Source: Minisyncoccota bacterium
GTDB lineage: Bacteria; Patescibacteriota; Minisyncoccia; Phycocordibacterales; CAIJYI01
Assembly (NCBI GenBank): GCA_023229825.1
Contig: JALNYN010000002.1
Coordinates: 17,789-81,788, forward strand
DNA: 64,000 nucleotides
Direction of reading: 5' to 3'
Shown here: positions 1 to 64,000 of the stretch, one piece after another
How the letters are laid out: the number at the start of each line of letters is the position of its first letter
Numbering within the stretch: position 1 is the first letter of the stretch
Program-made: the position numbers and the translations under genes
Notes under the pieces: model-generated
Databases searched by the model: none
What the model was told of the DNA's origin: nothing
Seen by the model: only the letters and a program-made list of their open reading frames with translations

Positions 1-357
1 AAGCACTCGCTGTCCAACATTCCCGAACTCATCTTCAAAAACAAGTTTTAATCCATATGGATGAAATATAACCACTTCTGATTGACCGACAGTAAGTTTT
101 CTAATTTTTTTAAGCGGAATATCCTTTCCATTCAGAAACGAAGCTTTCCCTTTCAGTTTGTCATCTTGAATAAGAAAGTATGTTCCCTTTCTTTCAAGAA
201 AATAAAGAGTGCCACAAACTATCCAAAACCAAAAAGTTGATTGCAAAAATGGTAATTCGGAGAAGATAATATATTGTGCGAAGAAAAAATATATTATCCC
301 ATAACCGAAGAGTAGCTGTTTCTTACTGGGAGATAAATAATGATAGTTATTTTTCAT
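1..357 (-). CDS. Hypothetical 2-TM membrane protein, 5'-partial in window (runs off start); candidate immunity protein for the upstream RHS toxin
   Basis: Manual translation of minus strand from ATG at 355-357: MKNNYHYLSPSKKQLLFGYGIIYFFFAQYIIFSELPFLQSTFWFWIVCGTLYFLERKGTYFLIQDDKLKGKASF..., no stop to position 1. Two hydrophobic helices then a soluble part. Starts 8 nt after the TAA stop (366-368) of the RHS gene. Not in the supplied ORF track because it has no stop. Confidence 0.45.
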   Translation of the reverse strand, partial: MKNNYHYLSPSKKQLLFGYGIIYFFFAQYIIFSELPFLQSTFWFWIVCGTLYFLERKGTYFLIQDDKLKGKASFLNGKDIPLKKIRKLTVGQSEVVIFHPYGLKLVFEDEFGNVGQRVL

Positions 358-365
358 AAGGCGAT

Positions 366-3300
366 TTATTTCTTTTCGGTTTTTGTTGATAATGTCGCCA
401 TCATAGACGTCAGTACTTGAGTAAGTTGACCTAACTGTGCTCGAAGTTGCTCCGTTACAGATCGCGCACTTCCGAGAGATGCACCAATAGAAACGGGGGC
501 TCTACCAGCGGGATTTGGAATTTGTTGACCGATACGAGTACCTATAAATCCACCGAGAAAATCTCCAAACAGAGCAGTGGAATTAATTTGTCCAGTTGTT
601 TGATTTTTTGCATTCCCGTTTGCAAGGGAAACAGCAACATTTCCAAGTCCGCCAGTTGCGGCCGTTAACACCTTTGATCCTTGCGTTGTAATCGCTCCCG
701 CTACTGCAAGTCCATCAAAATATAGACCCGCTCCGACTACTCCGGCGGCAAGTAATGCTGCCGTTGTTGCATCTTTCGCGTACCGAATACCTGGGTACTC
801 TCCTCTTGCTTGAAGTATCGGGGCATCAGGATTTCTTCCTGAAACTATATCCTGATAGTTCTGATAGATATCACTTCCCCGATTCCATGTTACAGAGGTT
901 ACATAAGCTGCACCGGCGGCAATTATGAAAGGATTTCTTCCGTTCGGATCTTTGTTTGTTATTGGATTTCCGTTCGCGTAACTATAACTGTTTTGTGCCT
1001 GTGGATTAGTAAGTACGCTTCGTCCATCTCGAGTAAGACCTATCTCCCAAAATACGGGGTCTTGTGAGATGAACCGCCCACGCGCCCCCTCATAGTACCT
1101 CGCCTGCATATAATTGAGACCGCTCAGGCTGTCATTTTCCGTCCCCGTATACTTCCTTTTCTCTGCATAAGAACCTACTTTATCATCTACCCTCATTGTA
1201 CCATACGGATAGTAATCCACCGCTTCGACAAGGTTTCCATTCTGATCGGTCACCACATTCGTCCCGCCAAGATGGTCGGTATGGATATACCTCACCGTAC
1301 TCGTAGCGGTTGCTTCTTCTCCATTAGAAGAAATGAGCCGTATATCATCCCAATACACCGTCCCCGCACTCGCTCTCATTCCGGCAAATCCGGTAAGCGT
1401 CGTGCTTGCGGCCGATAGATCGGCAAGCGGAATGTCGACGTCATACCACGTATTTGCGGAAAGCGAACCGCCGGGAATGTAATCTGCGAGAGTTATCTGG
1501 GCGAGCCAGCCGTCCGGTCCGTACGAATCGATGTAAATGCCCGCATCGGCGTCGGGTACGCGGACAGAGAAGGAGAAATGAGTGGAAGTCGCGGTACTTA
1601 CTCCTGAACTATGAAGATAGAGCCCTGTCCATGAATCAGAGTGGGTCGCTTTGAGTGAATATGTTCCGATGCGTACAGGGCTTGAGTTGGAAGGATCGAG
1701 AGTTGTCCCCCAAGACCAGTTATCCCAACCGTTTATGGAATCGGAATAGATGGAAGAAACGGTGGTCGTGCTTTGATTTTGAGTATTTTTGGACTCTATG
1801 GTAGATACGAGAAGATCTCCGGCAAAGATGTGTTTGGTGATTGTGCCGGTAGTGCCTATTTGGTTAAAGTATTTATTCGGGAAATATGTCGTGGTACCAT
1901 CTTCTGTCAGTTTAACACGATTTCCGGAGTGATCGTAGGTGTAGGTTGAGGTGCTGGTAGCGCTGGTGCTTTGTATCAGTCGGTTTTTGTAGTCCCACGA
2001 ATAAGCGAGTGTTCCGTCCGAGGTGAGGTTGCCATTCGCATCATACGAAAGGGTTGTGGTGGATGTTCCGCTTGTCGTGGTCGTGGCGGGGGCGAATGTG
2101 GCGAGCGAATGCGCGGCGCAGTCGTAGGAAGCGGTCGTTTCTTTCATAGTATACGTACCGGAAGATGTGGCGAGTTTATAGCTTCCGATACCGGTGCCGC
2201 CGGATAAATTCATGAGAGCCGTCTGTCCTGCCGCAATAGAGAACGATCCGATATTGCCGTTCAAAGCGTCGATCACAAGCGCTCCCGACACAGTGGAGGT
2301 TGAAACGGAATGATCCATGACCCAATCCGTATTGGCGCCGGCATTCGAGTACGGCTGGCCGGTTTGCGCCACGCCGGTGAAGGTCGAGGCATAGGAGTCG
2401 ATGTTTGTCACGGAGCCGGTAAGCGTAATGACAACGTTGTGCGATCCCGATGCAGGATCGGGAAGATACCAAAGTTCGGAACAGCCGCTTATCGAATCGT
2501 AATCGTCGGCACGGACTTTGGTTAGCGATGCGCCGTTATAGGTTACGCCCGAGACTACGCGGTTTCCGGGGGTGCCCGGCTCATAGATCGATGTTCCCAC
2601 CACGAGCATTCTGTTATTTCCGCTTCCGGTCGTATGGCTGAAAGTAACCGAGCTCACTCCTTGAGATGAATCTGTCGAAGTCGCCTCGAAAGCGATCGTT
2701 TCGGTGCTGGTGGTTGCCGGTTTGAATGATGCCGTGAGCATGGACCAGTCTTGGCTTGCTGACCCGGTATAGATATCGGTGTAATTTCCGGTTGTGGTCG
2801 CGATACCATAACTTGCGGCGGCGAGGGTTGAACCGGTGAAGTCTTTAAAGAGCGAGGTTTTTGAAGTGGTGGCATTTGCGGTGGAGAAACGCGAAAGGGT
2901 TGAAACCACAATGTCGTTTACGTTCGGAACAGAGAGCGTGGTGCTCGGGTTTCCATTCGTACCGGTGGCGGAAGCGATGGCATCGGGCGAGGTTGCCGCG
3001 GCGTTCGTAAAGGAACTGGCGGAGAGTTTTATCGCATCGGTATCGCCCGTTATATTGACGGACATCGTTTTTGCGCCGGTGGTGGTGGCAAAAAGATACC
3101 AGATCTCCGATGACATCCCCATCATTCTCGTTGAACTTGCTTTTGTGAACGCGCCGCCGTTCCATGTGGCGGAAGATATTGAGCCGGTGCCGGCAACATC
3201 CTGCCAGATGTCAGCAGTAAGGATAATGATCGGATTTGTTCCCGTTACGGTATGCATCCAGGTTTTTGTAGTGGAGCCGCTCCAGCCATTCGATATGCTT

Positions 3301-6300
3301 GTCGTGGTCGAATCGAGCGCAGGGGTGGAAGCGGAAACACTTCCATCTGATCCGTTCGCTGTTATCGAAGTCACCGCATGCGGATTCGCGTAGTTGGTGC
3401 CGTCATACGCATATACTCCCGCTAAAGTTGAAGACGAGATGTTTCCAATGGCATTGTAAGTGAAGGTTTGACTAAAAGGCGTGGAGCTCGCCATCGTCGT
3501 CGAAGCGGTAAGCAAACGATTCAGATCGTCATAAGTGTAGTTGATGGTTTTTGCTAATCCTGTATTAGCGGAAGCATCTGCGATCTGTGTGATGTTCGCG
3601 TTTTCGTCGTAGGAGTAGGAGATATTTTGAATAGTGCCGTTTGATGTATTTTTATTATTTAAGCGATATAAATGATCCTCGTCATACGTATTTGTCGTTA
3701 CAACTCCGTTCGTATAATTTATAACCGTCGGCTGACCTGTCGGCGAATAATCAAAGTTCGATACTACATTACTGAACGATCCTCCGTTTTCTTTTTCTTC
3801 GACTTTTTCAATGAGATTTGCGGCATTGTAGGTGTATTTTATTTGAGAACCGTCGGGATGCGTGATGAATGTTTGATTGCCTTGTCGGTCGTAGTCGTAA
3901 GCGGTCGCGTATGGCGTTCCGGAAATGGTCGATGTCGCGATCTTGGTTTGTCCGATCGGCGTGTACTCATAAGATATGAGGGTTGCGGTTGAACTCGCAG
4001 TACAAAGACGCGTTTTTCCGTTCGTACAGTTGTCGTAGGTGTAGGTTGTTTCCGTACCTGATTGACCCATGTAATCTTCCGTTGATGGGCGATTAAGCTC
4101 GTCAAAAGTGTAATTCACGGTCTGACTCTTCGGATCAACGGACTGTGTTTGATTATTGGCGTCATCATACGCATAGGTCCATGTTCCATAGGTGCCGTCG
4201 CCGGAAGCGTGGAGGTCTTCGGCGGTTGTGCGTCGTCCGAGTTTGTCGTAGGTGAAATTGCGGATATTTGAAAGCGCGTCGGTAATTTTTGTGAGGTTTC
4301 CCAACAAATTATATTCGTAATTCGTGGTATACGTGTCGCCGCTGTTTTTTTCTTCCACCTTCACGAGATTTCCGTACGCGTCTTTGGTGAGTATTTTTTG
4401 TTTTCCGCGCGCATCTGTGGTAGTAACTTTCCAGTCATCGTAGGCGTTGGTTGTACTACCAACCGCGTTTAATATTTCCGTTACGCGTCCGAGCGGGTCA
4501 TAGGTATATGTTGCGTACAAATTAGTTTCTGCTGTGGCACTCGTTCTCGCAGTACTCGAAGCGAAATATGGGAGCGATTCTTTTTCTATCAAGCCGCGAT
4601 CATTGAACGACACATCTCTTACTGCATACGTATTACTCCCTTCCGATTGCGAACGGATTTGTATCGTTCTACCAAGGCCGTCTTTATAGACGTAAACAGT
4701 ATTCGTTAAGGATGGATTGAGATAATTTGTTTTTTGTACTGCAACCTCAAGTGGCGTATCGGTATAGGTATACGCTGATTTGGTTACGAGTGTTCTGGGA
4801 TTTGTTTGATCGGGCTGTTTTTCCGCGACGACGCGATCTATGCCGTCATACTCAACGGCAAAAACTAGTCCGTTTTCATCGGTCGTGGTCGCAACTTTTC
4901 CGGATGAATAATCGTAAAGGAAATTTTGTGTTTGTCCGAGCGAGTTAGTGGATGTGGCAACAAAAAGATCATACGTGTCATACGAATAGTTCGTCGCATT
5001 TCCTCGCGGGTCTGCCTGTTGTGTGACGAGCCCATAGGTTCCGTCGTAAACTTTGGTAGTGCTAGCATACGCACTACCTGAAATAAGTTTTTCTTCTTTG
5101 GTCGAGTTTCCCGCCGAGGCATAACCGAAGGAAAGTCCGTCGTAATACCATTTCGTATCTTTGACGGTATTGTCGGATTGATCGGTTACCAACTGGCGCG
5201 ACGGCAAAGAAATTACGCTATTAGTGGAACTGGCCGCATAACTGTAGGCGTAGGTGGCCTTATCAGTACCAGTATCGGTAAATGATCCGTCATTGCTTCC
5301 ACTTACTTCGCCCCATAATACTTTCTGAGAAAGGTTTCCGGTGCTGTCGTTATGGGAATACGCTTCGGCTTTATCCTTGTGTGTTCCATTCCCATCAAAA
5401 TCTTCTTCGGTCGATTGGACGAGTTTTACAAAAGTAGAGCTTGCAGTAATGCTGTATTTGTCCCACTTGTTGACGGTCAGCGAATAGAGATTATTGGCGT
5501 CGTCATATTTTTCAACACGATAGGGTTTGTTTATTTTTGAAATGTGATCGTTGTATTCGCCGTTCGTTGAGTCGGATGTGTTGCCTTGGTGATAATAGGT
5601 TTTTGTAACATTTCCTTCTTCATCGGTTTTGGTTATTTTCGCGAATCCTGCAAATTTTTTGTCGAGCGGATCGGAATGGTAATATACTCCGTCGGAATAG
5701 AGATAGGTTGTCGTCGAAACCGTTCCTCCAAAACCCGCATCCGTTGCAATTCCTTTTACAACTGTGAAATTATATTGCAAATTCGGATTCGGTTGTGAAT
5801 CGTCGTCGGCAAGCTCGGCGCTATTCGCATATTCGACCGTCGTTACCGCCCCTTGTTCTCCAGTAATGCGATTCAAGAGATCGGCTTTTTCTCCATTTTT
5901 GATCCAAACATAATGATTTTGATAATCATTCCTTATTACATCAGGAAGACCATCACCATTGACGTCTTCGACGTTTACCCCAAGGTCTTTAAAAATGTTC
6001 CCTCCTTGGTATTCCATTACATCTGTAGGAAAAGTCGACGATGCTTCCACCCAACTCGAACCGGTATTAATATAAACATCGCGCCCATCCGCACTACCGA
6101 CAAAGTCAGTAAATCCATCACCATTAACATCAGCAAATCGGTAACCCGTATCCCACCCAATTCCATCTAAAAAAATTGTAGGAGGTACAAATGATGGAGT
6201 TTCTTGCCAGCCGTGTCCTATATTTAAATATCCAATATGCTTTGGTAAATACGCGCCACCGATATAATCTCGAGACACCAACACGTCCGCAAGTCCATCA

Positions 6301-8105
6301 TTATTCAAATCCACAATACGCACCCCCGCATCATTTCCACCAGAAACAACTTCCGTCGGAAACGTCCACGAAGTATCCTGAACAAACTGACTTCCGTTAT
6401 TTATATATGTCCCATCATCTCCCGTAATGTCAGTTAAACCGTCTCCATTAACATCCACAAGGCGCACACCACGATCGATTGATGAAAATCCGTTTGTGTT
6501 CACAAAATATACGGGAGGCGTCCAGTTGTTCGTGGCGGACCAGCCGCTTGCGCTTCCCAAATAGACAGCTTTATATGAAGCTCCTTGCCATCTCGATACT
6601 ATTTCATCAACATATCCATCGCCGTTCAGGTCGACAAAACGTAGTCCTGAATCATAAGGTTGCATAAATAATTCCGGTGAATCATATCCCGTTGTAGTCG
6701 CCCATGTCAATCCGGTATTCTCATGTTCGTAATAGACGGGATACAGACCTCCCCAGCTCCAGTTGAGATCAGGAAGGCTGTCTCCATTGAAATCAAGTAC
6801 TCTTCCACCGCCGTCTCCTCCTGTTGGTCCGGTAAAATAATGACCACCGGGCAATCGCCATTTATTCGGATCGGTATTTTCGGTCCAACCTTCCGTACTA
6901 GTGGAATATCCGAACTCGACGGCGGGAAGCGTCGTTGTACCGAGACTGCTGTCCCAGCCCGATTCTTCGGCGGAAACAAGAAGCGAGCGCAGTCCGCTGT
7001 TGCCTGCGTCATATGACAATACGTATCTATGTGTAACTTCTCCGTTCGTTTTGATACGAATTTCTTTTATTTGCTTTTTTGTGGCGACAGAAAAGCCTGA
7101 AACTGAAGAAGTTGCTACATCATTGCGATCTTCCCGTAAAAATTCAACAAGAAAAATACCGGAAAGGCTCGGATTATTGGTATATGAAATGGAAGAAGGA
7201 TAGATCTGTCCTGCGTCTTTATAATATGAATAATCTACCGAGTTGCCGTTGGTATCGCGAACTTGTTCGAGCATCCATTTATATATTTGCGAACCATCAG
7301 ACGGATTATCTTGTCTTGTTGAAGTGGAATAGCCGAGCGAGTATGTATTGCCGGACTTTGTTGTAATAAGCCACGCGTTATTCGTCAAAAGATATGAATT
7401 AAAATTTCCATTTTCAACTTTTGCGCGGTAGGTACTCGTTGATGTTTGTACCAGTTCACCATCCAAGCTGGAAGTAAAATAATTTTGACCGAACATTTTA
7501 TCCGTACCGGTCTTATTCATGCGTTCTATGTAAGGAATATTATGGGACCATCCGTATCCAAAGATCGAATTTTCTTTACTTTGGCTATTGTACCGCAGTG
7601 CGAGGCCTGGTTCCATTCCGTTTCTTCCGGGAGGAACTTTGATCGGGTATTCGTAAACGAGAGCACCGGTGAGCTCATCGGTTTTTATATTTTTTCCATT
7701 TACAACATTCTCAAGCGGTCTTGGACCGCCTTCATCCCCAGTAAGTGTCGACATCGATTCCGACTCTGTGGGGGTTTCTTCCTGTGACAAAGGCGTATCT
7801 ACTGCAGGCTCTATTGAGTCTTCAGAAGGAGAAACCACTTCTTCGGAAGTTTCAAGCGCCGGACCCTCGACAATCGGGGTTATTTCACTACTTCCCGGCA
7901 AAGCATCACCGGAACCCAAAGAGTCAATTGCTTCTTCTAAATTGAGCGACGCAACCGGCTCTGCGGGCGTAATTGCTTCCGAAGAAGTATTGGTTATCTC
8001 CGGAGCACTTATCGATTCTTCCGCAAAAACTTGGGACAGCGGAAAACTTAGGGTGATATTAATAATAGTTACGACGCTTACAAAAACTTTTTTTATACGG
8101 AACAT
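366..8105 (-). CDS. Giant secreted RHS/YD-repeat polymorphic toxin (TcB/TcC-like fusion): signal peptide, acidic linker, SpvB/TcdB N-terminal domain, FG-GAP beta-propeller repeats, YD repeats with inserted beta-sandwich domains, RHS core, variable Gly/Ala-rich C-terminal toxin domain
   Basis: Signal peptide MFRIKKVFVSVVTIINITLSFPLSQVFA. SpvB-type motif: YEYPIKVPPGRNGMEPGLALRYNSQSKENSIFGYGWSHNIPYIER. Six VDxNGDGxxD (FG-GAP) repeats. Many YD repeats (YTYDPLGRVTEI, FTYDKLGRRTT, YTYDHSGNRVKL). RHS core RYIHTDHLGGTNVVTDQNGNLVEAVDYYPYGT...RYYEGARGRFISQDPV. About 250 aa follow the core with glycine-zipper-like stretches (AAGVVGAGLYFDGLAVAGAI, GGLGNVAVSLANG). An internal duplicated domain pair (two WYL-containing ~150-aa segments) lies inside the repeat shell. 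Confidence 0.9.
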   Translation of the reverse strand: MFRIKKVFVSVVTIINITLSFPLSQVFAEESISAPEITNTSSEAITPAEPVASLNLEEAIDSLGSGDALPGSSEITPIVEGPALETSEEVVSPSEDSIEPAVDTPLSQEETPTESESMSTLTGDEGGPRPLENVVNGKNIKTDELTGALVYEYPIKVPPGRNGMEPGLALRYNSQSKENSIFGYGWSHNIPYIERMNKTGTDKMFGQNYFTSSLDGELVQTSTSTYRAKVENGNFNSYLLTNNAWLITTKSGNTYSLGYSTSTRQDNPSDGSQIYKWMLEQVRDTNGNSVDYSYYKDAGQIYPSSISYTNNPSLSGIFLVEFLREDRNDVATSSVSGFSVATKKQIKEIRIKTNGEVTHRYVLSYDAGNSGLRSLLVSAEESGWDSSLGTTTLPAVEFGYSTSTEGWTENTDPNKWRLPGGHYFTGPTGGDGGGRVLDFNGDSLPDLNWSWGGLYPVYYEHENTGLTWATTTGYDSPELFMQPYDSGLRFVDLNGDGYVDEIVSRWQGASYKAVYLGSASGWSATNNWTPPVYFVNTNGFSSIDRGVRLVDVNGDGLTDITGDDGTYINNGSQFVQDTSWTFPTEVVSGGNDAGVRIVDLNNDGLADVLVSRDYIGGAYLPKHIGYLNIGHGWQETPSFVPPTIFLDGIGWDTGYRFADVNGDGFTDFVGSADGRDVYINTGSSWVEASSTFPTDVMEYQGGNIFKDLGVNVEDVNGDGLPDVIRNDYQNHYVWIKNGEKADLLNRITGEQGAVTTVEYANSAELADDDSQPNPNLQYNFTVVKGIATDAGFGGTVSTTTYLYSDGVYYHSDPLDKKFAGFAKITKTDEEGNVTKTYYHQGNTSDSTNGEYNDHISKINKPYRVEKYDDANNLYSLTVNKWDKYSITASSTFVKLVQSTEEDFDGNGTHKDKAEAYSHNDSTGNLSQKVLWGEVSGSNDGSFTDTGTDKATYAYSYAASSTNSVISLPSRQLVTDQSDNTVKDTKWYYDGLSFGYASAGNSTKEEKLISGSAYASTTKVYDGTYGLVTQQADPRGNATNYSYDTYDLFVATSTNSLGQTQNFLYDYSSGKVATTTDENGLVFAVEYDGIDRVVAEKQPDQTNPRTLVTKSAYTYTDTPLEVAVQKTNYLNPSLTNTVYVYKDGLGRTIQIRSQSEGSNTYAVRDVSFNDRGLIEKESLPYFASSTARTSATAETNLYATYTYDPLGRVTEILNAVGSTTNAYDDWKVTTTDARGKQKILTKDAYGNLVKVEEKNSGDTYTTNYEYNLLGNLTKITDALSNIRNFTYDKLGRRTTAEDLHASGDGTYGTWTYAYDDANNQTQSVDPKSQTVNYTFDELNRPSTEDYMGQSGTETTYTYDNCTNGKTRLCTASSTATLISYEYTPIGQTKIATSTISGTPYATAYDYDRQGNQTFITHPDGSQIKYTYNAANLIEKVEEKENGGSFSNVVSNFDYSPTGQPTVINYTNGVVTTNTYDEDHLYRLNNKNTSNGTIQNISYSYDENANITQIADASANTGLAKTINYTYDDLNRLLTASTTMASSTPFSQTFTYNAIGNISSSTLAGVYAYDGTNYANPHAVTSITANGSDGSVSASTPALDSTTTSISNGWSGSTTKTWMHTVTGTNPIIILTADIWQDVAGTGSISSATWNGGAFTKASSTRMMGMSSEIWYLFATTTGAKTMSVNITGDTDAIKLSASSFTNAAATSPDAIASATGTNGNPSTTLSVPNVNDIVVSTLSRFSTANATTSKTSLFKDFTGSTLAAASYGIATTTGNYTDIYTGSASQDWSMLTASFKPATTSTETIAFEATSTDSSQGVSSVTFSHTTGSGNNRMLVVGTSIYEPGTPGNRVVSGVTYNGASLTKVRADDYDSISGCSELWYLPDPASGSHNVVITLTGSVTNIDSYASTFTGVAQTGQPYSNAGANTDWVMDHSVSTSTVSGALVIDALNGNIGSFSIAAGQTALMNLSGGTGIGSYKLATSSGTYTMKETTASYDCAAHSLATFAPATTTTSGTSTTTLSYDANGNLTSDGTLAYSWDYKNRLIQSTSATSTSTYTYDHSGNRVKLTEDGTTTYFPNKYFNQIGTTGTITKHIFAGDLLVSTIESKNTQNQSTTTVSSIYSDSINGWDNWSWGTTLDPSNSSPVRIGTYSLKATHSDSWTGLYLHSSGVSTATSTHFSFSVRVPDADAGIYIDSYGPDGWLAQITLADYIPGGSLSANTWYDVDIPLADLSAASTTLTGFAGMRASAGTVYWDDIRLISSNGEEATATSTVRYIHTDHLGGTNVVTDQNGNLVEAVDYYPYGTMRVDDKVGSYAEKRKYTGTENDSLSGLNYMQARYYEGARGRFISQDPVFWEIGLTRDGRSVLTNPQAQNSYSYANGNPITNKDPNGRNPFIIAAGAAYVTSVTWNRGSDIYQNYQDIVSGRNPDAPILQARGEYPGIRYAKDATTAALLAAGVVGAGLYFDGLAVAGAITTQGSKVLTAATGGLGNVAVSLANGNAKNQTTGQINSTALFGDFLGGFIGTRIGQQIPNPAGRAPVSIGASLGSARSVTEQLRAQLGQLTQVLTSMMATLSTKTEKK

Positions 8106-8343
8106 ATAAAAACAAAAAAGGTTGATAAAAAATACTCAAATTAAAAAAATATTGCAATGATATCATTATCATAACAGAGAGCAGATAAAATCCTGATAAA
8201 GTCTCATAGGGAGATTTCATTATTATTTGTGGCTCTATTTTTGCTTTTTTTAATTTTTTTTATATTTTTTATGAAGTTATCCACAGGTACTTTTTGACAG
8301 TATTTTTAAACAAAAATTATTCGGGATAACATCTAGTCGACAA

Positions 8344-8384
8344 CAACGTGGATCCCGGGTCGCAGCCCGGGATGACGACGACTT
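8344..8384 (-). repeat. GC-rich double-hairpin palindromic element (family C: ATCCCGGG-N6-CCCGGGAT core), partial copy, reverse orientation
   Basis: acaacgtggatcccgggtcgcagcccgggatgacgacgac is the reverse complement of the consensus seen at 23167, 54543, 42914 and 58128. Confidence 0.7.
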
Positions 8385-8457
8385 TAAAGAGGTCTATCAA
8401 AAAACAACGCGAGAAACTCGTGTTGTTCGTTTAATTGTTCCCTTGTTCGTATCCGTT

Positions 8458-8715
8458 TTACCGTATGTCTTTAACGGTCTTTTCCTTTAATATATTGTTT
8501 ATTTTTTCAAGTATTCCGCGTTTGTTCATATACACCTCGTTTTTTACAGCGGAAGGAACTAAAAGAAACAAAACTCCATCTTTTACCTCCATTTCCTGTT
8601 TATCTATCTTTATACCGACCGCCTCAAAGATCGCGGGCTGTGCCGCTTCTTTTACGGTATCTCCCGGCGGTTCGATCCGTTTGAATTTTTCGAGATAAGA
8701 GGAGATGTTGAACAT
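8458..8715 (-). CDS. Small DUF721/DciA-like protein downstream of dnaN
   Basis: 85 aa. The position after dnaN on the same strand is typical of the dnaA-dnaN-DUF721 arrangement. Sequence ...VKDGVLFLLVPSAVKNEVYMNKRGILEKIN... Family assignment is from memory of context, not a search. Confidence 0.5.
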   Translation of the reverse strand: MFNISSYLEKFKRIEPPGDTVKEAAQPAIFEAVGIKIDKQEMEVKDGVLFLLVPSAVKNEVYMNKRGILEKINNILKEKTVKDIR

Positions 8716-8814
8716 TCGAAGTTATAAAGTTTATCAAGTTCATCAAGTTTATAAAGTCCACCGATCGCCGTACGTACTTGATAAACTTGATGAACTTTAT
8801 AACTTGATAAACTA

Positions 8815-9918
8815 TTATGTCGTGAGAGGCATCACCAAGTACATAAATGACTGATCCGATACCCCGCGTATCACCAGAGGCCTTCCCTCGCCTGAGAAAC
8901 GGAAAGTGATGCTGTCTTGCTTAAGTGATTGAAAACAATCGATAAGATATTTCTGATTAAAACCGCACGAGATATTTTTTCCAGACAAAGAAGCGTCTAC
9001 AACGGTCATATTCTCGCCGGCTGTGGAATTTTTTGATTCGGTGATAAATTTCTTTCCGGAAACATCGACGGAAACATCGACCCGATTGAATTTGTCGGAA
9101 AACAGATTGGTTACCTTGAGTGCGTTCATGATATCCTGCTTTAGAACAGTCGCTTCCGTCGCATAATCTTTAGGGATTATTTGCTGATAATCGGGAAAAA
9201 TACCGTCAACGATCCGAGAGGTCACGTAAATATCTTTATCGGCAAGAGAAAAAGATATCTGATTCTTGCTCACATTGATATTCACACTTCCGGTTACTCC
9301 ATCAAATACGCGAAGTATTTCCACGATATTTTTTTGAGGTATCAATACGTGTTTGAATGAGGTTTTTTCTTTAAGGAACACTTTCTTTTCCGCCAGACGG
9401 AAAGAATCGGTCGCGGCAAAAATGATATTTTCCCCCTCGGAATAGATGCAAACGCTCGCTATCTCCGGCTTCATATCGGAAATGGATGCGCTATACCAAA
9501 CGCTTTTCACGCCGTCCACAAACTTATCCACCGGCATAGCAAAGGCATCGGTACCGGAAACGACGGGAAGCGTCGGAAAATCCTCGTGCGGAAGGCATTT
9601 AAGCACGGATCGCCCATTGGAAGACTTTAATACCATATTCTCAGAAGATGTTTCGAGCGAAACTTTTTGGTCATAGATCGAGGATAGAACGCCGGAAAGA
9701 AGATTACCCTGAATGACCAGCGTACCCTCCTCGGAAACCTGTGCGGGAATCTCCATTTCAATACCGACATCCAGATTGGTGGCGCGAAGAAGAAGTTTAT
9801 TGTTTTTTGCCGAGAAGAGTATTCCCCCAAGTACCGGAAGAGACAGATTTTTTCCGACCATCCTTTCGGCTAGTCCGACCGCATTTTTAAGTACGTCTTT
9901 TGAGCATTCTAGTTTCAT
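8815..9918 (-). CDS. dnaN: DNA polymerase III beta subunit (sliding clamp)
   Basis: 367 aa, MKLECSKDVLKNAVGLAERMVGKNLSLPVLGGILF... is a typical DnaN N-terminus with a three-domain length; sits directly downstream of dnaA. Confidence 0.9.
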   Translation of the reverse strand: MKLECSKDVLKNAVGLAERMVGKNLSLPVLGGILFSAKNNKLLLRATNLDVGIEMEIPAQVSEEGTLVIQGNLLSGVLSSIYDQKVSLETSSENMVLKSSNGRSVLKCLPHEDFPTLPVVSGTDAFAMPVDKFVDGVKSVWYSASISDMKPEIASVCIYSEGENIIFAATDSFRLAEKKVFLKEKTSFKHVLIPQKNIVEILRVFDGVTGSVNINVSKNQISFSLADKDIYVTSRIVDGIFPDYQQIIPKDYATEATVLKQDIMNALKVTNLFSDKFNRVDVSVDVSGKKFITESKNSTAGENMTVVDASLSGKNISCGFNQKYLIDCFQSLKQDSITFRFSGEGRPLVIRGVSDQSFMYLVMPLTT

Positions 9919-9989
9919 AAATCAAAGTTGTTAACAACTACTATAATATAAGTATTTATTTTTTTAGAAACGATTACTATTATTAGGAC

Positions 9990-10165
9990 TGTTGATAAGT
10001 GGATAAACCGATTATATCCTTATTTGAATTGGTAATTTAGATTTCGCTCTGTGGATATTCGGCGCATTGCGTATTGGATATAAATGAACAACTTTCGCTT
10101 TTATTTTTTTATTCGATTTTTTCCACAACGATATTAACTTTTTTCCACAGGGTTATACACAACAC
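9990..10165. promoter_or_regulatory. oriC: DnaA-box cluster in the dnaN-dnaA intergenic region (candidate oriC core)
   Basis: Five 9-mers within 1 mismatch of TTATCCACA: agtggataa 9998-10006, tgtggatat 10050-10058, ttttccaca 10117-10125, ttttccaca 10141-10149, ttatacaca 10153-10161. Followed (10170-10245) by A-rich heptamer arrays (AAAAGTn) on both strands. Confidence 0.7.
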
Positions 10166-10238
10166 AGTCAAAAGTTAAAAGTAGAAAGTAAAAAGTGTTA
10201 GTCGTCGTTCTTTTAACTTTTAACTTTCCACTTTTTAC

Positions 10239-11588
10239 TTACAATAGCGCCCGTATCTGTGACAGCTCCTCGACTAACACATCATCGTCTTTGATCGAGC
10301 TTTTTATTTTATCGCACGAATGTATTACGGTCGTATGGTCTCTTCCTCCGAATTTTTCTCCGATCGTCGGATAAGAAACAGTGAAGTCCTCGCGAAGAAG
10401 ATACATGGCTATCTGACGGGGTTTTACGATCTCTTTCCTCCTTGTTTTTTCATAGATCGCTGATTCGTCGATATGGTAGAATTCAGAAACGACCTTAATG
10501 ACATCCTTAATTGAAGCCGTCTTTTTGGGTATTATATTGTTTTTTATCAGAAGTTTGATCTCGGTTTGCTGGAGTTCCCTGTTTTTGAGCCTGGCTTGGC
10601 ATATAATGGAATTGATAATACCTTCCAGTTCCCGAATACTGCACTCGAGCGATTCGGCAATGAATTTTACGCTGTCATCGTTGAGAGAAAAGTTACTCGA
10701 TTGGATCTTTCTTCTGATGATCGCCATTCTTGATTCGTATTCGGGTGTCGTGATGTCCACGATCATTCCGGCGCCGAAACGCGATTTAAGGCGATCTTCC
10801 AGTCCATGGATGTGGTTCGGATGGCGATCGGATGAAAAGATGATCTGTTTATTGTTTTCGTAAAGAATATTAAAAAGATGGAAAAGTTCTTCTTGAGTCT
10901 TTTCTTTTCCTGAGAGGAACTGAATATCATCCATGATAAAAACATCGTATTTTCGATATTTTTCTTTAAAATCATGTACTCGGTTGTTCTGAACGGAGTT
11001 GATGTAGTCCATCGAAAATTTTTCCGATGTGATGTAGTAGATCTTTTTACCGGATTTTTCCTCTTTAAGCTTGTTTCCCACCGCCTGCGCGATATGTGTT
11101 TTTCCAAGTCCCACTCCCCCATGGATAAAAAGCGGGTTGTAGGTTTGACCGGGGTGCTTTACCACTGCTTGCGTGGCGGCATAGGCCAATTCATTGAATG
11201 ATCCGATGACGAGCGTGTCAAACGTATATCTTGGATTCAGATTATCTTCTTTATTTATATACAGGTCGCTCAAAGGAAGTTCTTGCACATAAGGCTGTCC
11301 GGTTCGCGAAGGAGATGAATCCTGGCTTTTTTCTTTCATGGTCGGCGTGACGATCACATATTCGACGCCTCGGACGCCTTCGGAAATATTCCGGAGCGTC
11401 TTTAATATAAACTTATCGTATTTTGAATACAGCCATTCTTTTACAAATTCGTTCGGCAAACCGACGTATACGATCCCATTTTCGTGTTTAATGATCCGAG
11501 TGTTTTTGAACCACGTACTGAAGTTTGCTCGCGAAACAGTGAGCTCTACCTCCGCTAAGACGCTATCCCAAAGTTGCTTATTATCCAT
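10239..11588 (-). CDS. dnaA: Chromosomal replication initiator protein DnaA
   Basis: 449 aa. Walker A GVGLGKTHIAQAVGN, Walker B/sensor FIMDDIQFLSGKEKTQEELFHLFN, C-terminal DNA-binding helix IGEKFGGRDHTTVIHSCDKI. Confidence 0.95.
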   Translation of the reverse strand: MDNKQLWDSVLAEVELTVSRANFSTWFKNTRIIKHENGIVYVGLPNEFVKEWLYSKYDKFILKTLRNISEGVRGVEYVIVTPTMKEKSQDSSPSRTGQPYVQELPLSDLYINKEDNLNPRYTFDTLVIGSFNELAYAATQAVVKHPGQTYNPLFIHGGVGLGKTHIAQAVGNKLKEEKSGKKIYYITSEKFSMDYINSVQNNRVHDFKEKYRKYDVFIMDDIQFLSGKEKTQEELFHLFNILYENNKQIIFSSDRHPNHIHGLEDRLKSRFGAGMIVDITTPEYESRMAIIRRKIQSSNFSLNDDSVKFIAESLECSIRELEGIINSIICQARLKNRELQQTEIKLLIKNNIIPKKTASIKDVIKVVSEFYHIDESAIYEKTRRKEIVKPRQIAMYLLREDFTVSYPTIGEKFGGRDHTTVIHSCDKIKSSIKDDDVLVEELSQIRALL

Positions 11589-11806
11589 CTTCGGTTTTGA
11601 TATGATTAAACGTAATCATATTATACGCGCGAAGTGAAAAATAGAAAACTTGTTCAACCTCTATTCATATGTTGATAAGATGTTTATAACTTGGGGATAA
11701 GAAATTTACCTGATCTTTAACTGGTGTTTCTTGAGAAAATAAGGATTCAATACTTGAATAATTTTCAATTTACAATTTTTAATTTTCAAACACGGTTCGT
11801 TTAGGT

Positions 11807-11870
11807 TTGAAAATTTTTACTTGAAAATTCATTGAAAATTGAAAATTCGTACATTGAAAATTATTTTTAC
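11807..11870. promoter_or_regulatory. AT-rich TTGAAAATT 9-mer repeat array in the dnaA/rpmH divergent intergenic region (candidate DNA-unwinding element and promoter region)
   Basis: At least 5 copies of ttgaaaatt between 11807 and 11870. A TTATCCCCA-like box (tggggataa 11689-11697) lies upstream. Confidence 0.4.
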
Positions 11871-11912
11871 AAAAAGCTTGATTTATCTAGAGTTTTGTTC
11901 TATACTCCCCAT

Positions 11913-12047
11913 ATGTCTCAAACATACCAACCTAAAAAGAGGAAAAGAGCTAAAACGCACGGTTTTCTCGTACGGACAAGAACCGTCGGAGGGCGCAATG
12001 TGTTGAAGCGCCGAAGACAGAAAGGACGCGCGAAGCTTGCTGTTTAG
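11913..12047 (+). CDS. rpmH: 50S ribosomal protein L34
   Basis: [44 protein letters not shown]. The internal ATG at 11913 is the true start; the track ORF begins upstream at 11832. Confidence 0.95.
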
Positions 12048-12070
12048 CTTTTGTTTTACGAATAAAAAAC

Positions 12071-12096
12071 AAAACCCCTTGTTTTTAGGGGTTTTT
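12071..12096 (+). terminator. Rho-independent terminator after rpmH
   Basis: aaaacccct-tgttttt-aggggtttt followed by a T-run. Confidence 0.6.
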
Positions 12097-12284
12097 GTGA
12101 ATAAATAGCGAGTAAAATTTCCAATACCCAATTACCAATTTCCAATAAAATATCCAATGTTCAATAGTTAGTTTTTTTGGAAATTAGATATTTGATATTT
12201 GAAATTTTTTAGAAAATAGTGTGATATACTAAGTAATTAGTGATATATTCAACGAAATTTTAAATAATCACAATAAGTACCACT

Positions 12285-12629
12285 ATGTTCCCCAAGAAAA
12301 ATCGCATTTCAAAAAGAGAATTTGATGGACTGATGAAAAACGGCCGCGTTTTTCATTCCCCGTTTTTTTCCCTGCGCATTATGAGGGGCGGTAAGGATAT
12401 GTCTAAATTCGCGTTTGTTATCTCAAAAAAAGTGGCGAAAAATGCGGCAGACCGGAACAAACTGAAAAGAAGAGGATTTCACGCGCTGCGAGAAATCATT
12501 TTTACGCCAAAAATGGATATGAAAGGATATATGGCGGCCTTTTTCTATAAAAAAGAAGGAAAGAATATGGGGTTTGATGAAATAAGAGGAGAGATACAGG
12601 GATTGTTGAAGAAAAGCGGGGTTTTGTAA
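12285..12629 (+). CDS. rnpA: Ribonuclease P protein component
   Basis: 114 aa, basic; FVISKKVAKNAADRNKLKRRGFHALRE; in the conserved rpmH-rnpA-yidD-yidC order. Confidence 0.9.
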   Translation: MFPKKNRISKREFDGLMKNGRVFHSPFFSLRIMRGGKDMSKFAFVISKKVAKNAADRNKLKRRGFHALREIIFTPKMDMKGYMAAFFYKKEGKNMGFDEIRGEIQGLLKKSGVL

Positions 12630-12633
12630 AAAA

Positions 12634-12718
12634 TGATTTACGGATTTAATGATTTATAGATTTAAGAATACGATATGGATCGTAAATCCGTAAATCCGTA
12701 AATCCTTAAATCTGTAAA
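12634..12718. repeat. Inverted arrays of the GATTTACG 8-mer in the rnpA-yidD spacer
   Basis: Left gatttacggatttaatgatttatagatttaag. Right cgtaaatccgtaaatccgtaaatccttaaatctgtaaa is the reverse-complement array. Same 8-mer as the tandem array at 61295-61384. Confidence 0.8.
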
Positions 12719-12723
12719 ATATT

Positions 12724-12951
12724 ATGAAATACTTCCTCCTCCACCTCATAAAGATCTATAAAAAGATATTTTCCCCTGATAAGGGTATATTTCGCCGCCG
12801 CATGCCAACCTGTGCCTTCTTCCCTACTTGCTCCGATTATGCCGAGGAAGCGATAAAAAAGCATGGTGCGGCAAAAGGATCATTATTGGCGTTCAGACGA
12901 ATCCTGCGCTGTCATCCGTGGCAAAGCGAGCATTTTGATCCGGTACCGTAA
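12724..12951 (+). CDS. yidD: Membrane protein insertion efficiency factor YidD
   Basis: 75 aa; IYKKIFSPDKG...CAFFPTCSDYAEEAIKKHG is the hallmark YidD motif. Confidence 0.9.
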   Translation: MKYFLLHLIKIYKKIFSPDKGIFRRRMPTCAFFPTCSDYAEEAIKKHGAAKGSLLAFRRILRCHPWQSEHFDPVP

Positions 12952-12972
12952 AAAAGTTTAAAGTAAAAAGTA

Positions 12973-12997
12973 AAACCGCCGGATATTCGGCGGTTTT
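12973..12997. terminator. Bidirectional rho-independent terminator between convergent yidD and the 13003 gene
   Basis: aaaaccgccg-gatatt-cggcggtttt hairpin flanked by A/T runs on both sides. Confidence 0.6.
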
Positions 12998-13002
12998 GTA
13001 AT

Positions 13003-13491
13003 TTATGGCGCGAGTTTTGAGGGAAATGGTATTCCGTCCGGACAAAAACTTAAATGATAATCCGTTCCGGAAATATCATAGTCTGTGTCGATCGGTACGG
13101 TAACCGCCACGAATAATCGGCAGGCCTCATGTCTTCCAACATCAAGAACATCCAATAAACCCTGTTCTGCTTGTTTCCTTGTGTTTTCAAGGTTTCCTCC
13201 AAGCAGCGATACAATAAAACTTTGACAGTACTCATCGACTTCGGGGCATTTTTGATTGGAATAGAATATGATCTGATAATCTTTCTCTTTTACTATGATC
13301 GCGTCATATTCTTTACTCAGGATTTGATCCTGGGGCAGATTAAATAAAAAGTTTTTGACGGAAACTTTTCCATGGTTCAGCGCATTGGGTTTCCCGATAT
13401 CCTTTGCTGAAACAAGAATTCTTCCCGTACAAGCCGACAGTGAAATTGCCACAAAAATGGCAAGTATCAGGTGTATAACATATTTCTTCAT
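13003..13491 (-). CDS. Small secreted protein, paralog of the C-terminal part of the 16722..17339 product
   Basis: Signal peptide/lipobox-like MKKYVIHLILAIFVAISLSAC. C-terminus ACRLFVAVTVPIDTDYDISGTDYHLSFCPDGIPFPSKL aligns with ACKLYVALTVPFTVSEKAAGTDYHLSFCPNGIPLPKNL of the 16722 ORF. Confidence 0.6.
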   Translation of the reverse strand: MKKYVIHLILAIFVAISLSACTGRILVSAKDIGKPNALNHGKVSVKNFLFNLPQDQILSKEYDAIIVKEKDYQIIFYSNQKCPEVDEYCQSFIVSLLGGNLENTRKQAEQGLLDVLDVGRHEACRLFVAVTVPIDTDYDISGTDYHLSFCPDGIPFPSKLAP

Positions 13492-13617
13492 TGCCTATTT
13501 CTCCAAGTAAATGAACTATATTTTGTCACTAAATTAACAAAATAATGAAGTATTGTCAAGTTTTCATGAACTGCTCACGCTTTTTACCAACCAAAAAATT
13601 TCCTTTTCGCCGCTGCA

Positions 13618-13680
13618 CCAAGGACTGTCCTTTCCCCGTCATTCCGCTACGCTCTATTCCTCCTTAAGGACAGTCCTTGG
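13618..13680. repeat. 13-bp perfect inverted repeat (ccaaggactgtcc / ggacagtccttgg) with a 37-nt loop
   Basis: Loop contains cgtcattccg, the 5' signature of the family-C hairpin element. Upstream of the 13819 gene. Confidence 0.7.
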
Positions 13681-13818
13681 TTCCGCTATTTCTGCAGTAA
13701 AATTAGGAAATTTTAGGAGTATGAGCAGATACTTCATGAAGCGAAAAATTTGATTAATTTGATTATATATGCTATACTATATCAGGTTAAATTATGACCG
13801 GAAACAGGAGTTCTTTTT

Positions 13819-14250
13819 ATGAACGATATCGACAGAAGACAAGCAGAAGAAGACAGAAGAAAAGAATTGGAAAGACGCATCGCAGAGCTGGAAACGGAAA
13901 ATGGTGTTTTGCGTTCCCTTCTCGATAGAAGACAGCCGGAAGAAAGAAGACTGACGGTGGACGAAGGCGCGGGGTCTTATCTTTCGATGAGAAAGTGGAG
14001 CCTGATGGTTTTTATCTTATTTTTAGTCTTTGAAGAATGGGCTAGAACGAAGGGTAATTCCATTGTGAACACACTTGGGCCATATTCTCAGGATTACATG
14101 TTCTATGCGAACATTATGATCTATTCCCGTTTAGGGATCGCCGCCTCATTTCTTTGGGGTACCATCGGTTCCATTTTTCTTTACTTTAAAAGAAAGAGCA
14201 ATAAAAAATTAATAGCGGAAAACGAAAAAAAATATAAAGATCATTCGTGA
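13819..14250 (+). CDS. Hypothetical membrane protein with N-terminal coiled-coil (RRQAEEDRRKELERRIAELETENGVLRSLL)
   Basis: 143 aa, two hydrophobic helices in the C-terminal half. Followed by a strong terminator (14259-14290: cggcggaaggt-tcg-accttccgccg + T7). Confidence 0.55.
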   Translation: MNDIDRRQAEEDRRKELERRIAELETENGVLRSLLDRRQPEERRLTVDEGAGSYLSMRKWSLMVFILFLVFEEWARTKGNSIVNTLGPYSQDYMFYANIMIYSRLGIAASFLWGTIGSIFLYFKRKSNKKLIAENEKKYKDHS

Positions 14251-14314
14251 TATTTGCACGGCGGAAGGTTCGACCTTCCGCCGTTTTTTTGCGACAGAAG
14301 TTGCTGTAGTACTC

Positions 14315-15061
14315 TTGTTATTCTTGCCATTTTCGCATACAATTAGCACTATGCAAACAATATTTCACAACGTATTTTACCTTCCCATGTACAATTTCCT
14401 TGTTTTTTTGGTGGATATTTTACCCGGAGGTAATATTGGACTTGCGGTAATTATTCTCACGATCATCATTAAATTGGCCCTTTTTCCGCTTTCTCAAAAA
14501 TCCATTACCACACAGGCTAAAATGCGCAAGATCGAGCCGGAAATGAAAAAAATAAAGGAAAAACATAAGGATCAAAAAGAACAGGCTCAAAAAATCATGG
14601 AATTATATAAAGAACATGATCTCAATCCTTTTTCCGGTTGCTTTCTTATGCTGCTGCAGCTGCCCGTCATATTCGCGCTTTATTACGTTTTTCTTCAAGG
14701 GTTTAAATTTGATACCGCCTCACTGTATTCTTTCGTTACATTACCCGAAACGATAAATTCTCAATTCTTGGGGATCGATCTTTTTGGAAAAAGCGTTATT
14801 CTTGCTCTCATTGCCGGAGCCTCGCAGTATTATCAGCTTCGTTACGCGATGCCTGCCGTTACTCCGGTCGAGAAGGGTAAGAATCTCACTTTTCAGGAAG
14901 AATTCACGAGAAATATGACGCTTCAAATGAAGTATATTTTTCCCGTCATGGTATTTTTTATCGCCTATACGATATCATCAGCCATCGCGCTCTATTGGAT
15001 CGTCAGCAATCTCTTTGCTATCGCACAGGAATTGTACGTAAGAAAACAAGCTGCTAAATAA
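14315..15061 (+). CDS. yidC: Membrane protein insertase YidC/Oxa1 (short, Gram-positive/CPR type)
   Basis: IILTIIIKLALFPLSQKSITTQAKMRKIEPEMKKIKEKHKDQKEQAQKIMELYKEHDLNPFSGCFLMLLQLPVIFALY is the conserved YidC core; multiple TMs. The true start may be the internal Met at 14348. Terminator at 15069-15093 (atcgacc-acag-ggtcgat + T7). Confidence 0.9.
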   Translation: MLFLPFSHTISTMQTIFHNVFYLPMYNFLVFLVDILPGGNIGLAVIILTIIIKLALFPLSQKSITTQAKMRKIEPEMKKIKEKHKDQKEQAQKIMELYKEHDLNPFSGCFLMLLQLPVIFALYYVFLQGFKFDTASLYSFVTLPETINSQFLGIDLFGKSVILALIAGASQYYQLRYAMPAVTPVEKGKNLTFQEEFTRNMTLQMKYIFPVMVFFIAYTISSAIALYWIVSNLFAIAQELYVRKQAAK

Positions 15062-15098
15062 GAAAAAAATCGACCACAGGGTCGATTTTTTTGAATTT

Positions 15099-15782
15099 CT
15101 ATCTCTGTATCGCTTTACAATCATCTAAAGCTGATCCCGTGAACACCAATGCCGCCTGACAGGTAACAATTGAGTCATAACAAGACGATACCGCTTGGGT
15201 TTGTATGTGAACGAAACAATATTTTGTGACGGTCGGTGCCGCAAAATCTCTCGCCTCACAGTTACTGCCTCCATAGCTCGCAGCCGCTTGGCATTGATCA
15301 GGCGTGTCAAAACACATATACGCCGAAAGGTTTCTGTTGTCGATGGTGTGTTTGCAGTATTTTGTCGTGTTGGTGGGTTGTTGCTGTTGTATTGTTTGTG
15401 ACGGAGCTAACTTTACCAAATTCAACCCTGTTCTCATAAGATCCGGATTGATGGTAACGATGATGACGGTTGATATCAGAAGAATCAATAGTCCGAATAT
15501 TGCCTCCCCCATCTTCTTTTTTCCCTCGGCTTTTGCGGAAGGGACGGCCGCAGTGACGTACCCGAGCGCTCCAATGATGATCATGATCACCGCCGCGATG
15601 ATGGCAAGACCTACTCCGGCGACAAAAACACCTTTCATGTATTCCACAAGCGTGGGGGTAGCGGATGTTGTCGGTATTGGGGCAAGAAGGGTGTATCCCG
15701 GATTTTGCGCAAAAGCGAAAAGCGGAGAAAAGAAATAGGCGCCGGGTATAAAATAGAAAATTGTTTTTTTTGCGTAATTCAT
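15099..15782 (-). CDS. VirB2/TrbC-like pilin-family protein, paralog 1: shared N-terminal module plus Cys-rich C-terminal domain
   Basis: Signal peptide, then LLAPIPTTSATPTLVEYMKGVFVAGVGLAIIAAVIMIIIGALGYVTAAVPSAKAEGKKKMGEAIFGLLILLISTVIIVTINPDLMRTGLNLVKLAP. That is two hydrophobic helices separated by a short basic loop (VirB2/TrbC topology). C-terminal 90 aa has 10 Cys. Confidence 0.6.
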   Translation of the reverse strand: MNYAKKTIFYFIPGAYFFSPLFAFAQNPGYTLLAPIPTTSATPTLVEYMKGVFVAGVGLAIIAAVIMIIIGALGYVTAAVPSAKAEGKKKMGEAIFGLLILLISTVIIVTINPDLMRTGLNLVKLAPSQTIQQQQPTNTTKYCKHTIDNRNLSAYMCFDTPDQCQAAASYGGSNCEARDFAAPTVTKYCFVHIQTQAVSSCYDSIVTCQAALVFTGSALDDCKAIQR

Positions 15783-15814
15783 GATCGAGGATAAATATGG
15801 TAAGTATTTGTTTG

Positions 15815-16720
15815 TTATTTAACTAAAACATCCCAATGATCGCTTTCCATGGCATAAATTGCACCGCTCGGGGATTGATATTGCAGCGCTCCATCGCTTC
15901 TTCTTCCAATATTGGTATAGTTATCCATAATGTAATTTGAAACGGAACTTGTTGTCCTAAGGTCAACTTTATATCCGTTAGCATGACTGTAGGTGCCATC
16001 GGCATGACCGGGTTCGGAACCTGCCGTAACGACGATATCGGCCCCGGATTGCTGTTGAAGATTTAACACCTCGTGAAGAGTTGATTCGTTGACGCCCGCC
16101 AATATGGTTTGCGGCGGTTGTGCATTTACTGTGATATGGCCCGTATCGGTAAGCAGAGATCGGTTCGCTTGTTCATTGCCGGTTGATTGTTGTGTTCCCG
16201 TTTGTGTTTGCGGGGGCGGGTTTGTCGTGCAAGTGTATGACCGCTGCGGACCTTCACACTCCGCCAGAGTTGAGTAACAGGCATTATTAAGAACGCCGGT
16301 ACGGCAATACTGGGTCGCGGTTTGCTGCTGTTGCTGTGTTACCGATGTCGGAGCTAACTTTACCAAATTCAACCCTGTTCTCATAAGATCCGGATTGATG
16401 GTAACGATAATAACCGTCGATATCAGAAGAATCAATAGTCCGAATATTGCCTCCCCCATTTTCTTTTTACCTTCAGCTTTTGCGGAAGGGACGGCTGCTG
16501 TGACGTACCCGAGCGCTCCAACGATGATCATGATCACCGCCGCGATGATGGCAAGACCTACTCCGGCGACAAAAACACCTTTCAAATACTCTACGGCCGA
16601 TGGAGCCGCTGATGTTGTCGGTATTGGGGCAAGAAGTTTATATCCCCGTGCAAAAGCGAAAGTTGGGAAAAAAATACTTAAACAGGTAAAAAAGGTAAAG
16701 TAACTTTTTTTTCTTTTCAT
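15815..16720 (-). CDS. VirB2/TrbC-like pilin-family protein, paralog 2, with a different C-terminal domain
   Basis: Same N-terminal module (…LLAPIPTTSAAPSAVEYLKGVFVAGVGLAIIAAVIMIIVGALGYVTAAVPSAKAEGKKKMGEAIFGLLILLISTVIIVTINPDLMRTGLNLVKLAP). About 290 nt (16350-16640) is ~95% identical at the DNA level to 15404-15700. C-terminal domain ...GHADGTYSHANGYKVDLRTT...ESDHWDVLVK is unrelated to paralogs 1 and 3. Start set at ATG 16718-16720 (MKRKKSYF), 1 nt after the stop of the upstream gene; the track ORF extends to 16801. Confidence 0.6.
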   Translation of the reverse strand: MKRKKSYFTFFTCLSIFFPTFAFARGYKLLAPIPTTSAAPSAVEYLKGVFVAGVGLAIIAAVIMIIVGALGYVTAAVPSAKAEGKKKMGEAIFGLLILLISTVIIVTINPDLMRTGLNLVKLAPTSVTQQQQQTATQYCRTGVLNNACYSTLAECEGPQRSYTCTTNPPPQTQTGTQQSTGNEQANRSLLTDTGHITVNAQPPQTILAGVNESTLHEVLNLQQQSGADIVVTAGSEPGHADGTYSHANGYKVDLRTTSSVSNYIMDNYTNIGRRSDGALQYQSPSGAIYAMESDHWDVLVK

Positions 16721-16721
16721 A

Positions 16722-17339
16722 CTAATCATTGAGATTTTTTGGCAAAGGTATTCCGTTGGGGCAGAAACTGAGATGATAGTCTGTACCGGCAGCTTTTTCA
16801 CTTACGGTAAAAGGAACGGTAAGCGCGACGTAGAGTTTGCATGCATCCTCTTTTGTGATCTCCAGTTTATCCAGAAAAGCCTGCTCAGCTTCTTCTCTTG
16901 TGATATAAAGATCGCCGCCCTCCAAGCTGATGTAAAAACTCTGATACTTTGCGTAGAACATGAAACTGTAGTTTACTCCTTCTTTAACTACGGCGTCATT
17001 ATCTTTATCGATGATCCTTGTGTAAGGGCTGAGATAGAAATTTTTCATTGAGAGCGTTTCCCCTTCCATGGTGGTCACTTTTATATTTTCAGGCGATTCC
17101 GCTTTTTTGGGCGCTGTCGACGTGCTCGTTTCATCCGGTTTTGCGGCGGCTGGCTTAGGAGTGGATCCGTTATTTTTTTGACTTACCGGAAAAGTGGGGT
17201 AATTAGTGTCGGATGGCTGTACTTCCGGAGCGTTTTTTTGCATTTTCCAATAAATGAATCCGCCGATGATGAGGATAACCGCCAAAATGTTGAGGGTGAT
17301 AATGATCTTTTTATTCATAGAGATCGATATTAAAAACAC
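16722..17339 (-). CDS. Secreted protein (N-terminal TM/signal anchor), paralog of 13003..13491
   Basis: 205 aa; MNKKIIITLNILAVILIIGGFIYW...; C-terminal homology to the 13003 product (GTDYHLSFCPNGIPLPKNL). Translationally coupled to pilin paralog 2. Confidence 0.6.
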   Translation of the reverse strand: MFLISISMNKKIIITLNILAVILIIGGFIYWKMQKNAPEVQPSDTNYPTFPVSQKNNGSTPKPAAAKPDETSTSTAPKKAESPENIKVTTMEGETLSMKNFYLSPYTRIIDKDNDAVVKEGVNYSFMFYAKYQSFYISLEGGDLYITREEAEQAFLDKLEITKEDACKLYVALTVPFTVSEKAAGTDYHLSFCPNGIPLPKNLND

Positions 17340-17342
17340 TTA

Positions 17343-18287
17343 TTAACGCGTAAAACCGCACTTCGAGTTCGCTCCCCATTGACCCCAATGGTTGCCGCCA
17401 TTCGATATTTCTACCGCCTTGGCAATATTGATATCCGGGTCAGTCGCAGCTGAAACACACTTTTGATATTGAGATTGTTCTATTACTGTGCAATCGTAAT
17501 TCGGCGCGGAAAAAGGGTGTAAAGGGTCGGCTTTATGATACTTATAGAGACATATCAATCCTCCAAGATCGTGCATGGTAAGATTGACCTGAAAAAGACC
17601 GAATGAGAATGAATTTCCGTCTCGGCATCGGTCTACCCTGCTCGCCAGTGACGCGTTCCCTCCACTTTCCGCATTGCAGATGGATGATGCCTTTTCTGCG
17701 TTCGCTCCAAAATATTTTGTAAGCGCTTGAACACTGCAAGGCCCCGGAGTGGTGATAGGTTTGCATTGTCCGCTGCCTGCTCCACCGCCCCCGCCTCCTC
17801 CGCCTCCGCCACCACCAGAACCGCCGCCTCCTGTTCCGTTGCCATATGGGTTGTATACGATGGGCAGCGGTGGCGATGGTGGGAGTTTTGCGAGATCCAT
17901 TCCTGCGGTTAACAGATCAGGATTAAGGGTGAAGAGTAACAGATAGGAAAAAATTGCCACAAAAAGTCCGCCGATCGCTTCAAATATCTTTTTCTTTCCT
18001 TCAGATTTTGCTGATGGAACCGCCGCCATGACATACTGAATACCTCCTATAACTATCATTATGACAGCAAAAATGACTGACATGCCGACAAACAATACCA
18101 CCAGTCCTTTTATGTAGGTCGGGAAAGAAAGAGATCCCGCGTTTGAAATAGTCGGGATCTCTGCGAGTAATTCATACCCCCTTTGCGCGAATGTGCTTTT
18201 GGCGGATAATACAAAAGAATAAAGCAACACAAGGAGAGCCGGGAGGAAGATATAAACGATATTTTTTTTATTTTTCTGTGACATCAT
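17343..18287 (-). CDS. VirB2/TrbC-like pilin-family protein, paralog 3, fused via a poly-Gly linker to a lysozyme-like/transglycosylase-like C-terminal domain
   Basis: N-terminal module LLAEIPTISNAGSLSFPTYIKGLVVLFVGMSVIFAVIMIVIGGIQYVMAAVPSAKSEGKKKIFEAIGGLFVAIFSYLLLFTLNPDLL. Linker GGGGSGGGGGGGGGGGAGSG. C-terminal CNAESGGNASLASRVDRCRDGNSFSFGLFQVN resembles the ES...G(L/F)(M/F)Q catalytic signature of lytic transglycosylase/Rpf-like lysozyme folds; this is inference. Confidence 0.55.
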   Translation of the reverse strand: MMSQKNKKNIVYIFLPALLVLLYSFVLSAKSTFAQRGYELLAEIPTISNAGSLSFPTYIKGLVVLFVGMSVIFAVIMIVIGGIQYVMAAVPSAKSEGKKKIFEAIGGLFVAIFSYLLLFTLNPDLLTAGMDLAKLPPSPPLPIVYNPYGNGTGGGGSGGGGGGGGGGGGAGSGQCKPITTPGPCSVQALTKYFGANAEKASSICNAESGGNASLASRVDRCRDGNSFSFGLFQVNLTMHDLGGLICLYKYHKADPLHPFSAPNYDCTVIEQSQYQKCVSAATDPDINIAKAVEISNGGNHWGQWGANSKCGFTR

Positions 18288-18317
18288 ATTTTCGGCTTCA
18301 CCGGCTGATTTTAAGTT

Positions 18318-18437
18318 AAAATTTAAAATGAAAAACTAAAAACGACAAGGTAAAATTAAAAAGACCACAAAACACTATTTGGAAATAATTTTTCCTTTTT
18401 AATTGTCGTTTTTAGTTTTTCATTTTTCAATTTTAAT
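18318..18437. repeat. ~30-bp-arm inverted repeat built from A-rich heptamers (ttaaaatttaaaatgaaaaactaaaaacgacaa ... ttgtcgtttttagtttttcatttttcaattttaa)
   Basis: Near-perfect arms separated by ~52 nt. The 26-mer ttgtcgtttttagtttttcattttt recurs at 33301-33327. Related A-rich heptamer arrays at 10196-10245, 12960-12985, 23128-23160, 23920-23950, 24925-25055 and 25484-25515. Confidence 0.8.
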
Positions 18438-18489
18438 TGAATAAACATTAAACAAGATCTATTTGTGTAAGCAGGTATGATTCTCGTCC

Positions 18490-19782
18490 TTACGCCTCCG
18501 CCTTATGTACCTCAAATGCCCAAAGAGATGAGTCTTTTTTGTTGGTAAAATAAATGAAATCCTGAAGCGGTGATATCACAAGCGAGGTCATATCCATAAG
18601 TTCCACCGTGAAACTTGAAGGAACAAGAATAACTACCGACTTCCCCGTGTTTGCATCTACTTGCCAAAGGTTATCTGAAAAAGAAACAGTCCCCTGATAC
18701 CAGGCATCAGGATAGGCGGTTCCGGGAAGATTTTGCGGAGCGGCGCAGTAGATGGTAAGGCTGTCGCTTTTCCATGCGCATTTTTCCGGCAAGGTCTGGA
18801 GGATCAGATTAACGGTAGTATTATTTGAAATATTATGGATACCAAGCGTTAATCCGCCTTTTGTGCTTTCTGAATAAAGAATGCGTTGTCCATCCGTGCT
18901 TGGGAGCGTCGTGAGCCCTTTTTTGTCGCCGAGGATCTTTTTAAGGACCCCGCTTTTTATATCGAATGAGTAAAGAAAACCGGGAACGTTTTGCGATGCT
19001 TTGGTTTGAAGGAGTACGTTTTTTGAGTTAACGGCAACCGGGAGCCATTCGGAAAAAGGAGACTGAAAGACTTGAGATCCGCTATTCTTTTCAAAATTGA
19101 ATATCGATCCAAAAGAATTTCTGTTGCTGAATTCACCAGTTCGCGTCAGATAAAAAGCCGTTTTTTCATCTGCCGATACTTTTAGGTCAGCAATATCCGG
19201 AGGAAGGAACCGTCCATTCGGAACAGATGCGCTGGTGGTAGCGTTATCAGATGATAAAGCGCCGGCTCTCGGGATATCAAGAACGAATGTGGAGATCGTC
19301 TCCCCTTTGCTTTTGAGATAACGCATTACGACCGATCTTCCGCTATTGGCAAACTGCGCTTCATAGATCCTCGGCATTATGGAATGAGAGATCCTGTTCG
19401 TTTGCATATCTTCGAGCCTGGTTTCAAAAACATTACCGGTCTCTTTTTCGACATAATTTACATACTCCTTTCCTGATTTCTGGGTTGCATATGATCCGGC
19501 TACGGCATTTTTGGTGACCTGACGTAAGATCGGAAGATCTTTATTGCCGACATACGCGGGAATATCAGAATTGTTATTTATCACATTTCCCGAAGGAGAG
19601 GTCCCATTGGGGTTAACTTTGGTACTGTCTGAGTTTCCAAAAGGAAAAAATCCATTAGGTTCCTGACCAGTCTCTTTTGGGGTGTTATTTCCGCCCCTCG
19701 TTAAAATGAATGACGCAAGGAAAAAACCGATGGTGATTATTGCGAATATTCCTACGATTATATAAAGCTGTTTTTTTGACAT
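18490..19782 (-). CDS. Bitopic membrane protein (N-terminal TM, ~400-aa beta-rich extracytoplasmic domain); possible T4SS-like structural component
   Basis: 430 aa; MSKKQLYIIVGIFAIITIGFFLASFILT; embedded in the virB4/virB6/pilin cluster. No recognisable family motif. Confidence 0.4.
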   Translation of the reverse strand: MSKKQLYIIVGIFAIITIGFFLASFILTRGGNNTPKETGQEPNGFFPFGNSDSTKVNPNGTSPSGNVINNNSDIPAYVGNKDLPILRQVTKNAVAGSYATQKSGKEYVNYVEKETGNVFETRLEDMQTNRISHSIMPRIYEAQFANSGRSVVMRYLKSKGETISTFVLDIPRAGALSSDNATTSASVPNGRFLPPDIADLKVSADEKTAFYLTRTGEFSNRNSFGSIFNFEKNSGSQVFQSPFSEWLPVAVNSKNVLLQTKASQNVPGFLYSFDIKSGVLKKILGDKKGLTTLPSTDGQRILYSESTKGGLTLGIHNISNNTTVNLILQTLPEKCAWKSDSLTIYCAAPQNLPGTAYPDAWYQGTVSFSDNLWQVDANTGKSVVILVPSSFTVELMDMTSLVISPLQDFIYFTNKKDSSLWAFEVHKAEA

Positions 19783-19789
19783 ATCCTTT

Positions 19790-20839
19790 TTAGTTATCGT
19801 ATGACATCATAACGTTTTTTGATGCGGTCTGAAGATCATAGCCCAGGTTGTTTATCGCGAGATTCAGCTGAAATCTTCCGCTCCCCTGTTCCGGCTTCCT
19901 GAAAGTGAACTCGGTTTTGTTGTCCGGATCGGTCTCGAGTTTTTTACCGTCAATTTTCCATGAAAAAGAGGCGGTGTTGTTGTTTAATCCCGGAAGTGCA
20001 AAATAGAAAGGCGCGGCGCGAACCGTGAGCTCTTTATCGGTGAACCGAAAAGCTTCACCCAGACTATTTTCAAATCTCATACCTTCGAGCGGTTTGTTCT
20101 GATAAAACACGATCTTCGGTTCGCTGACATAGATCGGGACCTTTTTACTGATCGATAATCCGGTATCCAGTGTGGAAACGGTGACCTCTATTTGGTCTGT
20201 ATTGTAGGTATAGCCGGTTTTGTAAATAAAAATATTTTTTCCATATCCGGAATCATTCGGATTTCCAAAATAGCCGGCTTTCCATTTATAGACGAGATTG
20301 GAGGAATTGTAGTAGCCATCTTGACCGACAAATGATGGAAATGGTACGACGCGCACAGAACCTTGCGACGACGGCAGAGCTTTTCCTTTGTAAAACGGCG
20401 GAACGTACGTATCTGCTTCCCAGAGCACATCAAGATCGGTCGGCGTTATAGTGACCTCTTTGGTTATATTGCCGAATGACGGCGCGTCTGCTGATATTTT
20501 TATGACTGATTGGTTGCCGACATTACCTGTGGTAAAAGTAAAGCTTTTTTTACCCAACCCTGTCAGTTTCATTTGTCCGTCGACATACCAAGTAATGGTA
20601 GTTTTATCGAGATTTACCTGAAAGGACGAAGCATTTACGGTTGTGCTCTGTAATGCTCCCGGAAACTTCGGGGTGTAAGAAAGAGTTATGATATTGCTGC
20701 TTTTTCCCATTATGGAGTCCAGTTGTCCGTATGCGTATCCAAACACGCTAAAAAATACAAGAAACACAAGTGGAAAATATATTTTCTTCATACCATTATT
20801 ATATAGGAAAAAACATCCGCAAAAAAGCAGGTTATCCAC
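19790..20839 (-). CDS. Secreted hypothetical protein (beta-rich)
   Basis: 349 aa; probable true start MKKIYFPLVFLVFFSVFGYAYG near 20791 followed by a signal peptide. Confidence 0.45.
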   Translation of the reverse strand: MDNLLFCGCFFLYNNGMKKIYFPLVFLVFFSVFGYAYGQLDSIMGKSSNIITLSYTPKFPGALQSTTVNASSFQVNLDKTTITWYVDGQMKLTGLGKKSFTFTTGNVGNQSVIKISADAPSFGNITKEVTITPTDLDVLWEADTYVPPFYKGKALPSSQGSVRVVPFPSFVGQDGYYNSSNLVYKWKAGYFGNPNDSGYGKNIFIYKTGYTYNTDQIEVTVSTLDTGLSISKKVPIYVSEPKIVFYQNKPLEGMRFENSLGEAFRFTDKELTVRAAPFYFALPGLNNNTASFSWKIDGKKLETDPDNKTEFTFRKPEQGSGRFQLNLAINNLGYDLQTASKNVMMSYDN

Positions 20840-20856
20840 TAGGCGGACGAGTATCA

Positions 20857-20885
20857 GGGATTAGTATCAGTATCAGGGACGACGG
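20857..20885. repeat. Left inverted repeat flanking the four-helix-bundle gene 20913..21275 (partner at 21281-21306)
   Basis: gggattagtatcagtatcagggacg versus the reverse complement of cgtccctgatactgatactaattccc: 25/26 match. Confidence 0.8.
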
Positions 20886-20912
20886 ACGTCCCACACAATA
20901 CTTATTCCTTTT

Positions 20913-21275
20913 TTATTTATTCATCGCGGATCTTATCAGACCGGAAATAAGTCGAATAGCGATACGTATGGAATTGTTTATATCATTAAAGTTTTTTTCA
21001 TCCAGATACCCGAGATCTTTTGCTACAAGAAGCTGGCTTTCGACCTCAAGAAGCGATCCTTTTGCGATAGCATAAAACTGAGATTTATCTTTTCCTGAAT
21101 TTCTTCCAAAACCCTCAGCAATATTCGACACTATTGAAACAGAAGCTCTGCGAATTTGATTCGTCAGACCAAACTTTTCATCCGAAGGAAACATTTTTGT
21201 AGTTTTATAAACTAGAATCACTAGTTTTTGTGATTCTTTCCATGCTTCTAAATCTGTAAAATTATGAATAGTCAA
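20913..21275 (-). CDS. Four-helix-bundle protein (23S rRNA intervening-sequence protein family)
   Basis: 120 aa; RRASVSIVSNIAEGFGRNSGKDKSQFYAIAKGSLLEVESQLLVAKDLGYL is the family signature (SNIAEGFGR). Confidence 0.8.
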   Translation of the reverse strand: MTIHNFTDLEAWKESQKLVILVYKTTKMFPSDEKFGLTNQIRRASVSIVSNIAEGFGRNSGKDKSQFYAIAKGSLLEVESQLLVAKDLGYLDEKNFNDINNSIRIAIRLISGLIRSAMNK

Positions 21276-21280
21276 TTTAT

Positions 21281-21306
21281 CGTCCCTGATACTGATACTA
21301 ATTCCC
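21281..21306. repeat. Right inverted repeat flanking the four-helix-bundle gene
   Basis: See 20857-20885. Confidence 0.8.
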
Positions 21307-21318
21307 GATACTTATGCT

Positions 21319-23175
21319 TTATTGATTCGTCGACTGTTCGGCGTATTCGTTTCTTGATTTTTTGATCGCTAATACTTGCGATGGGTCGGAGGTGATGATC
21401 TGATCCTCTGTGTAAGACGAAATAACCTTAATGGCAACATGTTTTGACCCGGCAAAGAAGATACCCTCTCCTACTCCCGATTCAAGTAAAAGATATTTTT
21501 CCTCATCCGTAAGATTGAAGGTTTTTTGAACGATCTCAACGGAAGACGGGGATTGTTTCATAAGGAATTGCAGCGAGGAGTTCGTTATGATCGGCAAACC
21601 GTACGGACTTCGTAAAAAGTCTTCGACGTCCTGTGTGATCGTGGCGATCCCCAGAAAGTATTTTCTTCCTCTTTTTGCCAAACTAAAGAGAAAAGAAGCC
21701 GTATCTTCGGATTTCATCATCCACCATGCCTCGTCGATAACCATGAGCCGTTTGCGGAGCTCTTTGCGTATGGCACCCCAAATGTAGTGAGTAATGATAT
21801 ACATGGCCACCGGTTTCAGCTCATCTTCCATGTCTCGGACTGAAAAAACGATGAATTTCTTATTGATGTCGATATTCGTCGGCTTGTTGATGAAATTCGA
21901 CCATGTTCCCTTCGTGTATTTTGTGAGGCGCTGAACCAGTGATTCCGCACCATCCATTCCTGTGAGAACCAGCTCAAAGTCGCCCAGGATCGGCGGATCG
22001 ACCTCTGCAAAGTTGGATTCAGCGGTAATATCTTTCATTGCATAGGTTTCCGTAATGGCGCGATCGATGATCGCATCTTCTTCCGGAGTAAGGCCGCTGA
22101 ACATGATACGAAAGAGGCCCACTAGGTTGATGATATGAGACCGAAGAACATCGGACGCTGATTCATCTTCTCTTGGAACGGGAAGATCAAAAGGATTGAT
22201 GTGGTGCCCTGACGTAAGCGAAATATTGAAATATCTGCCGCCGGTAGCCTCCGCCATATATTCATATTCCCTTTCCGGATCGATAACAATGACTTCCGTA
22301 TCGAGCATGAGCGTTCGAAGTATTTCAAGCTTTGTTGTGTAGGATTTACCGGATCCGGACTTCGCAAAGATGATCGAGTTATAGTTTTCGAGAGAAAAAC
22401 GGTCGAATAGAACAAGACTGGAATTGTGTCGATTGACGCCATAGAGAATCCCCTTATCGGAGGTGAGGTCGAAAGAAACGAACGGAAACATGCTCGATAG
22501 AGGCGAAGAATTGAGCTTGGAATGGATCTGGAGGTCGTCTGTTCCGGTCGGTATAACACTATGAAAGCCGATCTCTTGCTGAAAGAGCGCCGGTTTTACA
22601 TAGACGAGCTTTGATTCCAAAAGAGATTTTATCTGAGATTCGAATTTATCCAATTCAGCGTCATCCGATCCATAAATGGTGACATACAGGCCGACATCGT
22701 AGAGTTTTTCCGTCGCCTGCTGCAGTTTGTCGCGCAATTCCTCAAGATCGCGAAAAGCAGTTTCAAGGATCGGATCGCGAACGAAACCTTTTTCTTCCCT
22801 CTCACTGATCTGGCTTTGTACTTCCGTCACCTTTTTCTGGAATTGTTTGAGTACGGTTCCGGTATCGATCGGATGCACGAAGATGGAAATATCGAAAACG
22901 CGGTCAAGATTGATGATCGGAGAGAACCAGCTGTCGGAAAGATAACGAGGATAAGAGATAACAAAGAATGTCCTTGCGATCTTTTCGCCGAGATTCAGCT
23001 GCTTCGGAGTGATCTTGAGCGCGGCCGGAGCGAGCACATCGCGCAGTTCGAGAACGCCGGATTCATATATTTCCTGCGGCAGGATCGGTACGATCTCTTG
23101 TTTATTCGATTTGTTTCCAAAAAATCCCATATAAAAAAGTAAAAAGTTAAAAGGTGAAAGTTTTTTCGTTGTCAT
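21319..23175 (-). CDS. virB4: VirB4/TrbE/CagE-family type IV secretion ATPase (short Gram-positive-like form)
   Basis: Walker A FAKSGSGKSYTT; Walker B LMVIDEAWWMM, where DEAW is the VirB4 signature; ~600 aa. The track ORF starts at a GTG (23199) inside the family-C repeat. First in-frame ATG (MTTKKLSPF) is at 23175 and a later Met (MGFFGNK) at 23130. Confidence 0.85.
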   Translation of the reverse strand: MTTKKLSPFNFLLFYMGFFGNKSNKQEIVPILPQEIYESGVLELRDVLAPAALKITPKQLNLGEKIARTFFVISYPRYLSDSWFSPIINLDRVFDISIFVHPIDTGTVLKQFQKKVTEVQSQISEREEKGFVRDPILETAFRDLEELRDKLQQATEKLYDVGLYVTIYGSDDAELDKFESQIKSLLESKLVYVKPALFQQEIGFHSVIPTGTDDLQIHSKLNSSPLSSMFPFVSFDLTSDKGILYGVNRHNSSLVLFDRFSLENYNSIIFAKSGSGKSYTTKLEILRTLMLDTEVIVIDPEREYEYMAEATGGRYFNISLTSGHHINPFDLPVPREDESASDVLRSHIINLVGLFRIMFSGLTPEEDAIIDRAITETYAMKDITAESNFAEVDPPILGDFELVLTGMDGAESLVQRLTKYTKGTWSNFINKPTNIDINKKFIVFSVRDMEDELKPVAMYIITHYIWGAIRKELRKRLMVIDEAWWMMKSEDTASFLFSLAKRGRKYFLGIATITQDVEDFLRSPYGLPIITNSSLQFLMKQSPSSVEIVQKTFNLTDEEKYLLLESGVGEGIFFAGSKHVAIKVISSYTEDQIITSDPSQVLAIKKSRNEYAEQSTNQ

Positions 23176-23248
23176 CCCGGGCAACGACCCGGGATCCACG
23201 TTGTTACTGTATTGGACGACGTGGATTCCGGATCAAGTCCGGAATGAC
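23167..23248. repeat. Family-C double-hairpin element, complete copy
   Basis: cgttgtcatcccgggcaacgacccgggatccacgttgt (stem atcccggg/cccgggat) + spacer + acgtggattccggatcaagtccggaatgacg (stem attccgg/ccggaat). Overlaps the annotated 5' end of virB4. Confidence 0.85.
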
Positions 23249-23266
23249 GGAATAATAAAGGACGAA

Positions 23267-23917
23267 TTAATGTACATTTTCGAGAGGGATCGGTTTATCG
23301 ACCTCGCCCGGATTAAATATTTTATAAAAAAGTTCGACGATCTCTTCCGTTCCGAGCTGTGCTACGCGTATTCCGAATCGCGATAATCCTTGTTCGATCA
23401 CCGAAACCCTCTGCTCTATTTGTGTCTTGCTTTCTTCGAAGTTCTCCAGCCATTCTTTTGTTTTTGCCGTTGCGGGAGTTCCTCCTCCGGAAGTGAAGCT
23501 CCATTTGCTTTTAACGCTGGAACTTATGTTCGATGCATACGGAACGACCACGAAGAAGCTTTTAGACATAATATTTGTGGAGTCCGTAAAATTCTTAATA
23601 AAGTCGATGTATTCGCGTGTCTGTATCCGCATAAGCTCGTTGATCTGGTCTCTTTCCTTTTCCTCCAAAAACGCGATATACGGGCGAATATCCAAACGGC
23701 GCGATTGAATATAGAATTGGATGGAAAATTCGAGCGAATTGAGAAAATTCTGGAATTGACCGATGATGGCCTCCTGTTCGTCTTGCGATTTAAGCGCTAT
23801 GTTCAAAGAAGAAGTCATAAGAACAGCGCGAAAAGAATTGTCTTTCATGATGACGATCCCGTCGCGTATCTCTTTGATCGGTATGAAGTCTTGAGCTGGT
23901 TTAGATTTTTGAGCCAT
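23267..23917 (-). CDS. Hypothetical cytoplasmic protein in the T4SS-like cluster
   Basis: 216 aa, no TM, no recognised motif. Confidence 0.4.
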   Translation of the reverse strand: MAQKSKPAQDFIPIKEIRDGIVIMKDNSFRAVLMTSSLNIALKSQDEQEAIIGQFQNFLNSLEFSIQFYIQSRRLDIRPYIAFLEEKERDQINELMRIQTREYIDFIKNFTDSTNIMSKSFFVVVPYASNISSSVKSKWSFTSGGGTPATAKTKEWLENFEESKTQIEQRVSVIEQGLSRFGIRVAQLGTEEIVELFYKIFNPGEVDKPIPLENVH

Positions 23918-23962
23918 GTTTCAATTTAAAAAGTAAAAATGAAAAAGTAGATCGTTAAATGG

Positions 23963-24340
23963 TTAAATGGTTAAATTGTTGTTTGTAAATTGGATCAGCG
24001 TGTTGATTTCCTTTGAAAGAGAGTTGAGACATTTGTATATTTTATCGTATTCCTCTTTTTTTATTAGTTTTCTGATTTTTGCTTTCTCGTTCCAATCAAG
24101 AGATTCTTTTACGGAACCGCGGCTATAATAGTAAAATTTTATCTTGTCTTTTTTTCCGTATCTTCCAAATCCTTCGGCGATATTAGCTGAAATAGAATCA
24201 ACCGCTCGTACAAACTGTTTTCCAACGGTATCTTTTTCAAAATAACCCCAAGAACAAACAATACCCCATATACAATTGCTTAAAATAAACGATTTTTTGT
24301 ATGCAGAAATGTCATTCAGTGCAAGATATTTTTTATCCAT
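23963..24340 (-). CDS. Four-helix-bundle protein (23S rRNA IVS protein family), second copy
   Basis: VDSISANIAEGFGRYGKKDKIKFYYYSRGSVKESLDWNEKA. The track start (24349) is a TTG; first ATG gives MDKKYLALN. Flanked by inverted ttaaatgg-unit repeats (23954-23981 and 24350-24379). Confidence 0.8.
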   Translation of the reverse strand: MDKKYLALNDISAYKKSFILSNCIWGIVCSWGYFEKDTVGKQFVRAVDSISANIAEGFGRYGKKDKIKFYYYSRGSVKESLDWNEKAKIRKLIKKEEYDKIYKCLNSLSKEINTLIQFTNNNLTI

Positions 24341-24382
24341 ATTTTTCAACCATTTAACAATTTAGCCATTTAACAATTTTTC

Positions 24383-24895
24383 CTACAAGTCCTTCAATAG
24401 CGGTGCGTGTCCTTTTTCTGATATTTGGGATCTTTTTCCGTATTGGTCTTTATCTTTGATGTCTAAACTCCACGCAAGATCTTTCAGATTGCTTTCCGAT
24501 AAAGGCGGAACATAGGCGCCGTTTACTCCCGAATCTTGCCCTTTCATGGATGAGGAGGAACTTTCCGGTTTTCTGGGTTCTTTTTTCCAGATATAAAGCC
24601 GGGGCGACGAAAAATATGTCAGAAATGCTTCAACCATAAACATGAACGGTTTGTTGTATGGCCGGTAAAAAGCAAGCGCCACCCCGAACGATATCGAGAG
24701 CACAATAAGAGGAAGAGCAAAATATATTTTTAAGTAAGTGTAGGCAAGGTATGAAACAGCCAGACTTCCCAAAATATAGAGAAACTGCTTCATTGTAATA
24801 AATCCGAAGACCTTGTCTTCCACTTCAAGAAATTGAGGTACGTGGTATTGCATAATATTTTCTATACTATAAATATACCACGAAAAACAATACAA
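24383..24895 (-). CDS. Small 2-TM membrane protein, possible VirB3/PrgI-like T4SS component
   Basis: 170 aa; two hydrophobic helices (FLYILGSLAVSYLAYTYLKIYFALPLIVLSISFGVALAFY). Placed between VirB6-like and VirB4 genes as VirB3 usually is. Inference only. Confidence 0.35.
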   Translation of the reverse strand: MYCFSWYIYSIENIMQYHVPQFLEVEDKVFGFITMKQFLYILGSLAVSYLAYTYLKIYFALPLIVLSISFGVALAFYRPYNKPFMFMVEAFLTYFSSPRLYIWKKEPRKPESSSSSMKGQDSGVNGAYVPPLSESNLKDLAWSLDIKDKDQYGKRSQISEKGHAPLLKDL

Positions 24896-25057
24896 CCAAA
24901 GTGAATGACGGGGCGGTCGTTGAAAATAGTTAAAAAGTAAAAATGAAAAAGAAAAAACTACAACTAAAAAGTAAAAATTAACACAAAACTCGAGCGAGTG
25001 GTCAATTTTTAATTTTTCCTTATCGTTTTTAATTTTTCGATTTTACTTTTTAGTTTT

Positions 25058-25480
25058 TTATATTGCCTCCTTATATGGATCGACAGGTTTATTGATCTCG
25101 GCGGGCGCTTGTTCCGGTTTTATTTCAAGCTTTTTTTCTTCCGCTGAGTTTGCTTCCGCGGTCATTTTATGGATCTCCATCAAAGAATGACGGACGTTTT
25201 TGAAGATCTTTTCGTTTATTATGCCGGCGATCTCTTTGGCTGTCGGCGCCGGAATATTAAGTGTTTTTTCTACAATGGAAATGAATTTTTGCGGAGGGGT
25301 GGCTCCCAGCATAAGCATCCCGACTTCCGCCGAAAGATCGCCGACCTGGTCGATGTGAAAATGGTATTTTTCCTGTATTCCCTTAAGAACATCCACGGTA
25401 TCCACCGAAGTCATCGCGTCTTTGACATCGTCGGGAAGCTCCGCGAACATTTTATCGAGTTGAGATTTTGTGTAGGGCAT
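25058..25480 (-). CDS. Hypothetical soluble protein
   Basis: 140 aa, acidic, no motif recognised. Confidence 0.4.
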   Translation of the reverse strand: MPYTKSQLDKMFAELPDDVKDAMTSVDTVDVLKGIQEKYHFHIDQVGDLSAEVGMLMLGATPPQKFISIVEKTLNIPAPTAKEIAGIINEKIFKNVRHSLMEIHKMTAEANSAEEKKLEIKPEQAPAEINKPVDPYKEAI

Positions 25481-25561
25481 GTTTCAAATTAAAAACTAAA
25501 AATGAAAAAGGAAAAATTGTTTTAAAATTTACTTTTTTCACACCATTCTCTTAACTATTCT

Positions 25562-25622
25562 GTCGCCGGACTGGGGTTGCCACCGCAGCGTGCGGGGTCC
25601 CGCTTGCGAGCGGGATACCCCT
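25562..25622. repeat. Composite GC-rich palindromic element (family A-like half + family B-like half) just past the stop of the VirB6-like gene
   Basis: gtcgccggactggggttgccaccgcagcg (compare REP copies at 32301 and 32637) followed by gtgcggggtcccgcttgcgagcgggatacccc (compare 36496-36540). Confidence 0.7.
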
Positions 25623-25639
25623 ATCCGAAAACGTTTGTG

Positions 25640-28141
25640 TTATTTCTTTCTTTTTCCTTTACCGTCTTCCTTCCAGGTCCATTGAGGTTTTTCTTCCGTG
25701 GTTTTACGGTCTGCCGTTGCATTTTTTGGAGCAAGGTCCAAATATTCTTTTGCTTTCTGGTCAACACCGTTCTTAACGGCTTCTTTTATTTCCGCCCAGT
25801 GCTCGTCGGTAAGATTGAGAGTGTTCGATCTGTTTATCTTTTCCAATTGCGTCTTGGTAAGGTGTTTCGCTACAAGCGGATTAGCGAGATCCTCTTCTTC
25901 TAAGGTCGCTATTCGGTTGTCACCCATTTTTTTAACCAGTTCTGTAACCTCCTCTCTTGTTTTCTCTTGATCCGCTTCGGTAAGAGCGCTATATTTCGCA
26001 AGCTTATCTTTCAGGTCGTTTCTGGCCTCTCGGAATCCTTCTTCTTTTTCGAAGTTTCGTCTTTCTATCTTCGCGGCATCCTGCTGGAGCGGTTTGAGTT
26101 TTGCGAAGACTGCGGTGTTTAGTTCTTTGATCGCTCCGTAATCTGTCGACTTGATCTGTTCCTTAACTTCTTCGAGCTGCTTTTCTATTGCTGTGCGCTC
26201 CTCTGCCCCCAAATTCTTATCGCTCAATTTCTTTTCCTTTTCAGCCACATCGGCTTGCATTGCTTTTACCTCTGACGTTCTCAAGTTTGCTTCGATCTGT
26301 GCGCGTTCCTTCTCTGTCATCCCTTTCAGGACTGCACGCATCTCATCGTCTGTGCGGCCGCGGACCTTATTTCCGTTCGCATCGATCGATTCATTACGCA
26401 AACCGGCAATAAGCGCAGCTTGTTTCTTTGGATCGCCTTCCAGACTCTTGTAACGTTCGACAACCGCCGGGGGCGAGAAGTTTATTTCACCGAGATCAGC
26501 GTTGAGTTGGCGCATGAACTGCTTGTCGTCTCCATCTTTGGCGCTCTCTATCAATTTCAGGCGCTCATTAACCGGCAGCGAAGCCATGATCTTTCTGGTG
26601 GAAACACCGAAGTCAAGCGGATGGGTAGGGCCTTTGCCCATAATATTGGGGCTGTAAACGCTTTTGAGATACGCAATTTTCTGTTGATCGGTTTTAAGGC
26701 TCTGGAATGTTTTGAGTTTTTCATCATCGCCCTCTTTTTGTTTTTGTGCATAGGTTTTAGCGGTACCAACGCCCAAGTTAAGTCCGGCGTTGCCGGCAGC
26801 TTGTTTAAATCCGCCGGTATTTCTGATATCGAAGCTTGAATTTTGCGCCTTATCAAGGGAAGAAAGTGCAAAACGACCAGCTATCGAAGTTTTCATATTA
26901 TCGATCCTGCCCTCTCTTTCCCATTTATCCTGCAGATATTGCGCCGATCTTCCAACACCACCCCTCATTGCCATTGCGCCGAAACCAAGAGCAGCCCCCG
27001 TCCCCATAGAAAGATATTTTGATGCGGCTGCTCCCGCCTGACCCGCCATTCCGGTCGCCATTTTCAGTCCATACATGAGGAATGCTCCGACAATGGCGAT
27101 TTGAAGCATTGCAGGAATAAGTGCGGTAAGCGCCCCTTGTTCGGCATTCGGCGTCCCTGTATTTAAACGAAAAGTCGTACCGGTTGCCTGAACGAGGCGC
27201 GAAGCGATGTAAACAAAAAACAAAAAAGGCGCGGGAAAAAAGACTTGCTTGGTCAGTTCGCTGAGCCATGCGCCGAATTTACTGCTGAACTGCGGAGTGG
27301 CGTAGGAAAAAAATGCCAGCGGTGAAATGATCATCAGCGCCCATATCATGGCAACGCGCCCGATCATGAGGAATGATGCCGCCAGCATGACAAAAATGAA
27401 AATGATCATCAAAACTCCGCACAGAAAATACACAAAAGCGATCCACGCCCAATGATCTTGCGATAAATTGAGATGGACAAGAGCGTCTTGTACCGGAATG
27501 AGAACCGCATGTAAAAAACCGCCGGTAATATTATGCTGCTCAATTCCATTAAAATCGATGTATAAGCCGCTTTCATCAGGAAAGGCATTATAGAATTCGA
27601 TCGCGACCATGTTTCCGACATCGACGATGAACCGGGTAATATACATGCTGAAATTCATGAAAAGCGCAACGACAATGACCGACATAAGGAGTTTTTTGGT
27701 TTGGCCGGACAGTTTCCCTAAGATCGTCATGATGGCGATATAAAGAAGGATGAAAATAAAGAACGTATTGGCGACATCACGACAGATCACCCAGCCGATA
27801 TTGATGAATTGCCGATCGGGAGCAAGATTATCTTGCTGATAACTGCTGCTGTTCAATCCGTACGCAAAGAGGGCGTTACTGGCGAGACTCGCAAATTCTG
27901 CGAGCCACGAAGGTACTTTAATAAAGAGGAAATAGGCACTGTAAACAATAATACAAGGACCCAGGTTGGTAACACAATTAATAAAACCAATAGGGTCTGG
28001 GGCAGCAGTTGAGTTAATACCTTGGGCATGAGCCACGGACTGATCAGGATCCCACGGGGCCGACATCGTAAAAAGAACCGGTGTAATGACAAGAACCAGA
28101 AATATGCGCGCGATTATTCTTTTTACCTTTGATGATAACAT
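25640..28141 (-). CDS. TrbL/VirB6-like polytopic membrane protein with ~430-aa charged coiled-coil C-terminal extension
   Basis: N-terminal ~400 aa with at least 6 TM helices (…AASFLMIGRVAMIWALMIISPLAFFSYATPQFSSKFGAWLSELTKQVFFPAPFLFFVYIASRLV…). C-terminal half is K/E-rich. Position next to virB4 and pilins. Confidence 0.55.
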   Translation of the reverse strand: MLSSKVKRIIARIFLVLVITPVLFTMSAPWDPDQSVAHAQGINSTAAPDPIGFINCVTNLGPCIIVYSAYFLFIKVPSWLAEFASLASNALFAYGLNSSSYQQDNLAPDRQFINIGWVICRDVANTFFIFILLYIAIMTILGKLSGQTKKLLMSVIVVALFMNFSMYITRFIVDVGNMVAIEFYNAFPDESGLYIDFNGIEQHNITGGFLHAVLIPVQDALVHLNLSQDHWAWIAFVYFLCGVLMIIFIFVMLAASFLMIGRVAMIWALMIISPLAFFSYATPQFSSKFGAWLSELTKQVFFPAPFLFFVYIASRLVQATGTTFRLNTGTPNAEQGALTALIPAMLQIAIVGAFLMYGLKMATGMAGQAGAAASKYLSMGTGAALGFGAMAMRGGVGRSAQYLQDKWEREGRIDNMKTSIAGRFALSSLDKAQNSSFDIRNTGGFKQAAGNAGLNLGVGTAKTYAQKQKEGDDEKLKTFQSLKTDQQKIAYLKSVYSPNIMGKGPTHPLDFGVSTRKIMASLPVNERLKLIESAKDGDDKQFMRQLNADLGEINFSPPAVVERYKSLEGDPKKQAALIAGLRNESIDANGNKVRGRTDDEMRAVLKGMTEKERAQIEANLRTSEVKAMQADVAEKEKKLSDKNLGAEERTAIEKQLEEVKEQIKSTDYGAIKELNTAVFAKLKPLQQDAAKIERRNFEKEEGFREARNDLKDKLAKYSALTEADQEKTREEVTELVKKMGDNRIATLEEEDLANPLVAKHLTKTQLEKINRSNTLNLTDEHWAEIKEAVKNGVDQKAKEYLDLAPKNATADRKTTEEKPQWTWKEDGKGKRKK

Positions 28142-28142
28142 T

Positions 28143-29114
28143 TTACAAATTCCTCAAGTCCATGTTTCCGAGCCATCCTACGATCGTTTGATAAAGAGTC
28201 GTTACTGCAGGAGCCATTGCTTCATCCAATTCGTCGGCCGAGTCAAGCTGAGTCAGCGATTCCTCGAGATAATTATCCATTGAGGCGGAAACGCTGCTTC
28301 CCGGGGTAATGGAAGTACATCCGATATAATGTCCGTAGACGCAGTCGGTTTTCACATCGCGATATCCTTGTCCTGCCTGAACTTCCGCCTGGGTGTGGGT
28401 GAGCGCTTCGTTTACTTGCCTGTTCAACTCGGCTGCCGTTCTTTCTTGTACGGAAAAAATGTCATTTTTTGGCGACTGCAGAGCGTTCCAGCAATCCCAG
28501 CCGTTTCCGGTCGGGCAGGCATTCCAATCATTCATAAAGGCTTCATATCCGGCGTCTCCCCCCGGAAAATCAACTCCCTCGGAAATATTTTGAGAAAAAG
28601 GCGTTGTTTTCTGTTCCAGAACATTTGCTCTCGCTTGACCTTTGACGAAATCAAGCATTCCGGTGGTATTGGCGTAATCATTCGCAAAGAAATAATCCGT
28701 CACTTCGCCGTTTATGGTGGTGTAGTAGCCCTGCGGATTATCAATAAAAGAGGAATTTCCAAAAAATCCTGTCTGTGCCATCGTTTTCATTCCCTCGAAT
28801 TGCACACTGATCAAAGCTTTTGCCGCGAACCACGCGATGGAATCCCAGCTGCATCCGGTTCCGAGCACTCCGCCCGCGCCTCCGAACGATCCGCCGCCGG
28901 TGAGTCCGCCGAGAATATTACCGGTGTTGCTGATAAGATTCGCAATGCACGAATCGAGATCCTTCTCTTCCACGAGAGGCGTTCTCATTTCCGCGATGGG
29001 GACGAGAACCTGAAGCGGGGTCTTTCCCTGCGCAAGCGCTCCATTCGCTGATGTTAGAAAAAGCGAACCGGCCAATGAAAAGATCAAACCAATGGCGATG
29101 TTTTTATTAAACAT
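28143..29114 (-). CDS. Secreted Gly-rich hypothetical protein immediately upstream of the VirB6-like gene (VirB5/TrbJ-like position)
   Basis: 323 aa; signal peptide MFNKNIAIGLIFSLAGSLFLTSANGALA; the functional analogy is positional only. Confidence 0.35.
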   Translation of the reverse strand: MFNKNIAIGLIFSLAGSLFLTSANGALAQGKTPLQVLVPIAEMRTPLVEEKDLDSCIANLISNTGNILGGLTGGGSFGGAGGVLGTGCSWDSIAWFAAKALISVQFEGMKTMAQTGFFGNSSFIDNPQGYYTTINGEVTDYFFANDYANTTGMLDFVKGQARANVLEQKTTPFSQNISEGVDFPGGDAGYEAFMNDWNACPTGNGWDCWNALQSPKNDIFSVQERTAAELNRQVNEALTHTQAEVQAGQGYRDVKTDCVYGHYIGCTSITPGSSVSASMDNYLEESLTQLDSADELDEAMAPAVTTLYQTIVGWLGNMDLRNL

Positions 29115-29152
29115 ACATTTTTAATTTATTTATATTTTTAGTTATAAAAAGA

Positions 29153-30154
29153 CTATTGTGCCGCCGGGAACGCGTTATAAAGGAGAGAAGCATTTTCTGT
29201 TGCGGTAAAGCTGATGCCGGAGTTGTCAAAATGGGTGGTTACGGAATCGAGAGTTATTTTCATTTTTGTCATGGTGCTTTTGTATTGCTGCATGCCGATG
29301 AGTCCGCGGGCCGGATCGGAAACCATGTATCCGATATTTTCGATCGCAATAACCGTGTCGGACAATTGATTGAGCAGGTTAAGATGGATGGGTGCCAGAT
29401 ACTCAGGAACTTTCAATTTTGAAACGGCGGAAATTTGATCTTTTCTTGCGCTTATCAATTTTGGCAATGTTTCAAAACTGGCGGAATCCCTTGTTTTTAG
29501 CGAAACCAATACCATGTACAATATTTTTTGCTGTTCATCGTTTTGATTGCCGAATTTTTTAAAAGTTACCCCGAGATCATTTCCGTATTGTTTCAATGAG
29601 GCTGACGTTTCCGTAACTGTGTTGATGTCTCTCAATTTAAACACAGCCGGAAGCTCCCCCGCTTTCTTATTGAAATCTTCCATTATGTTTTTAGCGACGG
29701 TCTTTGGAAAATCCGGATCATCCTGTGTGTCGCGGCCCGCAACGGTGAGCATTTCTCTCATCATCTTTTCCGTTAGGGTAAGATCTTCCAAAGAAGAGAT
29801 CGTCGGCGTCGTGGAGGAGTTTTTGATACTCGTATAGTTCATGTAATCATTCGGGCCTTTGACGAGAGGATCTCTTCCGAGCGATATCTCGACGCCATCG
29901 GGCGTACCGTCTGCGTCAGTGTCGGCCTTTTTTGAGTTCGTGCCCAGTTTTGATTCTTCCCAATCAAGCAAGCTATCGCCGTCCGAGTCGGTATTTGCGT
30001 TCGAAATGGCGAATTTTTCTATCTTTTCCAGCGCCAAACGATTCTTCTCCGCTCGGACATTTTTTCGCCATGCCGTGAACCCATAACCAACACCGGTGAT
30101 GACCGCGAGCGAGACAATAACGATAAAGAATCTTTTACTGGGAAGGTATTGCAT
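29153..30154 (-). CDS. Bitopic membrane protein with Asp-rich (Ca-binding-like) repeats
   Basis: 333 aa; TM FFIVIVSLAVITGVGYGF; TDSDGDSLLDWEESKLGTNSKKADTDADGTPDGVE resembles thrombospondin type-3/Ca-binding repeats. Confidence 0.4.
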   Translation of the reverse strand: MQYLPSKRFFIVIVSLAVITGVGYGFTAWRKNVRAEKNRLALEKIEKFAISNANTDSDGDSLLDWEESKLGTNSKKADTDADGTPDGVEISLGRDPLVKGPNDYMNYTSIKNSSTTPTISSLEDLTLTEKMMREMLTVAGRDTQDDPDFPKTVAKNIMEDFNKKAGELPAVFKLRDINTVTETSASLKQYGNDLGVTFKKFGNQNDEQQKILYMVLVSLKTRDSASFETLPKLISARKDQISAVSKLKVPEYLAPIHLNLLNQLSDTVIAIENIGYMVSDPARGLIGMQQYKSTMTKMKITLDSVTTHFDNSGISFTATENASLLYNAFPAAQ

Positions 30155-30302
30155 AAATATTTTTGTAAGGAAGTAAACTCCTCCTATGATAAATAGTATA
30201 TCAGTATTTTTATCTTATAAAAATTAAAAAAGTGGATAAATGATATTTTTTGTTCGCGTTCCATGATATTATATTGGTAACGTCATCGTTCTTTATCTGA
30301 CG

Positions 30303-31244
30303 ATGAAAAAACAATCAAATATGCACCATAAAAAAATAAAAATTTTAGCGTCGATCTCTCTATTTTTTGTTTTTGCCACTACCGTAGCGTTCAGTATTAA
30401 CAGCGCAAGGGCTACGTCTGAGACGACCGAATTTGCGACGCCTCCAGTGGATGATGCCGCCCTTCTGGAACAGCAAAAAGCGAAACTTTTATTTCTGGAA
30501 CAGACTCTGAAGGGTACGATGTCTGATGAGGCTTTATACGCCATTACCAGACCGACTCAAGTTTCGGGAACGGCGGCTGCGTCCACGGGAACGGGTTATG
30601 TTTTTTCAAAGAATTTGAAGCTCGGCGACACGGATGCCCAAGTTCTTGCTCTTCAAAAGGTTTTGAATCGAGATACGGCTACCGTGATCTCAACCACCGG
30701 TCCGGGTTCTTTAGGTAATGAAACCACCTATTTTGGCCTAAAAACAAAGACAGCGCTCATTAAATTCCAAAACAAGTACGCGAAAGAAGTACTTATTCCG
30801 AATGGGCTTACTGTCGGTACCGGCTATTTTGGCGTTTCCACCCGCACCTTATTAAATACTTTGAACGCAAAGACCGCCGGAACGACTCCGGCCGCGGTTG
30901 TAATGGAAAAATTAACAATAACGGCGCTGGAACCTACTCACGGAAAAGATGGCACCGTGGTGACCATTCGCGGCACGGGGATCACTAAAACCGCCAATAA
31001 GATCATTGCTGGGGGCGTTACGGTATATAATGCGACTTCCACTGACGGAAAAACACTGACTTTTACTATGAGATCGGGTGTAACTTTCCCTGTTGACTCA
31101 GGAATGTCCGAAGCGAGTACGACGTACATCAAAGAACATTTCAAGGAATTTGTTACTGATACTTTCCCTCCTCTCAAGTATCCCGTGTGTATTTCCAACG
31201 ATAATGGCATGAGTAATTGCGCGTTTTTTACCATCGATCTCTAA
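30303..31244 (+). CDS. Secreted protein with peptidoglycan-binding (PG_binding_1-like) and IPT/TIG-like domains
   Basis: LKLGDTDAQVLALQKVLNRD...GYFGLKTKTALIKFQNKYA is a PG-binding motif; LTITALEPTHGKDGTVVTIRGTGI is IPT-like. Signal peptide after MHHKKIKILASISLFFVFATTVAFS. Confidence 0.55.
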   Translation: MKKQSNMHHKKIKILASISLFFVFATTVAFSINSARATSETTEFATPPVDDAALLEQQKAKLLFLEQTLKGTMSDEALYAITRPTQVSGTAAASTGTGYVFSKNLKLGDTDAQVLALQKVLNRDTATVISTTGPGSLGNETTYFGLKTKTALIKFQNKYAKEVLIPNGLTVGTGYFGVSTRTLLNTLNAKTAGTTPAAVVMEKLTITALEPTHGKDGTVVTIRGTGITKTANKIIAGGVTVYNATSTDGKTLTFTMRSGVTFPVDSGMSEASTTYIKEHFKEFVTDTFPPLKYPVCISNDNGMSNCAFFTIDL

Positions 31245-31258
31245 AAAGATAAAAATAT

Positions 31259-31735
31259 ATGTTTCAAAAAATAAAAAAAGTAATGCGGTCGAAGGTGTTT
31301 CTCCTTTCATTTTCTCTTATATTGAGCGCATCAATGATAGCCGGAGCGTTCGTGTATAAAACAAGGATCGTAAACGCGACCATCGGTTCGAATGGCATGC
31401 TTATTTTTGGAGGAAGAATACAAATGATGCAACTTTGCTGTAATGGCTTGAGACTTCAAATTGGTCCTCCTGTCGAAGCGGATGTTATATTTACTTGGCC
31501 TATTTCACAGCTCTATATGTGGTGGAATCTCACGATGGGACAATGCGTGCTCGGTGACGCATACCCGTTCGGCGTATGCGTCAGTCCGTTTTCGTGGCCT
31601 CCTTGTACGCGATCTGAAACAGTTGACGGAACCATACGACAGGTGGGGACGACGCTGACCGGTCCGCTCTCCGGCACCTGCCAACGAAGCGGCGGTTTGG
31701 TTGAAGGCGGAGGGTATAGTGGCACCAGTTTTTAA
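31259..31735 (+). CDS. Small secreted Cys-rich hypothetical protein
   Basis: 158 aa; signal peptide; 9 Cys. Confidence 0.4.
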   Translation: MFQKIKKVMRSKVFLLSFSLILSASMIAGAFVYKTRIVNATIGSNGMLIFGGRIQMMQLCCNGLRLQIGPPVEADVIFTWPISQLYMWWNLTMGQCVLGDAYPFGVCVSPFSWPPCTRSETVDGTIRQVGTTLTGPLSGTCQRSGGLVEGGGYSGTSF

Positions 31736-32607
31736 TCAGAAAGCTTTTTCCAGTCCGATAAAGAAAGATCTTCCGCTCTCACTGTTTCACTAATTCCGCT
31801 CTCTTTCATTTTGTTTCGTAAAATATTTTCATCGAAAACAGCTCTCAGGTTTGAAAAGAGCTGTTTTCTTTTGTGCGCAAAGCCCGCATGAAGTATTTCA
31901 AAAAATCGTTCTTCTTGTGATAGGGTCGTTTCTTGCCGGACGCGGGTCTCCGACCCCGTCCGGAACGTTTCGGACGGGGTCGGAGACCCGCGTCCGGCGT
32001 CGAAAAATTTTCTTGAAATGTTATCTATCAGAAGGATCGCCGAATCAACCGAAGGTGCAGGCGTAAAACTTCCCGCTTTGACCGTTTTTATATATTTCGG
32101 CTCGCCGTATGCTTTAACGCTGAGGGAAAGCAAACTTTCCTTACCATCTCGCGCGACGATGCGCTCGGCGACCTCCTTTTGAACAAGCAGAACCATTTTT
32201 GAAGGTTGTTTTTCTGATGTGAGGAATTTTCGAATGATCTGCCCGGTAATGTAATACGGAATATTGGCAACCAATTTATATTGTCCGTCGTTGTTTTTAC
32301 CGCCGGACTGGGGTTGCACCCCTGTCCGCAATGTTTGGAAATTAAGGACATCATCATGTATTAAAGTAAGGCGTTTTTCAAAAATTTCTTTGGCGAATTT
32401 TTCTTGCAGGAGCGGTATCAGGTCACCATCTTTCTCGACAGCAATAACTCTCACATTCCTTTTTAAGAGTTCTTCTGTGAGTATTCCCCTCCCCGGTCCG
32501 ATCTCAAGCACGGTTTCTCCAGCAACAAGAGAAGCGGCATCGACGATTGACGCGACAATGCCAGTATTAGTTAAAAAATTCTGTCCAAGAGATTTTTTAG
32601 GTATCAT
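31732..32607 (-). CDS. ksgA: 16S rRNA (adenine1518-N6/adenine1519-N6)-dimethyltransferase KsgA/RsmA, carrying two in-frame palindromic-element insertions
   Basis: SLGQNFL, VLEIGPGRGILTEEL, VANIPYYIT motifs. Inserted segments are TLRTGVQPQSGGKNNDG (DNA 32301-32338, a REP family-A copy) and DAGRGSPTPSETFRTGSETRVRQE (DNA 31936-31998, a 63-bp near-perfect palindrome). Confidence 0.85.
   Translation of the reverse strand: MIPKKSLGQNFLTNTGIVASIVDAASLVAGETVLEIGPGRGILTEELLKRNVRVIAVEKDGDLIPLLQEKFAKEIFEKRLTLIHDDVLNFQTLRTGVQPQSGGKNNDGQYKLVANIPYYITGQIIRKFLTSEKQPSKMVLLVQKEVAERIVARDGKESLLSLSVKAYGEPKYIKTVKAGSFTPAPSVDSAILLIDNISRKFFDAGRGSPTPSETFRTGSETRVRQETTLSQEERFFEILHAGFAHKRKQLFSNLRAVFDENILRNKMKESGISETVRAEDLSLSDWKKLSD
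31936..31998. repeat. 63-bp near-perfect palindrome inside ksgA (gccggacgcgggtctccgaccccgtccggaacg / cgtttcggacggggtcggagacccgcgtccggc)
   Basis: 31-bp arms with one mismatch; translated in-frame within KsgA. Confidence 0.9.
32301..32338. repeat. REP-like palindromic element (family A) inserted in-frame in ksgA
   Basis: cgccggactggggttgcacccctgtccgcaatgtttgg versus the RAYT-flanking cgccggttcggggttgtaccccgaaccgaaacgttgg. Confidence 0.85.
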
Positions 32608-32636
32608 AAAATTTTTGCTTATTATTTTTTAACACC

Positions 32637-32675
32637 GTCGCCGGTTCGGGGTTGTACCCCGAACCGAAACGTTGG
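32637..32675 (+). repeat. REP element (family A), left flank of the RAYT gene
   Basis: gtcgccggttcggggttgtaccccgaaccgaaacgttgg; 10-bp stem cggttcgggg/ccccgaaccg. Confidence 0.9.
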
Positions 32676-32691
32676 AATCTTTCGCATGTCA

Positions 32692-33195
32692 TCATTCATT
32701 CACATTATCTGTTTTCAACTCGCATTTTTCGTTTGCCGACGACCAATACCAAAAGGATGAATCCGAAACATAGTTTTTTCGAACAGGATTTTCTAAAATA
32801 TAATTCAATTTTTGCTGAAAAAATTTTTCGCTTTGAAGAATGATAGGCATATTGGTATCTTGCCAAATGGAATAGGTTTCGTCGGTTTCAACGAATAATT
32901 TTTCAATATTCGGTTCAGTTGCAACTATATTTTTATGTATTTCGCGGGATGTATGCCTTTTAAAATCCCTGACAAATCCGGAGGTATCGCAAGATTCTGT
33001 AATAAGATGAATATGGTTAAGCATAAATACAAAACCGTATAGTTTGAGACCCTTCTTCTTTTGGCAAAAACGGAGAGATTCTGCAATAATATTCCAGCGA
33101 TTATGCCGGTCAAAAAGGTAATACCATTTCTTAATGGTAAAAGTGAGAAAGTATGTGGAAGAATTTAATTCTTTTGATATTTTTTTGATCGGCAT
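32692..33195 (-). CDS. IS200/IS605-family HUH tyrosine transposase, REP-associated (RAYT-like)
   Basis: 167 aa; HUH motif FVFMLNHIHLIT; C-terminal IWQDTNMPIILQSEKFFQQKLNYILENPVRKNYV carries the catalytic Tyr and NP. Flanked by identical REP palindromes in inverted orientation (32637-32675 and 33231-33270). Confidence 0.85.
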   Translation of the reverse strand: MPIKKISKELNSSTYFLTFTIKKWYYLFDRHNRWNIIAESLRFCQKKKGLKLYGFVFMLNHIHLITESCDTSGFVRDFKRHTSREIHKNIVATEPNIEKLFVETDETYSIWQDTNMPIILQSEKFFQQKLNYILENPVRKNYVSDSSFWYWSSANEKCELKTDNVNE

Positions 33196-33230
33196 TAATG
33201 ATTACTATAAAGAAATTTTTAATCAAATAC

Positions 33231-33270
33231 AAACGTTTCGGTTCGGGGTACAACCCCGAACCGGCGAAAG
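33231..33270 (-). repeat. REP element (family A), right flank of the RAYT gene, inverted relative to the left copy
   Basis: Reverse complement reads ctttcgccggttcggggttgtaccccgaaccgaaacgttt, identical core to 32637-32675. Confidence 0.9.
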
Positions 33271-33334
33271 AGGATCTTGCGGCAATTTTAAATTTTACAT
33301 TGTCGTTTTTAGTTTTTCATTTTTCCTTTTTACT

Positions 33335-36300
33335 TTAAATATACACCACCCTTCCTCTCGTTTCACCTTTCCTTTCCTCTATTTCCACCAGCTCCTCCGG
33401 TATATCATTCAAAAATTCCGATGGTACTGTCATGTTTCTTGAGCCAAAAACGGTTCGTACTGAGGCGTAGGTTAAAAACAGTCTTTGTTTTGCTCGCGTG
33501 ATGGCGACATAAAAAAGCCGCCTCTCTTCTTCTTTGTGGTTCTGTGAATCGCCAGATTCTCCGAAACTTCGATGCGGGAAAAGTCCGTCTTCGAGTCCGG
33601 TAATGAAAACCGTTTCAAATTCCAATCCTTTTGACGCGTGCACGGTCATGAGACGGACGCGCGGTGTATCGATCTTTCCGTGCATGAGCGAATCTTGATC
33701 GCTTGCCAGAGCGGCATCTTCGAGGAGTTTCTGTATTCCCTCTTCCGGCGGATAGGCATCGTATTTTGAAGCCAGAGAAACTAATTCGTAGAGGTTCTCT
33801 ATCCTTTCTTGCTCCTCTTCTCCTCCGAGCGATAACCCCTTTTCCATCCCCGTTTCTTTGAGAATATATTTTACCGTATCGCTCGGTTTTTTTTCGGCGG
33901 CGATAACCCGTATTTTTTCAAGAAGCGCGAAAAAGTCAGAAACTTTTGTTTTTGCCGCCGCTGGGAGCATATCTCTTTGTCCGGCAAGGATCTTTTTCAG
34001 GGTGACTTCCCCGAGGCCTCTTGCTGGAACGTTTATGATGCGTTTCAGATCGAAAGCGCTTTCGGGATTGAATGCGGCGCGAAGATACGCAAGAACATCT
34101 TTCACCTCTTTTCTCTCAAAGAATTTTGTCCCGAGTACCTGATACGGAATGTCGGCGGACAGCATTGCCTCTTCGAGAGCGCGAGATTGATAATTGGCGC
34201 GAAAGAGCACGGCTATATTTTGGTAAGAAACTCCTTTTCTCACAAGTTCTCGCACTTTTTCGGCCACGAAAGAAGCCTCGTCATTTTCGTCGTACGCTTC
34301 ATAAAGCGATATTTGTTCTCCTCCCGGAATTTTGGTAAAGAGATTTTTTGGCACCCTCAGCTTATTTTTTTGAATGACGCTATTTGCCGCCGAAAGGATA
34401 TTCTGTGTGGAGCGGTAATTTTCTTCAAGAAGAACGATCTTCGATCCGGGGTAATCTTTTTCAAAATGAATAATGTTTCTAATGTTAGCGCCTCGCCACG
34501 AATACACGCAATTATGTACCGGTATGGAGTTAACAATATAGTTATGAGTTTTGGCAATATCAAGGTCATAGACCAATCCTTCATATTTTACCCGCTCTAT
34601 CTTTTGAATTTCATCAGTAATTATTTTTCCATTTTGAATGAGCGCAGTTTCCATTTTTTCCCGAAGGCTTGCCGCCGGAAAAAAATTAAATCTCCCTTTT
34701 TCCGTAAGGAGTGCGGTACGATTCAGGATAAGTTTGGGATTGATCGCAAGTATTTTTTGCGCGATATTTTCAGCTTCGCCATAATCCAACTTTGCGATTT
34801 CCAACCGCCAGTCGTCCCTTTTTCCTTTTCTTGTTTTAAAACCCGCCAATTCGAGTTTCTCTTTCAGTTTTTTGTCGGTTGTGTTGATGGAAACGCGGCT
34901 TAACCCGAATGGGTGCAAAACGCTTTTTCTTTTGTCACTGAACATGGTGAGTCGGACGTTGAGTCGATTGTTTTCCGTGTTCCCTTGCGTTGTTCCTTGC
35001 GGGGTGTAGTGTGGAAAATCAAATGAAAGTCCTGTTTCTTCAAAAAGTCGTTTCGCGTTTTTTTCCGTATCTATCATTCCAAATAAATCGTCAATCTGCT
35101 TTTGAGCAAGGGAGAGTTTTCTGCCGATCGTATGGAACACTATCGTTGGAATTCCGTAGAAAAAAGAATAATAGTTTTCCCATAAAATCGCCTCCGGTTT
35201 TGTTTCGCATACTCTTATTACCCACATCCGATCCGCTTTTTCTTGATTGCTTCGCACCAAAAAACCGACCTTTACATCCCCGTTCCCGTTTCCCGGGACT
35301 CGTGCGCTTTTTACCATGCCAACCCGAAATCCTTTCGTTCTTTTGTACATGAGATACACATAATATACGTTGTGTTGAAGTGAAAAACGGGAAAAGAAAA
35401 TATGCTCGGGCGTCGTTTTTATTATTCTCCCGCTTTTTGTTGTGATTTTTATCATATCCCCGTCATATTTTTTCTCTATGACTCGCGTAACTTTTGAGAG
35501 GCAAACATCTCCGTTTCCGGCGGCGCTTTTTACTTCGTCGCCCGTCTTGATATCTTCTATTTTTTTCTCGCCATTTTTGACGGATACTCGCGTATTTTTC
35601 GGAAAACACTGGTCCCCATCGCCGACGACGCAGATGTTTCGGTCTTTTCCGGCGAGCAGTCTTGAAAGTTCGTATTGAACGGTATTCGTGTCTTGATATT
35701 CATCAATGTGCACATAGCGCCACATTTCTTGGTATTTTTCACGGATAGCCTCGTTTTCGCGCAGGAGAAGCAGAGTTTTTAGGAGAAGATCATCAAAATC
35801 GAAAGCCGATGCTTTTTTTGTTCTTTTTTCGTAATCAAGCCACACTTCGGCGACGATGCGCGGGAAAAAAGCGGTGTTGGAATTCGCGTAAAAGGTCTCT
35901 GCTGAAACACACTCTCCTTTTTGCCGCGAAATAATACTTTGTATCTTTTTCGGATCGAATTGCTTCGGATCGAGATTCCTTGCTTTTATGGCATCTTTGA
36001 TAAGCGAACGAGAATCGTTTTGATCTAAGATCGTAAAGTGCTTCGGAAGGCCGAGCGCTTCGTTCTCTTTTCGAAGGATATATACTCCAAGCGAATGAAA
36101 GGTCCCGATAAACGGTTCGTTGCCGTATCCGATGATATTTTCTTTTTGAAGGAGCGTGTTTATCCTTCCCCTCATCTCTTGCGCAGCTTTATTGGTGAAT
36201 GTTACGGCGAGTATTTGATGCGCGGGAACACCGCTTTGTATGAGCTGAATGATCCTGTGCGTCAAAGTTTTTGTTTTTCCGGCCCCCGCTCCGGCAACGA

Positions 36301-36373
36301 TCAAAAGAGGGCCGTTTTTGTGAAGAACGGCCTCTTTTTGCGGTTCATTTAATCCTTCTGTGTAGTCATGCAT
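33335..36373 (-). CDS. ATP-dependent DNA helicase UvrD/PcrA family, interrupted by an in-frame intein
   Basis: Motif I AGAGAGKTKTL, motif II DEYQDT, motif III region VVGDGDQ|CFPKN...(366 aa)...IPVHN|CVYSWRGANI, motif IV/V and a C-terminal UvrD_C region. Total 1012 aa versus the typical ~650-750. Confidence 0.9.
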   Translation of the reverse strand: MHDYTEGLNEPQKEAVLHKNGPLLIVAGAGAGKTKTLTHRIIQLIQSGVPAHQILAVTFTNKAAQEMRGRINTLLQKENIIGYGNEPFIGTFHSLGVYILRKENEALGLPKHFTILDQNDSRSLIKDAIKARNLDPKQFDPKKIQSIISRQKGECVSAETFYANSNTAFFPRIVAEVWLDYEKRTKKASAFDFDDLLLKTLLLLRENEAIREKYQEMWRYVHIDEYQDTNTVQYELSRLLAGKDRNICVVGDGDQCFPKNTRVSVKNGEKKIEDIKTGDEVKSAAGNGDVCLSKVTRVIEKKYDGDMIKITTKSGRIIKTTPEHIFFSRFSLQHNVYYVYLMYKRTKGFRVGMVKSARVPGNGNGDVKVGFLVRSNQEKADRMWVIRVCETKPEAILWENYYSFFYGIPTIVFHTIGRKLSLAQKQIDDLFGMIDTEKNAKRLFEETGLSFDFPHYTPQGTTQGNTENNRLNVRLTMFSDKRKSVLHPFGLSRVSINTTDKKLKEKLELAGFKTRKGKRDDWRLEIAKLDYGEAENIAQKILAINPKLILNRTALLTEKGRFNFFPAASLREKMETALIQNGKIITDEIQKIERVKYEGLVYDLDIAKTHNYIVNSIPVHNCVYSWRGANIRNIIHFEKDYPGSKIVLLEENYRSTQNILSAANSVIQKNKLRVPKNLFTKIPGGEQISLYEAYDENDEASFVAEKVRELVRKGVSYQNIAVLFRANYQSRALEEAMLSADIPYQVLGTKFFERKEVKDVLAYLRAAFNPESAFDLKRIINVPARGLGEVTLKKILAGQRDMLPAAAKTKVSDFFALLEKIRVIAAEKKPSDTVKYILKETGMEKGLSLGGEEEQERIENLYELVSLASKYDAYPPEEGIQKLLEDAALASDQDSLMHGKIDTPRVRLMTVHASKGLEFETVFITGLEDGLFPHRSFGESGDSQNHKEEERRLFYVAITRAKQRLFLTYASVRTVFGSRNMTVPSEFLNDIPEELVEIEERKGETRGRVVYI
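34511..35608 (-). mobile_element. Intein (366 aa) inserted in helicase motif III of the UvrD/PcrA gene
   Basis: N-terminal Cys (codon 35606-35608), block B TPEH, C-terminal VHN followed by +1 Cys (codon 34508-34510). Interior long enough for an endonuclease domain (KLELAGFKTRKGKRDD is LAGLIDADG-like but degenerate). Confidence 0.8.
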
Positions 36374-36475
36374 GGGAGTATGATAGCATACTTACGATTA
36401 AAGATTAAAGATTATCGATTACCGATCACATATAAAAAATGATCCGCCTTCTGCGGATCGTTTTTTCTGGTCTCG

Positions 36476-37948
36476 TTAATCGGTAATCTTTAATCGGCCA
36501 CCGCCCGTTGGCGGGGTCCCGCTCGCGAGCGGGATAATCCTTTTTAGCGCACTGATGAGATACTTATTTCCCCTGAATATCTTATCAAGGGTGAGAATAT
36601 CTTTGGGGAGAATATGGACCTGGCCTTTCTTCATCCCAAGTTCTTCGGGGTGATCGCCGGAAAGAGCGTTGAAGGCATCGTTCATGCTGTCGAGTATAAA
36701 GTTTTTCTGTCTGGGATCGAGAGTTTGGAATTTCTGAATATCCTCAAGCTTTGTTTCCAGGATCTTCCTGATAACGTCGCCTTCTTTTACGGTATAGGGT
36801 TCGCTAAGTTTTTGAAGCGATTCTTCCGGGGTTACGGGCTTATGATCCAAAGGTGATTCTTTTGTTTGCGTTTCTGGTCTTTCCGTTTGAGCGGCAGGTA
36901 TCTTATCTTGAACATCTGATGGTTTGGGTTCGTTTGGCGCGATAACTTCCTCGTTATTGTTCGTTCGCGGAGAAAGCCGTTGTTTTAACCATGCGAACGG
37001 AAAGCCGAGAAATACTTTTGGCGATCCATCAGGTGTTTTATCGGGGGTCTTTGATTCCGGTTTTTCATCCATGCTCGATATTTTAGCCGTCTCTTTCTGT
37101 ATTTCTTGAGTAACGCGGTCTATTTTTTCCTTCACTTCCTCTATTTTTTGCGCATCAATTTTCGCTGCCTGAATATCGGAGGGTTTTTCTTTTGTTTCGC
37201 CGTCAGCGCTCTCTTTTTCGGCGGCTTTTACCGCCTCCGTATTTGTCTCTATTTTTTCCACAACTTTATCATCACCGATCTTCTTGTCCAGTTCAGAAAG
37301 CTCCGCCTGTAACCGCTTGAGTTTATCGGACGGTGCACTATGCATTTTTTCATTAAGCTTTTTTTCTTCAAAGATCGCCACGCGCAGATACACCCGCTGT
37401 TTTCTCCAATCTTTCAAGAGTTCAGGGTCAGGGAGATCGATATTTGAGATCTTTTTATCATCAACTTTTGTTTGATCCGGTTCTTCGTTCGGAGTTTTGT
37501 CTCGAAGATCTTTCAGTTTTTGGATCAAATTCTGCGCCGTATCGTTCGGGTCAATATCATGATCCTTTACGATCTTTGTAAGCGTGTTGGACCTGAGGGG
37601 AGGGATCCTATCATTATCTATATCGGTAAGAAGATGGTGTGCTTCATCCGTGATACCCGTTTCTGCCGATTTTTCGGGTTCTTTCCGGTAAAACTTCTTG
37701 AGTTCGCCCAGTATTTGCTCGATCGCCGCTAAGACGGCTTCATCTGTGTCGAGAGCGACTGCTTCTTCAACGGATCTTGTCGTTTTCTCTATCTGCTCTT
37801 TTGCTGAAAAATTATCGAAAAGAATATTTTCGATCTCTCCCATTTTTTTATTGATCGCGGACTCAAACTCTTCCGGTGTTTTCATTCCGAGATCTTTTTC
37901 CGTCGCGGATGTTTTATTGTCGGTCACTGGTTGTTGTTGGGTATCCAT
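36476..37948 (-). CDS. Acidic coiled-coil hypothetical protein whose last ~19 codons are encoded by a GC-rich palindromic element
   Basis: 490 aa, E/K-rich. C-terminus ...IPLASGTPPTGGGRLKITD is translated from repeat 36496-36540 (ggccaccgcccgttggcggggtcccgctcgcgagcgggataatcc). Confidence 0.5.
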   Translation of the reverse strand: MDTQQQPVTDNKTSATEKDLGMKTPEEFESAINKKMGEIENILFDNFSAKEQIEKTTRSVEEAVALDTDEAVLAAIEQILGELKKFYRKEPEKSAETGITDEAHHLLTDIDNDRIPPLRSNTLTKIVKDHDIDPNDTAQNLIQKLKDLRDKTPNEEPDQTKVDDKKISNIDLPDPELLKDWRKQRVYLRVAIFEEKKLNEKMHSAPSDKLKRLQAELSELDKKIGDDKVVEKIETNTEAVKAAEKESADGETKEKPSDIQAAKIDAQKIEEVKEKIDRVTQEIQKETAKISSMDEKPESKTPDKTPDGSPKVFLGFPFAWLKQRLSPRTNNNEEVIAPNEPKPSDVQDKIPAAQTERPETQTKESPLDHKPVTPEESLQKLSEPYTVKEGDVIRKILETKLEDIQKFQTLDPRQKNFILDSMNDAFNALSGDHPEELGMKKGQVHILPKDILTLDKIFRGNKYLISALKRIIPLASGTPPTGGGRLKITD

Positions 37949-37984
37949 AGGATAATGAAAACTAATTATATTTTAGGATCTTTG

Positions 37985-38254
37985 TTAAAGACTTATTACT
38001 TTTACCGGACCATCTTCTCCATTATCGGCTTGTTCATTTTTACTATTCTCGGTCGAGTTCGCCGGCAGATCTTCGGTTTCAATTTCAGGGTTTTCGCTGA
38101 TAATCTCTATTCCATTTTCATGCAGAAGGTCTTTATGTAAAAAATCGATCTTTTCGTCTTTATTTTGCGGTTTTTTTTGCTCGGCAATAAGGTCGACCCC
38201 GAATTCGGAATAGGCGGGGTGTGATGATGGTTTTGTTATATCTTTGCTTGTCAT
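37985..38254 (-). CDS. Small acidic hypothetical protein
   Basis: 89 aa; same operon as the 36476 and 38263 genes. Confidence 0.35.
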   Translation of the reverse strand: MTSKDITKPSSHPAYSEFGVDLIAEQKKPQNKDEKIDFLHKDLLHENGIEIISENPEIETEDLPANSTENSKNEQADNGEDGPVKVISL

Positions 38255-38262
38255 GGTATGTT

Positions 38263-39570
38263 TTATGGCTGTTTGGTGTTTTCATTCACTCCCGCCCGGA
38301 TTATCGCGGGGTATATTCGTTTTATATAATCGAGAACCGACTCATAATCTTCCGGATCAGTGACGCTGCTGCTTCCAAGGGCGGTTTTTGCCTGCCATTT
38401 GAGCTTAATAATATAAGCCTGAAGGCGGTCTTTCCATAATTTATCGGGATCATTGATCGACACAACAGATAAAAGAAGCGTTTTTGCCGGCATTTTTTCC
38501 AGCGTCATCTTCGTCCTGTTTGAAGCATTTTCAAAGACTTCATGCATTTGTCCTTCAATGATCTTCGATTTCAGTATGTCGCCCATTTCATTTTCCTTCA
38601 GAGGTGCGACCGGATGAGGAAAAGGCGATCTTATCGGTTCATCGGGGATCGGATCGACAGGTACAGGCGTCTCCGTTTTTTTATTTTTTGACTCGTATCG
38701 AGGAAGGCGTATCCGTTCCGGCTTGATCAGGGTTGGATCTTGAACCGGAGGTTTTGGTATTTCTGCCGCAAGTACTTTTGGAGTATCGGGAATTGTTTGA
38801 GTCGAAATATCCGCATTGTTTTGATGGTCCGGTTTTTTGGGTACCGGAATGAACAGAGACGGGCTGATATCTTTCGGCTCTTCCGGGGGCGGTATCGAAA
38901 TATGTTCTGCCGGTTCAGACGGGATCTGACGGGGAAAGATCGGGGTTGTGGTCGGTTCCGGTTTTTTGGGCACCGGAAGCGTTTCGGTCTCCTCATGGGG
39001 CTTTTCAGGGATCGCGCTAATGGGGTGCTCCGGTATGGCGCTCTTCGTTTCTTGCTTTTGCTCACTAGATATTTCATCGTTGATCCGCGTTGGAAGGACG
39101 GCTTCCGCAGCACTTTCTTGTTTTTTGGGAATGGTGAGCTCGGTATCTTTTATTTCCAAAGGCGTTCTTCCGTCAGGGAATTCACCGAAGAATATCGCTC
39201 TGGTCCACATTTCGTTCTCTTGTTCTTCGTTGATCTTCGTTTTACTCTCATCGCTTTCAACTTTCAAGGCATAGCTGACAAAAGCGTTGGCATTTTCTTC
39301 GAAATGGGCTTTTACGTGATCGGGAAGAGTTTTTTTTCTGGGACGCGCTTCTCCCGGCACCTCCTGCATATCGCTGATAATGGAAACTTTACCATCCGAC
39401 AAATTTTTAATAAATTCATTGGGTTTAGGGGTCTCTGGCAATAAAGGGTGTTCATTGCCGGCGAGAAGATTATCTTCCCGCATATTATCGATCGAGATAA
39501 GGGGATTTGCCGCCGCAGGACGGATGACTTGGCTGTCGCTATTCGATGTTGATGTAAAAGGGTTTGTCAC
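38263..39570 (-). CDS. Pro/Glu-rich hypothetical protein
   Basis: 435 aa; extended PEKP/PKKP-type low-complexity region; conserved-looking C-terminal ~100 aa. Confidence 0.4.
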   Translation of the reverse strand: MTNPFTSTSNSDSQVIRPAAANPLISIDNMREDNLLAGNEHPLLPETPKPNEFIKNLSDGKVSIISDMQEVPGEARPRKKTLPDHVKAHFEENANAFVSYALKVESDESKTKINEEQENEMWTRAIFFGEFPDGRTPLEIKDTELTIPKKQESAAEAVLPTRINDEISSEQKQETKSAIPEHPISAIPEKPHEETETLPVPKKPEPTTTPIFPRQIPSEPAEHISIPPPEEPKDISPSLFIPVPKKPDHQNNADISTQTIPDTPKVLAAEIPKPPVQDPTLIKPERIRLPRYESKNKKTETPVPVDPIPDEPIRSPFPHPVAPLKENEMGDILKSKIIEGQMHEVFENASNRTKMTLEKMPAKTLLLSVVSINDPDKLWKDRLQAYIIKLKWQAKTALGSSSVTDPEDYESVLDYIKRIYPAIIRAGVNENTKQP

Positions 39571-39951
39571 AGAGTTTAAAAGTTATGTTGGACGCCTCAT
39601 TTTCGGATGAGAGTTCCCTACATTATATATTTTACGCCTATGTTCCCGGGAACACAATTCATTTTATGTGTAAAACGTGCTCATCTTCAAATAAATGCTC
39701 ATCTAAAAAGTCAAGAAAGTTTTCCACAGAATGAATATCATTTGTTGACTCGACTCCCCGTGTTTTTTATACTGGTTTTATGGTGGTAATGGCAGAATTG
39801 CGGGTACTATGCGCTATTCGCAAATGGTTGTTTTGACTAATAAAATAGGCTTATTTTCCTAAAAAAAATTAATTCTGATCCTGTATTTACTGACACGGTA
39901 AACGGATTACATCATCGGAACAATAGCAACAGCAAAAAGTCCTTTTTCGGT

Positions 39952-40968
39952 ATGGGACTGTTTTTTGCCGTCTCCTTCGTTTGTATCTTCACCCTATTGG
40001 CGCCAGCTCATTATACGAGAGCTTGCTGGCTTTTTTGCGGGGAGACCGTGATAGCGGAAACAGGGGGAGCAGGACGAGAGATAAATTCCCAGAACATGCT
40101 TCTTGCAGAGGCAACGCGCAACCCGAATTTAAACCAGGAAAATGACGAGATCGGATCGATCGCCGCAATGGAAGGCTCCGCCCTGTCCGCCGTGCGTTCC
40201 GTTTCTTCCGCCAATAGCGATAAACCGATCAATTCGGGGGATCAGATCAGCGTTTATGTCGTCAAAGAAGGCGATACCCTTTCTCAGATCGCCAAAATGT
40301 TCGGTGTGAGCGAAAACACCATTCGTTTCGCGAATGATATATCCAGAGGCGGATCGATCAGACCCGGACAACAACTTGTCATCTTGCCGGTATCCGGAAT
40401 TCAATATACGATCAAAAAAGGCGACACTATTAGTAAGATCGCGAAGAATTATTCTGCTGATGCTCAAGAAATTCGAGATTTTAATGGGATAGATGACGCT
40501 TCTCTTGCGATCGGCGATACTATTATCATACCGAACGGTGTTGAGGCGCCAAAACCGGCCTCGGTGGTTACTTCGGTGAAAAAATTCATCAGCAATATCA
40601 TTTCTTCCGATTCCGGCGTGCAGACGAGCGGCTACTTCGTTCGTCCGGCAAAAGGCGGAAAAACACAAGGAATTCACGGACACAACGGAGTCGATTTCAG
40701 TGGAAGAGGCGGGCTATCCGTCGTCGCGGCCGCATCCGGAAAAGTGCTCATCAGCCTCAGTTCGGGATATAATGGAGGCTATGGTAAGTACGTCGTGATC
40801 GCGCACCCCAATGGAACGCAAACACTCTACGCGCATCTTTCGGCCAATTTCGTTTCCGCCGGAGAATCAGTAACCCAAGGACAGCTGATCGGAAATATCG
40901 GCAATACCGGATTATCGACCGGTCCCCATCTTCATTTTGAAGTTCGCGGAGCAAAAAATCCATTTTAA
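39952..40968 (+). CDS. LysM-domain M23-family metallo-endopeptidase
   Basis: Two LysM motifs (YVVKEGDTLSQIAKMFGVSENTI; YTIKKGDTISKIAKNYSADAQEI) and an M23 core HGHNGVDF...GYGKYVVIAHPNGTQTLYAHLS...GNTGLSTGPHLHFEVR. Confidence 0.9.
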   Translation: MGLFFAVSFVCIFTLLAPAHYTRACWLFCGETVIAETGGAGREINSQNMLLAEATRNPNLNQENDEIGSIAAMEGSALSAVRSVSSANSDKPINSGDQISVYVVKEGDTLSQIAKMFGVSENTIRFANDISRGGSIRPGQQLVILPVSGIQYTIKKGDTISKIAKNYSADAQEIRDFNGIDDASLAIGDTIIIPNGVEAPKPASVVTSVKKFISNIISSDSGVQTSGYFVRPAKGGKTQGIHGHNGVDFSGRGGLSVVAAASGKVLISLSSGYNGGYGKYVVIAHPNGTQTLYAHLSANFVSAGESVTQGQLIGNIGNTGLSTGPHLHFEVRGAKNPF

Positions 40969-41035
40969 AAAATGAAAGTTTATAAAAAAAGGCAAAACGA
41001 TTATCGTTTTGCCTTTTTATGTTTATGCCCATATT

Positions 41036-41362
41036 TTAAAGCAAACCTTCTTTGTCTGCCAGCTTTTTGCGTTCCTTCATGTTTATTTTATTCTGGCGGT
41101 GAGAAAGCACCATAAAGATCATACTGCATGGCACGACGGGTAAAAGTTCAAGCGTGCCATTGATCGCCGACATCGAGGTTGTTTTTCTCATGTCATACCC
41201 CACCAGCCAAAACGACAGTTTCATAAGCGAAATATAAATAGTCCCCAGAATAGGAACAAGAATTCCTATCAAGTCGACAACAAATGCCACCATCATTCCT
41301 CCGGCAAAAGCCATTCCTGACATTTCTTTTGTGCCTTCGTTCATGTGATCATTATATACCAA
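41036..41362 (-). CDS. Small hypothetical membrane protein
   Basis: 108 aa, 3 hydrophobic helices. Confidence 0.4.
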   Translation of the reverse strand: MVYNDHMNEGTKEMSGMAFAGGMMVAFVVDLIGILVPILGTIYISLMKLSFWLVGYDMRKTTSMSAINGTLELLPVVPCSMIFMVLSHRQNKINMKERKKLADKEGLL

Positions 41363-41476
41363 AAGAAAGATGTCATGCTCTTTTAACTGGGGATATGTGC
41401 CTTCAATACATTGATAATAAGGTGAAAGTCTGTTATTATCGTTTCGGAGTGAAGGTGACTTTGAACGGGGGATGAT

Positions 41477-41860
41477 ATGGATGAATTATTGAAAGGCTTG
41501 GAAAAGATGTCTTCTTGGTGTGAATATGAGATCGGTATGGGAATTTTACTTGGTGTTGAACGAAGATCTTTGACCAAAAATGTTCTTTTTAGCGCGCAAA
41601 GAGCTTACCTTTTCGATGAAGACCAGAATAAGATAGGAGAGGTCGGTTATTGTGAAAATGAAAAACCGTTCGATCTGTTTCACTTCTCTACGTGGAGACG
41701 TTCTTGGGTGATAGACGATGAAACGCTCATAGACGCGATACAACGCCTCGAAAAAGAGAATAGGAAGATCAAATATGTCGTGAGATTCCACTGCGAAGGC
41801 ATCAACGCCCTCGAGCTTAGTGCGATCGGATTCTTTAGCGCTTGGGTCTACGAAATTTAA
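41477..41860 (+). CDS. Hypothetical protein
   Basis: 127 aa; followed by terminator 41877-41905 (ctccaaca-aa-tgttggag + T7). Confidence 0.4.
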   Translation: MDELLKGLEKMSSWCEYEIGMGILLGVERRSLTKNVLFSAQRAYLFDEDQNKIGEVGYCENEKPFDLFHFSTWRRSWVIDDETLIDAIQRLEKENRKIKYVVRFHCEGINALELSAIGFFSAWVYEI

Positions 41861-41969
41861 ACTTTTGTATAAATTCGGCTCCAACAAATGTTGGAGTCTT
41901 TTTTTGTGTTGACAGAAGAAAGATAAAGTGTAACGTGGAACATAGAGATAAGCAAAAAGGAGGTATAAA

Positions 41970-42869
41970 ATGCCTAAAATAGCGAATGATCGCAAAAAAA
42001 TATATATCTTGGGCGCATCCGGATATCTGGGAAGTTTATGCGCGGATCACATGAGATCGCATGGACATATCGTATTCACGGAGCGCGTTGAAATAACAAA
42101 TTTTTCAGCTTTAATAAGAGCTTTCAAGATATTTAACCCGACCGTTGTGATCAGTTGCGCGGGAGCAAAAGCCCATCCTACCGTTGATTGGTGCGAGGAT
42201 CACAAGGAAGAAACCGTACGGATCAATGTGGCCGGTCAAATACTCGCCGCGACCGCCGCGATAGAATGCGGGGCGTATCCGATACAGATCAGTTCCGGTT
42301 GCATATATCAAGGTACTCCGGGATATATTCACGCGGAAGACGACAAACCGGATTTCGACGGGAGTTATTATTCCCGAATGAGGATAGTCATGCAGGAAGC
42401 GCTCAAAGAATTGCCGGTTATGCAGGCGCGAATACGGATGCCATTATCATCTGTACCGCACGAACGCAATTTCTTGAATAAAATAATCGGCTATAAAAAG
42501 ATCGTTTCCGTTCCGAATTCGATTACCTATTTGGATGACTTGTGGCCGGCGCTTGAAATTCTCATGCAAAAAAAACCGACGGGAATATTTAATCTTACGA
42601 ACAACGGATATGTTACAAACGTACAGGTATTGGAAGCATATAAAGCGGTCGTTGATCCGCATCATACTTTTGAAGTCATTCCTTTGTCTGAATTTCAAGG
42701 GATGTATGTCAGTATCGTAAAAGCTAAAAGAAGCAATTGTGTTCTTTCCAACGCCAAATTGGCAAAACTCGGCATAGAAATGCCGGAATTGAACGATAAA
42801 CGTCTTAAGGAGATCATGCAAAAATATAAAATGGAGCTTGAGCGCAGGTCGTATTGGAAAAATAGATAA
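41970..42869 (+). CDS. NAD(P)-dependent sugar epimerase/reductase (RmlD/dTDP-4-dehydrorhamnose reductase-like SDR)
   Basis: Rossmann motif KIYILGASGYLGS; ~300 aa extended-SDR size; terminator 42883-42907. Confidence 0.6.
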   Translation: MPKIANDRKKIYILGASGYLGSLCADHMRSHGHIVFTERVEITNFSALIRAFKIFNPTVVISCAGAKAHPTVDWCEDHKEETVRINVAGQILAATAAIECGAYPIQISSGCIYQGTPGYIHAEDDKPDFDGSYYSRMRIVMQEALKELPVMQARIRMPLSSVPHERNFLNKIIGYKKIVSVPNSITYLDDLWPALEILMQKKPTGIFNLTNNGYVTNVQVLEAYKAVVDPHHTFEVIPLSEFQGMYVSIVKAKRSNCVLSNAKLAKLGIEMPELNDKRLKEIMQKYKMELERRSYWKNR

Positions 42870-42913
42870 TATAAAACAAAACAGGCGAACAATTCGCCTG
42901 TTTTTTCTTGTTT

Positions 42914-42948
42914 ACGTCATTCCGGCCCGCGAGCCGGAATCCACGTCG
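42914..42948. repeat. Family-C-related hairpin element (acgtcattccggcccgcgagccggaatccacgtcg) between convergent genes
   Basis: Same cgtcattccgg...ccggaatccacg frame as 58128-58161 and the second hairpin of 23167-23248. Confidence 0.75.
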
Positions 42949-43029
42949 CGAATCTAAGTCGATCGACAAAGGCGAAGGTATAAAACAAAACACCATTAAT
43001 TATGGTGTTTTGAGGATAAAAATTTCCTT

Positions 43030-44364
43030 TTATGCGACAGCAACAGCTTCGGCCTCCTTCGGTTCCTCGGGAATTTCCACGGCGATAAGCTGATCGCGTT
43101 TTTTCTTTTCACTTATTTCATGCGCTACAAATGAGAAAAGAGAATTCGGATCTTCCATCTGCTGTTTTGCGCTTTCCCAGTCAAAATTGCCTCGGACATA
43201 GCGTCTGGTATCTCGCTGTTCTCCTTGAGACAGGTCATTTTCCATTCCGATCTCCTCTCCGTAGTAGATGATCGGCGTCCCTTCGATAGAGAGAAGCATT
43301 TTAAACGCGTTCTCGATCGGTTTTCTTTCTCCGTTGAAGATCGTCGCCATGCGGGCTGCCAAGCATAATTCATCGCGGAATTTGAATTGCGCAAGGCGGC
43401 CGTCGCTTCCAAGAAGTTCCCCTCTCTCTTCGTCGGTAAGCTGGATCACAAGATCGTCATGATTTCTGAGAAAGATCGCCCAGTGGCAAGTATCAGGAAT
43501 GGGTAATTTGGTTGAAATATCCTCAACCGTCGTTTCGTTTCGTTTTGCGGCAAGGATCATCCTTGGCGCCATCGGAAATTTATAGGCGAGCTGGCATTCG
43601 TCTCCGTTGCCGAAATAATTCATGGTGGTATCGAGCGTATCGCAAACCACCTCGGCGAGAAGCGCAACCTCCGGATTTTTTTCGTTTAAATGAGCTCTCA
43701 ATTTCTTTAAAACTTCATGCGTCTCCGGAAGACTTTCGCATTTTGTTCCTTCTTTTTTGATCAAGAAAGAGATCGCATCCAAACGGAATGCGTCGACCCC
43801 GATGTCGATCCAGAAATCCATAACAGAATACATATCATCCACGACTTTCTGGTTATTCCAGTTCAGATCGGGCTGTTCCGCATAAAAGGTCGCATAATAG
43901 TAATCCTGGGTCGCTTCATTCCAGATCCAATTTTTTGGTTTTAAATGAGGAAAAGCGTTATTCCCGAGCTCGTACCCCTCCCCCTTTTCCGACCAAAGGA
44001 AATAATCCCGATAGGGGCTCTCTTTTGAGGAACTTGCGTCGACAAACCACGGATGCATGGAGGAAACATGATTCAAGATCATATCTGCCAAAACACGAAT
44101 ACCCCTTTTATGCGCTTCCTCAATGAACTTTTTAAAATCGTCGAGCGTTCCCAGCTCCGGTTTAACATTCTTATAATCGGAAATATCATATCCATCGTCC
44201 ACCATCGGAGAAGGATAATGCGGAAGCAGGTGCAGACACGTTACCCCGAGCTTCTCAAAATAGTCGAGCCGATCCGCGAGATTGCTAAAATTGCCCGCAA
44301 ATTTGTCGACATACAACTCATAAAAAACGGCATTTTGCCACCATTTGTTTTTATTTTTATTCAT
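43030..44364 (-). CDS. GH13 alpha-amylase-family glycoside hydrolase (trehalose synthase/alpha-glucosidase/amylosucrase-like)
   Basis: LGVTCLHLLPHYPSP...DDGYDISDYKNVKPELGT, GIRVLADMILNHVS, GVDAFRLDAISFL are GH13 regions I and II. Confidence 0.8.
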   Translation of the reverse strand: MNKNKNKWWQNAVFYELYVDKFAGNFSNLADRLDYFEKLGVTCLHLLPHYPSPMVDDGYDISDYKNVKPELGTLDDFKKFIEEAHKRGIRVLADMILNHVSSMHPWFVDASSSKESPYRDYFLWSEKGEGYELGNNAFPHLKPKNWIWNEATQDYYYATFYAEQPDLNWNNQKVVDDMYSVMDFWIDIGVDAFRLDAISFLIKKEGTKCESLPETHEVLKKLRAHLNEKNPEVALLAEVVCDTLDTTMNYFGNGDECQLAYKFPMAPRMILAAKRNETTVEDISTKLPIPDTCHWAIFLRNHDDLVIQLTDEERGELLGSDGRLAQFKFRDELCLAARMATIFNGERKPIENAFKMLLSIEGTPIIYYGEEIGMENDLSQGEQRDTRRYVRGNFDWESAKQQMEDPNSLFSFVAHEISEKKKRDQLIAVEIPEEPKEAEAVAVA

Positions 44365-44448
44365 ATCCCGCAGTATAACAAATTCTTATAATTTTGCACA
44401 CGAACCGCGGCGTGAATATCGTCCACGGAGATCTTTGAGGTATGTACT

Positions 44449-45783
44449 TCACACGCGATTGAAAAGCTTCTTAATTTCAGAAATGTTTGGAAGGTAAACT
44501 TTTTTCTTTCCTTTTTTAAACTCGATCAGTAATCCTCTTTCTTCCAACAACATCAGGTCCTTTCTCGCTGTTTCATAAGAAGTGGCATTTTTTATTTGAT
44601 AGGTTTTTACTTCAAGGGGGTATTCCGGATGACCTTCTGCATATTCAAGAACCGCCGCCTGTCTTTCATTAATGTCTTTGTATATTGCAGTAATTCGTTT
44701 ATTCATTTCCATTTCATGTGTTTTTTTCTTATAGTGCTCTTTGAGGTTTTCAATGGCTTTTTGAATAGTCGCCGTCGAGTGATAGAGGAAGTACGTTAAA
44801 TCACCGCCATCATATTCCGAGAAAAGAAAAGCGTTGTCATACGACACCCTTGAATTCTTAATCACGGACGAGATAGAAAGATACTCAAACAGCCAATAGC
44901 CGCGTTTTCTGAGGTACCAATAAAAAAGAGCGCGTGCAGTTCTTCCGTTTCCATCCGGAAAAGGGTGCAAATATGCCAACCAAAAATGTATGATAGTTGC
45001 TTTGATAACAGGGTGCACAAAAGATTCACCCTCGCCGTCTTCTTTGTTGGCGTATTTAACAAGATTTTTTATACCTTCTATCATTTCATCAGCTGATGGC
45101 GGGGTGAAAATAATTTCCCCCGTAAGTTTATCTAAAACAACTATCGGATCATTTTCCTCGCGAAATTTACCGCAATCATCAGTATTATCGAGAGTGTCTC
45201 GAGTGATTACTTCTTGAATTTCCAACAACATTTTTTCTGAAAGATCAAGATCTTTCAGTGTGTCAATTCGTTTCATCAAATGATAGTTATTCATTATCAT
45301 TTGCTCGCTTGTTGTCCTTGGTTTTCGCCCCGAATAGATCATTTCCTTTGCAATACGCCGCGTAGTGCTGGCACCTTCAAGTTGGCTTGACGCGATAGCT
45401 TCTTCAGATAGTCCGCTCACAATAAGTTGTTCTTTCTGAAGCCCGGCAGGCTTATCTGTTAGGGTTTGTATAAAACCCGCCGTATGTGTATCAATATGAC
45501 TCAGTCTTTCATAGAGAGTTTTTGTCATTGTGTACTCAAAAATTTCTCTTTTTGTCGAGACGATAGGGGTTTTTTCTCTTTGGTTTCGATAAAATATTTT
45601 TAAAGCAGCCCATGCTTCTTCAATACTTAGATCAAGAGGGGGCTTGTGGTACTTAAAATCCTCCCAATATAAATATTTTTCTTGAATCGTATTAGCAAAT
45701 TCACGAAACTCATCGGAGCTTATAACTTTTTGGATAAGGCTTGAACTTATGTAATCTTGCCAAGCTGGCGGTTGTTTAATCAT
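44449..45783 (-). CDS. Fic/DOC-family protein (AMPylase-type) with C-terminal winged-helix
   Basis: Canonical Fic motif HPFPDGNGRTARAL; 444 aa. Confidence 0.85.
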   Translation of the reverse strand: MIKQPPAWQDYISSSLIQKVISSDEFREFANTIQEKYLYWEDFKYHKPPLDLSIEEAWAALKIFYRNQREKTPIVSTKREIFEYTMTKTLYERLSHIDTHTAGFIQTLTDKPAGLQKEQLIVSGLSEEAIASSQLEGASTTRRIAKEMIYSGRKPRTTSEQMIMNNYHLMKRIDTLKDLDLSEKMLLEIQEVITRDTLDNTDDCGKFREENDPIVVLDKLTGEIIFTPPSADEMIEGIKNLVKYANKEDGEGESFVHPVIKATIIHFWLAYLHPFPDGNGRTARALFYWYLRKRGYWLFEYLSISSVIKNSRVSYDNAFLFSEYDGGDLTYFLYHSTATIQKAIENLKEHYKKKTHEMEMNKRITAIYKDINERQAAVLEYAEGHPEYPLEVKTYQIKNATSYETARKDLMLLEERGLLIEFKKGKKKVYLPNISEIKKLFNRV

Positions 45784-46013
45784 AGTATTTTTATGTATTA
45801 CTAGTTTATTACTAATTTATACTAAATTAGTAATAAAGTCAATACATAAGTAATAAAGCCATATTTTTGACTGTTTATTTCTCAATTACTACTTTAGTAA
45901 ATTATAGTAATATATGGTACTTGTGATTTTTTATCGCCAATTTCGACCAACTCCGTTAGTGTAGGTATTGCGATACAAAAAAAGAGGAAGTAATCGACGA
46001 ACTTACTCAACAA

Positions 46014-46591
46014 TTATGGTTTTATATATTGTCTACGAATGAGTAAAAATACCGCGAAACTGCCGTTTACCAATGCTAAAACTAAAGGAAAAAGCCAAGT
46101 GGTTAAGCTGTAAGACTGAAGAGCGACTATGCCGAGAAAAAACTTTACGGAATTCAATATCCACATGCTCACCGTTTCTTCGTGAGGTTTATGATAACCT
46201 TTGCGAAAAGTCGGGATAAACGCAACTATATCCACCAAGGAAATAATTATGACTGGCAGAAGCAAAGAATCGGTTGTTTTCCAGATCAGTATTCCAAAAA
46301 GCGCGCCGAGAAAACAAAACCGATCAAGCGGCCGTATATCTTGCTCTTTTTGAAATCCCGCCAAAAACGTTATTATCGCACAGTTCAACGCCGTGCTCCC
46401 GTTACCCAAGCACCAACACTGCCCCCGTCTTTTATCTGCGCGTAAAAACCAAAGCTTATAATGATCGTGATAATAAGCCAAGTAAAAACATGCGGTTTTG
46501 TTTTCCCGCGAAAAATGTCCCGATAGTAAGGAATGTACCCAATAATACCAAAAAACAGTGCAAAGTATCCGATAAGTAATTTATATTCCAT
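46014..46591 (-). pseudogene. Polytopic membrane protein gene apparently split by a frameshift (ORFs 46385..46591 and 46014..46481 overlap in different frames)
   Basis: Upstream piece MEYKLLIGYFALFFGIIGYIPYYRDIFRGKTKPHVFTWLIITIIISFGFYAQIKDG... continues as membrane helices in the second ORF. Could equally be a sequencing error. Confidence 0.4.
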
Positions 46592-46622
46592 GTTTACGCT
46601 ATTGTGAAGTTCGAAATATTCA

Positions 46623-46955
46623 TTATTGTTGCTTCATAGCTTGTTTTACGATCGTCGCAACATGATCTTGTCGTGCTTCCGCTAAAACGGGTAACGCCGC
46701 AAGTACGGATGCGTTTTGGGTGGGAAGCAATATCACATTTCCGTTGTTAAAATCCGTCAGTTGCGTTAGAAATTCGTCTAACCATGACGGGGTAACGGTA
46801 AGGACATCACTAAAATCAATTTGAACCGTCTCGTTTGGATCAAGTTGAGGTCGAATAGCATTAAAAGCTTCCAGTCCTGCCGGACGAGAAACCAGAACGT
46901 TGCCAAATTTGTTGAGATGAATTGTTTGCATATATTTTAAAATATTATTACGCAA
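46623..46955 (-). CDS. STAS-like (DUF4325-type) small protein, likely partner of the upstream GHKL ATPase
   Basis: 110 aa; overlaps the upstream gene by 19 nt (translational coupling); family name from memory. Confidence 0.4.
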   Translation of the reverse strand: MRNNILKYMQTIHLNKFGNVLVSRPAGLEAFNAIRPQLDPNETVQIDFSDVLTVTPSWLDEFLTQLTDFNNGNVILLPTQNASVLAALPVLAEARQDHVATIVKQAMKQQ

Positions 46956-47659
46956 TATGTTCCACGAATATTATTATCTGCCATAGTAATTTCCATCTTT
47001 TTTGATGGGAAAATACTTACGAGACCTATACCGGAACGAAAGATGAAATTGATCTCGTTCGATTCCAATACTCTTCGGACGACTTTTAATCCATTACCTC
47101 TTTTTTCAGGGTTTCTTCCGGAAATAACTTCTGTGAAGGCTACAGTAAGTGCCTCCAAGTCTGTTGAAATGCTCGGTCGAATTTGTTGCAATGTTGCCTT
47201 TATTCCGCGTCCGCGGTCAGCAAGAACAATAATCCTTTTTGTAAAATCATAAGCATAAAAAATACCTGTCGCGTCCGGCCAATTGCCTATATTGTGCGCA
47301 AAAGAATTATCTCCGATCTCCCCCACAACAAGAGTAATAAGAGAAGCAAGGTCTTGGGATACATTTTCCGTTCTTAATAGAATCTCCCCCATTTTTGATA
47401 GTCGGCTGGTAAAACGATCGGCCCTTTCGCAATAATATTCACTCGGGAGATCCGGGGGTATCGCGCTTATTGACCAAGCTAATCCAAGTTTTTGAATATC
47501 AAGGGCGAATTTATTCAGGGTTTCCAATGAATAATAACGTTGTTTACCAACGCTTCGTTCGGGCACGATTTTGCCGGATCTCTCCCAGTTGCGAAGGGTT
47601 TGGGTGGTTACCCCAAGTATTTTTGCCGCCTCACCTATGCGTATTTTATCTTCATTCAT
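46937..47659 (-). CDS. MerR-type HTH fused to a GHKL (anti-sigma-factor/Ser kinase-like) ATPase domain
   Basis: N-terminal IRIGEAAKILGVTTQTLRNWERSGKI (MerR HTH); GHKL N-box VVGEIGDNSFAHN, G1 LADRGRGI, G2 GRNPEKRGNGLKVV. Confidence 0.6.
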   Translation of the reverse strand: MNEDKIRIGEAAKILGVTTQTLRNWERSGKIVPERSVGKQRYYSLETLNKFALDIQKLGLAWSISAIPPDLPSEYYCERADRFTSRLSKMGEILLRTENVSQDLASLITLVVGEIGDNSFAHNIGNWPDATGIFYAYDFTKRIIVLADRGRGIKATLQQIRPSISTDLEALTVAFTEVISGRNPEKRGNGLKVVRRVLESNEINFIFRSGIGLVSIFPSKKMEITMADNNIRGTYCVIIF

Positions 47660-47907
47660 GTATTAAGTATAGGCTATAAACCTATAAAAGTCAAGAATTT
47701 TTTATAAGTTTATACATTAAACCTATAAAAATAAATCTATCTTTATAGGTTTGTTGCAAAAAGCTAATATTATTAAAGTGGATAAAATATGTATAGTATA
47801 TGTATAAACTATACATATTTATGTTAAAAAAGATTGAAAAACCTGACATTTCTAACATCGACATCAATAAAAAAAGAGCAGTCGTTGAAGTCTGCTCTTT
47901 TAAAAAA

Positions 47908-48464
47908 CTACGTGATTATTTTTGCTTTTAATTTTTCACCTTTATAGACGACAATCTCCATTGCGCCACACTCTGCAAAACTCGTGTGAATCGCGAGTTC
48001 TTCTAATGGGGGAAACATTTCCCGTATAATGCAGTTTAAAACCAGATCATGAGAAAGGACGAATACATTTTTTGATTTTTCTATTCTGCTTATGACCGCT
48101 TCCGCCCCTGATTTTCCGATAATTTCCAGGAGGTGCGCATTTTTATGAGACAGAAAATTATAAAGTGTTGCCGGGGCAAGTTCTTTATACATTTCTAATA
48201 CCTGCCTCATATCTTCTTCTCTCGGGAGTTCGTATAGTTCGTTCAAAAAAACAACTTCTTGTTTTTTTCAAATAAACAAAAGATTGTTTCTTTTGCTCGG
48301 TTACTTGAAGAGCAAAGTATCGTATCAAAGTAGATTTTTCGTATCCTCTTTTTGAGAACCGCTGCTTGTGCTCGGCCAGTTTCGGTAATTTTACGTTCTT
48401 TGTCAATTGGGTTTTTATCAGTATTTGCATGGCGCGCAAATATGAAACGTCTTATCATTGCCAT
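47908..48464 (-). pseudogene. Histidine phosphatase (SixA/phosphoglycerate-mutase-like) gene split into two overlapping ORFs
   Basis: 48243..48464 carries the catalytic FARHANTD (RHG motif) and LCSSSNRAKET. 47908..48246 carries VFVLSHDLVL (second catalytic His). The two overlap by 4 nt in different frames, so either a frameshift or a sequencing error. Confidence 0.5.
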
Positions 48465-48533
48465 GTTTCCCTCTTAACCAAGTGGATAATCTTATGGCAT
48501 TGTTGCACGGAAGATTTATTATGTCAATTTTTT

Positions 48534-50111
48534 TTAATTCTTCTTTTCTCTATACCCCAGCGCTTCGAGCAGATGTTTTTCTTGGATATTTTCACTTCCT
48601 TCCAAGTCTGCGATCGTTCTGGCGAGTTTTATGATCCTATGATATGCGCGCGGCGAGAGCGACATTCTTGTGGCGGCGGCGTTTAGCATATTCTTTTCTT
48701 TCTCTCCGAGTGGAGCGAATTTCTCCAAGTCTTTTGCGTTCATTTCGGAATTGGTACTTATTCGCCTTCGCCCGTCCGTAGCCTTTGGCGAAGGCGGGTT
48801 TCCTTCGAAACGTTTTTCCTGAATTTTTCTCGCTTTTAAAACTCTGTTTCGTATATTTTCGCTCGTATCCGTCCCCTCCGGCGCTTTGTCCGAAAGTTTT
48901 TTGTAATCGACTTCGGCGACGTTTAAGAAAATGTCGATGCGATCCATGATCGGGCCCGACAATTTTCGTTCATATTTATAGATATCTCCAGCCGAGCAAA
49001 TGCATTCTTTTTTGGTTCCCTTGTGTCCGCACGGGCAGGGATTCATGGCGGCAACTAAAATGAAATTGGCGGGAAATACCTCCGTTCCCTTTGCGCGGGA
49101 AATGCTCACGAATTTTTCTTCGAGAGGTTCGCGAAGCGATTCCAAAACGCGCTTTTCAAACTCCGGAAATTCGTCGGTGAATAAAACGCCGCGATGCGCA
49201 AGGGTGATCTCTCCTGGTTTCGGAAAAGCGCCGCCCCCAATGATGGAAACATAGGAAGAAGTATGATGCGGGGCGCGAAACGGCGGTTCGGTAATGAGCG
49301 ATCCTTTGAGTGTGCCGGCGATGGAATGAATTCCTGTGATCTCCAGTGCTTCTTCAAGAGACAAAGACGGAAGAATTTGTGAAAAGGCGCGAGCGAGCAT
49401 GGTTTTTCCCGTCCCGGGCGGACCGAACATGAGAACGTTGTGCCTTCCCGCCGCGGCGATTTCGAGACCGCGTTTAGCCGTTTCCTGCCCGCGGACATCT
49501 TCAAATCCGTAATCGCGGATAACTTTTTCGCGGTGAATTTCTTTCGTTTGGTGGACGGGAATCTCTTGTTTTGCGCCGTTTTCCGGCGGCCGTATGACAT
49601 TCAGATGCTCGATGACCTCGGCAAGCGTTTTACAACCGTACACATTGATGCCGGAGATCATTGACGCTTCGTCCGCATTTCCGAACGGCAGAAAAACTTC
49701 TTTTGCGCCGCGTTCTTTCGCCTTTTTAACCAGAGGAAGCGTGCCGCGTATGGTTCGAAGCTCGCCGTTCAATCCGAGTTCTCCGAGAAAGATCTTTTTT
49801 GAGGAGTCGAACTTAATTTCACCGCCTGCTAAAAGATACCCGAGCGCCATCGCGAGATCGAAGTTCGTTCCCTCTTTTTTGATATGCGCCGGAGTAAGCG
49901 AAATGATTATTTTTTGATTTTTCGCCTTGGGTGATTTGAATCCCGAATTTTTTATAGCCGCCGAAATGCGATCTTTTGATTCATCCACCGATTTATCCGG
50001 CAGCCCGACGATAGAAAACGAAGCCAATCCTTTTGAAATATCAACTTCGACACAAACAATATGAGCGTTCAAGCCGACGGCTTGAGCGCTGTAGCATTTT
50101 GAAAAACCCAT
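48534..50111 (-). CDS. comM: YifB/ComM-family Mg-chelatase-like AAA+ ATPase
   Basis: 525 aa; N-terminal Lon-like domain, Walker A LMFGPPGTGKTMLA, C-terminal region with Cys cluster CPCGHKGTKKECIC. Confidence 0.85.
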   Translation of the reverse strand: MGFSKCYSAQAVGLNAHIVCVEVDISKGLASFSIVGLPDKSVDESKDRISAAIKNSGFKSPKAKNQKIIISLTPAHIKKEGTNFDLAMALGYLLAGGEIKFDSSKKIFLGELGLNGELRTIRGTLPLVKKAKERGAKEVFLPFGNADEASMISGINVYGCKTLAEVIEHLNVIRPPENGAKQEIPVHQTKEIHREKVIRDYGFEDVRGQETAKRGLEIAAAGRHNVLMFGPPGTGKTMLARAFSQILPSLSLEEALEITGIHSIAGTLKGSLITEPPFRAPHHTSSYVSIIGGGAFPKPGEITLAHRGVLFTDEFPEFEKRVLESLREPLEEKFVSISRAKGTEVFPANFILVAAMNPCPCGHKGTKKECICSAGDIYKYERKLSGPIMDRIDIFLNVAEVDYKKLSDKAPEGTDTSENIRNRVLKARKIQEKRFEGNPPSPKATDGRRRISTNSEMNAKDLEKFAPLGEKEKNMLNAAATRMSLSPRAYHRIIKLARTIADLEGSENIQEKHLLEALGYREKKN

Positions 50112-50203
50112 TGTAAAAAAAGCTTTTAGCTGTTAGGTTTTAGGTGTTAGCTTGCCGACGGTCGTTGTCGTGAAGCTAAAACCTAACAGCTAAAACCTAA
50201 AAC

Positions 50204-50566
50204 CTAGTTATTAATGTGCTCCTTGCACGTTTCTGCTGCAGGATTCGCGTCGAGACGGTCGTCCTCTATTTCCTTTCCGCAAATTTTGCAAATACCGAAT
50301 TCTCCATTTTCGATCTTTAAAAGAGAGTTTTTTACCTCATTGAGACGCGCTTCGAGTTCTCCTTCGACGGCGCTTCTCTCCTCAAATTGTTCGAATTTAT
50401 CCGCCAATGAATTTTCATCCGCATCATCCACATTGTCCGCGTTGCCGGGCGTCCCCTGCCAATCATTGGGGTTTTCAGGATTTACGCGTCCAACACTGCG
50501 AAGCTCTTCTTCGAGTTTCGTCTTTTCTTTGGTGAGCAGTTCCTTATATAATTCAATGTTTTTCAT
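50204..50566 (-). CDS. DksA/TraR-family C4 zinc-finger protein
   Basis: C-terminal CKICGKEIEDDRLDANPAAETCKEHI; coiled-coil N-terminus; 120 aa. Confidence 0.75.
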   Translation of the reverse strand: MKNIELYKELLTKEKTKLEEELRSVGRVNPENPNDWQGTPGNADNVDDADENSLADKFEQFEERSAVEGELEARLNEVKNSLLKIENGEFGICKICGKEIEDDRLDANPAAETCKEHINN

Positions 50567-50639
50567 ATGATCTCATCTTAGCAAATAATAGCAAAAGGGC
50601 AATATAATAAATGATTCTCGTTTCTGATAATGAGAATTT

Positions 50640-50800
50640 TCTGAAAATTTGCCCTTATGGTGCAAAATTCCTAATTCCTAATTCCTAATTTCCAATTTCT
50701 AATAAAATGTCCAATTACAAAATTTCAAACCGTTTTTATATTTAGTCATTGGACATTTTATTAGAAATTTGAAATTGGGAATTGGAAATTATTTAACAAA
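50640..50800. repeat. CCAAT-rich imperfect palindrome (arms share 24-bp perfect ccaatttctaataaaatgtccaat / attggacattttattagaaattgg)
   Basis: Lies between two (-) genes. A related CCAAT-unit palindrome is at 12120-12230 after rpmH. Confidence 0.7.
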
Positions 50801-50862
50801 CAGCAGCAAGAATTACTTAAGGGGACATTCGAATTACTGACCTCTGAAACTACCAGTAACGA

Positions 50863-52239
50863 TCATTTCTTCTCCAGTGTGAGATCGAGCCGTCTCGCGA
50901 CCTCAAAAAGAGTATTTTCGCTCGTGCTCAAGATAATCGTATTTTGATCTTTAAATATATAAACCAACACCGTTTCATCACTGAAATCTTTCAATTGACG
51001 CGTGTCTTTGTTCTTTGCCACAACATCAACCCACGCTCTCCCGCGGAGGTCATCGGCGGTCAAAAGCCTGAAAAGCGGGTATATATCATCAAGCATGGTC
51101 GGTTCCCACGACAGCATTTCAGCAAAAGCTGAGTCATAATAATCAGTTTTGAGCACAAGGAAAGGCTGATTGCCGTTGAAATTATGGAATCCGAACATGT
51201 AGTCCGTCTTAAGCGAACGGAGCAGGTTTTGAGGGATCGGTATGTGTAAAATATTAAACAGATCGTCGATGCGAAGGATCGTTTTGGTTTCAGTGACCCC
51301 GTCTTCTGTGGTGACCGTATCTTTATTGACAAAATAGACAAATTCGATCGTATCAAGCTTAATGTCGCCGTTGATATTTCTGCTTATTTCGCTTGATAGG
51401 TCTTTCGCTGATTTTCCCGTTACCACGATCTCTTTATTGTGTTCTGTTCCGAGAAGCGGAACGACGTTGAGTTCTGTGAAAACGTTATTCTTATCCACAG
51501 GACGGAAGAACGCGTAATAAACGACTCCAATGGAAAGCAACAGGAAAACAACCGAGAAAAGGATAAGAGGAAGATTTTTTCCCGACTGAGGAGATTCGTT
51601 CAACTCTCTTTTTGCGCGCGCTTTTTCTTCTTCTAAAACCATACGTACCAGCGAAGTTTTTTGATCCTTGATCGTTCCGGCAACGTCTTTTTTGTAGGTG
51701 CGCAACGTGGGCAGTGCGGAAATATCCTCTGCTTTGGATTCGGGAACCTTCTCTTTCGGTGTTTTGGTCGTGTTTGAAGGACGTGTGATTGCCGGACGAT
51801 TAATAGTCGGAGGTATCACATTTTGCCTTTTAGGAGAAAGATCTTCCGCGTCGACGTTAACCGTAGGCGTCAACGTTTTCCAGCCAAGGTCTTTTTTCGG
51901 CAAGATGGGCGCGCTTTTTAGAGAAAGGTCCTCTCCTCCCGTCGCTTTATCCATCAGTTTTGATTCGATATCCGGTTTCTTCGGTACTCGAAATTCTTTT
52001 TTGGGCGGAAGCGTTTCGGCAATATTTATGGGTGTATTCGGAGGGATGTCGGGAAGTGTTTTTGCGTCCGATGTCGGCTCATTTTGAGACACGACGGAAA
52101 GAGGAAGATTTTTCAGACCAAACAAGGCCGCTTTTTCATCCTCCGTTTTATCTTTTTGAGGTACGCTCAAAACCGTCGGATCTTTTGTGTCCGCTGTTAA
52201 TATATCGCCGGTGTTATTCTTCGGCAGGTCAGTATCCAT
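50863..52239 (-). CDS. Hypothetical bitopic membrane protein (Pro-rich N-terminal region, single TM, C-terminal domain)
   Basis: 458 aa; TM LPLILFSVVFLLLSIGVVYYAFF. Confidence 0.4.
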   Translation of the reverse strand: MDTDLPKNNTGDILTADTKDPTVLSVPQKDKTEDEKAALFGLKNLPLSVVSQNEPTSDAKTLPDIPPNTPINIAETLPPKKEFRVPKKPDIESKLMDKATGGEDLSLKSAPILPKKDLGWKTLTPTVNVDAEDLSPKRQNVIPPTINRPAITRPSNTTKTPKEKVPESKAEDISALPTLRTYKKDVAGTIKDQKTSLVRMVLEEEKARAKRELNESPQSGKNLPLILFSVVFLLLSIGVVYYAFFRPVDKNNVFTELNVVPLLGTEHNKEIVVTGKSAKDLSSEISRNINGDIKLDTIEFVYFVNKDTVTTEDGVTETKTILRIDDLFNILHIPIPQNLLRSLKTDYMFGFHNFNGNQPFLVLKTDYYDSAFAEMLSWEPTMLDDIYPLFRLLTADDLRGRAWVDVVAKNKDTRQLKDFSDETVLVYIFKDQNTIILSTSENTLFEVARRLDLTLEKK

Positions 52240-52278
52240 GTTGTGAATGGAGAACCGCTGTGAGTGGGGGGAAGTTTG

Positions 52279-54450
52279 TTATTCCGTTGCGGCGACTGTC
52301 GGGGCGGCTGGCTTGGGCGCCATTTCCGCCATTTTTTTCTTTGCCCAATCCGGATCTGCTTTTCTGATGGAAAGGCTGAGTCTCGATCTCTCGTCAATTT
52401 CTTTGACGATAACGGGGACGGTATCTCCTTCCTTTATAATATCACTTACTTTGTTTACGCGAAATGGTGCGATCTCGGAAATGTGGACAAGTCCTTCTGT
52501 GTTGTAGCCTATCTTAACAAAAGCTCCGATCTCGATGATCTTGGTAACCACTCCTGTATAGCGTTCCCCCGCTTTGTAGACATGCGTCATACCTTCGATG
52601 ATCTTCTTCGCTTTTTCGGCGGCACCGTTCTTTCCGGTAATAAATACCGTTCCATCTTCCTCGATATCGATCTCAGATCCGGTAGCTTCGCGAATTTTAT
52701 TGATCACCTTGCCTCCGGGGCCGATGATCCCGCCGATCTGGTCAGGCTGTATCTTTGCCACGAGTATCTTCGGTGCGACTGACGCGATATCCGCGCGCGG
52801 AGCGGGAATTGCTTTTTCTATAACATCAAGTATCTGAAAGCGAGCCGTTTTTGCTTTGACGAACGCTTCGGAAAGGATCTTTACCGGAATACCGTCGACT
52901 TTCACATCCATCTGAATGGCGGTAATTCCTTCGCGAGTTCCAGCAACTTTGAGGTCCATATCTCCATGGTGGTCTTCCGGACCTTGAATATCCATTAAGA
53001 TCTTATACGTTTTTTCATCTTCCATCATAAGACCCATGGCGATGCCGGCGACGGGCGCTTTGATCGGTACTCCGCCATCCATAAGGGCGAGCGTGGAACC
53101 GCAAACGGAGGCCATGGACGTAGAGCCGTTGGAAGCCATGGATTCGGAAACGACGCGAATGGTGTAAGGAAAAGTTTGCTTGTTAGGAAGAACAGGAATA
53201 AGCGCTTTTTCAGCAAGTGCTCCGTGCCCTATCATGCGTCGGTTCGTTCCGCCCATTCTGCCGGTTTCACCGCCGGAATACGGAGGAAAATTATAGTGGT
53301 GCATGTAGGTCTTGTCTTTTTCCGTTCCATCTATGGTCTGTGAATCTTTCGGTCCTCCAAGAGTCAGTACTGAGAGAACGTGCGTTCCGCCTCGATAAAA
53401 GACGCCGGTTCCATGGAGGATCGGCGAAATCCCTCCCGCCTGCGCGCTCAAATTGCGCAGTTCGTCCATGCCGCGTCCATCAGGCCGGCAATTATTCTTT
53501 ATCGCCTCTTTATGGAGAAGTTCATTCACCTGATGATGGAAATATTCCTTCGCCTTCCCCACGTCTTCTTCAGGTAATTTTTCCTCCACCATCTTCCCCC
53601 ACTCCGCCTCAAGCTCGTATCCGACTTTGCTTCCCGGCCCGACGTAGAGTTTCTCTTTTAATGTTTTAAGGATTTGGTCGGCAAAAAGTTTTTTCACGGC
53701 ATCTGAATGATCTTCTTTCGCAAATACCATTTTAGTTTTTCCCAATTCCTTGATGATCATTTTCTGGAAATTCTGTATTTTTTCGATCTCCTCCTTCCCT
53801 TTTTGGAGCGCGAGACTAGCGACATCTTCGGTGATCTCTTTTCCCCCGAGTTCGATCATGTTGATGTTTCCGTCTTTTCCGCAGAGGGTCATATCCATTT
53901 CGTAATCAGCCGATTCCCTTTCCTCATTTGAAGGATTGACGATAAATTCATTGCTTCCTTTCTTTTTTCCGAGACGAACCGATGAAACAGGTCCGTTAAA
54001 AGGAATATCCGAGGTGGCGAGTGCGAGCGATGCGGCGCTGACGGCAAGCACATCAGGCTCATAACCGTTCATCGCAAGAATAGTAATAACCACCTGAATT
54101 TCGTTTCTGATATGCTGATCAAAAAGAGGTCGAATGGTTCGGTCGACGACTCGTCCGGAAAGAATTCCTTCGCTTGAAGGTTTCCCTTCTCTTCTCACGT
54201 AACGGCTGCCCAATATTTTCCCGGTCGCATAAAAGCGATCTTCGTAATCAACCGTGAGCGGCAAATAATCAATTCCATCCCTTTTGTCTCCGCCGATCAC
54301 GGCAGTGGCGAGCACCATCGTATCGCCGTAGCTTATTATGACCGAACCGTTGGTTTGATCCGCGAGGTCCGTAAATTGGGCGACAAGTTTTTTACCCCCA
54401 ATTTCCACAGAATATTCTTTGCTTTGCATGTTTTTATTGCGTGTGGTCAC
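52279..54450 (-). CDS. pnp: Polyribonucleotide nucleotidyltransferase (PNPase)
   Basis: 723 aa; two RNase PH domains (RPDGRGMDELR), KH (GKVINKIREATGSEIDIEEDG) and S1 (ERYTGVVTKIIEIGAFVKI). Confidence 0.95.
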   Translation of the reverse strand: MTTRNKNMQSKEYSVEIGGKKLVAQFTDLADQTNGSVIISYGDTMVLATAVIGGDKRDGIDYLPLTVDYEDRFYATGKILGSRYVRREGKPSSEGILSGRVVDRTIRPLFDQHIRNEIQVVITILAMNGYEPDVLAVSAASLALATSDIPFNGPVSSVRLGKKKGSNEFIVNPSNEERESADYEMDMTLCGKDGNINMIELGGKEITEDVASLALQKGKEEIEKIQNFQKMIIKELGKTKMVFAKEDHSDAVKKLFADQILKTLKEKLYVGPGSKVGYELEAEWGKMVEEKLPEEDVGKAKEYFHHQVNELLHKEAIKNNCRPDGRGMDELRNLSAQAGGISPILHGTGVFYRGGTHVLSVLTLGGPKDSQTIDGTEKDKTYMHHYNFPPYSGGETGRMGGTNRRMIGHGALAEKALIPVLPNKQTFPYTIRVVSESMASNGSTSMASVCGSTLALMDGGVPIKAPVAGIAMGLMMEDEKTYKILMDIQGPEDHHGDMDLKVAGTREGITAIQMDVKVDGIPVKILSEAFVKAKTARFQILDVIEKAIPAPRADIASVAPKILVAKIQPDQIGGIIGPGGKVINKIREATGSEIDIEEDGTVFITGKNGAAEKAKKIIEGMTHVYKAGERYTGVVTKIIEIGAFVKIGYNTEGLVHISEIAPFRVNKVSDIIKEGDTVPVIVKEIDERSRLSLSIRKADPDWAKKKMAEMAPKPAAPTVAATE

Positions 54451-54542
54451 CGGATTCTAGTACTGAAATATGATCGATCGTATTTCAATCCTATGATCCG
54501 CCGGCCACGATTAAACCTATAATACACTCTTCAAAAGTCGCT

Positions 54543-54620
54543 TGTCGTCATCCCGGGCAACGACCCGGGATCCATGTTATACCGCCGAACATGGATTCCG
54601 GATCAAAGTCCGGAATGACA
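54543..54620. repeat. Family-C double-hairpin element, complete copy, upstream of pnp
   Basis: tgtcgtcatcccgggcaacgacccgggatccatgtt ... catggattccggatcaaagtccggaatgac. Confidence 0.85.
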
Positions 54621-54788
54621 AAAATACGAATAAAACGACTTTTGAAAGAGCACTAATGAAACCACTATATCAATGTTTTATAAAGAAAACAAAGTTGACC
54701 CAGCTAGAAAATCGTGTTTTTTGGAGATGTTGACAAAAACAAATTTTTATCTTAAGATGTTTCAGGAATTGTCCAAAGGAGAACAAAC

Positions 54789-55052
54789 ATGCCATACGTT
54801 AAAATTAACGGAGAACAACAGTACTTGCTTGATAAACACGAATTTGAGCGTCTTGTTTCAGAAAGAAGCAAAATAAGCGCCGAAATCGAGGCTCTCAAGG
54901 CGGTCCGTTTCGTGGAAAATGTCTTTTTTACCGGAAGACTTTCGCTTGAAATTTCTTCCCGTGAACAAAAAATAAAGTCAATTGATCTCGCCCTTGCTGA
55001 TCATCGCAAAAAACTCGGCATCGAAACGCCGACCATTCATACGGAATTATAA
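54789..55052 (+). CDS. Small hypothetical protein
   Basis: 87 aa; terminator 55062-55088 follows. Confidence 0.4.
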   Translation: MPYVKINGEQQYLLDKHEFERLVSERSKISAEIEALKAVRFVENVFFTGRLSLEISSREQKIKSIDLALADHRKKLGIETPTIHTEL

Positions 55053-55130
55053 AGTTTCGAAACACCGCGAGTATTCGCGGTGTTTTTTAATTCCTTGCCG
55101 TATTCCCTTCTCTCCATTATTCTTAATGTT

Positions 55131-55904
55131 ATGAAAATCATTTCTTGGAATGTGAACGGTCTGCGCGCCGTACATAATAAAAACTTGTTTCTCCCCTTTG
55201 TTTTGAGGGAAAAACCTGACATTTTGTGTCTTCAGGAGATCAAAGCGCAAGCGCTGCAATTACCCGCAGAAATAGCCGTCATGCCCGGATATCATGCCTA
55301 TTTCTCGTCCCCAAAGGTGAAAAAAGGATACAGCGGCGTTGCACTGTATTCAAAAACAGAGCCGGAAAAAGTCGAATATGGCATAGGTATTCCCAGATTC
55401 GATGACGAAGGACGGATCCTTATCGCCTATTATCCGGAATTCACGCTTCTCAATATCTATTTTCCGAACGGCGGAAGCGGTGAGGAACGACTGAAGTATA
55501 AACTAGACTTTTATGATGCGTTCCTCTTATTTATTGATAAGTTAAAAAAAGGAGGACAGAAGATTATTTTCTGTGGAGACATCAACACGGCTCATGAAGC
55601 GATCGATCTTGCACGTCCGAAACAGAATGAAAACAACACCGGCTTCCTTCCTGAAGAACGCGCATGGATCGACGAGGTGATCGCGCACGGATATTCCGAC
55701 ATCTTCAGAGGCCAATATCCGACTAAAAAAGATGTCTATACTTTTTGGGATATGAAGACGGCGTCGAGAGAAAGAAATGTAGGCTGGAGGATCGATTATT
55801 TTTTCATAAGCAACAATATTTCTCCGAAAAAAATATCAACAGGAGTGTTATCAAATGTATACGGTTCGGATCACTGTCCAATTTCCCTTTTATTAGAGCC
55901 GTAG
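55131..55904 (+). CDS. xth: Exodeoxyribonuclease III (AP endonuclease, Xth family)
   Basis: MKIISWNVNGLRA, LCLQE, GDINTAHE, SDHCP; start taken at the internal Met (the track ORF starts at 55080). Confidence 0.9.
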   Translation: MKIISWNVNGLRAVHNKNLFLPFVLREKPDILCLQEIKAQALQLPAEIAVMPGYHAYFSSPKVKKGYSGVALYSKTEPEKVEYGIGIPRFDDEGRILIAYYPEFTLLNIYFPNGGSGEERLKYKLDFYDAFLLFIDKLKKGGQKIIFCGDINTAHEAIDLARPKQNENNTGFLPEERAWIDEVIAHGYSDIFRGQYPTKKDVYTFWDMKTASRERNVGWRIDYFFISNNISPKKISTGVLSNVYGSDHCPISLLLEP

Positions 55905-55932
55905 TTTAGATTGTCTTTTAAGGAAATTTAGT

Positions 55933-55951
55933 TATCCACAGTTATCCACAG
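55933..55951 (+). promoter_or_regulatory. Two tandem perfect consensus DnaA boxes (TTATCCACA x2, 10-bp spacing) outside oriC
   Basis: gTTATCCACAgTTATCCACAg at 55932-55952. A further perfect box (tgtggataa) is at 61477-61485. Confidence 0.6.
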
Positions 55952-56197
55952 TAAAGGACTTGCACATAAAGGACACGCGAGTATAATAATAATCAGATAG
56001 TGATTTACAAATAGATTACCAAAGGAACAATATGTTCCACCGCGATAACCATCGCAAACAATCTATAAAAACACAATCAAAAAACAAATCGCATTAGTTC
56101 TTTTCTCTAAAAGACAAATAAATATACAGCAAGGGCCATCTTATCGTGGCCCTTTACTTTATTCTGTGAGCATACGGCGAGTCGTCTTTTTGGCGAT

Positions 56198-56277
56198 CTT
56201 CGTTTTGTTTTTTAAAAATTATGTCGGGGCAGTACTACTGTACAGCCCCGACATAATTTTTAAAAAACAAAACGAAT
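56198..56277. repeat. 33-bp perfect inverted repeat (ttcgttttgttttttaaaaattatgtcggggc ... gccccgacataatttttaaaaaacaaaacgaa) with a 14-nt loop
   Basis: Located in a ~520-bp non-coding stretch with the tandem DnaA boxes. Confidence 0.85.
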
Positions 56278-56427
56278 CTCATCCAAAAATCCCGCCTCTT
56301 GAAGGTTATAACTTTTACGAGTAAAAAATTATTAGAACAAAACAATATTCATTGACAAGCTTTGTTTTATCCAATAATCTTGTAGTGGATACGCAAAACT
56401 TCCAAACAAGCAGAAAAGGAGGAATTT

Positions 56428-56739
56428 ATGTCATTTTATAGAGATGTAATGACAAAAATTGTGCACGATAATGAAGTGTTTAACTATAGTACAACAGAAA
56501 AACGCCTCACCAGTTATTTTTATATAACACATGTAGCCGAGAAAGAAGAAGTTCAAAACGCTATCCACACGTTAGTTGCGATCGGTCTTGTTAAATGCGT
56601 TCTACGCAGAGGTCCATCTCACTGGGATGTGGCATATCGCGAAGGAACCAGCGATGAGATCGTTCCTACCGCATTCGCTCTTCGGCTTATGAAAAAATAT
56701 GTATTGAGGAATTATTTCATGGATAAAGGGTTATATTAA
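56428..56739 (+). CDS. Hypothetical protein
   Basis: 103 aa; terminator 56743-56770 (aagggg-ctagata-gcccctt + T8) shared with the convergent cca. Confidence 0.4.
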   Translation: MSFYRDVMTKIVHDNEVFNYSTTEKRLTSYFYITHVAEKEEVQNAIHTLVAIGLVKCVLRRGPSHWDVAYREGTSDEIVPTAFALRLMKKYVLRNYFMDKGLY

Positions 56740-56768
56740 CCAAAAAGGGGCTAGATAGCCCCTTTTTT

Positions 56769-58589
56769 TTATTTCACTCCGTGTTTTTTTCGTATTTCCT
56801 TCAATTCTTCTTCTTCCACCTCGGCTTTCTTCTCTTTCCCTTCTTCCCCTAGTTTTTTAAGCTCTTCTTCCGGGAGTTTAATGAGTTCCAGCGTGCGTTT
56901 TTCAAGATATTCTTCGGTATTTACCTTCGGATCTTCTAAAACCTCCTCGAGTAAGGCGTGAAGGATCAAGCCGAGTTTTGGTCCGGGTGTTTCATGTGTA
57001 ACCTCCATTATCCTCGTTCCGTCAATTTTAAGCATCCCCACAGACACCGGCGAGCGCATCGCCTCCTCGATCATAGCCTCATATTTACGCAAACGATAGG
57101 GTTTTTCAACCGGTCGTCCCATTCCCGTACGGTCGCAGGCGCGAATCTTCATAAGATCCCACACATTTTCAGCGCCGACATTAGCCACGATCCTTCTGAC
57201 TGCTGAAAGCGTTATTTTCTCGATATCTGAGAAAAACATGTGATATTTCACGAGAGCCGAAACCGTCTGGGTTAGTTTCACGGGAAACTTTAATCGTTCC
57301 ATTATCTTCTTTGAAACTCTGCCTCCGACAACGTCATGCCCATAAAACGTCCATTTATCCTTCTCTTGTGACCATCTGCGCGTCTCAGGTTTGGAAATGT
57401 CGTGCAATAAAGCCGCAAGCCGAATGTGGAGCGGCCATCCGTGTTTCACCGCAGTATCAAGTGCGCGCAGATTGTGCTCCCAGATCGTATAAATATGCAT
57501 GCCTTTCTGCTCAAGACCGATCCCTTTTTCCAGTTCCGGAACGATAAATCGAAGCAAATTAAGCTCATGAGCCAAGATAATACCGCTCATGGCGTTATCC
57601 GACATAAGTATTTTTATGAATTCATCACGAATTCTTTCACATGAAACACTTTTCAAACTATCCGAAAGCCGAATAATGGCCTCTTTTGTCTCCTTTTCGA
57701 TCATAAAACCAAGCTGTGCCGAGAAACGAACCGCGCGCAAAAGGCGGAGGGCATCCTCACCAAAACGTTCCTTCGGCTTCCCTACTGTTCTGATTATTTT
57801 GCTATCAATGTCATTTTGTCCTTTATAAAGGTCAACGAGCGTTCCGTCGAACGGATTATAAGCCAAAGCGTTTATGGTAAAATCTCGCCGTTTCAGGTCA
57901 TCCTCAAGTTTTTTACTAAAGATCACATGATCCGGGTGCCGGCTGTCGCTATAGTCAGATTCAGTGCGGTAAGGCGTAACCTCCACGATGACGGTTTCGT
58001 CTGAAACATAGTTGCCTGTTTCATGTGCAACATTAAGTTCCTCTTTTTCCACTTGTACTGAGTTATGCCGAAGGGTTTCATCCTCCTCCGCTGAAGCTAT
58101 GGAGGACATGTGTGTAACTTCCCCACCCGTCATTCCGGACAGGGATCCGGAATCCACGTCGTTTGTTGCCTTCCTTGAGCCATGCCGAAGGGTTTCATAT
58201 GTAACGTTATTTTCCTCTTTTCCTTCAGTTTCACGTGACACTATTTGATTGATCGCTCGCGTGGCTCGCTGGGGCGTAGGGGCCAGTCTGAGGACTGGCG
58301 TATGAAGGTCCGAGGTTTCGACACTTTCCCCTGTTTCATGTGTAACATCATCTTCTGTTTTTATCACTACGCCAACGGTTCCGTAGTCATTTTCATAAAA
58401 TGTCTTCTCAAATAACCCGATTATTTCTTCCGGTACGGCATTCGTGGTAACATCCCAATCTTTAGGGATTCTTCCCAAAATCAGATCTCGCACGCACCCT
58501 CCAACCAAATACGCCTCAAAACCGGCACCCCGCAAGGTCTCGGTTACACGTGTAACATATGACGGAATTTTCGATTTTAAGTCGTTCAT
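56769..58589 (-). CDS. cca: CCA-adding enzyme/poly(A) polymerase-family tRNA nucleotidyltransferase with HD domain, carrying a ~115-aa in-frame insertion built from repeat elements
   Basis: N-terminal LVGGCVRDLILGRIPKDWDVTT (NTase glycine motif); after the insert RRDFTINALAYN and HD-domain LAALLHDISKPETR. Insert translated from 58010-58350 contains repeat-derived peptides PTPQRATRAINQIV (family-B element 58247-58282), DVDSGSLSGMTGG (family-C hairpin 58128-58161) and repeated VTHETG/ETLRH units. Confidence 0.85.
   Translation of the reverse strand: MNDLKSKIPSYVTRVTETLRGAGFEAYLVGGCVRDLILGRIPKDWDVTTNAVPEEIIGLFEKTFYENDYGTVGVVIKTEDDVTHETGESVETSDLHTPVLRLAPTPQRATRAINQIVSRETEGKEENNVTYETLRHGSRKATNDVDSGSLSGMTGGEVTHMSSIASAEEDETLRHNSVQVEKEELNVAHETGNYVSDETVIVEVTPYRTESDYSDSRHPDHVIFSKKLEDDLKRRDFTINALAYNPFDGTLVDLYKGQNDIDSKIIRTVGKPKERFGEDALRLLRAVRFSAQLGFMIEKETKEAIIRLSDSLKSVSCERIRDEFIKILMSDNAMSGIILAHELNLLRFIVPELEKGIGLEQKGMHIYTIWEHNLRALDTAVKHGWPLHIRLAALLHDISKPETRRWSQEKDKWTFYGHDVVGGRVSKKIMERLKFPVKLTQTVSALVKYHMFFSDIEKITLSAVRRIVANVGAENVWDLMKIRACDRTGMGRPVEKPYRLRKYEAMIEEAMRSPVSVGMLKIDGTRIMEVTHETPGPKLGLILHALLEEVLEDPKVNTEEYLEKRTLELIKLPEEELKKLGEEGKEKKAEVEEEELKEIRKKHGVK
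58010..58350. repeat. Composite repeat insertion inside cca: short GTTACACATGAAAC-type units, a ~112-bp internal tandem duplication (gccgaagggtttcat... at 58066 and 58178), one family-C hairpin and one family-B element
   Basis: Seen directly; stays in-frame across the whole insertion. Confidence 0.8.
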
Positions 58590-58672
58590 ATTTTTGTGTT
58601 CTCATTATACATTATTTTTGTTCACTTTTCCACATTGATTCTCTTGAACCAAGGAAGTATAATAAATGTAAC

Positions 58673-59347
58673 ATGAAATCCAAGGTTTCAGAAAAAATGA
58701 AAGTAATTGAGCTAAGAAAACAAGGGCTCAGTTATAAAGAAATACTAGAAATAGTTCCGGTTGCAAAAAGTTCGCTATCAGGATGGTTAACAAATCTTGA
58801 CCTAACGGATGAACAAATTTCTGCATTAAAAAAGAGGGCAGTGGATGGACGCACTCTTGGGGTATTTAATGCTGTTATTTCAAACAGAAACAGACGAATC
58901 GCTCGAGAAGCATCAATTTTTAAAATTGCAAAAATAGAATTTGAAAAGTTTAAAGATGATCCGTTTTTTGTTTTGGGGGTAAGTCTTTACTGGGCGGAAG
59001 GAACTAAAAAATTTTCTGAGTTTCAGTTTATTAATTCAGATCCGCAAATGATTAAAATTATGGTTCGTTGGATAAAAGAATATATGGGTTTCAGCAAAGA
59101 GTCTTTAAAAATAAGGTTATTTATACATCAACCATACGCAGACGAAAAATGTGAGGAATTTTGGTCTGATATTTTAGGAATTCCATCAAATACATTTTAT
59201 AAAACCATATATAAACAAACGCCGCATAATGTTAAAAAGAACCCTAAATACAAAGGTTGTTTAAGAATTGGTATCGGTAAAATCGAAAATCTGAGAAAAG
59301 TGCTTGCATGGCAACGATTATTATGTGATTATTATTCTGTAAGCTAA
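58673..59347 (+). CDS. HTH-domain protein, paralog of 60087..60770; possible degenerate LAGLIDADG-type endonuclease
   Basis: N-terminal resolvase-type HTH VIELRKQGLSYKEILEIVPVAKSSLSGWL; central FFVLGVSLYWAEGTKK (compare LFIAGIMLYWGEGDKV in the paralog). Start at ATG 58673; the track ORF starts at 58559. Confidence 0.4.
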   Translation: MKSKVSEKMKVIELRKQGLSYKEILEIVPVAKSSLSGWLTNLDLTDEQISALKKRAVDGRTLGVFNAVISNRNRRIAREASIFKIAKIEFEKFKDDPFFVLGVSLYWAEGTKKFSEFQFINSDPQMIKIMVRWIKEYMGFSKESLKIRLFIHQPYADEKCEEFWSDILGIPSNTFYKTIYKQTPHNVKKNPKYKGCLRIGIGKIENLRKVLAWQRLLCDYYSVS

Positions 59348-59356
59348 ATGAATTAC

Positions 59357-59428
59357 GTCCTCGTAGTGAAACGGATATCACGCAACGCTTCGAACGTTGT
59401 ATTCCAGGTTCGAGTCCTGGCGAGGGCA
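59357..59428 (+). tRNA. tRNA-Arg (anticodon UCG)
   Basis: Manual fold: acceptor gtcctcg/cgagggc (one G-U), D-stem gtga/tcac, anticodon stem caacg/cgttg with loop cTTCGaa, T-arm ccagg-ttcgagt-cctgg, discriminator A; no encoded CCA. Confidence 0.7.
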
Positions 59429-59580
59429 CAGTAGCGAAGCGGATGTGGCCTCGAGCAAGTGACCTGCGTCACTTGCGCCCAGGACTCGAAAGGGTTTTCG
59501 TTATTTGTGAGGATCGTAATCCGAACAAATCGGAAACCACCCGCGACGGTAGTCGAGAGTCCTGGCGAGGGCACTATTTG

Positions 59581-59634
59581 GTTGATCGCTCGCGCGGCTC
59601 GCTGGGGCGTAGGGAGTCGGCTGTGGGCCGACAG
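59581..59634 (+). repeat. Family-B GC-rich element (gttgatcgctcgcgcggctcgctggggcgtagg + hairpin gtcggctgtgggccgac)
   Basis: Conserved 34-nt 5' part shared with 58247-58300 and 63362-63414, each followed by a different short hairpin. A duplicate of the tRNA-Arg 3' end (tcgagagtcctggcgagggcac, 59555-59576) lies just upstream. Confidence 0.8.
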
Positions 59635-59670
59635 GTGAAAACCAATGGTTTTCATACTTTCCTTTCGTGA

Positions 59671-59994
59671 ATGAAAAAAAATAATATGGCTAAAACACTC
59701 AAAGAACTACAAGAAATAATGGTTATTCAATTGAAACGCCGTGGATTTTATCCGAAAGATGATAAAGAAGTTTTGTTACGATTAGGAGAAGAGGTTGGAG
59801 AAGTTATGGAGGCGGTTCGAGAAAATCAAAGTAAGGAGGATTTGAGTCATGAAATGGTGGATGTTTTTTGGAACCTTCTTCGTTTGGCGGAATTGAAAGA
59901 TATAGATTTGGAAAAAGCGTTTATTGAAAAATGGGAAATAAACGAAAAACGTCCGATAAACAAAGTCGTTATGGATATTTCTGAGAATAGTTAA
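59671..59994 (+). CDS. MazG-like nucleotide pyrophosphohydrolase domain protein
   Basis: LRLGEEVGEVMEAVRENQSKEDLSHEMVDVFWNLLRLAE matches the MazG/NTP-PPase helical core. Confidence 0.6.
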   Translation: MKKNNMAKTLKELQEIMVIQLKRRGFYPKDDKEVLLRLGEEVGEVMEAVRENQSKEDLSHEMVDVFWNLLRLAELKDIDLEKAFIEKWEINEKRPINKVVMDISENS

Positions 59995-60086
59995 TTTTAA
60001 AAAATTATGGATAAGTATTATATCCACAATTTTTTATAGTAAAAACCGAAACCCCGTGATATACTAATACTATAACAAATAAAAAA

Positions 60087-60770
60087 ATGAGAAAAGATAA
60101 AGAAAAAGCGATACAATTAAGGCACGAAGGGAAGAGCTATCGAGAAATTAAGAAAGAATTGAGTGTTCCTTTGAGTACACTTTCAGAATGGCTCGCTCCA
60201 TACGATTGGTCGAAAAATATTGCGCATTCATTAGCGGAGATCGCAAAAGAAAAAAATACCATTCGCCTCCGTTCTTTAAATGGAATTCGGAATGAACACT
60301 TAAGACACGCTTATGAGGATGCACGCAGTGAGGCGGTGGAAGAATTTCAGGTTTTAAAATATCACCCATTATTTATAGCTGGAATTATGTTGTATTGGGG
60401 AGAAGGAGATAAAGTAACCAAAGGTCACGTTAAACTAACCAATACCGACACGGCAATGGTAAAAATTTATGTTAATTTTCTTTTAAGTGTTTGCCGAGTA
60501 GAAAAAGAAAAAATACGATGTTCTTTGTTGCTCTATCCGGATCTTGATGACGAAGTGTGTAAAAACAACTGGAGAAAAAATGCCGGACTCGAAAACATTC
60601 ATTTTGGCAAAAGTACGGTAATACAGGGAAGACATAAAACAAAGAGATTACAAACGGGAATTTGTATAGTAAGCGTTTCAAGTAGTTATTTTAAGGAAAA
60701 AATATTAATTTGGACAAAAATGCTTGCCGAAGAACTTATATCTCCAGATTATTATAATTTTAGGTTGTAA
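60087..60770 (+). CDS. HTH-domain protein, paralog of 58673..59347
   Basis: AIQLRHEGKSYREIKKELSVPLSTLSEWL; LFIAGIMLYWGEGDK. Confidence 0.4.
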   Translation: MRKDKEKAIQLRHEGKSYREIKKELSVPLSTLSEWLAPYDWSKNIAHSLAEIAKEKNTIRLRSLNGIRNEHLRHAYEDARSEAVEEFQVLKYHPLFIAGIMLYWGEGDKVTKGHVKLTNTDTAMVKIYVNFLLSVCRVEKEKIRCSLLLYPDLDDEVCKNNWRKNAGLENIHFGKSTVIQGRHKTKRLQTGICIVSVSSSYFKEKILIWTKMLAEELISPDYYNFRL

Positions 60771-60829
60771 TAATTTTATTTTTAAGTATACTTAGATTTA
60801 TACAAAATACAAAATTGCAAATACTTGAC

Positions 60830-60900
60830 GCGGGTATAGTTTAGTGGTAGAATATGACATTGCCAATGTTAAGGCGCGGTTTCGATTACCGCTACCCGCA
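60830..60900 (+). tRNA. tRNA-Gly (anticodon GCC)
   Basis: Manual fold: acceptor gcgggta/tacccgc, anticodon stem tgaca/tgtta with loop tTGCCaa, T-arm gcggt-ttcgatt-accgc, discriminator A. Terminator 60908-60934 follows. Confidence 0.75.
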
Positions 60901-60983
60901 CAGTGAGAAAAAACCGCTATATAGCGGTTTTTTTGTTACGCGGGAAACTTTATTTCAGAGATCGTTTCGTGTATACTATAACT

Positions 60984-61295
60984 ATGGAAATTAAACCTGA
61001 ATTTGAATCCGCCCTTATATTGCATAACGTTCGCGAATTTGTCATGGATAAGAGAAAGTTTGACGAATGCATACCGGAAAACCTGAAAGAGGGAAGAGAG
61101 TATGGTTTTTTGGTGTCGGGACAGCGAAACTATTGGATCCTTGGAAAATTTCCGTTACACGAGAAACTGGAGGACGGAACCACATCAGAAGACCCACGCG
61201 CCATCATCAATATTTTTGAGGTAACTCACTTTATCGATAACGGACAGATATGCACGAAGGGGAAATATAAGATACTGCAGGTTGTTGGACAATAG
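60984..61295 (+). CDS. Hypothetical protein
   Basis: ~103 aa from the internal ATG (MEIKPEF...); the track ORF start overlaps the tRNA-Gly terminator. Confidence 0.4.
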   Translation: MEIKPEFESALILHNVREFVMDKRKFDECIPENLKEGREYGFLVSGQRNYWILGKFPLHEKLEDGTTSEDPRAIINIFEVTHFIDNGQICTKGKYKILQVVGQ

Positions 61296-61384
61296 GATTT
61301 ACGGATTTACGGATTTACGGATTTACGGATTTACGGATTTACGGATTTACGGATTTACAGATTTAAGGATTTACGATTTAAGAA
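61295..61384 (+). repeat. Tandem array of the 8-mer GGATTTAC (8 perfect plus ~3 degenerate units)
   Basis: ggatttac x8 then agatttaaggatttacgatttaag; the same unit forms the inverted arrays at 12634-12718. Confidence 0.9.
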
Positions 61385-61690
61385 TGTGGATGGACACTCT
61401 GTCCGGCGATAGAACTGATTTTGTAGCTGATTCCGTTCGTTTTCCCTTATACTTATACTAATCCCTTATACTTTTGTGTGGATAACTCAGGGGATATGTG
61501 TATAAAAGACATTGAAATTTGTCCTTCGCAAGCATTCATCTTTTGACCGATTGTCAATAAATGTGGCTAAAAATAACAATATTTGTTTCGGTCGTCAAGG
61601 AAAAAGTCCTTCATTATGAAGGAAATAAATCGACGTTTCACATGAAACGTCGATTTTGTTAATTTTTCTCAAAAGGAGTATTCTTTTGAT

Positions 61691-62206
61691 ATGAAGAAAG
61701 TGAAAAAGAAGACTGAAAAACGAAAAATAGGGGATATGGGGGAGAAGATCGCCGGACGTTTTTTGCAATCCAAGGGGTTTGAAATTGTTAGTTGGAATTA
61801 CTTAAAACCATGGGGAGAAATTGATATTATCGTTCGGAAAAAACGGAAGATACATTTTATTGAAGTAAAGACAGTATCCGTTACCGGCTTTGTTTTTTTG
61901 CAAGAAACACCGAATTTTTTACACAAATGTAAAACTTTTGTGGCAGACAAAATATCTCGTCCGGAAATGGCTTATAGTATTCGAGAAGTTTCAGGTGAAA
62001 CATTATCTCTCGAAATTGACGGTTATCGTCCGGAAGATAATTTGCACCCATGGAAACTTAAACGGTTAAAACGAGCCATTCAGTCATATTTAGCCGAAAA
62101 AAGGATCTCGGAAGAAGATGACTGGCAATTTGATGCAGTGACGGTAAGGATCGACGAGGAAGGAAAGACCGCCCTCGTCGAATATCTGGAGGATATTATT
62201 CTATAG
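61691..62206 (+). CDS. yraN: YraN/UPF0102-family endonuclease-like protein with C-terminal extension
   Basis: GDMGEKIAGRFLQSKGFEIVSWNYLKPWGEIDIIVRKKRKIHFIEVKT matches the family core. Confidence 0.65.
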   Translation: MKKVKKKTEKRKIGDMGEKIAGRFLQSKGFEIVSWNYLKPWGEIDIIVRKKRKIHFIEVKTVSVTGFVFLQETPNFLHKCKTFVADKISRPEMAYSIREVSGETLSLEIDGYRPEDNLHPWKLKRLKRAIQSYLAEKRISEEDDWQFDAVTVRIDEEGKTALVEYLEDIIL

Positions 62207-62247
62207 ATCTCCCAACGTTGGAAAAAGAGGGATCTTAAGATCGTGTA

Positions 62248-62673
62248 TTACCGATTGAGGTAGGTAATCGTTAATTGGAGCACGGTCGCGAAGGAAACCC
62301 AGAGGAAATAGGGAGCCTGAAGATAAGCGACCCATTTCACGTGAGGATATATGGCGATGATCGCCCAGATGAGCGTGCCGAGGACGAGGAGGATGTCAAG
62401 GGATGCGAGAAGGTTATTTTTTAGACCGAACTGAATGGGGGAGAAAGCAAGATTGAAAACAAGATTCAAAATAAAAGGAATAGCGATGGCGAACGGTAAT
62501 TCTTTGTTCCAAGCCATGATGAACACTTTCCCGAATGAAATTATGATCAGGGCATAAAGAAAGGTCCAAGCCGGCCCAAAAACCCACGAGGGCGGCGCCC
62601 ATGAAGGTTTTATTAATTGAGAATACCATGTAATTGTCTTATCCATAGCTTTACTATAACATAGTAGCTTCAT
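62248..62673 (-). CDS. tspO: TspO/MBR-family tryptophan-rich membrane protein
   Basis: 141 aa, 5 TM, Trp-rich (WYSQLIKPSWAPPSWVFGPAWTFLY). Confidence 0.75.
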   Translation of the reverse strand: MKLLCYSKAMDKTITWYSQLIKPSWAPPSWVFGPAWTFLYALIIISFGKVFIMAWNKELPFAIAIPFILNLVFNLAFSPIQFGLKNNLLASLDILLVLGTLIWAIIAIYPHVKWVAYLQAPYFLWVSFATVLQLTITYLNR

Positions 62674-62724
62674 ACTGTGAATTTTCTCTTTACTTTTTAC
62701 ACATTAGTGCTATACTGTAAGTGT

Positions 62725-62845
62725 ACGGCGGGGACGCGAACAGAAGAGGGGATGTCACAGGACGAAGGGTCTCCCGCCACGAAAGCAACCTGAAAAGGGT
62801 TTCTAGCGCGGTTCCTGAACTTGCGTCCGCCGTACACAAAAGAGC
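62725..62845 (+). ncRNA. Candidate structured small RNA (~120-nt extended hairpin), identity unresolved
   Basis: GC-rich island in an AT-rich region. Terminal pairing gtgtacggcgg/ccgccgtacac and ggacgc/gcgtcc with internal loops; no ORF; followed by a T-run (gggtgttttttt). Could not be matched by eye to SRP, 6S, tmRNA or RNase P consensus. Confidence 0.3.
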
Positions 62846-62914
62846 ATCCCTTAGGGTGTTTTTTTGTTCCTTTTATGGTAGGATTAAGCGAAAGTCGAAA
62901 AAAGTTAAAAGTAC

Positions 62915-63360
62915 CGGTAGTATCCTGCTTCGCCAGAGGCTACGCAGGACGCGGCGTCTGCTTTGGGGTCGAATGTATAATTGTTTCTTTAAGCTCTTCT
63001 ATAAAATAATAACTACAGTGTCGGGGCGTAGTATACCGGTAGTACGTCTGCTTTGGGGTTCGTTTTTATTGTCGGGGTGTAGTATACCGGTAGTACGTCT
63101 GCTTTGGGAGCAGATAGACCGAGTTCGATTCTCGGCACCCCGACAATAAAAAAGAACCGGAAACATCCTAAATGTTTCCGCGGCCCGAAGGGAGATAGAC
63201 CGAGTTCGATTCTCGGCGCCCCGACACTGTAGTTATTTTTAGATCAGAGGAGCTTAAAGAAACAATTATATATTTGACCGGAAGTGTCTAAACACTTCCG
63301 TGGCCCGAAGGGAGATAGACCGAGTTCTCCGCCAGCTGGCGGATCGGGGCCCCGACAATC
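62915..63360 (+). repeat. Cluster of tRNA-Pro-derived fragments and short hairpins surrounding the intact tRNA-Pro
   Basis: 5'-half copy 63020-63058 (gtcggggcgtagtataccggtagtacgtctgctttgggg). 3'-part copies 63186-63226 and 63303-63356 (…gggagatagaccgagttc…ccccgaca), each preceded by a ccggaa…ttccgg hairpin. Further fragment 62917-62970. ctacagtg/cactgtag at 63013 and 63228. Confidence 0.8.
63073..63143 (+). tRNA. tRNA-Pro (anticodon UGG)
   Basis: Manual fold: acceptor cggggtg/caccccg, D-stem gtat/gtac, anticodon stem tctgc/gcaga with loop tTTGGGa, T-arm ccgag-ttcgatt-ctcgg, discriminator A. Confidence 0.7.
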
Positions 63361-63361
63361 T

Positions 63362-63414
63362 GATTGATTGCGAGCGCGGCTCGCTGGGGCGTAGGAGTCA
63401 GTCTGCTGACTGAC
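63362..63414 (+). repeat. Family-B GC-rich element (gattgattgcgagcgcggctcgctggggcgtagg + hairpin gtcagtctgctgactgac)
   Basis: Third copy of the conserved 5' part, with its own hairpin. Confidence 0.8.
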
Positions 63415-63535
63415 GGGAAAAACCTGCGGGTTTTTCGAAAAAAACGTGAAATAAAAATATATGAGTAACGAAACAAGTAAAAATCATCTTTTGTAAGAAA
63501 TTACGATCTTGTTCGTCTTTACAGGTGTACAACCC

Positions 63536-64000
63536 ATGCAAGAAAAGGAAAATCAGTTTTTGGTAAGTTATGATGCGCATGCGGACGCGCTCTTTCGGTT
63601 TGCCTATTTTCAGGTGTCGGACAGGGAAGCGGCGAACGATATTGTGCAGGATGTTTTTATGGAGACATGGAAATACCTTTCAGAAGGAGGAGAAATAGAG
63701 AATTTTCGGGCTTTTCTGTATCGCGTTGCACGAAATCGAATCATCGATCATTATCGAAAACATAGATCTCAGTCGCTTGATGCCATTCAAGAAAGCGGAA
63801 TGGATTTTTCAGACGAGCGAAGCAGAGAAGTATCGGAAGCCCGGTCGGAAGCGATGCATATACTCCGACTCCTTGATCGCGTCGATAAAAAATATCGGGA
63901 ACCGGTATTACTCAGGTATATGGAAGGAATGGGGGTGAAAGAGATCGCACAAATTTTGGATGAGTCCGAAAGTAACACGTCGGTTTTGATCCATCGCGGG
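63536..64000 (+). CDS. RNA polymerase sigma-70 factor, ECF subfamily (3'-partial, runs off window end)
   Basis: Region 2 DIVQDVFMETWKY...FLYRVARNRIIDHYRK and region 4 PVLLRYMEGMGVKEIAQIL; ATG at 63536; no stop before 64000. Confidence 0.8.
   Translation, partial: MQEKENQFLVSYDAHADALFRFAYFQVSDREAANDIVQDVFMETWKYLSEGGEIENFRAFLYRVARNRIIDHYRKHRSQSLDAIQESGMDFSDERSREVSEARSEAMHILRLLDRVDKKYREPVLLRYMEGMGVKEIAQILDESESNTSVLIHRG

Follow-up and report, generated by a model that had tools for sequence, protein, structure and literature searches.

A probable REPtron in a Paceibacterota genome, with REP-derived in-frame inserts in the adjacent ksgA

How do the palindromes that flank a small transposase gene relate to those found inside the reading frame of the neighbouring ksgA, and does KsgA still work with such additions? 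The question is raised by a locus in a 64-kb stretch of DNA, called the window below. The source organism is an ultra-small groundwater bacterium of the Paceibacterota; the genome had been taken for CPR-like from its sequence, and the sources indeed name Candidatus Paceibacterota. Every element described in a first-pass annotation of this DNA was recovered, with coordinates that agree exactly or are off by a few bases. The locus is quite likely a REPtron, i.e., one REP-associated tyrosine transposase (RAYT) gene with heads-out cognate REPs, and REP units of the same family copied elsewhere, including to two sites in ksgA. Its features are the following:

32692-33195, minus strand: RAYT gene (HUH/Y1), 167 aa, identified by matches to NF047646 and PF01797.
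33227-33267, minus strand: REP-B, upstream of the RAYT start, with the head TTTCGCCGG pointing outward and the tail AAACGTTTG toward the gene (inverted-repeat pair, family consensus).
32638-32678, plus strand: REP-A, downstream of the RAYT stop, with the head CGTCGCCGG pointing outward and the tail AAACGTTGG toward RAYT (inverted-repeat pair, fold).
31732-32607, minus strand: ksgA/rsmA, 291 aa, frame intact, with two REP-derived in-frame inserts (TIGR00755, 206 bits, cutoff 171).
32299-32337, plus strand: REP-C, a single 39-nt REP, ACCGCCGGACTGGGGTTGCACCCCTGTCCGCAATGTTTG, antisense to ksgA (codon comparison with the empty-site ortholog L001, family consensus).
31927-31998, no strand assigned: in-frame block of 72 nt holding a zero-spacer REP doublet (fold, comparison with the orthologs L001, L002 and L187).

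The transposase gene lies in the spacer between uvrD and ksgA. Its identity as a RAYT, proposed in the first-pass annotation, is established by model score, motif conservation and the match of the predicted fold. The protein reaches 84.1 bits with the NCBIfam RAYT model NF047646 (cutoff 80, a small margin) and 18.5 bits with the IS200 model NF033573 (cutoff 55). It carries the motifs LNHIHLIT and LNYILENP, and its catalytic residues are the HUH motif H61-I62-H63, Tyr132 and N136-P137. Across 27 homologs, H61, Y132, N136 and P137 never vary, and conservation of H63 reaches 90% or more; Y132 and N136 align with Y115 and N119 of TnpAREP. The AF2 model (pLDDT 89.8) has TnpAREP (4ER8) as its top PDB match (E = 4.4e-7, TM 0.66/0.67, rmsd 2.5 Å), ahead of ISDra2 and IS608. 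An autonomous IS200 element was rejected on the model score and the apparent single-copy architecture: the window contains one RAYT, and the loci analysed from related genomes contain one per genome. Homologs with 69-86% identity are found on seven other contigs, each with flanking REP-like hairpins. On the five contigs covering both sides (L091, L074, L034, L056 and the window copy, L186), these flanks are inverted and heads-out, and most have the same TTC/GAA variant.

REP-A and REP-B bracket the gene in inverted orientation, as had been claimed. The two palindromes were first given as identical and about 36 bp long; the arms measure 41 nt, show 95% complementarity and share an uninterrupted run of 36 identical bases. 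Each is predicted to fold into an 11-bp stem with a 3-nt loop, and the hairpin cores lie at 32642-32666 (REP-A) and 33239-33263 (REP-B). The folding energies are -15.1 kcal/mol for REP-A and -14.0 kcal/mol for REP-B (z = -4.5), and at most 2 of 200 shuffled controls fold as well. REP-A is also situated 30 nt upstream of the ksgA start codon. The possibility that the REPs serve as intrinsic terminators was considered as well, and none of them was called terminator-like. Altogether, the window holds five REP units, all within 1.4 kb of RAYT, and no further copies of the family were found elsewhere in the 64 kb.

The palindromes are not unique to this locus. Instead, they belong to a dispersed family with the consensus YRTCGCCGG-N3-GGGGTTGYACCCC-N3-CCGRAAYRTTTG, in which a Y-R-T-C-G head precedes CCGG and the 3' tail RAAYRTTTG is conserved. 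Three related genomes of Paceibacterota carry it, as does one metagenome from groundwater. Strict matches number about 30 in JBAYGK01, 12 in JAPLYL01 and 7 in CALREZ01, and the window and these three genomes together give 51 unique units. The metagenome contains at least 146 strict units, or at least 181 by looser criteria. Among the metagenome matches listed, 80 of the 181 units form heads-out doublets spaced 87-93 nt from start to start. Judging from base-pair covariation, the repeat is a real family whose hairpin stem is under selection. Indeed, in the free 3-bp block of the stem 134 of 153 positions form Watson-Crick pairs, with 11 different triplets, while shuffling of partners gave 69.6 on average and 92 at most. 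Compensated changes occur in the GGGG/CCCC stem core, too. Most units in the relatives are intergenic, and about 12 of the 146 strict units (~8%) among the metagenome matches listed lie in frame in Pfam-confirmed genes. Genes with in-frame REPs or REPINs are those for the ExoVII large subunit (two populations), SufBD (two populations), TruB, the DALR domain of ArgRS, a PrmC-like methyltransferase and a PMT_2 glycosyltransferase. Within the one groundwater metagenome, closely related populations differ in whether a given site in these genes is filled or empty.

Two insertions of this family are located in ksgA. The first-pass annotation had placed two in-frame, lineage-specific segments there. 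Both properties are borne out by the alignment of the window KsgA with 24 orthologs (25 sequences), and only the insert boundaries are slightly shifted by the codon-level comparison. The ortholog L001/P0010 is empty at both sites, and the window gene is longer by exactly 39 nt at site 1 and by 72-75 nt at site 2. Insert 1, QTLRTGVQPQSGG, comprises exactly 13 codons (residues 91-103) and derives from REP-C. It is placed in the loop that leads from the DDVL strand to the catalytic motif NIPYY, the native loop being KNNDGQ, and no direct repeat flanks REP-C in the sequence. The REP-C hairpin (32304-32328) had been taken for another copy of the flanking palindrome. It is present in ksgA but is a variant of the family, with 72% identity over the 25-nt core and stem changes that are partly compensated. 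Insert 2, AGRGSPTPSETFRTGSETRVRQET, comprises 24 codons (A204-T227) in the linker joining the N- and C-terminal domains. Its palindrome, first counted as 63 bp, spans 64 nt (31935-31998) and consists of two heads-out REP arms with a common central AACGTT tail. In the predicted fold 31 of 32 positions are paired (-45.9 kcal/mol, z = -10.4), and each arm on its own would form a REP-type hairpin with tail. The DNA of both segments follows the family consensus at each position, and this extends to the head and tail, which are not palindromic. Three of the five REP units in the window lie inside ksgA, whereas REPs are characteristically extragenic; exceptions of this kind have been documented in other REPs (PMC3733652).

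A common origin of the site-2 element in the window, L002 and L187 is suggested by the same frame and a shared bulged stem, by the 64-nt length in the window and L002, and by the CCGGCAAGA junction shared with L187. Against it speak the identity of just 48 of 64 bases, the dissimilar left flanks and the empty site of an ortholog that is no more distant.

These observations bear on the question whether RAYT moved the repeats at all. RAYTs are regarded as domesticated, single-copy and vertically inherited genes (Bertels et al. 2017, PMC5581495). The RAYT of the window might no longer mobilise anything, and the ksgA REPs might instead stem from exchange with the neighbouring REPs through recombination or gene conversion, or from hairpin-templated repair or slippage. 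The clustering of all window units within 1.4 kb of the gene is what local recombination would give. Moreover, the arms of the 64-nt doublet are mutually identical apart from the single unpaired position, whereas those of the probably related L002 doublet differ, which suggests homogenisation from arm to arm. Nevertheless, stem, loop and tail of REP-C all deviate from those of REP-A and REP-B, so that it is no plain duplicate of them. The REPs and REPINs of the relatives are scattered across many contigs, the doublets having a defined spacing, and the RAYT-flanking REPs track RAYT across related genomes although its gene neighbourhood differs from one to the next. An origin without transposition is thus considered unlikely.

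Whether KsgA tolerates the inserts or has lost its function is a second matter. According to the literature, rsmA belongs to those ribosome-biogenesis factors whose conservation is lower in CPR than elsewhere among bacteria (PMC12641178). This would be compatible with relaxed selection on the window copy, a ksgA that is decaying or non-functional and in which inserts are tolerated through dispensability of KsgA and not through permissive loops. The 64-nt palindrome is also predicted to give a GC-rich stem of ~29 bp within the coding region of the ksgA mRNA, which might impair expression, and about 20-30% of Paceibacterota KsgA orthologs have assorted inserts at the same two sites. However, the 291-codon frame is intact, and the SAM-binding motif GPGxG, the NIPYY motif and all residues invariant among the 25 aligned sequences are retained. 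The AF2 model of KsgA (pLDDT 82.4, pTM 0.80) has a high-confidence, KsgA-like core that matches KsgA structures with TM 0.73-0.88. As the first-pass annotation had proposed modelling to place the inserts, it is worth noting that the only internal segments with pLDDT below 50 (96-107, 206-218 and 220-225) coincide with them. Pairwise dN/dS of ksgA is about 0.04-0.17, the same range as in insert-free orthologs, but dS is saturated and the ratio tells little about the time since the insertions. Furthermore, insert-bearing alleles persist in lineages separated by dS >1. Decay of ksgA therefore appears very unlikely. Most likely, both inserts are translated and form disordered loops, and the KsgA that carries them would otherwise retain its activity.

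That the extra segments are an ancestral or convergent loop, or an assembly artefact, is extremely unlikely and already largely refuted: a long loop at site 1 is present in KsgA of B. subtilis, too, and loop lengths vary among KsgA proteins in general, but the DNA of both segments fits the REP consensus, close orthologs have empty sites, and an ENA contig from an independent assembly matches the window with 100% identity over 31692-34195. The Logan contig P0002 (999 nt, 82% identical) encodes insert 1 identically and, together with the ENA contig, makes an artefact unlikely. It is empty at site 2; as an empty-site allele it was rejected, since its N-terminal half corresponds to the window and its C-terminal half to P0010, so that it may be chimeric and is used only as independent support for insert 1.

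For the REPtron, the way in which the REPs would be mobilised by RAYT can be drawn by analogy with E. coli TnpAREP and IS200/IS605 TnpA. RAYT would bind a folded REP on single-stranded DNA, cut beside it and join the strand at another site without target-site duplication. In this manner, REP singlets and inverted doublets (REPINs) of one family could be copied to other genomic sites. Insertions in genes would persist only if their length is a multiple of three, the GC-rich palindrome is free of stop codons and they fall in a tolerant surface loop. The survivors in ksgA would be the 13-codon singlet before the NIPYY motif and the 24-codon zero-spacer doublet in the interdomain linker.

The closest structural relative, the REP/BIME system of E. 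coli with TnpAREP (RAYT group 2, 4ER8), likewise combines a small protein of the HUH/Y1 type, whose catalytic Tyr is followed four positions later by an Asn, with inverted REP hairpins flanking the gene and REPs arranged as inverted doublets. In contrast, the sequence similarity of the window RAYT to TnpAREP is marginal (phmmer E = 0.24), and K140 takes the place of the metal ligand H123. TnpAREP requires a 5' GTAG, whereas the REPs described here have the head YRTCG-CCGG and a conserved 3' tail RAAYRTTTG, and their 11-bp stem, closed by a 3-nt loop, is perfectly paired, in place of the imperfect stem of E. coli REPs. Membership in the GTAG-type REPs of E. coli and Pseudomonas was rejected, as the head consensus does not contain GTAG. 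With IS200/IS605 elements (IS608, ISDra2), the system shares the HUH/Y1 fold, a hairpin-recognising single-strand-DNA chemistry and the lack of target-site duplication. It differs from them in its identical inverted REP flanks, where those elements have distinct left and right ends, and by analogy the hairpins rather than the gene would be mobile, RAYT being single-copy in the window and in the loci analysed from related genomes.

The Pseudomonas REPIN-RAYT system (RAYT group 3; Bertels and Rainey 2011) resembles the present one in its inverted REP pairs of fixed spacing, which make up a REPIN of about 120 nt, in its single cognate RAYT and in its REP variants that form a population. The host here is however an ultra-small CPR bacterium, the neighbourhoods of RAYT differ among relatives, copy number appears modest (~30 strict matches in the best-sampled related MAG), and roughly 8% of the units among the matches listed are in frame inside genes. 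Rickettsia palindromic elements (RPE), reportedly described by Ogata and co-workers in 2000 and cited in PMC3733652, are in-frame insertions that a reduced genome tolerates in essential protein genes, at surface regions of the proteins. RPE-1 is longer, about 100-150 nt, and we know of no cognate RAYT for RPEs. Their likeness to the ksgA inserts appears to be one of outcome only and not of membership.

The nearest precedent for in-frame REPs is provided by the intragenic GTAG and CGTC REPs of Opitutus terrae, Thauera, Thioalkalivibrio and others (Di Nocera et al. 2013, PMC3733652). There, too, singlets and dimers are inserted in frame in housekeeping genes, add about 13-30 residues and can occur twice in one gene, and DNA-repair and RNA-modification genes are among the hosts (PMC3733652). 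The REP family and the host phylum are different, and the CGTC REPs have no associated transposase (Di Nocera et al. 2013, PMC3733652), while the family described here frequently has CGTC as its head yet is linked to a RAYT. CGTC-1 to CGTC-4 are defined by a CGTC tag, an 8-9 bp stem opening with A/T pairs, a 4-5 nt loop and a CCA tail (PMC3733652). Membership in these groups was rejected: the tag is only partly present (YRTC, with CGTC in REP-A), and the units have an 11-bp CGG-NNN-GGGGT stem, a 3-nt loop, a RAAYRTTTG tail and an associated RAYT.

In-frame intragenic REPs are therefore already known, from REP/RAYT-bearing bacteria (Di Nocera 2013, PMC3733652) and, as RPEs, from Rickettsia. The novelty suspected in the first-pass annotation is narrowed to their occurrence in CPR, which is apparently unreported; no paper combining RAYT or REP with CPR was found in the searched library. 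REPIN-RAYT systems are hereby extended to the Candidate Phyla Radiation. The tiny, gene-dense genomes of CPR leave little intergenic room, which may explain why a noticeable share of the copies would be translated within essential genes. The filled and empty populations of a single groundwater metagenome offer natural material on how the elements move, on their possible precise excision and on the protein loops that tolerate 13-34 additional residues. For annotation, it should be kept in mind that odd segments rich in Gly, Pro, Arg and Thr in CPR proteins can derive from repeats.

The two KsgA loops are also occupied by unrelated palindromes in other lineages, and the ksgA genes of L003 and L188 carry REP doublets with a spacing of 68 nt. 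Methylococcales genomes contain the same unit, CCGG-NNN-GGGGTTGYACCCC-NNN-CCG-AAACGTTT, with RAYTs that are ~56% identical, and a search of the IMG/VR viral contigs for the REP pattern, with a phage vector in mind, gave no match. As a tentative and rather speculative extension, mobile palindromes, of this REPIN family and of at least three unrelated ones, might be a systematic source of loop insertions in housekeeping enzymes of Paceibacterota, with the KsgA loops among the landing pads that are filled, and possibly precisely emptied, in many independent events. In addition, the near-unchanged REP-RAYT pair in Methylococcales would imply transfer between phyla of a system that is usually called strictly vertical.

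Small genes in the uvrD-ksgA spacer of relatives were also considered as hidden RAYTs. Those of L004 (177 aa) and L003 (282 aa) gave no matches, and the spacer gene of L002 and L187 encodes a 23S_rRNA_IVP four-helix-bundle protein.

The ksgA gene carries two in-frame palindromic inserts, and a REP-associated tyrosine transposase (RAYT) is encoded next to it. The features of the locus, in minus-strand gene order, are as follows.

33335-36373, minus strand: uvrD/pcrA, with an intein
33227-33267 and 32638-32678: inverted 41-nt arms (an inverted-repeat pair) around the RAYT gene
32692-33195, minus strand: RAYT open reading frame (167 aa) between uvrD/pcrA and ksgA
31732-32607, minus strand: ksgA (TIGR00755, 206 bits)
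32299-32337: ksgA site 1 insert, a REP antisense to ksgA
31927-31998: ksgA site 2 insert, a 72-nt block holding a 64-nt palindrome

By its match to TIGR00755, the gene product is unambiguously KsgA, and alignment with 24 orthologs revealed extra residues at two sites. Insert limits were set by codon-level comparison with the ortholog L001/P0010, which is empty at both. Relative to it, exactly 39 nt (13 codons) were gained at site 1 and 72 nt at site 2, which bears out the first-pass claim that palindromes had entered ksgA without breaking the frame. The site 1 insert is a single REP unit (REP-C), read antisense as the peptide QTLRTGVQPQSGG, which follows N89-F90 and precedes the native KNNDGQ. 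In the 64-nt palindrome, each arm forms its own REP-type hairpin and carries the family tail. Because the arms share a central AACGTT, it is a heads-out REP doublet without spacer. Its arms are identical to each other (31/32 positions paired), and the predicted fold implies a stem of about 29 bp within the ksgA mRNA. An ENA contig from an independent assembly matches this region at 100% identity.

Where the inserts fall in the protein, a point raised by the first reading, can be judged from an AlphaFold model (pLDDT 82.4, pTM 0.80). Low confidence is limited to residues 1-7, 96-107, 206-218 and 220-225; all of these segments but the N-terminal one coincide with the two inserts, the poorly ordered parts of an otherwise confident model. 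Its core superposes on solved KsgA structures. For five ksgA orthologs, whether or not they carry inserts, pairwise dN/dS is 0.04-0.17, a range that reflects the gene family and not the recent past because dS is saturated. Together, predicted structure, core superposition and dN/dS are evidence that the insert-bearing gene is still constrained.

The 167-aa protein matches Pfam Y1_Tnp and passes the NCBIfam RAYT equivalog (84.1 bits, cutoff 80). An assignment to IS200 fails (18.5 against a cutoff of 55). When the protein is aligned with 26 homologs, positions H61, Y132, N136 and P137 do not vary and H63 is conserved in at least 90%; these are the counterparts of the HUH motif, Y115 and N119 in the E. 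coli RAYT, TnpAREP. The top solved match of its AlphaFold model (pLDDT 89.8) is TnpAREP with bound REP hairpin (4ER8; TM 0.66, rmsd 2.5 Å), and IS200/IS605 transposases rank lower. The earlier call of a RAYT-type HUH transposase bracketed by inverted palindromes is thus upheld. Each flanking arm forms a hairpin with an 11-bp stem and a TGT loop, the non-palindromic head TCGCCGG pointing outward and the tail AAACGTTTG facing the gene.

No further copies of the family were found elsewhere within the 64-kb window, which comes from a Candidatus Paceibacterota MAG. A pattern that left 3 bp in the middle of each stem arm unconstrained picked up the repeat in three related genomes of the collection. 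Strict matches numbered about 30 in JBAYGK01, 12 in JAPLYL01 and 7 in CALREZ01, and a metagenome scan gave at least 113 REP loci, nearly all from a single groundwater sample; in related genomes the palindromes are a dispersed family. The consensus spans about 40 nt: Y-R-T-C-G-CCGG-NNC-GGGGTTGYACCCC-GNN-CCG-R-A-A-Y-R-T-T-T-G. The hairpin covaries: in 51 unique units, the unconstrained stem block, with 11 different triplets, is Watson-Crick paired at 134/153 positions, against a mean of 69.6 and a maximum of 92 in partner shuffles. Some variants also show compensated changes within the GGGG/CCCC core. Under looser criteria, 80/181 units among the metagenome matches listed stand in heads-out doublets 87-93 nt apart; by this geometry, the doublet is a REPIN (inverted REP doublet) of about 120 nt. 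The RAYT-REP arrangement is cognate. On seven other contigs, RAYT homologs with 69-86% identity are flanked by REP-like hairpins in every case, usually of the same TTC/GAA variant and inverted wherever both flanks could be read; the gene neighbourhoods of these RAYTs differ.

Insertion in frame extends to other genes. Among the metagenome matches listed, 24/146 unique REP units are flanked on each side by 50 or more open codons, and about a dozen of these lie in genuine host genes according to Pfam:

Exonuclease VII large subunit: REP between the HRDC and OB domains, two populations, one with the identical peptide RTGVQPQSG
SufBD: in-frame REP, two populations
TruB: in-frame REP
ArgRS DALR domain: in-frame REP
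PrmC-like methyltransferase: in-frame REP
PMT_2 glycosyltransferase: in-frame REP
Giant surface protein with tandem units: in-frame REP

Among 83 KsgA homologs with recognisable anchors, site 1 is enlarged in 17 and site 2 in 27. Full REPINs occupy site 1 in the ksgA loci L003 and L188, and site 2 holds a 64-nt doublet in L002 and a singlet in L187; L004 and others have unrelated palindromes at the same places. Orthologous sites are thus found both empty and filled, and intragenic survivors are confined to stop-free insertions of 3n length in poorly ordered loops.

By analogy with TnpAREP and IS200/IS605 biochemistry (PMC3479197), the RAYT would recognise the folded REP on single-stranded DNA, cut it and then rejoin the ends. 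No direct repeats occur in the sequence flanking REP-C, and this lack of target duplication is what HUH/Y1 chemistry predicts. The system works in the same way as REP/REPIN-RAYT in E. coli and Pseudomonas, its protein passing the tests of RAYT membership. The REP itself is not of the GTAG type and does not belong to any of the CGTC-1 to CGTC-4 families already published; without a GTAG guide, recognition rules must differ from those of TnpAREP. All window copies lie beside the RAYT, a clustering compatible with cis-preferential action as well as with local recombination.

The observation is real, its main points were read correctly, and it is more general than could be seen from the window. 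Its suggested novelty stands in part. In-frame intragenic REPs have been catalogued in Opitutus, Thauera, Thioalkalivibrio and Rickettsia, often in DNA-repair or RNA-modification genes, so the phenomenon is already established (Di Nocera et al. 2013, PMC3733652). Among the papers searched, none connects RAYT or REPIN with CPR, Patescibacteria or Parcubacteria.

The REP core also occurs outside CPR, in Methylococcaceae MAGs (L019, L040; additionally sharing the tail AAACGTTT), Roseospira (L016, L023, L052, L072) and Hyphomicrobiales (L049, L054). RAYT homologs reach 54-56% identity in Methylobacter luteus, Methylumidiphilus and Thiodictyon and about 58% in Brocadiaceae. These sequence matches suggest a cognate pair that is deeply conserved or horizontally transferred.

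Further KsgA insert peptides recur: RFNLD...EVKPR (P0017, P0022, P0031, P0044, P0049), IPAKAGIQ...DSRLRGND (P0008, P0012, P0013) and AT-rich FQFSIFNFQ/FLISNF (P0004/5, P0009, P0023). They suggest that both loops have also been colonised by additional repeat families. In the ortholog P0002 (999-nt Logan contig), the N-terminal half, insert 1 included, equals that of the window protein, and the C-terminal half is identical to P0010, with site 2 empty; the mosaic may be an allele that arose by recombination or a chimera of the assembly.

The uvrD-ksgA spacer (32608-33334), compared in L001-L004 and L187, is a variable slot. Its occupant is the RAYT in the window and a gene for a 23S_rRNA_IVP four-helix bundle in L002 and L187; L003 and L004 have unknown genes there, and in L001 it is nearly empty (39 nt). 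L004 also has a REP pair there, spaced about 100 nt, possibly the remnant of a lost RAYT. The intein of the 1012-aa UvrD/PcrA helicase has Intein_splicing and Hint domains; it is present in the L003 and L187 orthologs and missing from L002 and L004 (644-653 aa).

Other palindromes occur in the window. In the CCA-adding enzyme (606 aa, 56769-58589, minus strand), an insert of about 100-125 aa interrupts the PolyA_pol head domain and is made of short GTTACACATGAAAC-like units (VTHET, VSRET, VTYET, VAHET) and a ATTCCGGA...TCCGGAAT palindrome (DSGSLSGMT). Judged by sequence, this is the window's second housekeeping gene with palindrome-derived in-frame inserts. The palindrome CGTCATTCCGGCCCGCGAGCCGGAATCCA (42915-42945) lies between convergent genes, and its family is also in frame at site 2 of L004/P0012 (peptide RHTGPRAGIH). 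An AT-rich, intergenic, near-perfect 78-nt palindrome (56199-56276, 36 pairs, core GTCGGGGC...GCCCCGAC) has no relation to the REP family. A conserved 12-bp hairpin, GAAAACAGCTCTT...AGAGCTGTTTTC, at ksgA codons 247-258 (about 31834-31868; also in L002 and L004) sits in the conserved KRKQLF..LRAVF coding sequence and probably arises incidentally from the protein sequence.

What the first reader, a model, noticed from the sequence alone, without database searches (positions are those of the whole stretch)
33335..36373. Intein in motif III of the UvrD/PcrA helicase
The helicase reads …ICVVGDGDQ then a 366-aa insertion starting with Cys (CFPKNTRV…) that contains a TPEH block-B signature and ends …IPVHN. 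It is immediately followed by Cys and the continuation of helicase motif III (CVYSWRGANIRN). Coordinates 34511-35608. The interior is long enough for a homing endonuclease. Inteins are sparse in small symbiont genomes, so an intein in an essential repair helicase is worth recording.
Basis: partly seen in the sequence, partly recalled or inferred. Interest (0 to 1): 0.55.

Follow-up and report, generated by a model that had tools for sequence, protein, structure and literature searches.

The report
Intein inside PcrA helicase motif III
The PcrA/UvrD-type repair helicase gene of this Paceibacterota (candidate phyla radiation) bacterium is split in its ATP-coupling motif III by a genuine 366-residue self-splicing intein. 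The intein family is widespread and partly annotated already, but its nested domain is neither LAGLIDADG nor HNH: it is an unannotated, probably GIY-YIG-like homing endonuclease.

Summary
ORF 33335-36373 (-) encodes a 1012-aa PcrA-like helicase with a 366-aa insertion (34511-35608), Cys1...TPEH...HN|Cys+1.

- **It is an intein.** Intein HMMs pass their curated cut-offs. The spliced exteins align without a gap to PcrA 1pjr, placing the insertion between Q254 and S255 of motif III.
- **It is not rare.** A profile of the interior finds 1567 cluster representatives, almost all UvrD/PcrA proteins with the same insertion site. It is found in at least 140 species genomes, many of them Patescibacteria, and in phi92-like phages, where GenBank already annotates it as an intein.
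The interior has no Pfam, NCBIfam or PHROG match. AlphaFold (pLDDT 93) gives a beta-beta-alpha-beta-alpha core plus a second alpha/beta domain.
- **The core looks GIY-YIG-like, below threshold.** It aligns in register with GIY-YIG nucleases (hhalign P=2.7e-4; Pfam E=0.023).
- **The family is mobile.** The core is the best-conserved part of the intein. In the phage relatives the intein is present or precisely absent among ~99% identical helicase genes, and substitutions cluster at the insertion site, which is a homing signature.

Verdict: a real intein, a new member of a known family. The mildly novel part is its uncharacterised nested nuclease.

The parts
33335..36373 (-). Precursor ORF, 1012 aa: PcrA/UvrD-family SF1A helicase interrupted by an intein. 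It is identical to NCBI MCK9351325.1 / MFA6493461.1, named 'UvrD-helicase domain-containing protein [Candidatus Paceibacterota bacterium]', which is not annotated as intein-containing.
35609..36373 (-). N-extein, aa 1-255: helicase motifs Q, I, Ia and II and the first half of motif III, ending ...VVGDGDQ. The final Gln aligns with PcrA Q254.
   Evidence: Pfam UvrD-helicase matches aa 8-256 at E=6e-80. Gap-free alignment to 1pjr.
34511..35608 (-). Intein, 366 aa (precursor aa 256-621). Class 1 residues: Cys1, Thr66/His69 (block B), Asp348 (block F), His365-Asn366 (block G).
35381..35608 (-). N-terminal half of the Hint splicing domain (intein residues 1-76, blocks A and B).
   Evidence: TIGR01445 matches aa 256-327. 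AF2 pLDDT is 88-98. Foldseek matches intein structures.
34997..35380 (-). Nested subdomain 1 (intein residues 77-204). It has a beta-beta-alpha-beta-alpha core (residues 82-151) plus two helices. Residues Y85, M87, R95, G97, R119, E123, D126, W129, E144, P154 and H200 are conserved in 94-100% of 93 inteins. It is the putative GIY-YIG-like catalytic domain.
34697..34996 (-). Nested subdomain 2 (intein residues 205-304): a beta-beta-alpha-beta-alpha-beta domain rich in Arg/Lys and the least conserved part of the intein. Inferred to be the DNA-recognition domain.
   Evidence: No sequence match to any family or PDB chain.
34511..34696 (-). C-terminal half of the Hint splicing domain (intein residues 305-366, blocks F and G, ending VHN).
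   Evidence: TIGR01443 matches aa 601-622. PDB intein matches. AF2.
33335..34510 (-). C-extein, aa 622-1012 plus the stop codon. It starts with Cys+1 (CVYSWRGA, the second half of motif III) and continues through motifs IV-VI.
   Evidence: Pfam UvrD_C matches aa 648-971 at E=3.5e-76. Alignment to 1pjr.

Best explanation
The gene encodes a PcrA-like SF1A helicase precursor that carries a canonical class 1 intein between the Gln and the Ser/Cys of motif III (GDxDQ|[S/C]IYxWRGA).

**Splicing (inferred from the standard intein mechanism).** After translation the Hint domain splices itself out in four steps: an N-S acyl shift at Cys1; trans-thioesterification to Cys+1; cyclisation of Asn366 assisted by His365; and an S-N shift. 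This rejoins GDGDQ-CVYSWRGA and restores the ATP-coupling motif. The unspliced precursor should be inactive as a helicase.

**Homing (inferred).** The 230-residue nested module is a bipartite homing endonuclease. Its N-terminal part is a strongly conserved catalytic core, most likely a divergent GIY-YIG-type nuclease with a YVYLM...[Y/F]RIG...EAxxxE signature. Its C-terminal part is a fast-evolving basic domain that reads the target DNA. The enzyme would cut intein-less pcrA/uvrD alleles at the motif III coding sequence. Recombinational repair from the intein-containing allele then copies the intein, together with short flanking extein tracts, into the cut gene.

**Shown here:** the insertion, its boundaries, the intein signatures, the Hint fold, family-wide conservation of the nested domain, and a presence/absence polymorphism with site-centred substitutions in phage relatives.

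**Inferred:** splicing activity, nuclease activity, the GIY-YIG assignment, and current mobility of this particular copy.

**My probabilities:** intein 0.97; nested domain is or was a homing endonuclease 0.75; it belongs to the GIY-YIG superfamily 0.6.
For: **Intein**
- HMMs score above their curated cut-offs.
- PDB intein sequence matches at both ends.
- The AF2 model (pLDDT 93.4, pTM 0.90) has a Hint part that matches TliVMA, PhoVMA and PI-SceI at E 4e-8 to 1e-6.
- The spliced extein aligns without a gap to PcrA at E=1e-159. It matches TIGR01073 pcrA as a single stretch of 719 bits.
- All splicing residues are present: C1, T66, H69, D348, H365, N366, C+1.

**Family**
- A profile of the interior finds 1567 representatives at E<=1e-3.
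- 92 complete inteins of 341-380 aa sit at the same GDxxQ|C...HN|[S/C] site.
- The domain is in at least 140 species genomes across Patescibacteria, Chloroflexota, Clostridia, Elusimicrobia, Planctomycetota and others.
- It is in 54 phage genomes, some annotated 'intein-containing UvrD / Rep family helicase precursor'.

**Nested domain is functional**
- The window copy keeps all 22 interior residues that are conserved in at least 85% of inteins.
- The core is more conserved than the Hint domain: 43.6% against 35.8% mean pairwise identity. Subdomain 2 is at 23.9%.
- The same module sits in inteins at motifs II and V of giant UvrD-like proteins, and probably in a phage protein named as a DNA methyltransferase (TM 0.61 on the query, extein not examined).

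**Mobility**
- 38 phi92-like phages carry the intein, while sibling phages lack it precisely.
- Their exteins are ~99% identical, except that 25 of 41 mismatches lie within -27..+50 nt of the insertion site. Eleven of the differing codons are synonymous.

**GIY-YIG**
- The predicted b-b-a-b-a order matches the fold.
- The family consensus hits Pfam PF01541 over profile positions 1-68 of 78, at E=0.023.
- GIY-YIG is the only Pfam family hit by more than one member.
- The core HMM scores TmUvrC, BsUvrC, YhbQ, EcUvrC and Slx1 at 3.8-7.0 bits. Among 3140 background ORFs the best non-family scores are 9.1 and 5.7 bits.
- hhalign gives P=2.7e-4 over 67-72 columns, pairing Y85 with Y19, G97 with G31 and E144 with E76 of T. 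maritima UvrC. Controls gave P>=0.024.
Against: **No experiment.** Splicing and cleavage are both inferred.

**The GIY-YIG assignment is below every curated threshold.**
- The Pfam score is 15.4 bits against a cut-off of 22.6, and only for the family consensus. The window sequence itself gives no hit.
- hhalign probability is only 41.8%.
- Against a deeper UvrC-only profile the result drops to P=0.0074, no better than the best of 30 shuffled templates at 0.0089.
- The second motif Tyr is replaced by Arg95, the canonical Asn is not found, and the position of the catalytic Arg (R103 or R119) is ambiguous.

**Mobility of this copy is not shown.**
- The homing evidence comes from phage relatives only 29% identical to the window copy. 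No intein-less allele from a close Paceibacterota relative was examined.
- Within Patescibacteria, intein identity tracks extein identity. That is compatible with long vertical inheritance rather than recent homing.
Confidence: 0.8

Rival explanations
1. The intein is real, but the nested module is not a nuclease. It would be a DNA-binding or regulatory domain retained because it benefits the host. One possibility is that it makes splicing of the repair helicase conditional on DNA or DNA damage, as proposed for some RadA and DnaB inteins. The intein would then be inherited mostly vertically.
For: - No nuclease family passes a curated threshold.
- Intein and extein divergence are similar within Patescibacteria: 53% against 61%, 51% against 54%, 50% against 53%.
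- The intein is nearly as conserved as the helicase itself.
- Cys1 and Cys+1 could in principle form a redox switch (inference).
Against: - The phage relatives show precise presence/absence among ~99% identical genes. A cluster of largely synonymous changes is centred on the insertion site. That points to DNA-level homing, not regulation.
- The same module has spread to other sites and other exteins.
- The invariant Tyr/Arg/Glu/Asp/His set in the core looks catalytic.
- Distribution across phyla is sporadic: 140 of 185,579 species genomes, a lower bound.
Confidence: 0.15
2. The nested module is a homing endonuclease, but of a fold or catalytic class other than GIY-YIG. It would be a new nuclease family, or a very divergent PD-(D/E)xK or other alpha/beta nuclease, and the GIY-YIG resemblance would be a coincidence of short motifs.
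For: - All GIY-YIG scores are sub-threshold.
- The UvrC-only profile gives P=0.0074, which is matched by shuffled controls.
- The YIG Tyr is replaced by Arg, and the Asn is missing.
- Additional invariant residues (E123, D126, H200) have no GIY-YIG counterpart.
Against: - Three independent methods place the motifs in the same register over the whole ~70-residue core.
- The predicted secondary-structure order is that of GIY-YIG.
- From my own knowledge, untested here: Lys/Arg at the second-Tyr position occurs in accepted GIY-YIG members such as Hpy188I and T5orf172-type domains.
Confidence: 0.25
3. The 366-aa segment is a lineage-specific helicase subdomain or accessory insertion, not an intein.
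For: UvrD-family helicases do tolerate insertions in the 1B and 2B domains (general knowledge).
Against: - Intein HMMs score above their cut-offs at both ends.
- The Hint fold is predicted and matches solved inteins.
- PcrA, UvrD and Rep structures lack the segment and align without a gap across the junction inside motif III.
- In phages the segment is precisely absent from ~99% identical genes.
Confidence: 0.01
4. The intein is a decaying relic. It is splicing-competent, but its endonuclease is inactive and on the way to becoming a mini-intein.
For: The homing cycle model predicts endonuclease decay after fixation. No intein-less allele was seen in close relatives of the window genome.
Against: - The window copy keeps every one of the 22 conserved interior residues.
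- Intein length is uniform across the family at 341-380 aa, with no mini-intein forms among the 92 complete copies.
- The nested core is more conserved than the splicing domain.
Confidence: 0.1

Closest known systems
Intein of the UvrD/Rep family helicase of phi92-like coliphages (Justusliebigvirus / Phapecoctavirus), e.g. MZ501084.1 bas62_0080, annotated 'intein-containing UvrD / Rep family helicase precursor'
   Same: - Same insertion site in motif III: GDEFQ|C...SHN|CIYQFRGS.
- Same architecture and same nested domain: tblastn E~5e-14 over 100% of the interior. The BFVD model A0A140G655 superposes at TM 0.82 and rmsd 3.3 A.
- Class 1 residues are the same.
   Different: - Only 27-29% identical.
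- The host is a phage helicase of 578 aa rather than a cellular PcrA.
- The phage intein is 346-347 aa against 366 aa here.
- The phage copies show a demonstrable presence/absence polymorphism. No such evidence exists for the window lineage.
Bacterial UvrD inteins catalogued by Novikova et al. 2016 (PMC4760082): 16 inteins in COG0210 from Acidobacteria, Actinobacteria, Deinococcus-Thermus, Firmicutes and Proteobacteria
   Same: Same host protein family. Same general rule that inteins sit in ATPase motifs of replication and repair proteins.
   Different: - That survey did not cover Patescibacteria.
- Its main text does not mention GIY-YIG or HNH, so it does not appear to describe the nested domain.
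- Whether its 16 inteins sit at the motif III site was not checked here; the supplement was not read.
LAGLIDADG-containing inteins (PI-SceI 1vde, TliVMA 7qss, PI-PfuI 1dq3)
   Same: - Hint splicing fold, with Foldseek E 4e-8 to 3e-6.
- The nested domain is inserted at the same place, between blocks B and F.
- The presumed homing life cycle is the same.
   Different: - The nested domain does not superpose: TM 0.25-0.29 and rmsd 22-25 A over the whole chain.
- There is no LAGLIDADG motif and no Pfam hit.
- The topology is b-b-a-b-a, not a-b-b-a-b-b-a.
GIY-YIG nucleases (I-TevI catalytic domain, UvrC N-terminal domain, Slx1, YhbQ; Pfam PF01541)
   Same: - Order of secondary-structure elements.
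- Motif register: Y85 with the GIY Tyr, G97 with the YIG Gly, and EAxxxE144 with the catalytic Glu helix.
- Bipartite layout of catalytic domain plus separate DNA-binding domain, as in GIY-YIG homing endonucleases (Dassa et al. 2009, PMC2677866).
   Different: - Scores are below the curated thresholds.
- The second motif Tyr is Arg.
- No conserved Asn is found.
- There is a 14-residue loop between beta2 and the next helix.
- The domain is embedded in-frame in an intein, a context in which GIY-YIG enzymes were 'not known to be present' in 2009. No paper describing one was found in the held library.
Fractured genes with split inteins and free-standing GIY-YIG or Vsr-like endonuclease genes (Dassa et al. 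2009)
   Same: Association of an intein with a homing endonuclease that is neither LAGLIDADG nor HNH, in DNA-metabolism genes.
   Different: In those genes the endonuclease is a separate ORF between split-intein halves. Here it is fused in-frame inside a contiguous intein.

Membership tests
Intein (class 1, Hint fold) | In-frame insertion that is absent from homologues, with exteins aligning contiguously across the junction | tested here: met
   The spliced extein aligns to PcrA 1pjr at E=1e-159 with no gap at GDGDQ|CVYSWRGA. It matches TIGR01073 as a single stretch.
Intein (class 1, Hint fold) | N-terminal nucleophile (Cys/Ser1) and block B TxxH | tested here: met
   Cys1 and T66-P-E-H69 are present. 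C1 and H69 are 100% conserved and T66 96% conserved in 93 family members.
Intein (class 1, Hint fold) | Block F Asp, block G His-Asn terminus, and a Cys/Ser/Thr at +1 | tested here: met
   D348, H365, N366 and Cys+1 are present. Across relatives the +1 residue is Ser in 30 and Cys in 14.
Intein (class 1, Hint fold) | Profile HMM scores above the curated cut-offs | tested here: met
   PF14890 scores 60.4 bits (cut-off 35.8) and PF01079 38.4 (29.7). TIGR01445 scores 51.1 (24.5) and TIGR01443 26.8 (15.6).
Intein (class 1, Hint fold) | Hint fold | tested here: met
   The AF2 model has pLDDT 93.4. Foldseek matches to solved inteins reach E down to 4e-8, and mini-inteins are covered at TM 0.78-0.82 normalised to the target.
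Intein (class 1, Hint fold) | Autocatalytic protein splicing | not testable with these tools
   Needs expression followed by SDS-PAGE or mass spectrometry.
LAGLIDADG homing endonuclease (nested domain) | One or two LAGLIDADG helices, a Pfam LAGLIDADG_1/2/3 match, and an a-b-b-a-b-b-a fold | tested here: not met
   No Pfam hit at E<=10 for the window copy or for 30 relatives. The predicted topology differs. LAGLIDADG inteins match only the Hint part, at TM<=0.30.
HNH homing endonuclease (nested domain) | beta-beta-alpha-metal motif with His/Asn/His, and a Pfam HNH family match | tested here: not met
   No HNH-family hit in Pfam, NCBIfam or PHROGs.
GIY-YIG nuclease superfamily (nested subdomain 1) | Profile match to PF01541 above the gathering score | tested here: not met
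   The window sequence gives no hit. The family consensus scores 15.4 bits, E=0.023, against a cut-off of 22.6, but it covers profile positions 1-68 of 78. Two of 30 members hit, with best E 0.0087.
GIY-YIG nuclease superfamily (nested subdomain 1) | Profile-profile similarity over the whole catalytic core | tested here: inconclusive
   hhalign against 7 verified GIY-YIG sequences gives probability 41.8% and P=2.7e-4 over 67-72 columns. Controls give P>=0.024. Against an 80-sequence (3 typed + 77 metagenomic) UvrC-only profile the result is P=0.0074, similar to the best shuffle at 0.0089.
GIY-YIG nuclease superfamily (nested subdomain 1) | Three-stranded sheet with b1-b2-a1-b3-a2 order | tested here: inconclusive
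   The order of predicted elements fits: b82-89, b93-100, a115-122, b127-134, a137-151. No 3D superposition of the domain alone was possible.
GIY-YIG nuclease superfamily (nested subdomain 1) | Catalytic residues: Tyr (GIY), Tyr (YIG), Arg, Glu, Asn | tested here: inconclusive
   Y85 (100%) and E144 (99%) align with the GIY Tyr and the catalytic Glu. The YIG Tyr position is R95 (99%). The Arg could be R103 (82%) or R119 (98%). No Asn equivalent is found.
GIY-YIG nuclease superfamily (nested subdomain 1) | Metal-dependent DNA cleavage | not testable with these tools
   Needs a biochemical assay.
PcrA/UvrD/Rep SF1A helicase (host protein) | UvrD-helicase and UvrD_C domains, with motifs I-VI collinear with solved PcrA/UvrD | tested here: met
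   PF00580 matches at E=6e-80 and PF13361 at E=3.5e-76. 1pjr matches at E=1e-159, UvrD1 9dci at 1e-134 and E. coli UvrD 2is1 at 4.5e-128.
PcrA/UvrD/Rep SF1A helicase (host protein) | Equivalog-level assignment to PcrA (TIGR01073 cut-off 911 bits) | tested here: not met
   The spliced extein scores 719 bits. PcrA is the best match, ahead of UvrD at 583-600 bits and Rep at 540 bits, but it is below the cut-off. The protein lacks about 80 C-terminal residues of the profile. It is therefore PcrA-like and not a certified equivalog.

The most novel reading that the evidence does not exclude
The nested module of this intein family is an in-frame GIY-YIG-type homing endonuclease. That would be a catalytic class not so far documented inside contiguous inteins, where only LAGLIDADG and HNH are established in-frame, and Vsr-like or EndoVII-like enzymes occur as separate or out-of-frame ORFs. 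The module has colonised motif III, and less often motifs II and V, of UvrD-family helicases in more than 10 bacterial phyla and in phages. It is absent from Pfam, NCBIfam and PHROGs as a family.
Probability: 0.4. Interest if true: 0.6.

Novelty: new member of a known kind. Interest (0 to 1): 0.38.

Why it matters
**For the genome.** The only annotation on record is 'UvrD-helicase domain-containing protein'. It should read 'intein-containing PcrA-like helicase precursor'. The mature helicase is 646 aa, not 1012 aa.

**For intein biology.** The window copy is one more member of a large, under-annotated intein allele at UvrD/PcrA motif III, shared between CPR bacteria, other phyla and phages.

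**What deserves attention is the nested domain.** It is the best-conserved part of the element, has no family assignment in current libraries, and is associated with clear homing signatures in coliphages that are easy to work with. If it proves to be a GIY-YIG-type enzyme, two things follow:
- The catalogue of intein-encoded homing endonuclease classes would grow.
- A new compact scaffold would become available, with a target in one of the most conserved helicase motifs.

Neither point is a major surprise for specialists. Inteins in ATPase motifs of repair helicases are expected.

Tried and rejected
1. **LAGLIDADG or HNH in the interior.** No hit in Pfam, NCBIfam or PHROGs at permissive E-values. 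Rejected.
2. **Sequence match of the interior to any solved structure.** None, with either a single sequence or a 30-sequence profile.
4. **AF2 with a 4-sequence alignment.** The interior came out at pLDDT <50. This was superseded by the 30-sequence run.
5. **Word-indexed protein searches.** These gave only 4-6 relatives and wrongly suggested rarity. The exhaustive profile search corrected this.
6. **An endonuclease encoded antisense or out of frame within the intein,** as in some actinophage inteins. The + strand ORFs 33977-34903, 34990-35352 and 35442-35678 have no Pfam match. Rejected.
7. **A deeper UvrC-only GIY-YIG profile.** It did not strengthen the GIY-YIG link: P=0.0074 against 0.0089 for the best shuffle.
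8. **Compositional evidence for foreign origin.** The intein is at 40.9% GC, the exteins at 45.6% and the window at 42.8%. This is not distinctive.
9. **A second intein in the window.** None was found with the family Hint profile.
10. **Literature.** No paper in the held library describes a UvrD intein's nested domain or an in-frame GIY-YIG intein.

Full report
**1. The observation.**

The minus-strand ORF 33335..36373 is intact and encodes 1012 aa. It reads ...DRNICVVGDGDQ, then a 366-residue segment CFPKNTRV...NSIPVHN, then CVYSWRGANIRN.

- Pfam places UvrD-helicase on residues 8-256 and UvrD_C on 648-971.
- Between them, Pfam finds Intein_splicing at 60.4 bits (cut-off 35.8) and Hint at 38.4 bits (cut-off 29.7).
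- NCBIfam finds intein_Nterm at 51.1 bits (cut-off 24.5) and intein_Cterm at 26.8 bits (cut-off 15.6).
- Both ends match solved inteins by sequence: MJ0781, PhoCDC21-1 and Pho RadA.

**2. The insertion point.**

With the segment removed, the 646-aa protein aligns to G. stearothermophilus PcrA (1pjr) at E=1e-159. It also aligns to M. tuberculosis UvrD1, D. radiodurans and E. coli UvrD, and Rep.

- The alignment has no gap at the junction: vgdgdqcvyswrga against VGDADQSIYRWRGA.
- By the alignment's numbering, the intein sits between PcrA Q254 and S255.
- From established knowledge of SF1 helicases, that is inside motif III, whose Gln contacts the ATP gamma-phosphate. The unspliced precursor should therefore be inactive.

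The spliced protein is PcrA-like. TIGR01073 scores 719 bits as one stretch and is the best of the family, but falls below the 911-bit equivalog cut-off.

The protein is on record as MCK9351325.1 / MFA6493461.1, 'UvrD-helicase domain-containing protein [Candidatus Paceibacterota bacterium]'. The source is therefore a CPR bacterium, and the intein is not annotated.

**3. The family.**

The word-indexed search found only four relatives, which made the intein look rare. The exhaustive profile search with the interior alone showed otherwise.

- It finds 1567 cluster representatives at E<=1e-3, and 816 at E<=1e-10.
- Nearly all of the best 150 hits inspected are UvrD/PcrA-sized or fragments. Most of the complete ones carry the junctions GDxxQ|C... 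and ...HN|[S/C]IYx[W/F]RGA.
- 92 complete inteins of 341-380 aa could be excised.
- A scan of one genome per species found the domain in at least 140 species. These include many Patescibacteria (closest at 59% identity), Chloroflexota, cultured Clostridia (Geosporobacter ferrireducens, Thermobrachium celere, Clostridium bovifaecis, C. homopropionicum), Elusimicrobia, Planctomycetota, Poribacteria and Myxococcota.
- It also occurs in 54 phage genomes. There, GenBank records of the BASEL collection annotate 'intein-containing UvrD / Rep family helicase precursor' with an intein mat_peptide, at the same motif III site, GDEFQ|C...SHN|CIYQFRGS.
- UvrD inteins are also listed in the survey of Novikova et al. 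2016 (PMC4760082).

The finding is thus a new member of a known kind of element.

**4. The nested domain.**

Neither is there.

- The interior has no Pfam or NCBIfam hit even at E<=10.
- Thirty relatives have none either.
- PHROGs gives nothing consistent.
- A 30-sequence profile finds no PDB chain.

AlphaFold with a 30-sequence alignment gives a confident model, with pLDDT 93.4 and pTM 0.90.

- The Hint domain covers residues 1-76 and 305-366.
- Subdomain 1 has strands 82-89 and 93-100, helix 115-122, strand 127-134, and helices 137-151, 169-178 and 181-192.
- Subdomain 2 has a b-b-a-b-a-b layout over residues 216-302.
- Solved and predicted LAGLIDADG inteins match only the Hint part, at TM 0.25-0.30 and rmsd above 20 A.
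- The phage UvrD intein matches throughout, at TM 0.82.

Twenty-two interior residues are conserved in at least 85% of 93 inteins, and the window copy keeps all of them. They include Y85, M87, R95, G97, R119, E123, D126, W129, E144, P154 and H200.

Mean pairwise identity varies across the intein:

| Region | Mean pairwise identity |
|---|---|
| Subdomain 1 core | 43.6% |
| Hint domain | 35.8% |
| Subdomain 2 | 23.9% |

This is the pattern expected of a maintained catalytic core paired with a diverging DNA-recognition domain. It is the opposite of a decaying endonuclease.

**5. Is the core GIY-YIG?**

The signature YVYLM-x5-G[Y/F]RIGxT ... EAxxxE ... YGIP, together with the b-b-a-b-a order, suggested it. 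The tests gave the following.

- GIY-YIG (PF01541) is the only Pfam family hit by more than one of 30 members, with best E 0.0087.
- The family consensus hits PF01541 over profile positions 1-68 of 78, at E=0.023 and 15.4 bits. That is below the 22.6-bit cut-off.
- Seven reference GIY-YIG domains were used. The seventh is P0183, a database relative of I-TevI with a precomputed PF01541 hit.
- The core HMM scores five of the seven references at 3.8-7.0 bits. The best non-family scores among 3140 background ORFs are 9.1 and 5.7 bits.
- hhalign of the 93-sequence core against the seven references gives probability 41.8% and P=2.7e-4 over 67-72 columns. It pairs Y85 with Y19, G97 with G31 and E144 with E76 of T. 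maritima UvrC.
- Controls were weak, as they should be. A reversed template gave P=0.55, 30 column shuffles gave P>=0.024, and subdomain 2 gave P=0.25.

Against the assignment:

- A deeper UvrC-only profile gave only P=0.0074, no better than its best shuffle.
- The second motif Tyr is Arg95.
- No Asn equivalent exists.
- The catalytic Arg could be R103 or R119.

I rate the GIY-YIG assignment at about 0.6. Dassa et al. 2009 stated that GIY-YIG enzymes were not known inside inteins. A 2025 survey lists in-frame HNH, antisense LAGLIDADG or Vsr-like, and out-of-frame EndoVII-like as the non-canonical intein endonucleases. I found no paper describing this domain.

**6. Evidence for homing in the family.**

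A megablast search with the phage precursor gene gave two kinds of match.

- 38 phi92-like phages carry the full gene at 97-100% identity.
- Sibling phages match in two pieces at 61% coverage and 97.5-98.5% identity. Examples are EmilieFrey and outra. For 'alia', one record has the intein and another lacks it.

The intein-less allele of EmilieFrey is exactly the two exteins joined, 1737 nt.

- Of the 41 extein mismatches, 25 lie within -27..+50 nt of the insertion site.
- Eleven of the differing codons there are synonymous and seven are not.
- The +1 residue is Cys in the intein-bearing allele and Ser in the empty one.

Synonymous changes concentrated at the site point to a DNA-level process. 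That could be co-conversion during homing, or selection for cleavage-resistant sites. It is indirect but good evidence that the nested domain is a working homing endonuclease in the family.

The module has also reached other sites:

- Motif II, VDE|C...HN|CQD.
- After DEAQDLNK.
- Motif V, TCH|C...HN|STKG, in giant multi-intein UvrD-like proteins.
- Probably also a phage protein named 'Adenine specific DNA methyltransferase' in BFVD (TM 0.61 on the query); I did not examine that protein itself.

For the window lineage itself, mobility is not shown. Within Patescibacteria, intein and extein identities run in parallel (53% against 61%, 51% against 54%, 50% against 53%). Beyond that there is no rank correlation (Spearman 0.20).

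**7. Other checks.**

- Antisense ORFs inside the intein have no family match.
- There is no second intein in the window.
- Base composition is unremarkable.

**8. Verdict.**

This is a canonical class 1 intein in motif III of a PcrA-like helicase. It belongs to a widespread allele family that is already annotated in phages, so it is not rare in CPR genomes. The part worth following up is the nested, probably GIY-YIG-like endonuclease, which current domain libraries do not cover.

Noticed in passing
window 32692..33195 (-): A 167-aa ORF immediately downstream of the helicase gene matches Pfam Y1_Tnp (IS200-like / REP-associated tyrosine transposase) at 25.3 bits, cut-off 23. A second mobile-element-type gene therefore sits next to the intein-bearing gene.
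   Followed up: partly
window 36476..37948 (-): A 490-aa Lys/Glu/Asp/Pro-rich ORF directly upstream of the helicase has no Pfam family on record. It is a low-complexity protein of unknown function.
   Followed up: no
proteins P0073 (2433 aa), P0096 (2536 aa), P0102 (1872 aa), P0151 (1210 aa): These UvrD-like proteins, all but P0151 very large (1872-2536 aa), carry two or three inteins. Each intein has the same nested subdomain 1. Besides motif III, the inteins sit in motif II (VDE|C...HN|CQD), after DEAQDLNK, and in motif V (TCH|C...HN|STKG). P0096 also has a LAGLIDADG intein.
   Followed up: partly
proteins P0146 (367 aa) and P0131 (362 aa): These are intein-sized ORFs with Hint plus the nested domain. 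They start with Met and have no Cys1 and no terminal His-Asn. They may be free-standing, HO-like derivatives of this intein family, or gene-calling fragments.
   Followed up: no
L083 (MZ501084.1, phage JohannJBalmer) versus L164 (MZ501063.1, phage EmilieFrey): The intein is present in one and precisely absent from the other, in helicase genes that are ~99% identical. Of 41 extein mismatches, 25 cluster within -27..+50 nt of the insertion site, mostly in synonymous codons. The 'alia' phage exists in both forms: OZ035770.1 has the intein and MN850632.1 lacks it.
   Followed up: yes
BFVD entry A0A8S5TZY8 (Myoviridae sp. ctCuC1): A 782-aa protein named 'Adenine specific DNA methyltransferase' superposes on the whole intein model at TM 0.61 normalised to the query. 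This suggests the same Hint plus nested-domain unit sits in a non-helicase extein.
   Followed up: no
window 59357..59429, 60830..60901, 63073..63144 (+): Three tRNA genes lie near the end of the window: Arg-TCG, Gly-GCC and Pro-TGG. No other Rfam family is found in the 64 kb.
   Followed up: no

Follow-up and report, generated by a model that had tools for sequence, protein, structure and literature searches.

parS-like sites and mobile-looking palindromes in an in-frame loop of the cca gene of a Paceibacteria bacterium

In an uncultivated bacterium of the Paceibacteria (CPR), the 14-mers repeated in cca were found, by sequence comparison, to be near-copies of the parS centromere site TGTTNCACGTGAAACA, the consensus of which is a 16-bp palindrome (review PMC7022226). 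This likeness is new here. The best reading as a whole, held with confidence a little above even, is a parS-like array within a permissive loop of cca, with the zone of cca and tRNA genes as a candidate ParB loading zone. In all likelihood short of certainty, cca thus probably serves the chromosome as a part of its partition site too. The window referred to below is the whole 64-kb stretch of DNA that was analysed.

The cca gene and the insert in its head domain

The gene and its insert were located as follows.
56769..58589, minus strand: open, intact cca reading frame of 606 aa for a class II CCA-adding enzyme that includes an HD domain
57993..58346, minus strand: insert of 354 nt, in frame, giving 118 aa (aa 82-199); tip of the head-domain beta-hairpin; predicted disordered

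All catalytic motifs (GGCVRD, DWD, RRDFTINA, EDALRLLRA, and HD) were present in cca. The PolyA_pol head motifs GGCVRD and DWD were invariant across homologue alignments, and RRDFTINA (motif B) and EDALRLLRA (motif D) were conserved. Pfam analysis of Cca matched the PolyA_pol head (PF01743, 1.9e-35) as two stretches, together with the RNA-binding neck (PF12627, 1.2e-18) and the HD domain. The nucleotidyltransferase structures 6ibp (4e-48) and 1miv (3e-44) were solved homologues. Cca shared the head, neck, body, motifs A-E, and HD domain with these class II enzymes; however, their 3-residue beta-turn corresponded to 124 residues in Cca. The cca product was predicted to be an intact class II CCA-adding enzyme.

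The preliminary description of this DNA placed the insert between the nucleotidyltransferase head and the HD domain. The insert instead splits the head itself, lying between strands E72-77 and E199-206, where it takes the place of the beta-turn. Alignment with related CCA enzymes, a check proposed in that description, showed intact motifs and an insert that was restricted to one beta-turn and hypervariable. AlphaFold2 gave a pLDDT >90 for the Cca core and <50 for residues 81-196, in line with the disordered surface loop suggested for prediction. No Pfam family was found in aa 81-199 of Cca. An intein or a self-splicing intron was rejected as the identity of the insert, since aa 81-199 held no Hint or endonuclease Pfam domain and no Rfam RNA fold was found; Rfam over 56.7-64 kb (gathering threshold plus E ≤ 5) returned three tRNAs and chance-level matches only.

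The 354-nt insert had no stop codon in the cca frame and 3-9 in each of the five other frames, and 0.25% of shuffled insert sequences were open in the cca frame. The reading frame of the insert is kept open by selection, as had been proposed.

Repeats and palindromes can mislead short-read assemblers, and the score of Cca against the NCBIfam equivalog NF009814 (262.7, matched in three stretches) was below the cutoff of 290; an assembly artefact or a pseudogene was nevertheless judged scarcely credible. A score this low is in line with the insert, which splits the head domain. A second contig (ENA ERZ27249449 k141_1432657, 46 kb) had 100% identity to the window over 54769-60589, a stretch of 5.8 kb, and analogous inserts occurred in many independent assemblies. 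The insert was open in the cca frame alone and the catalytic motifs were intact, so the frameshift raised earlier as a possibility was not borne out. For annotation, the split head domain is a warning, as it probably drops Cca below the equivalog cutoff, and the repeat peptides should not be taken for domains.

The loop contained six or seven 14-mer units (one split by a hairpin), one family B element, and one family C element. The composite in-frame insertion of three repeat types described before (~340 bp, ~115 aa) was thus confirmed in extent and content, except that the 14-mers were not a selfish repeat family. Five short GTTACACATGAAAC-like units had been counted; the loop holds more than that, and four further sites lie in conserved parts of cca. 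The ~112-bp internal tandem duplication also described was rejected because no tandem repeat was detected by TRF in 57900-58450. A 23-nt direct repeat was present (58059-58081 and 58176-58198), the copies being 91% identical and 117 nt apart.

Other large inserts, different from this one, stood at the same beta-turn elsewhere: of the 120 closest homologues in the database, at least 10 had one, as did 5 of 53 GTDB species loci. An insertion of selfish elements in an essential enzyme had been called unusual; families B and C do look mobile, but the insertion is not a one-off. The inserts of relatives at this turn measured 15-162 aa, the loop length among relatives ranged from 11-12 aa to 162 aa, and unit, B-like, and C-like segments were variously ordered. 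Both length and order differed strongly between Cca proteins that were ~75-80% identical. V-x-x-E-T was present in every loop-bearing relative. The loops of L024, L056, and L042 (26-37 aa) had no parS-like site; therefore, loop growth was not always tied to the motif.

parS-like sites in the window and in related loci

The 14-mer GTTTCATGTGTAAC, searched in the window at ≤2 mismatches, had 10 matches against 0.40 expected. At the same limit, TGTTNCACGTGAAACA had six distinct sites against 0.13 expected; none was perfect, and the two best (1 mismatch each) lay inside the cca loop. Every parS-like match of the window fell within 56.9-62.0 kb, leaving 57 kb without any. The sites were as follows.
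58333..58346: unit VTHET; the 16-mer 58332-58347 is TGTTACACATGAAACA, 1 mismatch to TGTTNCACGTGAAACA
58229..58242: unit VSRET; GTTTCACGTGACAC, 1 mismatch to the 14-mer core; adjoins the family B 5' end
58192..58205: unit VTYET; GTTTCATATGTAAC, degenerate
58075..58118: split unit; GTTTCAT (58075-58081) and CATGTGTGTAAC (58107-58118), broken near the centre
58018..58031: unit VAHET; the 16-mer 58017-58032 is TGTTGCACATGAAACA, 1 mismatch to the consensus
57994..58007: last unit, VSDET; GTTTCGTCTGAAAC, degenerate; position common to short-loop relatives (VSPET/VSGET)
58543..58556: palindrome VTRVT; GTTACACGTGTAAC; conserved N-terminus of cca; codon-level conservation in relatives
57634..57647: site VSCER; conserved coding sequence of cca
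57275..57288: site FPVK, in the other frame; GTTTCCCGTGAAAC on the cca strand, 1 mismatch
56989..57002: site EVTHETPGP; conserved C-terminal domain of cca
61635..61648: intergenic site; CGTTTCATGTGAAACG
61988..62001: site VSGET, in frame, inside an insertion of the neighbouring YraN/UPF0102 gene

In the cca frame, the loop units encode V-[S/T/P/A]-x-E-T; the variable residue S/T/P/A corresponds to the N of the parS consensus. Most of them departed from the consensus by at least a central CG>CA/TG change; therefore, many may bind ParB weakly or not at all. The halves of the split unit were separated by an insert of ~25 nt that includes a TCCTCC/GGAGGA stem, as read from the sequence. The syntenic counterpart of the intergenic site at 61635..61648 was the perfect core CGTTTCACGTGAAACG in L002, L003, L005, and L006.

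In 61 related loci, 114 cores (≤1 mismatch) were found where ~0.2 were expected, nearly all of them between 2.5 kb upstream and 2 kb downstream of the cca start; the interval from 10 kb to 2.5 kb upstream had none. At ≤2 mismatches, the cca zone held 244 sites versus 18 in the other 577 kb. In the locus L020, a 170-bp intergenic stretch immediately following cca had four sites, two of which were perfect cores (one a perfect 16-mer), and another perfect 16-mer lay inside the neighbouring recombinase gene. Unbiased 8-mer enrichment upstream of cca revealed tRNA words and TCACGTGA/CACGTGAA, at ~20-fold. The parS-like sites also held fixed positions in the uninserted parts of cca, including those of species without a loop insert.

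For the codon test, motifs were chosen by peptide alone and their codons were then tallied. In counts that come from related, non-independent sequences and therefore overstate the independent events, V of V..ET (n = 56) was GTT in 50/56 (background 0.33), E was GAA in 56/56 (0.62), and R was CGT in 17/19 (0.23); FLVK was TTT CTC GTG AAA in 16/16; the codons of FPVK were fixed in 9/9; and in FH.K, the F, H, and K codons were fixed in 11/11 and the G codon was GGG in 8/8. By contrast, LHV[KR], the control, was encoded by many different codons, which argues against a simple lack of divergence. The sites lay in intergenic DNA as well as in two reading frames, 0 and 2. The silent positions fixed over ~60 Paceibacteria species, the two frames, and the intergenic copies argue that selection acts on the DNA of the motif, not on the peptide.

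The same data bear on a function of the inserted peptide, which had been offered before and which could be, for example, a binding or regulatory tail made of VTHET repeats. The open frame and the recurrence of V-x-x-E-T in all loop-bearing relatives agree with such a function; however, the codons, not the residues alone, were invariant, and the same DNA word stood in intergenic DNA and, in a different frame, encoded FLVK/FPVK/FHGK. With a loop that is predicted to be disordered, matches no Pfam family, and is hypervariable in length and order among close relatives, a function for the peptide is unlikely, and as an explanation of the locus it was given very little credence.

The dnaA gene lay at 10239-11588, with seven DnaA boxes at 9990-10161, ~47 kb from the cca zone. 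A gene-strand switch and a sign change of the GC skew were observed near 55-58.6 kb. These had suggested the cca zone as oriC, which was rejected; the main DnaA-box cluster adjoins dnaA at ~10 kb, and the cca zone was therefore treated as origin-proximal, not as oriC.

No ParB or ParA was found among the ORFs of ≥80 aa in the window and in 66 loci (+/-10 kb of cca) by a GERRxRA regular expression and by phmmer with Spo0J and Soj, and ten more window ORFs of ParB-like size had no ParB match in Pfam. This counts against the centromere reading, as does the usual location of parS clusters near parAB. Literature searches on parS/ParB in Patescibacteria, Parcubacteria, or CPR returned nothing relevant, and the phrase 'within the spo0J gene' gave no match. 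The broadly syntenic neighbours of cca were YraN and xth only. As conserved DNA-binding neighbours, orf103 (56428-56739, an unknown; in 2 loci only) and orf130 (in 6 loci only) were rejected. HTH+LAGLIDADG-like ORFs were rejected as binders of the sites; they were sporadic (8 loci) and shifted in position, and are therefore more likely mobile.

The clustering and the DNA-level selection would also fit a real cis-acting site for a factor other than ParB, such as a lineage-specific regulator of the cca/tRNA locus, a loader related to the origin or to SMC, or else a site of recombination. Besides the lack of parAB nearby, an 8-bp tandem array and three DnaA boxes inside the zone (61277-61570) and a XerC/D-like recombinase gene adjoining cca in L020 are in keeping with this alternative. 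However, the match to the pan-bacterial parS consensus extends to its degenerate fifth position, and five to eight sites in one coding region are unlike the ordinary operator layout; a non-ParB factor was judged quite improbable.

Families B and C in and outside the loop

The copies of the two families in the window were as follows.
58239..58329, plus strand: family B copy; antisense to cca, read as ...SDLHTPVLRLAPTPQRATRAINQI; in the loop
59572..59662, plus strand: family B copy; after a duplicated tRNA-Arg 3' end
63354..63444, plus strand: family B copy; after a tRNA-Pro-like 3' end
58125..58168, plus strand: family C hairpin, REP-like; core 58126-58160; read as DVDSGSLSGMTGG
23163..23251: intergenic REPIN-like doublet of inverted family C copies
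54539..54623: intergenic REPIN-like doublet of inverted family C copies
42908..42954, plus strand: family C single copy; intergenic
8338..8385, minus strand: family C single copy; intergenic

Family B was ~90 nt long, with a conserved 40-nt core and two covarying hairpins; terminal inverted repeats were absent from it. There were three copies in the window, five in relatives, and 13 in metagenome loci. A metagenome scan with an exact B 17-mer gave 90 stretches, among which nhmmer recognised real B on 12 contigs only, the rest being chance. Family B usually adjoined tRNA 3' ends, starting 2-3 nt inside them, and tandem copies occurred; its 5' end adjoined the ...CAC(A) of a tRNA 3' end or of a parS-like unit. 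The peptide PTPQRAxRAINQIV also appeared in spurious minus-strand ORFs at the two other window copies, and the preliminary description was correct in placing B in the loop and in matching its peptide to copies at 59581 and 63362. In L001, L002, and L004, B lay inside the loop and was directly flanked by units, with identical 14-mers on both sides in L004 only. Family B looks like a dispersed, structured, mobile palindromic element of tRNA-trailer type.

Family C had seven copies in the window, mostly intergenic; the hairpin reported within the insert is one of them. Its form was a ~35-nt imperfect palindrome with the conserved flanks GTCATYCCGG...CCGGRATCCACGT and compensatory stem changes, and it looks like a REP/REPIN-like mobile palindromic element. 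As known RNA families, both B and C were rejected by the Rfam search described above. Outside cca, the copies of both families were intergenic or in no long ORF, so that no other long ORF was seen to include B or C in frame.

Such elements could also account for the whole locus as a purely selfish mosaic like that of the Rickettsia palindromic elements, the 14-mers being target sites, ends, or footprints, the in-frame survivors being filtered, and no centromere role being involved. The dispersal of both families, the inverted doublets of C, the start of B in tRNA 3' ends, and its tandem copies fit this account; so do the L004 arrangement, which resembles a target duplication, the window unit split by a small hairpin, and the in-frame palindromic elements documented elsewhere (PMC10969869). 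The 14-mers, which had been described as a selfish repeat, do not fit it: they match a known protein-binding consensus, are limited to a ~5-kb zone and missing from the distal flanks of the 61 loci, and stand at fixed spots of uninserted cca with fixed silent sites, even in species without the insert. The restriction of in-frame B and C to cca also speaks against it, and a purely selfish mosaic was considered unlikely.

Proposed explanation and comparison with known systems

According to the favoured reading as a parS-like array, cca and the divergent tRNA cluster would form an origin-proximal ParB loading (centromere) zone. In the small, gene-dense genomes that host the zone, the enzyme's only turn tolerating extra residues would give room for more sites. 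Close palindromes may lead to slippage, unequal recombination, or template switching, which would result in the loop length variation among relatives. Other palindromic DNA, namely the ~90-nt B, the REP-like hairpin C, and the small hairpin, may be trapped at or inside units. Purifying selection on the essential enzyme would remove frame-breaking variants, and the peptide would be a tolerated passenger. A stronger form takes the cca coding sequence itself as the Paceibacteria chromosome centromere, with its sites in silent positions and in a disposable loop, its array expansion and decay appearing as protein length changes, and its array trapping mobile palindromes; this was given a probability somewhat below even.

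If ParB binds the sites, these very small genomes, densely packed with genes, would show dual coding, with a partition locus and an essential enzyme on shared DNA and with a protein loop as the place where the number of centromere copies evolves. In addition, cca with tRNA-Arg/Gly would be a sequence-only marker of the partition zone in uncultivated CPR bacteria, and one class of CPR lineage-specific protein insertions would be a by-product of DNA-level function, not protein innovation.

Compared with REP/REPIN elements, family C is likewise a short imperfect palindrome, mostly intergenic, with two inverted doublets; however, one of its copies is translated inside cca, and the RAYT (Y1) transposase associated with REP/REPIN was not noticed among the annotated ORFs. 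Rickettsia palindromic elements (RPEs) are found in frame in housekeeping genes, where they are tolerated and have a conserved passenger peptide (PMC10969869). Like RPEs and intragenic MITEs, small palindromic repeats stand here in frame in a housekeeping gene, cca. RPEs occupy dozens of unrelated genes with one element per site, whereas here B and C were in frame in cca only, and one cca turn (plus a smaller case in YraN) holds several families on a non-dispersed backbone.

Chromosomal parS/ParB (Spo0J) systems have a 16-bp consensus to which the sites described here come close, and, like the cca zone, several copies in one origin-proximal zone. The site TGTTCCACGTGAAACA of B. subtilis is reportedly an intragenic spo0J parS (Lin and Grossman, 1998). 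The B. subtilis Spo0J peptide contains ...QNVPRETKKK, which we take to be the translation of this site (V-P-R-E-T). The spo0J parS, within a coding sequence and translated as V-P-R-E-T, is thus like the V-x-x-E-T units of cca. Clustered parS arrays are found in Myxococcus xanthus (22 sites), Corynebacterium glutamicum (10), and B. subtilis (10, 8 of them in the origin domain) (PMC7022226). They resemble the cca array in having multiple sites near the origin. To our knowledge, and from a limited literature search, none of these arrays lies in frame within an enzyme gene so as to form a peptide repeat. The candidate system described here differs from parS/ParB in that parAB is not nearby and most window sites are imperfect. 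It also differs in that 3-8 sites lie in one housekeeping gene, with silent positions conserved class-wide and in two frames, and in that in one clade the in-frame array lengthens a protein loop.

The cca gene and its insert

The cca gene was an open ORF encoding 606 aa, and homologue alignment delimited its insert:
56769..58589, minus strand, cca ORF
57993-58346, minus strand, cca insert (354 nt; aa 82-199)

Pfam analysis of Cca showed a PolyA_pol head in two separate stretches, an RNA-binding neck, an HD domain and tRNA_NucTran2_2. The top NCBIfam matches were CCA tRNA nucleotidyltransferase models (262.7 bits in three stretches, equivalog cutoff 290), and the nearest solved enzymes were 6ibp (4e-48) and 1miv (3e-44), both with three residues where Cca has its insert. 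The alignment columns of GGCVRD, DWD, RRDFTINA, EDALRLLRA and the HD pair were invariant or nearly so. The extra residues sat between GTVGVVIKTEDD and VIVEVTPYRTE. The head domain itself was therefore split; the preliminary description had placed the insert elsewhere, between the head and the HD domain. In an AlphaFold2 model built on 60 homologues, the core had pLDDT above 90, while residues 81-196, placed between strands 72-77 and 199-206, fell below 50 and had no secondary structure. The loop is thus predicted to be disordered, and it is tolerated.

Each of the other five frames of the 354 nt was interrupted by 3-9 stops, the cca frame by none; shuffling left the cca frame open in only 0.25% of cases. 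Positions 54769-60589 recurred as an identical stretch on a 46-kb contig from another assembly. The cca gene is therefore real, intact and selected to stay open. That the loop is an assembly artefact or part of a pseudogene is scarcely credible, since a second contig is identical and many relatives show analogous cases.

Direct inspection of the sequence gave the following order along the cca strand of the loop: a short 14-nt unit translated VTHET, a dispersed element (family B) in antisense, VSRET, VTYET, a hairpin element (family C), a unit broken close to the middle by ~25 nt able to form a hairpin, VAHET and a degenerate VSDET. The ~112-bp tandem duplication reported earlier was absent: TRF returned nothing, and the sole direct repeat was 23 nt long, spaced 117 nt.

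Among the 120 best database matches, homologues were mostly 490-499 aa, and the closest ones were 540 to 641 aa, with extra residues at the same turn in differing length and order. Recurring pieces were V[STPA]xET units, PTPQRxxxAINQIV (B-like), GSLSGMT (C-like) and others. Loop length in the 53 GTDB species loci was usually 11-12 aa, in several 15-37 aa, and in the related loci L001-L004 68-162 aa; on this scale, the window's own loop measured 127 aa. Some enlarged loops of relatives contained no parS-like motif. The Cca turn is a lineage-wide hot spot for extra sequence, and the loop is hypervariable.

Dispersed elements of families B and C

The window carried family B three times, each time on the plus strand. 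The element consisted of a ~40-nt conserved core and two hairpins, the second (GAAAACC/GGTTTTC) with a T-rich tail behind it. Compensatory substitutions in the first stem were read from aligned copies; RNAalifold left that stem unpaired, and Rfam gave no match for the family. B followed duplicated tRNA-Arg and tRNA-Pro 3' ends in the window, and stood directly after tRNA-Arg in related locus L003 and tRNA-Gly in L005. The 13 good metagenome copies (12 contigs) were intergenic; two overlapped, at their start, the last 2-3 nt of tRNA-Ala or tRNA-Tyr, and L099 carried two copies about 110 nt apart on one contig. In L001, L002 and L004, B lay antisense inside the cca loop with units directly on both sides, identical to each other in L004. 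B-like elements outside cca were seen in metagenome loci L090, L083, L099 and L154/L141/L144, among them copies immediately following tRNA-Ala and tRNA-Tyr; the last three contigs shared a single homologous context. The metagenome junction consensus was ...CAC(A)/(T)ATYTGRTTGAT (slash, junction). The B junctions would fit a candidate hairpin-adjacent insertion of the Y1-transposase type.

Family C (GTCATYCCGG...CCGGRATCCACGT) had seven copies in the window. It showed compensatory stem changes, was intergenic apart from the cca copy, and formed two inverted doublets; it is therefore REP/REPIN-like. Both families are dispersed and palindromic and thus plausibly mobile, which the 14-mers are not.

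The parS-like motif around cca

PMC7022226 cites TGTTNCACGTGAAACA as the parS consensus of many phyla, and the loop units resemble this chromosomal centromere site in sequence. The window contained six distinct parS-like sites at <=2 mismatches (0.13 expected), five of them in cca; the best two, with one mismatch each, were both within the loop, and no perfect site occurred in the 64 kb. The 14-mer GTTTCATGTGTAAC had 10 matches at <=2 mismatches (0.40 expected). All parS-like matches were confined to 56.9-62.0 kb.

The survey of related loci covered cca +/-10 kb in 61 loci. Cores with <=1 mismatch to GTTTCACGTGAAAC numbered 114, against a calculated expectation of about 0.2; almost all lay from -2.5 to +2 kb of the cca start, and none from -10 to -2.5 kb. 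At <=2 mismatches, this zone held 244 sites and the remaining 577 kb held 18. Unbiased 8-mer comparison of the zone upstream of cca with the flanks yielded tRNA words and TCACGTGA/CACGTGAA/ACGTGAAA, about 20-fold enriched. An intergenic site, CGTTTCACGTGAAACG, was conserved 1-3 kb upstream of cca in relatives and present in the window:
61635-61648, intergenic copy of CGTTTCACGTGAAACG with one change

In related locus L020, a 170-bp intergenic stretch immediately beyond cca (11469-11637) contained four parS(-like) sites, including two perfect cores, one of these a perfect 16-mer; another perfect 16-mer, translated VSRET, lay at 12673 within the adjacent XerC/D-like recombinase gene.

Within cca, the sites held fixed positions in two reading frames:
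Frame 0: V-[ST]-[RH]-V-T at the N-terminus; V-x-x-E-T in the loop; VTRET/VTHET near nt 1230
Frame 2: FH[GA]K, FPVK, FLVK

When motifs were picked by peptide alone, their codons were almost invariant, and the variable residue S/T/P/A (TCA/ACA/CCA/GCA) was the N position of the parS consensus.

Table. Codon use in peptide-picked motifs (species related, so counts are not independent samples)
Motif; codon; count; background
V..ET (n=56); V=GTT; 50/56; 0.33
V..ET (n=56); E=GAA; 56/56; 0.62
V..ET (n=56); R=CGT; 17/19; 0.23
V..ET (n=56); H=CAT; 22/22; 0.54
FLVK; TTT CTC GTG AAA; 16/16; L=CTC 0.20
LHV[KR] (control); many codons; not fixed

The B. subtilis Spo0J peptide includes QNVPRETKKK, the position at which Lin and Grossman reportedly described, in 1998, the intragenic parS TGTTCCACGTGAAACA; the same DNA word therefore yields the same peptide. 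The motif is localised, conserved and under DNA-level selection. A function of the inserted peptide itself is very improbable, as the codons are invariant, the motif is used in two frames and the loop is predicted to be disordered. A purely selfish mosaic resembling Rickettsia palindromic elements (RPEs) would account for B and C and leave unexplained the confinement of the 14-mers, their fixed positions in uninserted genes, the fixed silent sites and the likeness to parS; we consider it somewhat unlikely.

We lean towards a composite reading, a parS-like array in a tolerated Cca loop, within a candidate ParB loading zone, that has trapped other elements. The cca/tRNA zone would be the ParB loading region, and extra sites would be housed at the one Cca turn that accepts insertions. 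Closely spaced palindromes may cause slippage, unequal recombination and template switching, and may also draw in, or keep, palindromic DNA of other kinds; purifying selection would keep the frame open, with the peptide as a passenger. Neither the window nor any related locus showed parAB, which speaks for the palindrome being a cis-acting site of some factor that is not ParB, an unlikely alternative in our estimate.

Chromosomal setting and known systems

The origin-related features of the window were as follows:
9990-10161, seven DnaA boxes between dnaA and the next ORF
10239-11588, dnaA
14315, yidC

The seven-box cluster likely marks oriC, about 47 kb from the cca zone, which is therefore origin-proximal, judging by the positions of dnaA, the boxes and yidC. 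The window had 41 DnaA boxes at <=1 mismatch (14 expected), including two perfect tandem boxes downstream of xth (55932-55950). Three boxes (61477-61570) adjoined an 8-bp tandem array, (GATTTACG)n, of about 10 copies within the parS-like zone (61277-61378). The array recurred in inverted orientation upstream of dnaA (12616-12725) and could represent an iteron connected with the origin or with partition. Across 54.5-58.6 kb, the predominant gene strand changed from minus to plus and GC skew became positive at the cca/tRNA boundary, a position discordant with the main DnaA-box cluster at ~10 kb; an inversion or some local effect may lie behind the switch.

A conserved cluster divergent from cca comprised tRNA-Arg(tcg), tRNA-Gly(gcc), YraN and tRNA-Pro(tgg):
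61691-62206, YraN/UPF0102 gene (Pfam match aa 17-67 only, profile positions 1-47 of 80)

After the matching part, about 50 aa of YraN look inserted, with an in-frame parS-like site, VSGET, where relatives have VSRE[NS]; this insertion is a second, smaller case of the cca loop phenomenon.

Other features of the window were:
58559-59347 and 60087-60770, paralogous HTH + LAGLIDADG-like ORFs (LYWAEGTK / LYWGEGDK)
59430-59575, 63019-63057, 63193-63226 and 63288-63327, duplicated tRNA fragments
50672-50791 and 56187-56288, long near-perfect palindromes (arms 58 nt and 49 nt, 4-nt loops)
18308-18441, 23111-23161, 23915-23952, 24919-25079, 25478-25528 and 33277-33340, AAAAAGTAAAAATGAAAAAG-like repeats
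366-8105, minus strand, giant ORF of 2579 aa

Each HTH/LAGLIDADG-like ORF lay just upstream of a tRNA gene, and homologues occurred in only 8/66 related loci, in varying positions and orientations; they look like free-standing homing-endonuclease-type mobile genes targeting the tRNA cluster. The duplicated fragments, from the tRNA-Arg 3' end and the tRNA-Pro 5' and 3' halves, are the kind of scar that insertions at tRNA genes typically leave. The second palindrome lay between xth and orf103, near cca. The AT-rich repeats, found in both orientations in many intergenic regions, may be promoter or terminator modules. A 300-nt segment was duplicated at 88% identity (15372-15671 / 16319-16618) in two neighbouring and probably paralogous ORFs (15099-15782 and 15815-16801).

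The presence of parS sites inside genes is known. A limited literature search found no housekeeping gene with several silent-position parS-like sites conserved class-wide, and no in-frame amplification of such sites that lengthens a protein loop and traps repeats. In-frame RPEs are documented (PMC10969869), and they share with the cca insert the presence of palindromic elements in frame within genes.
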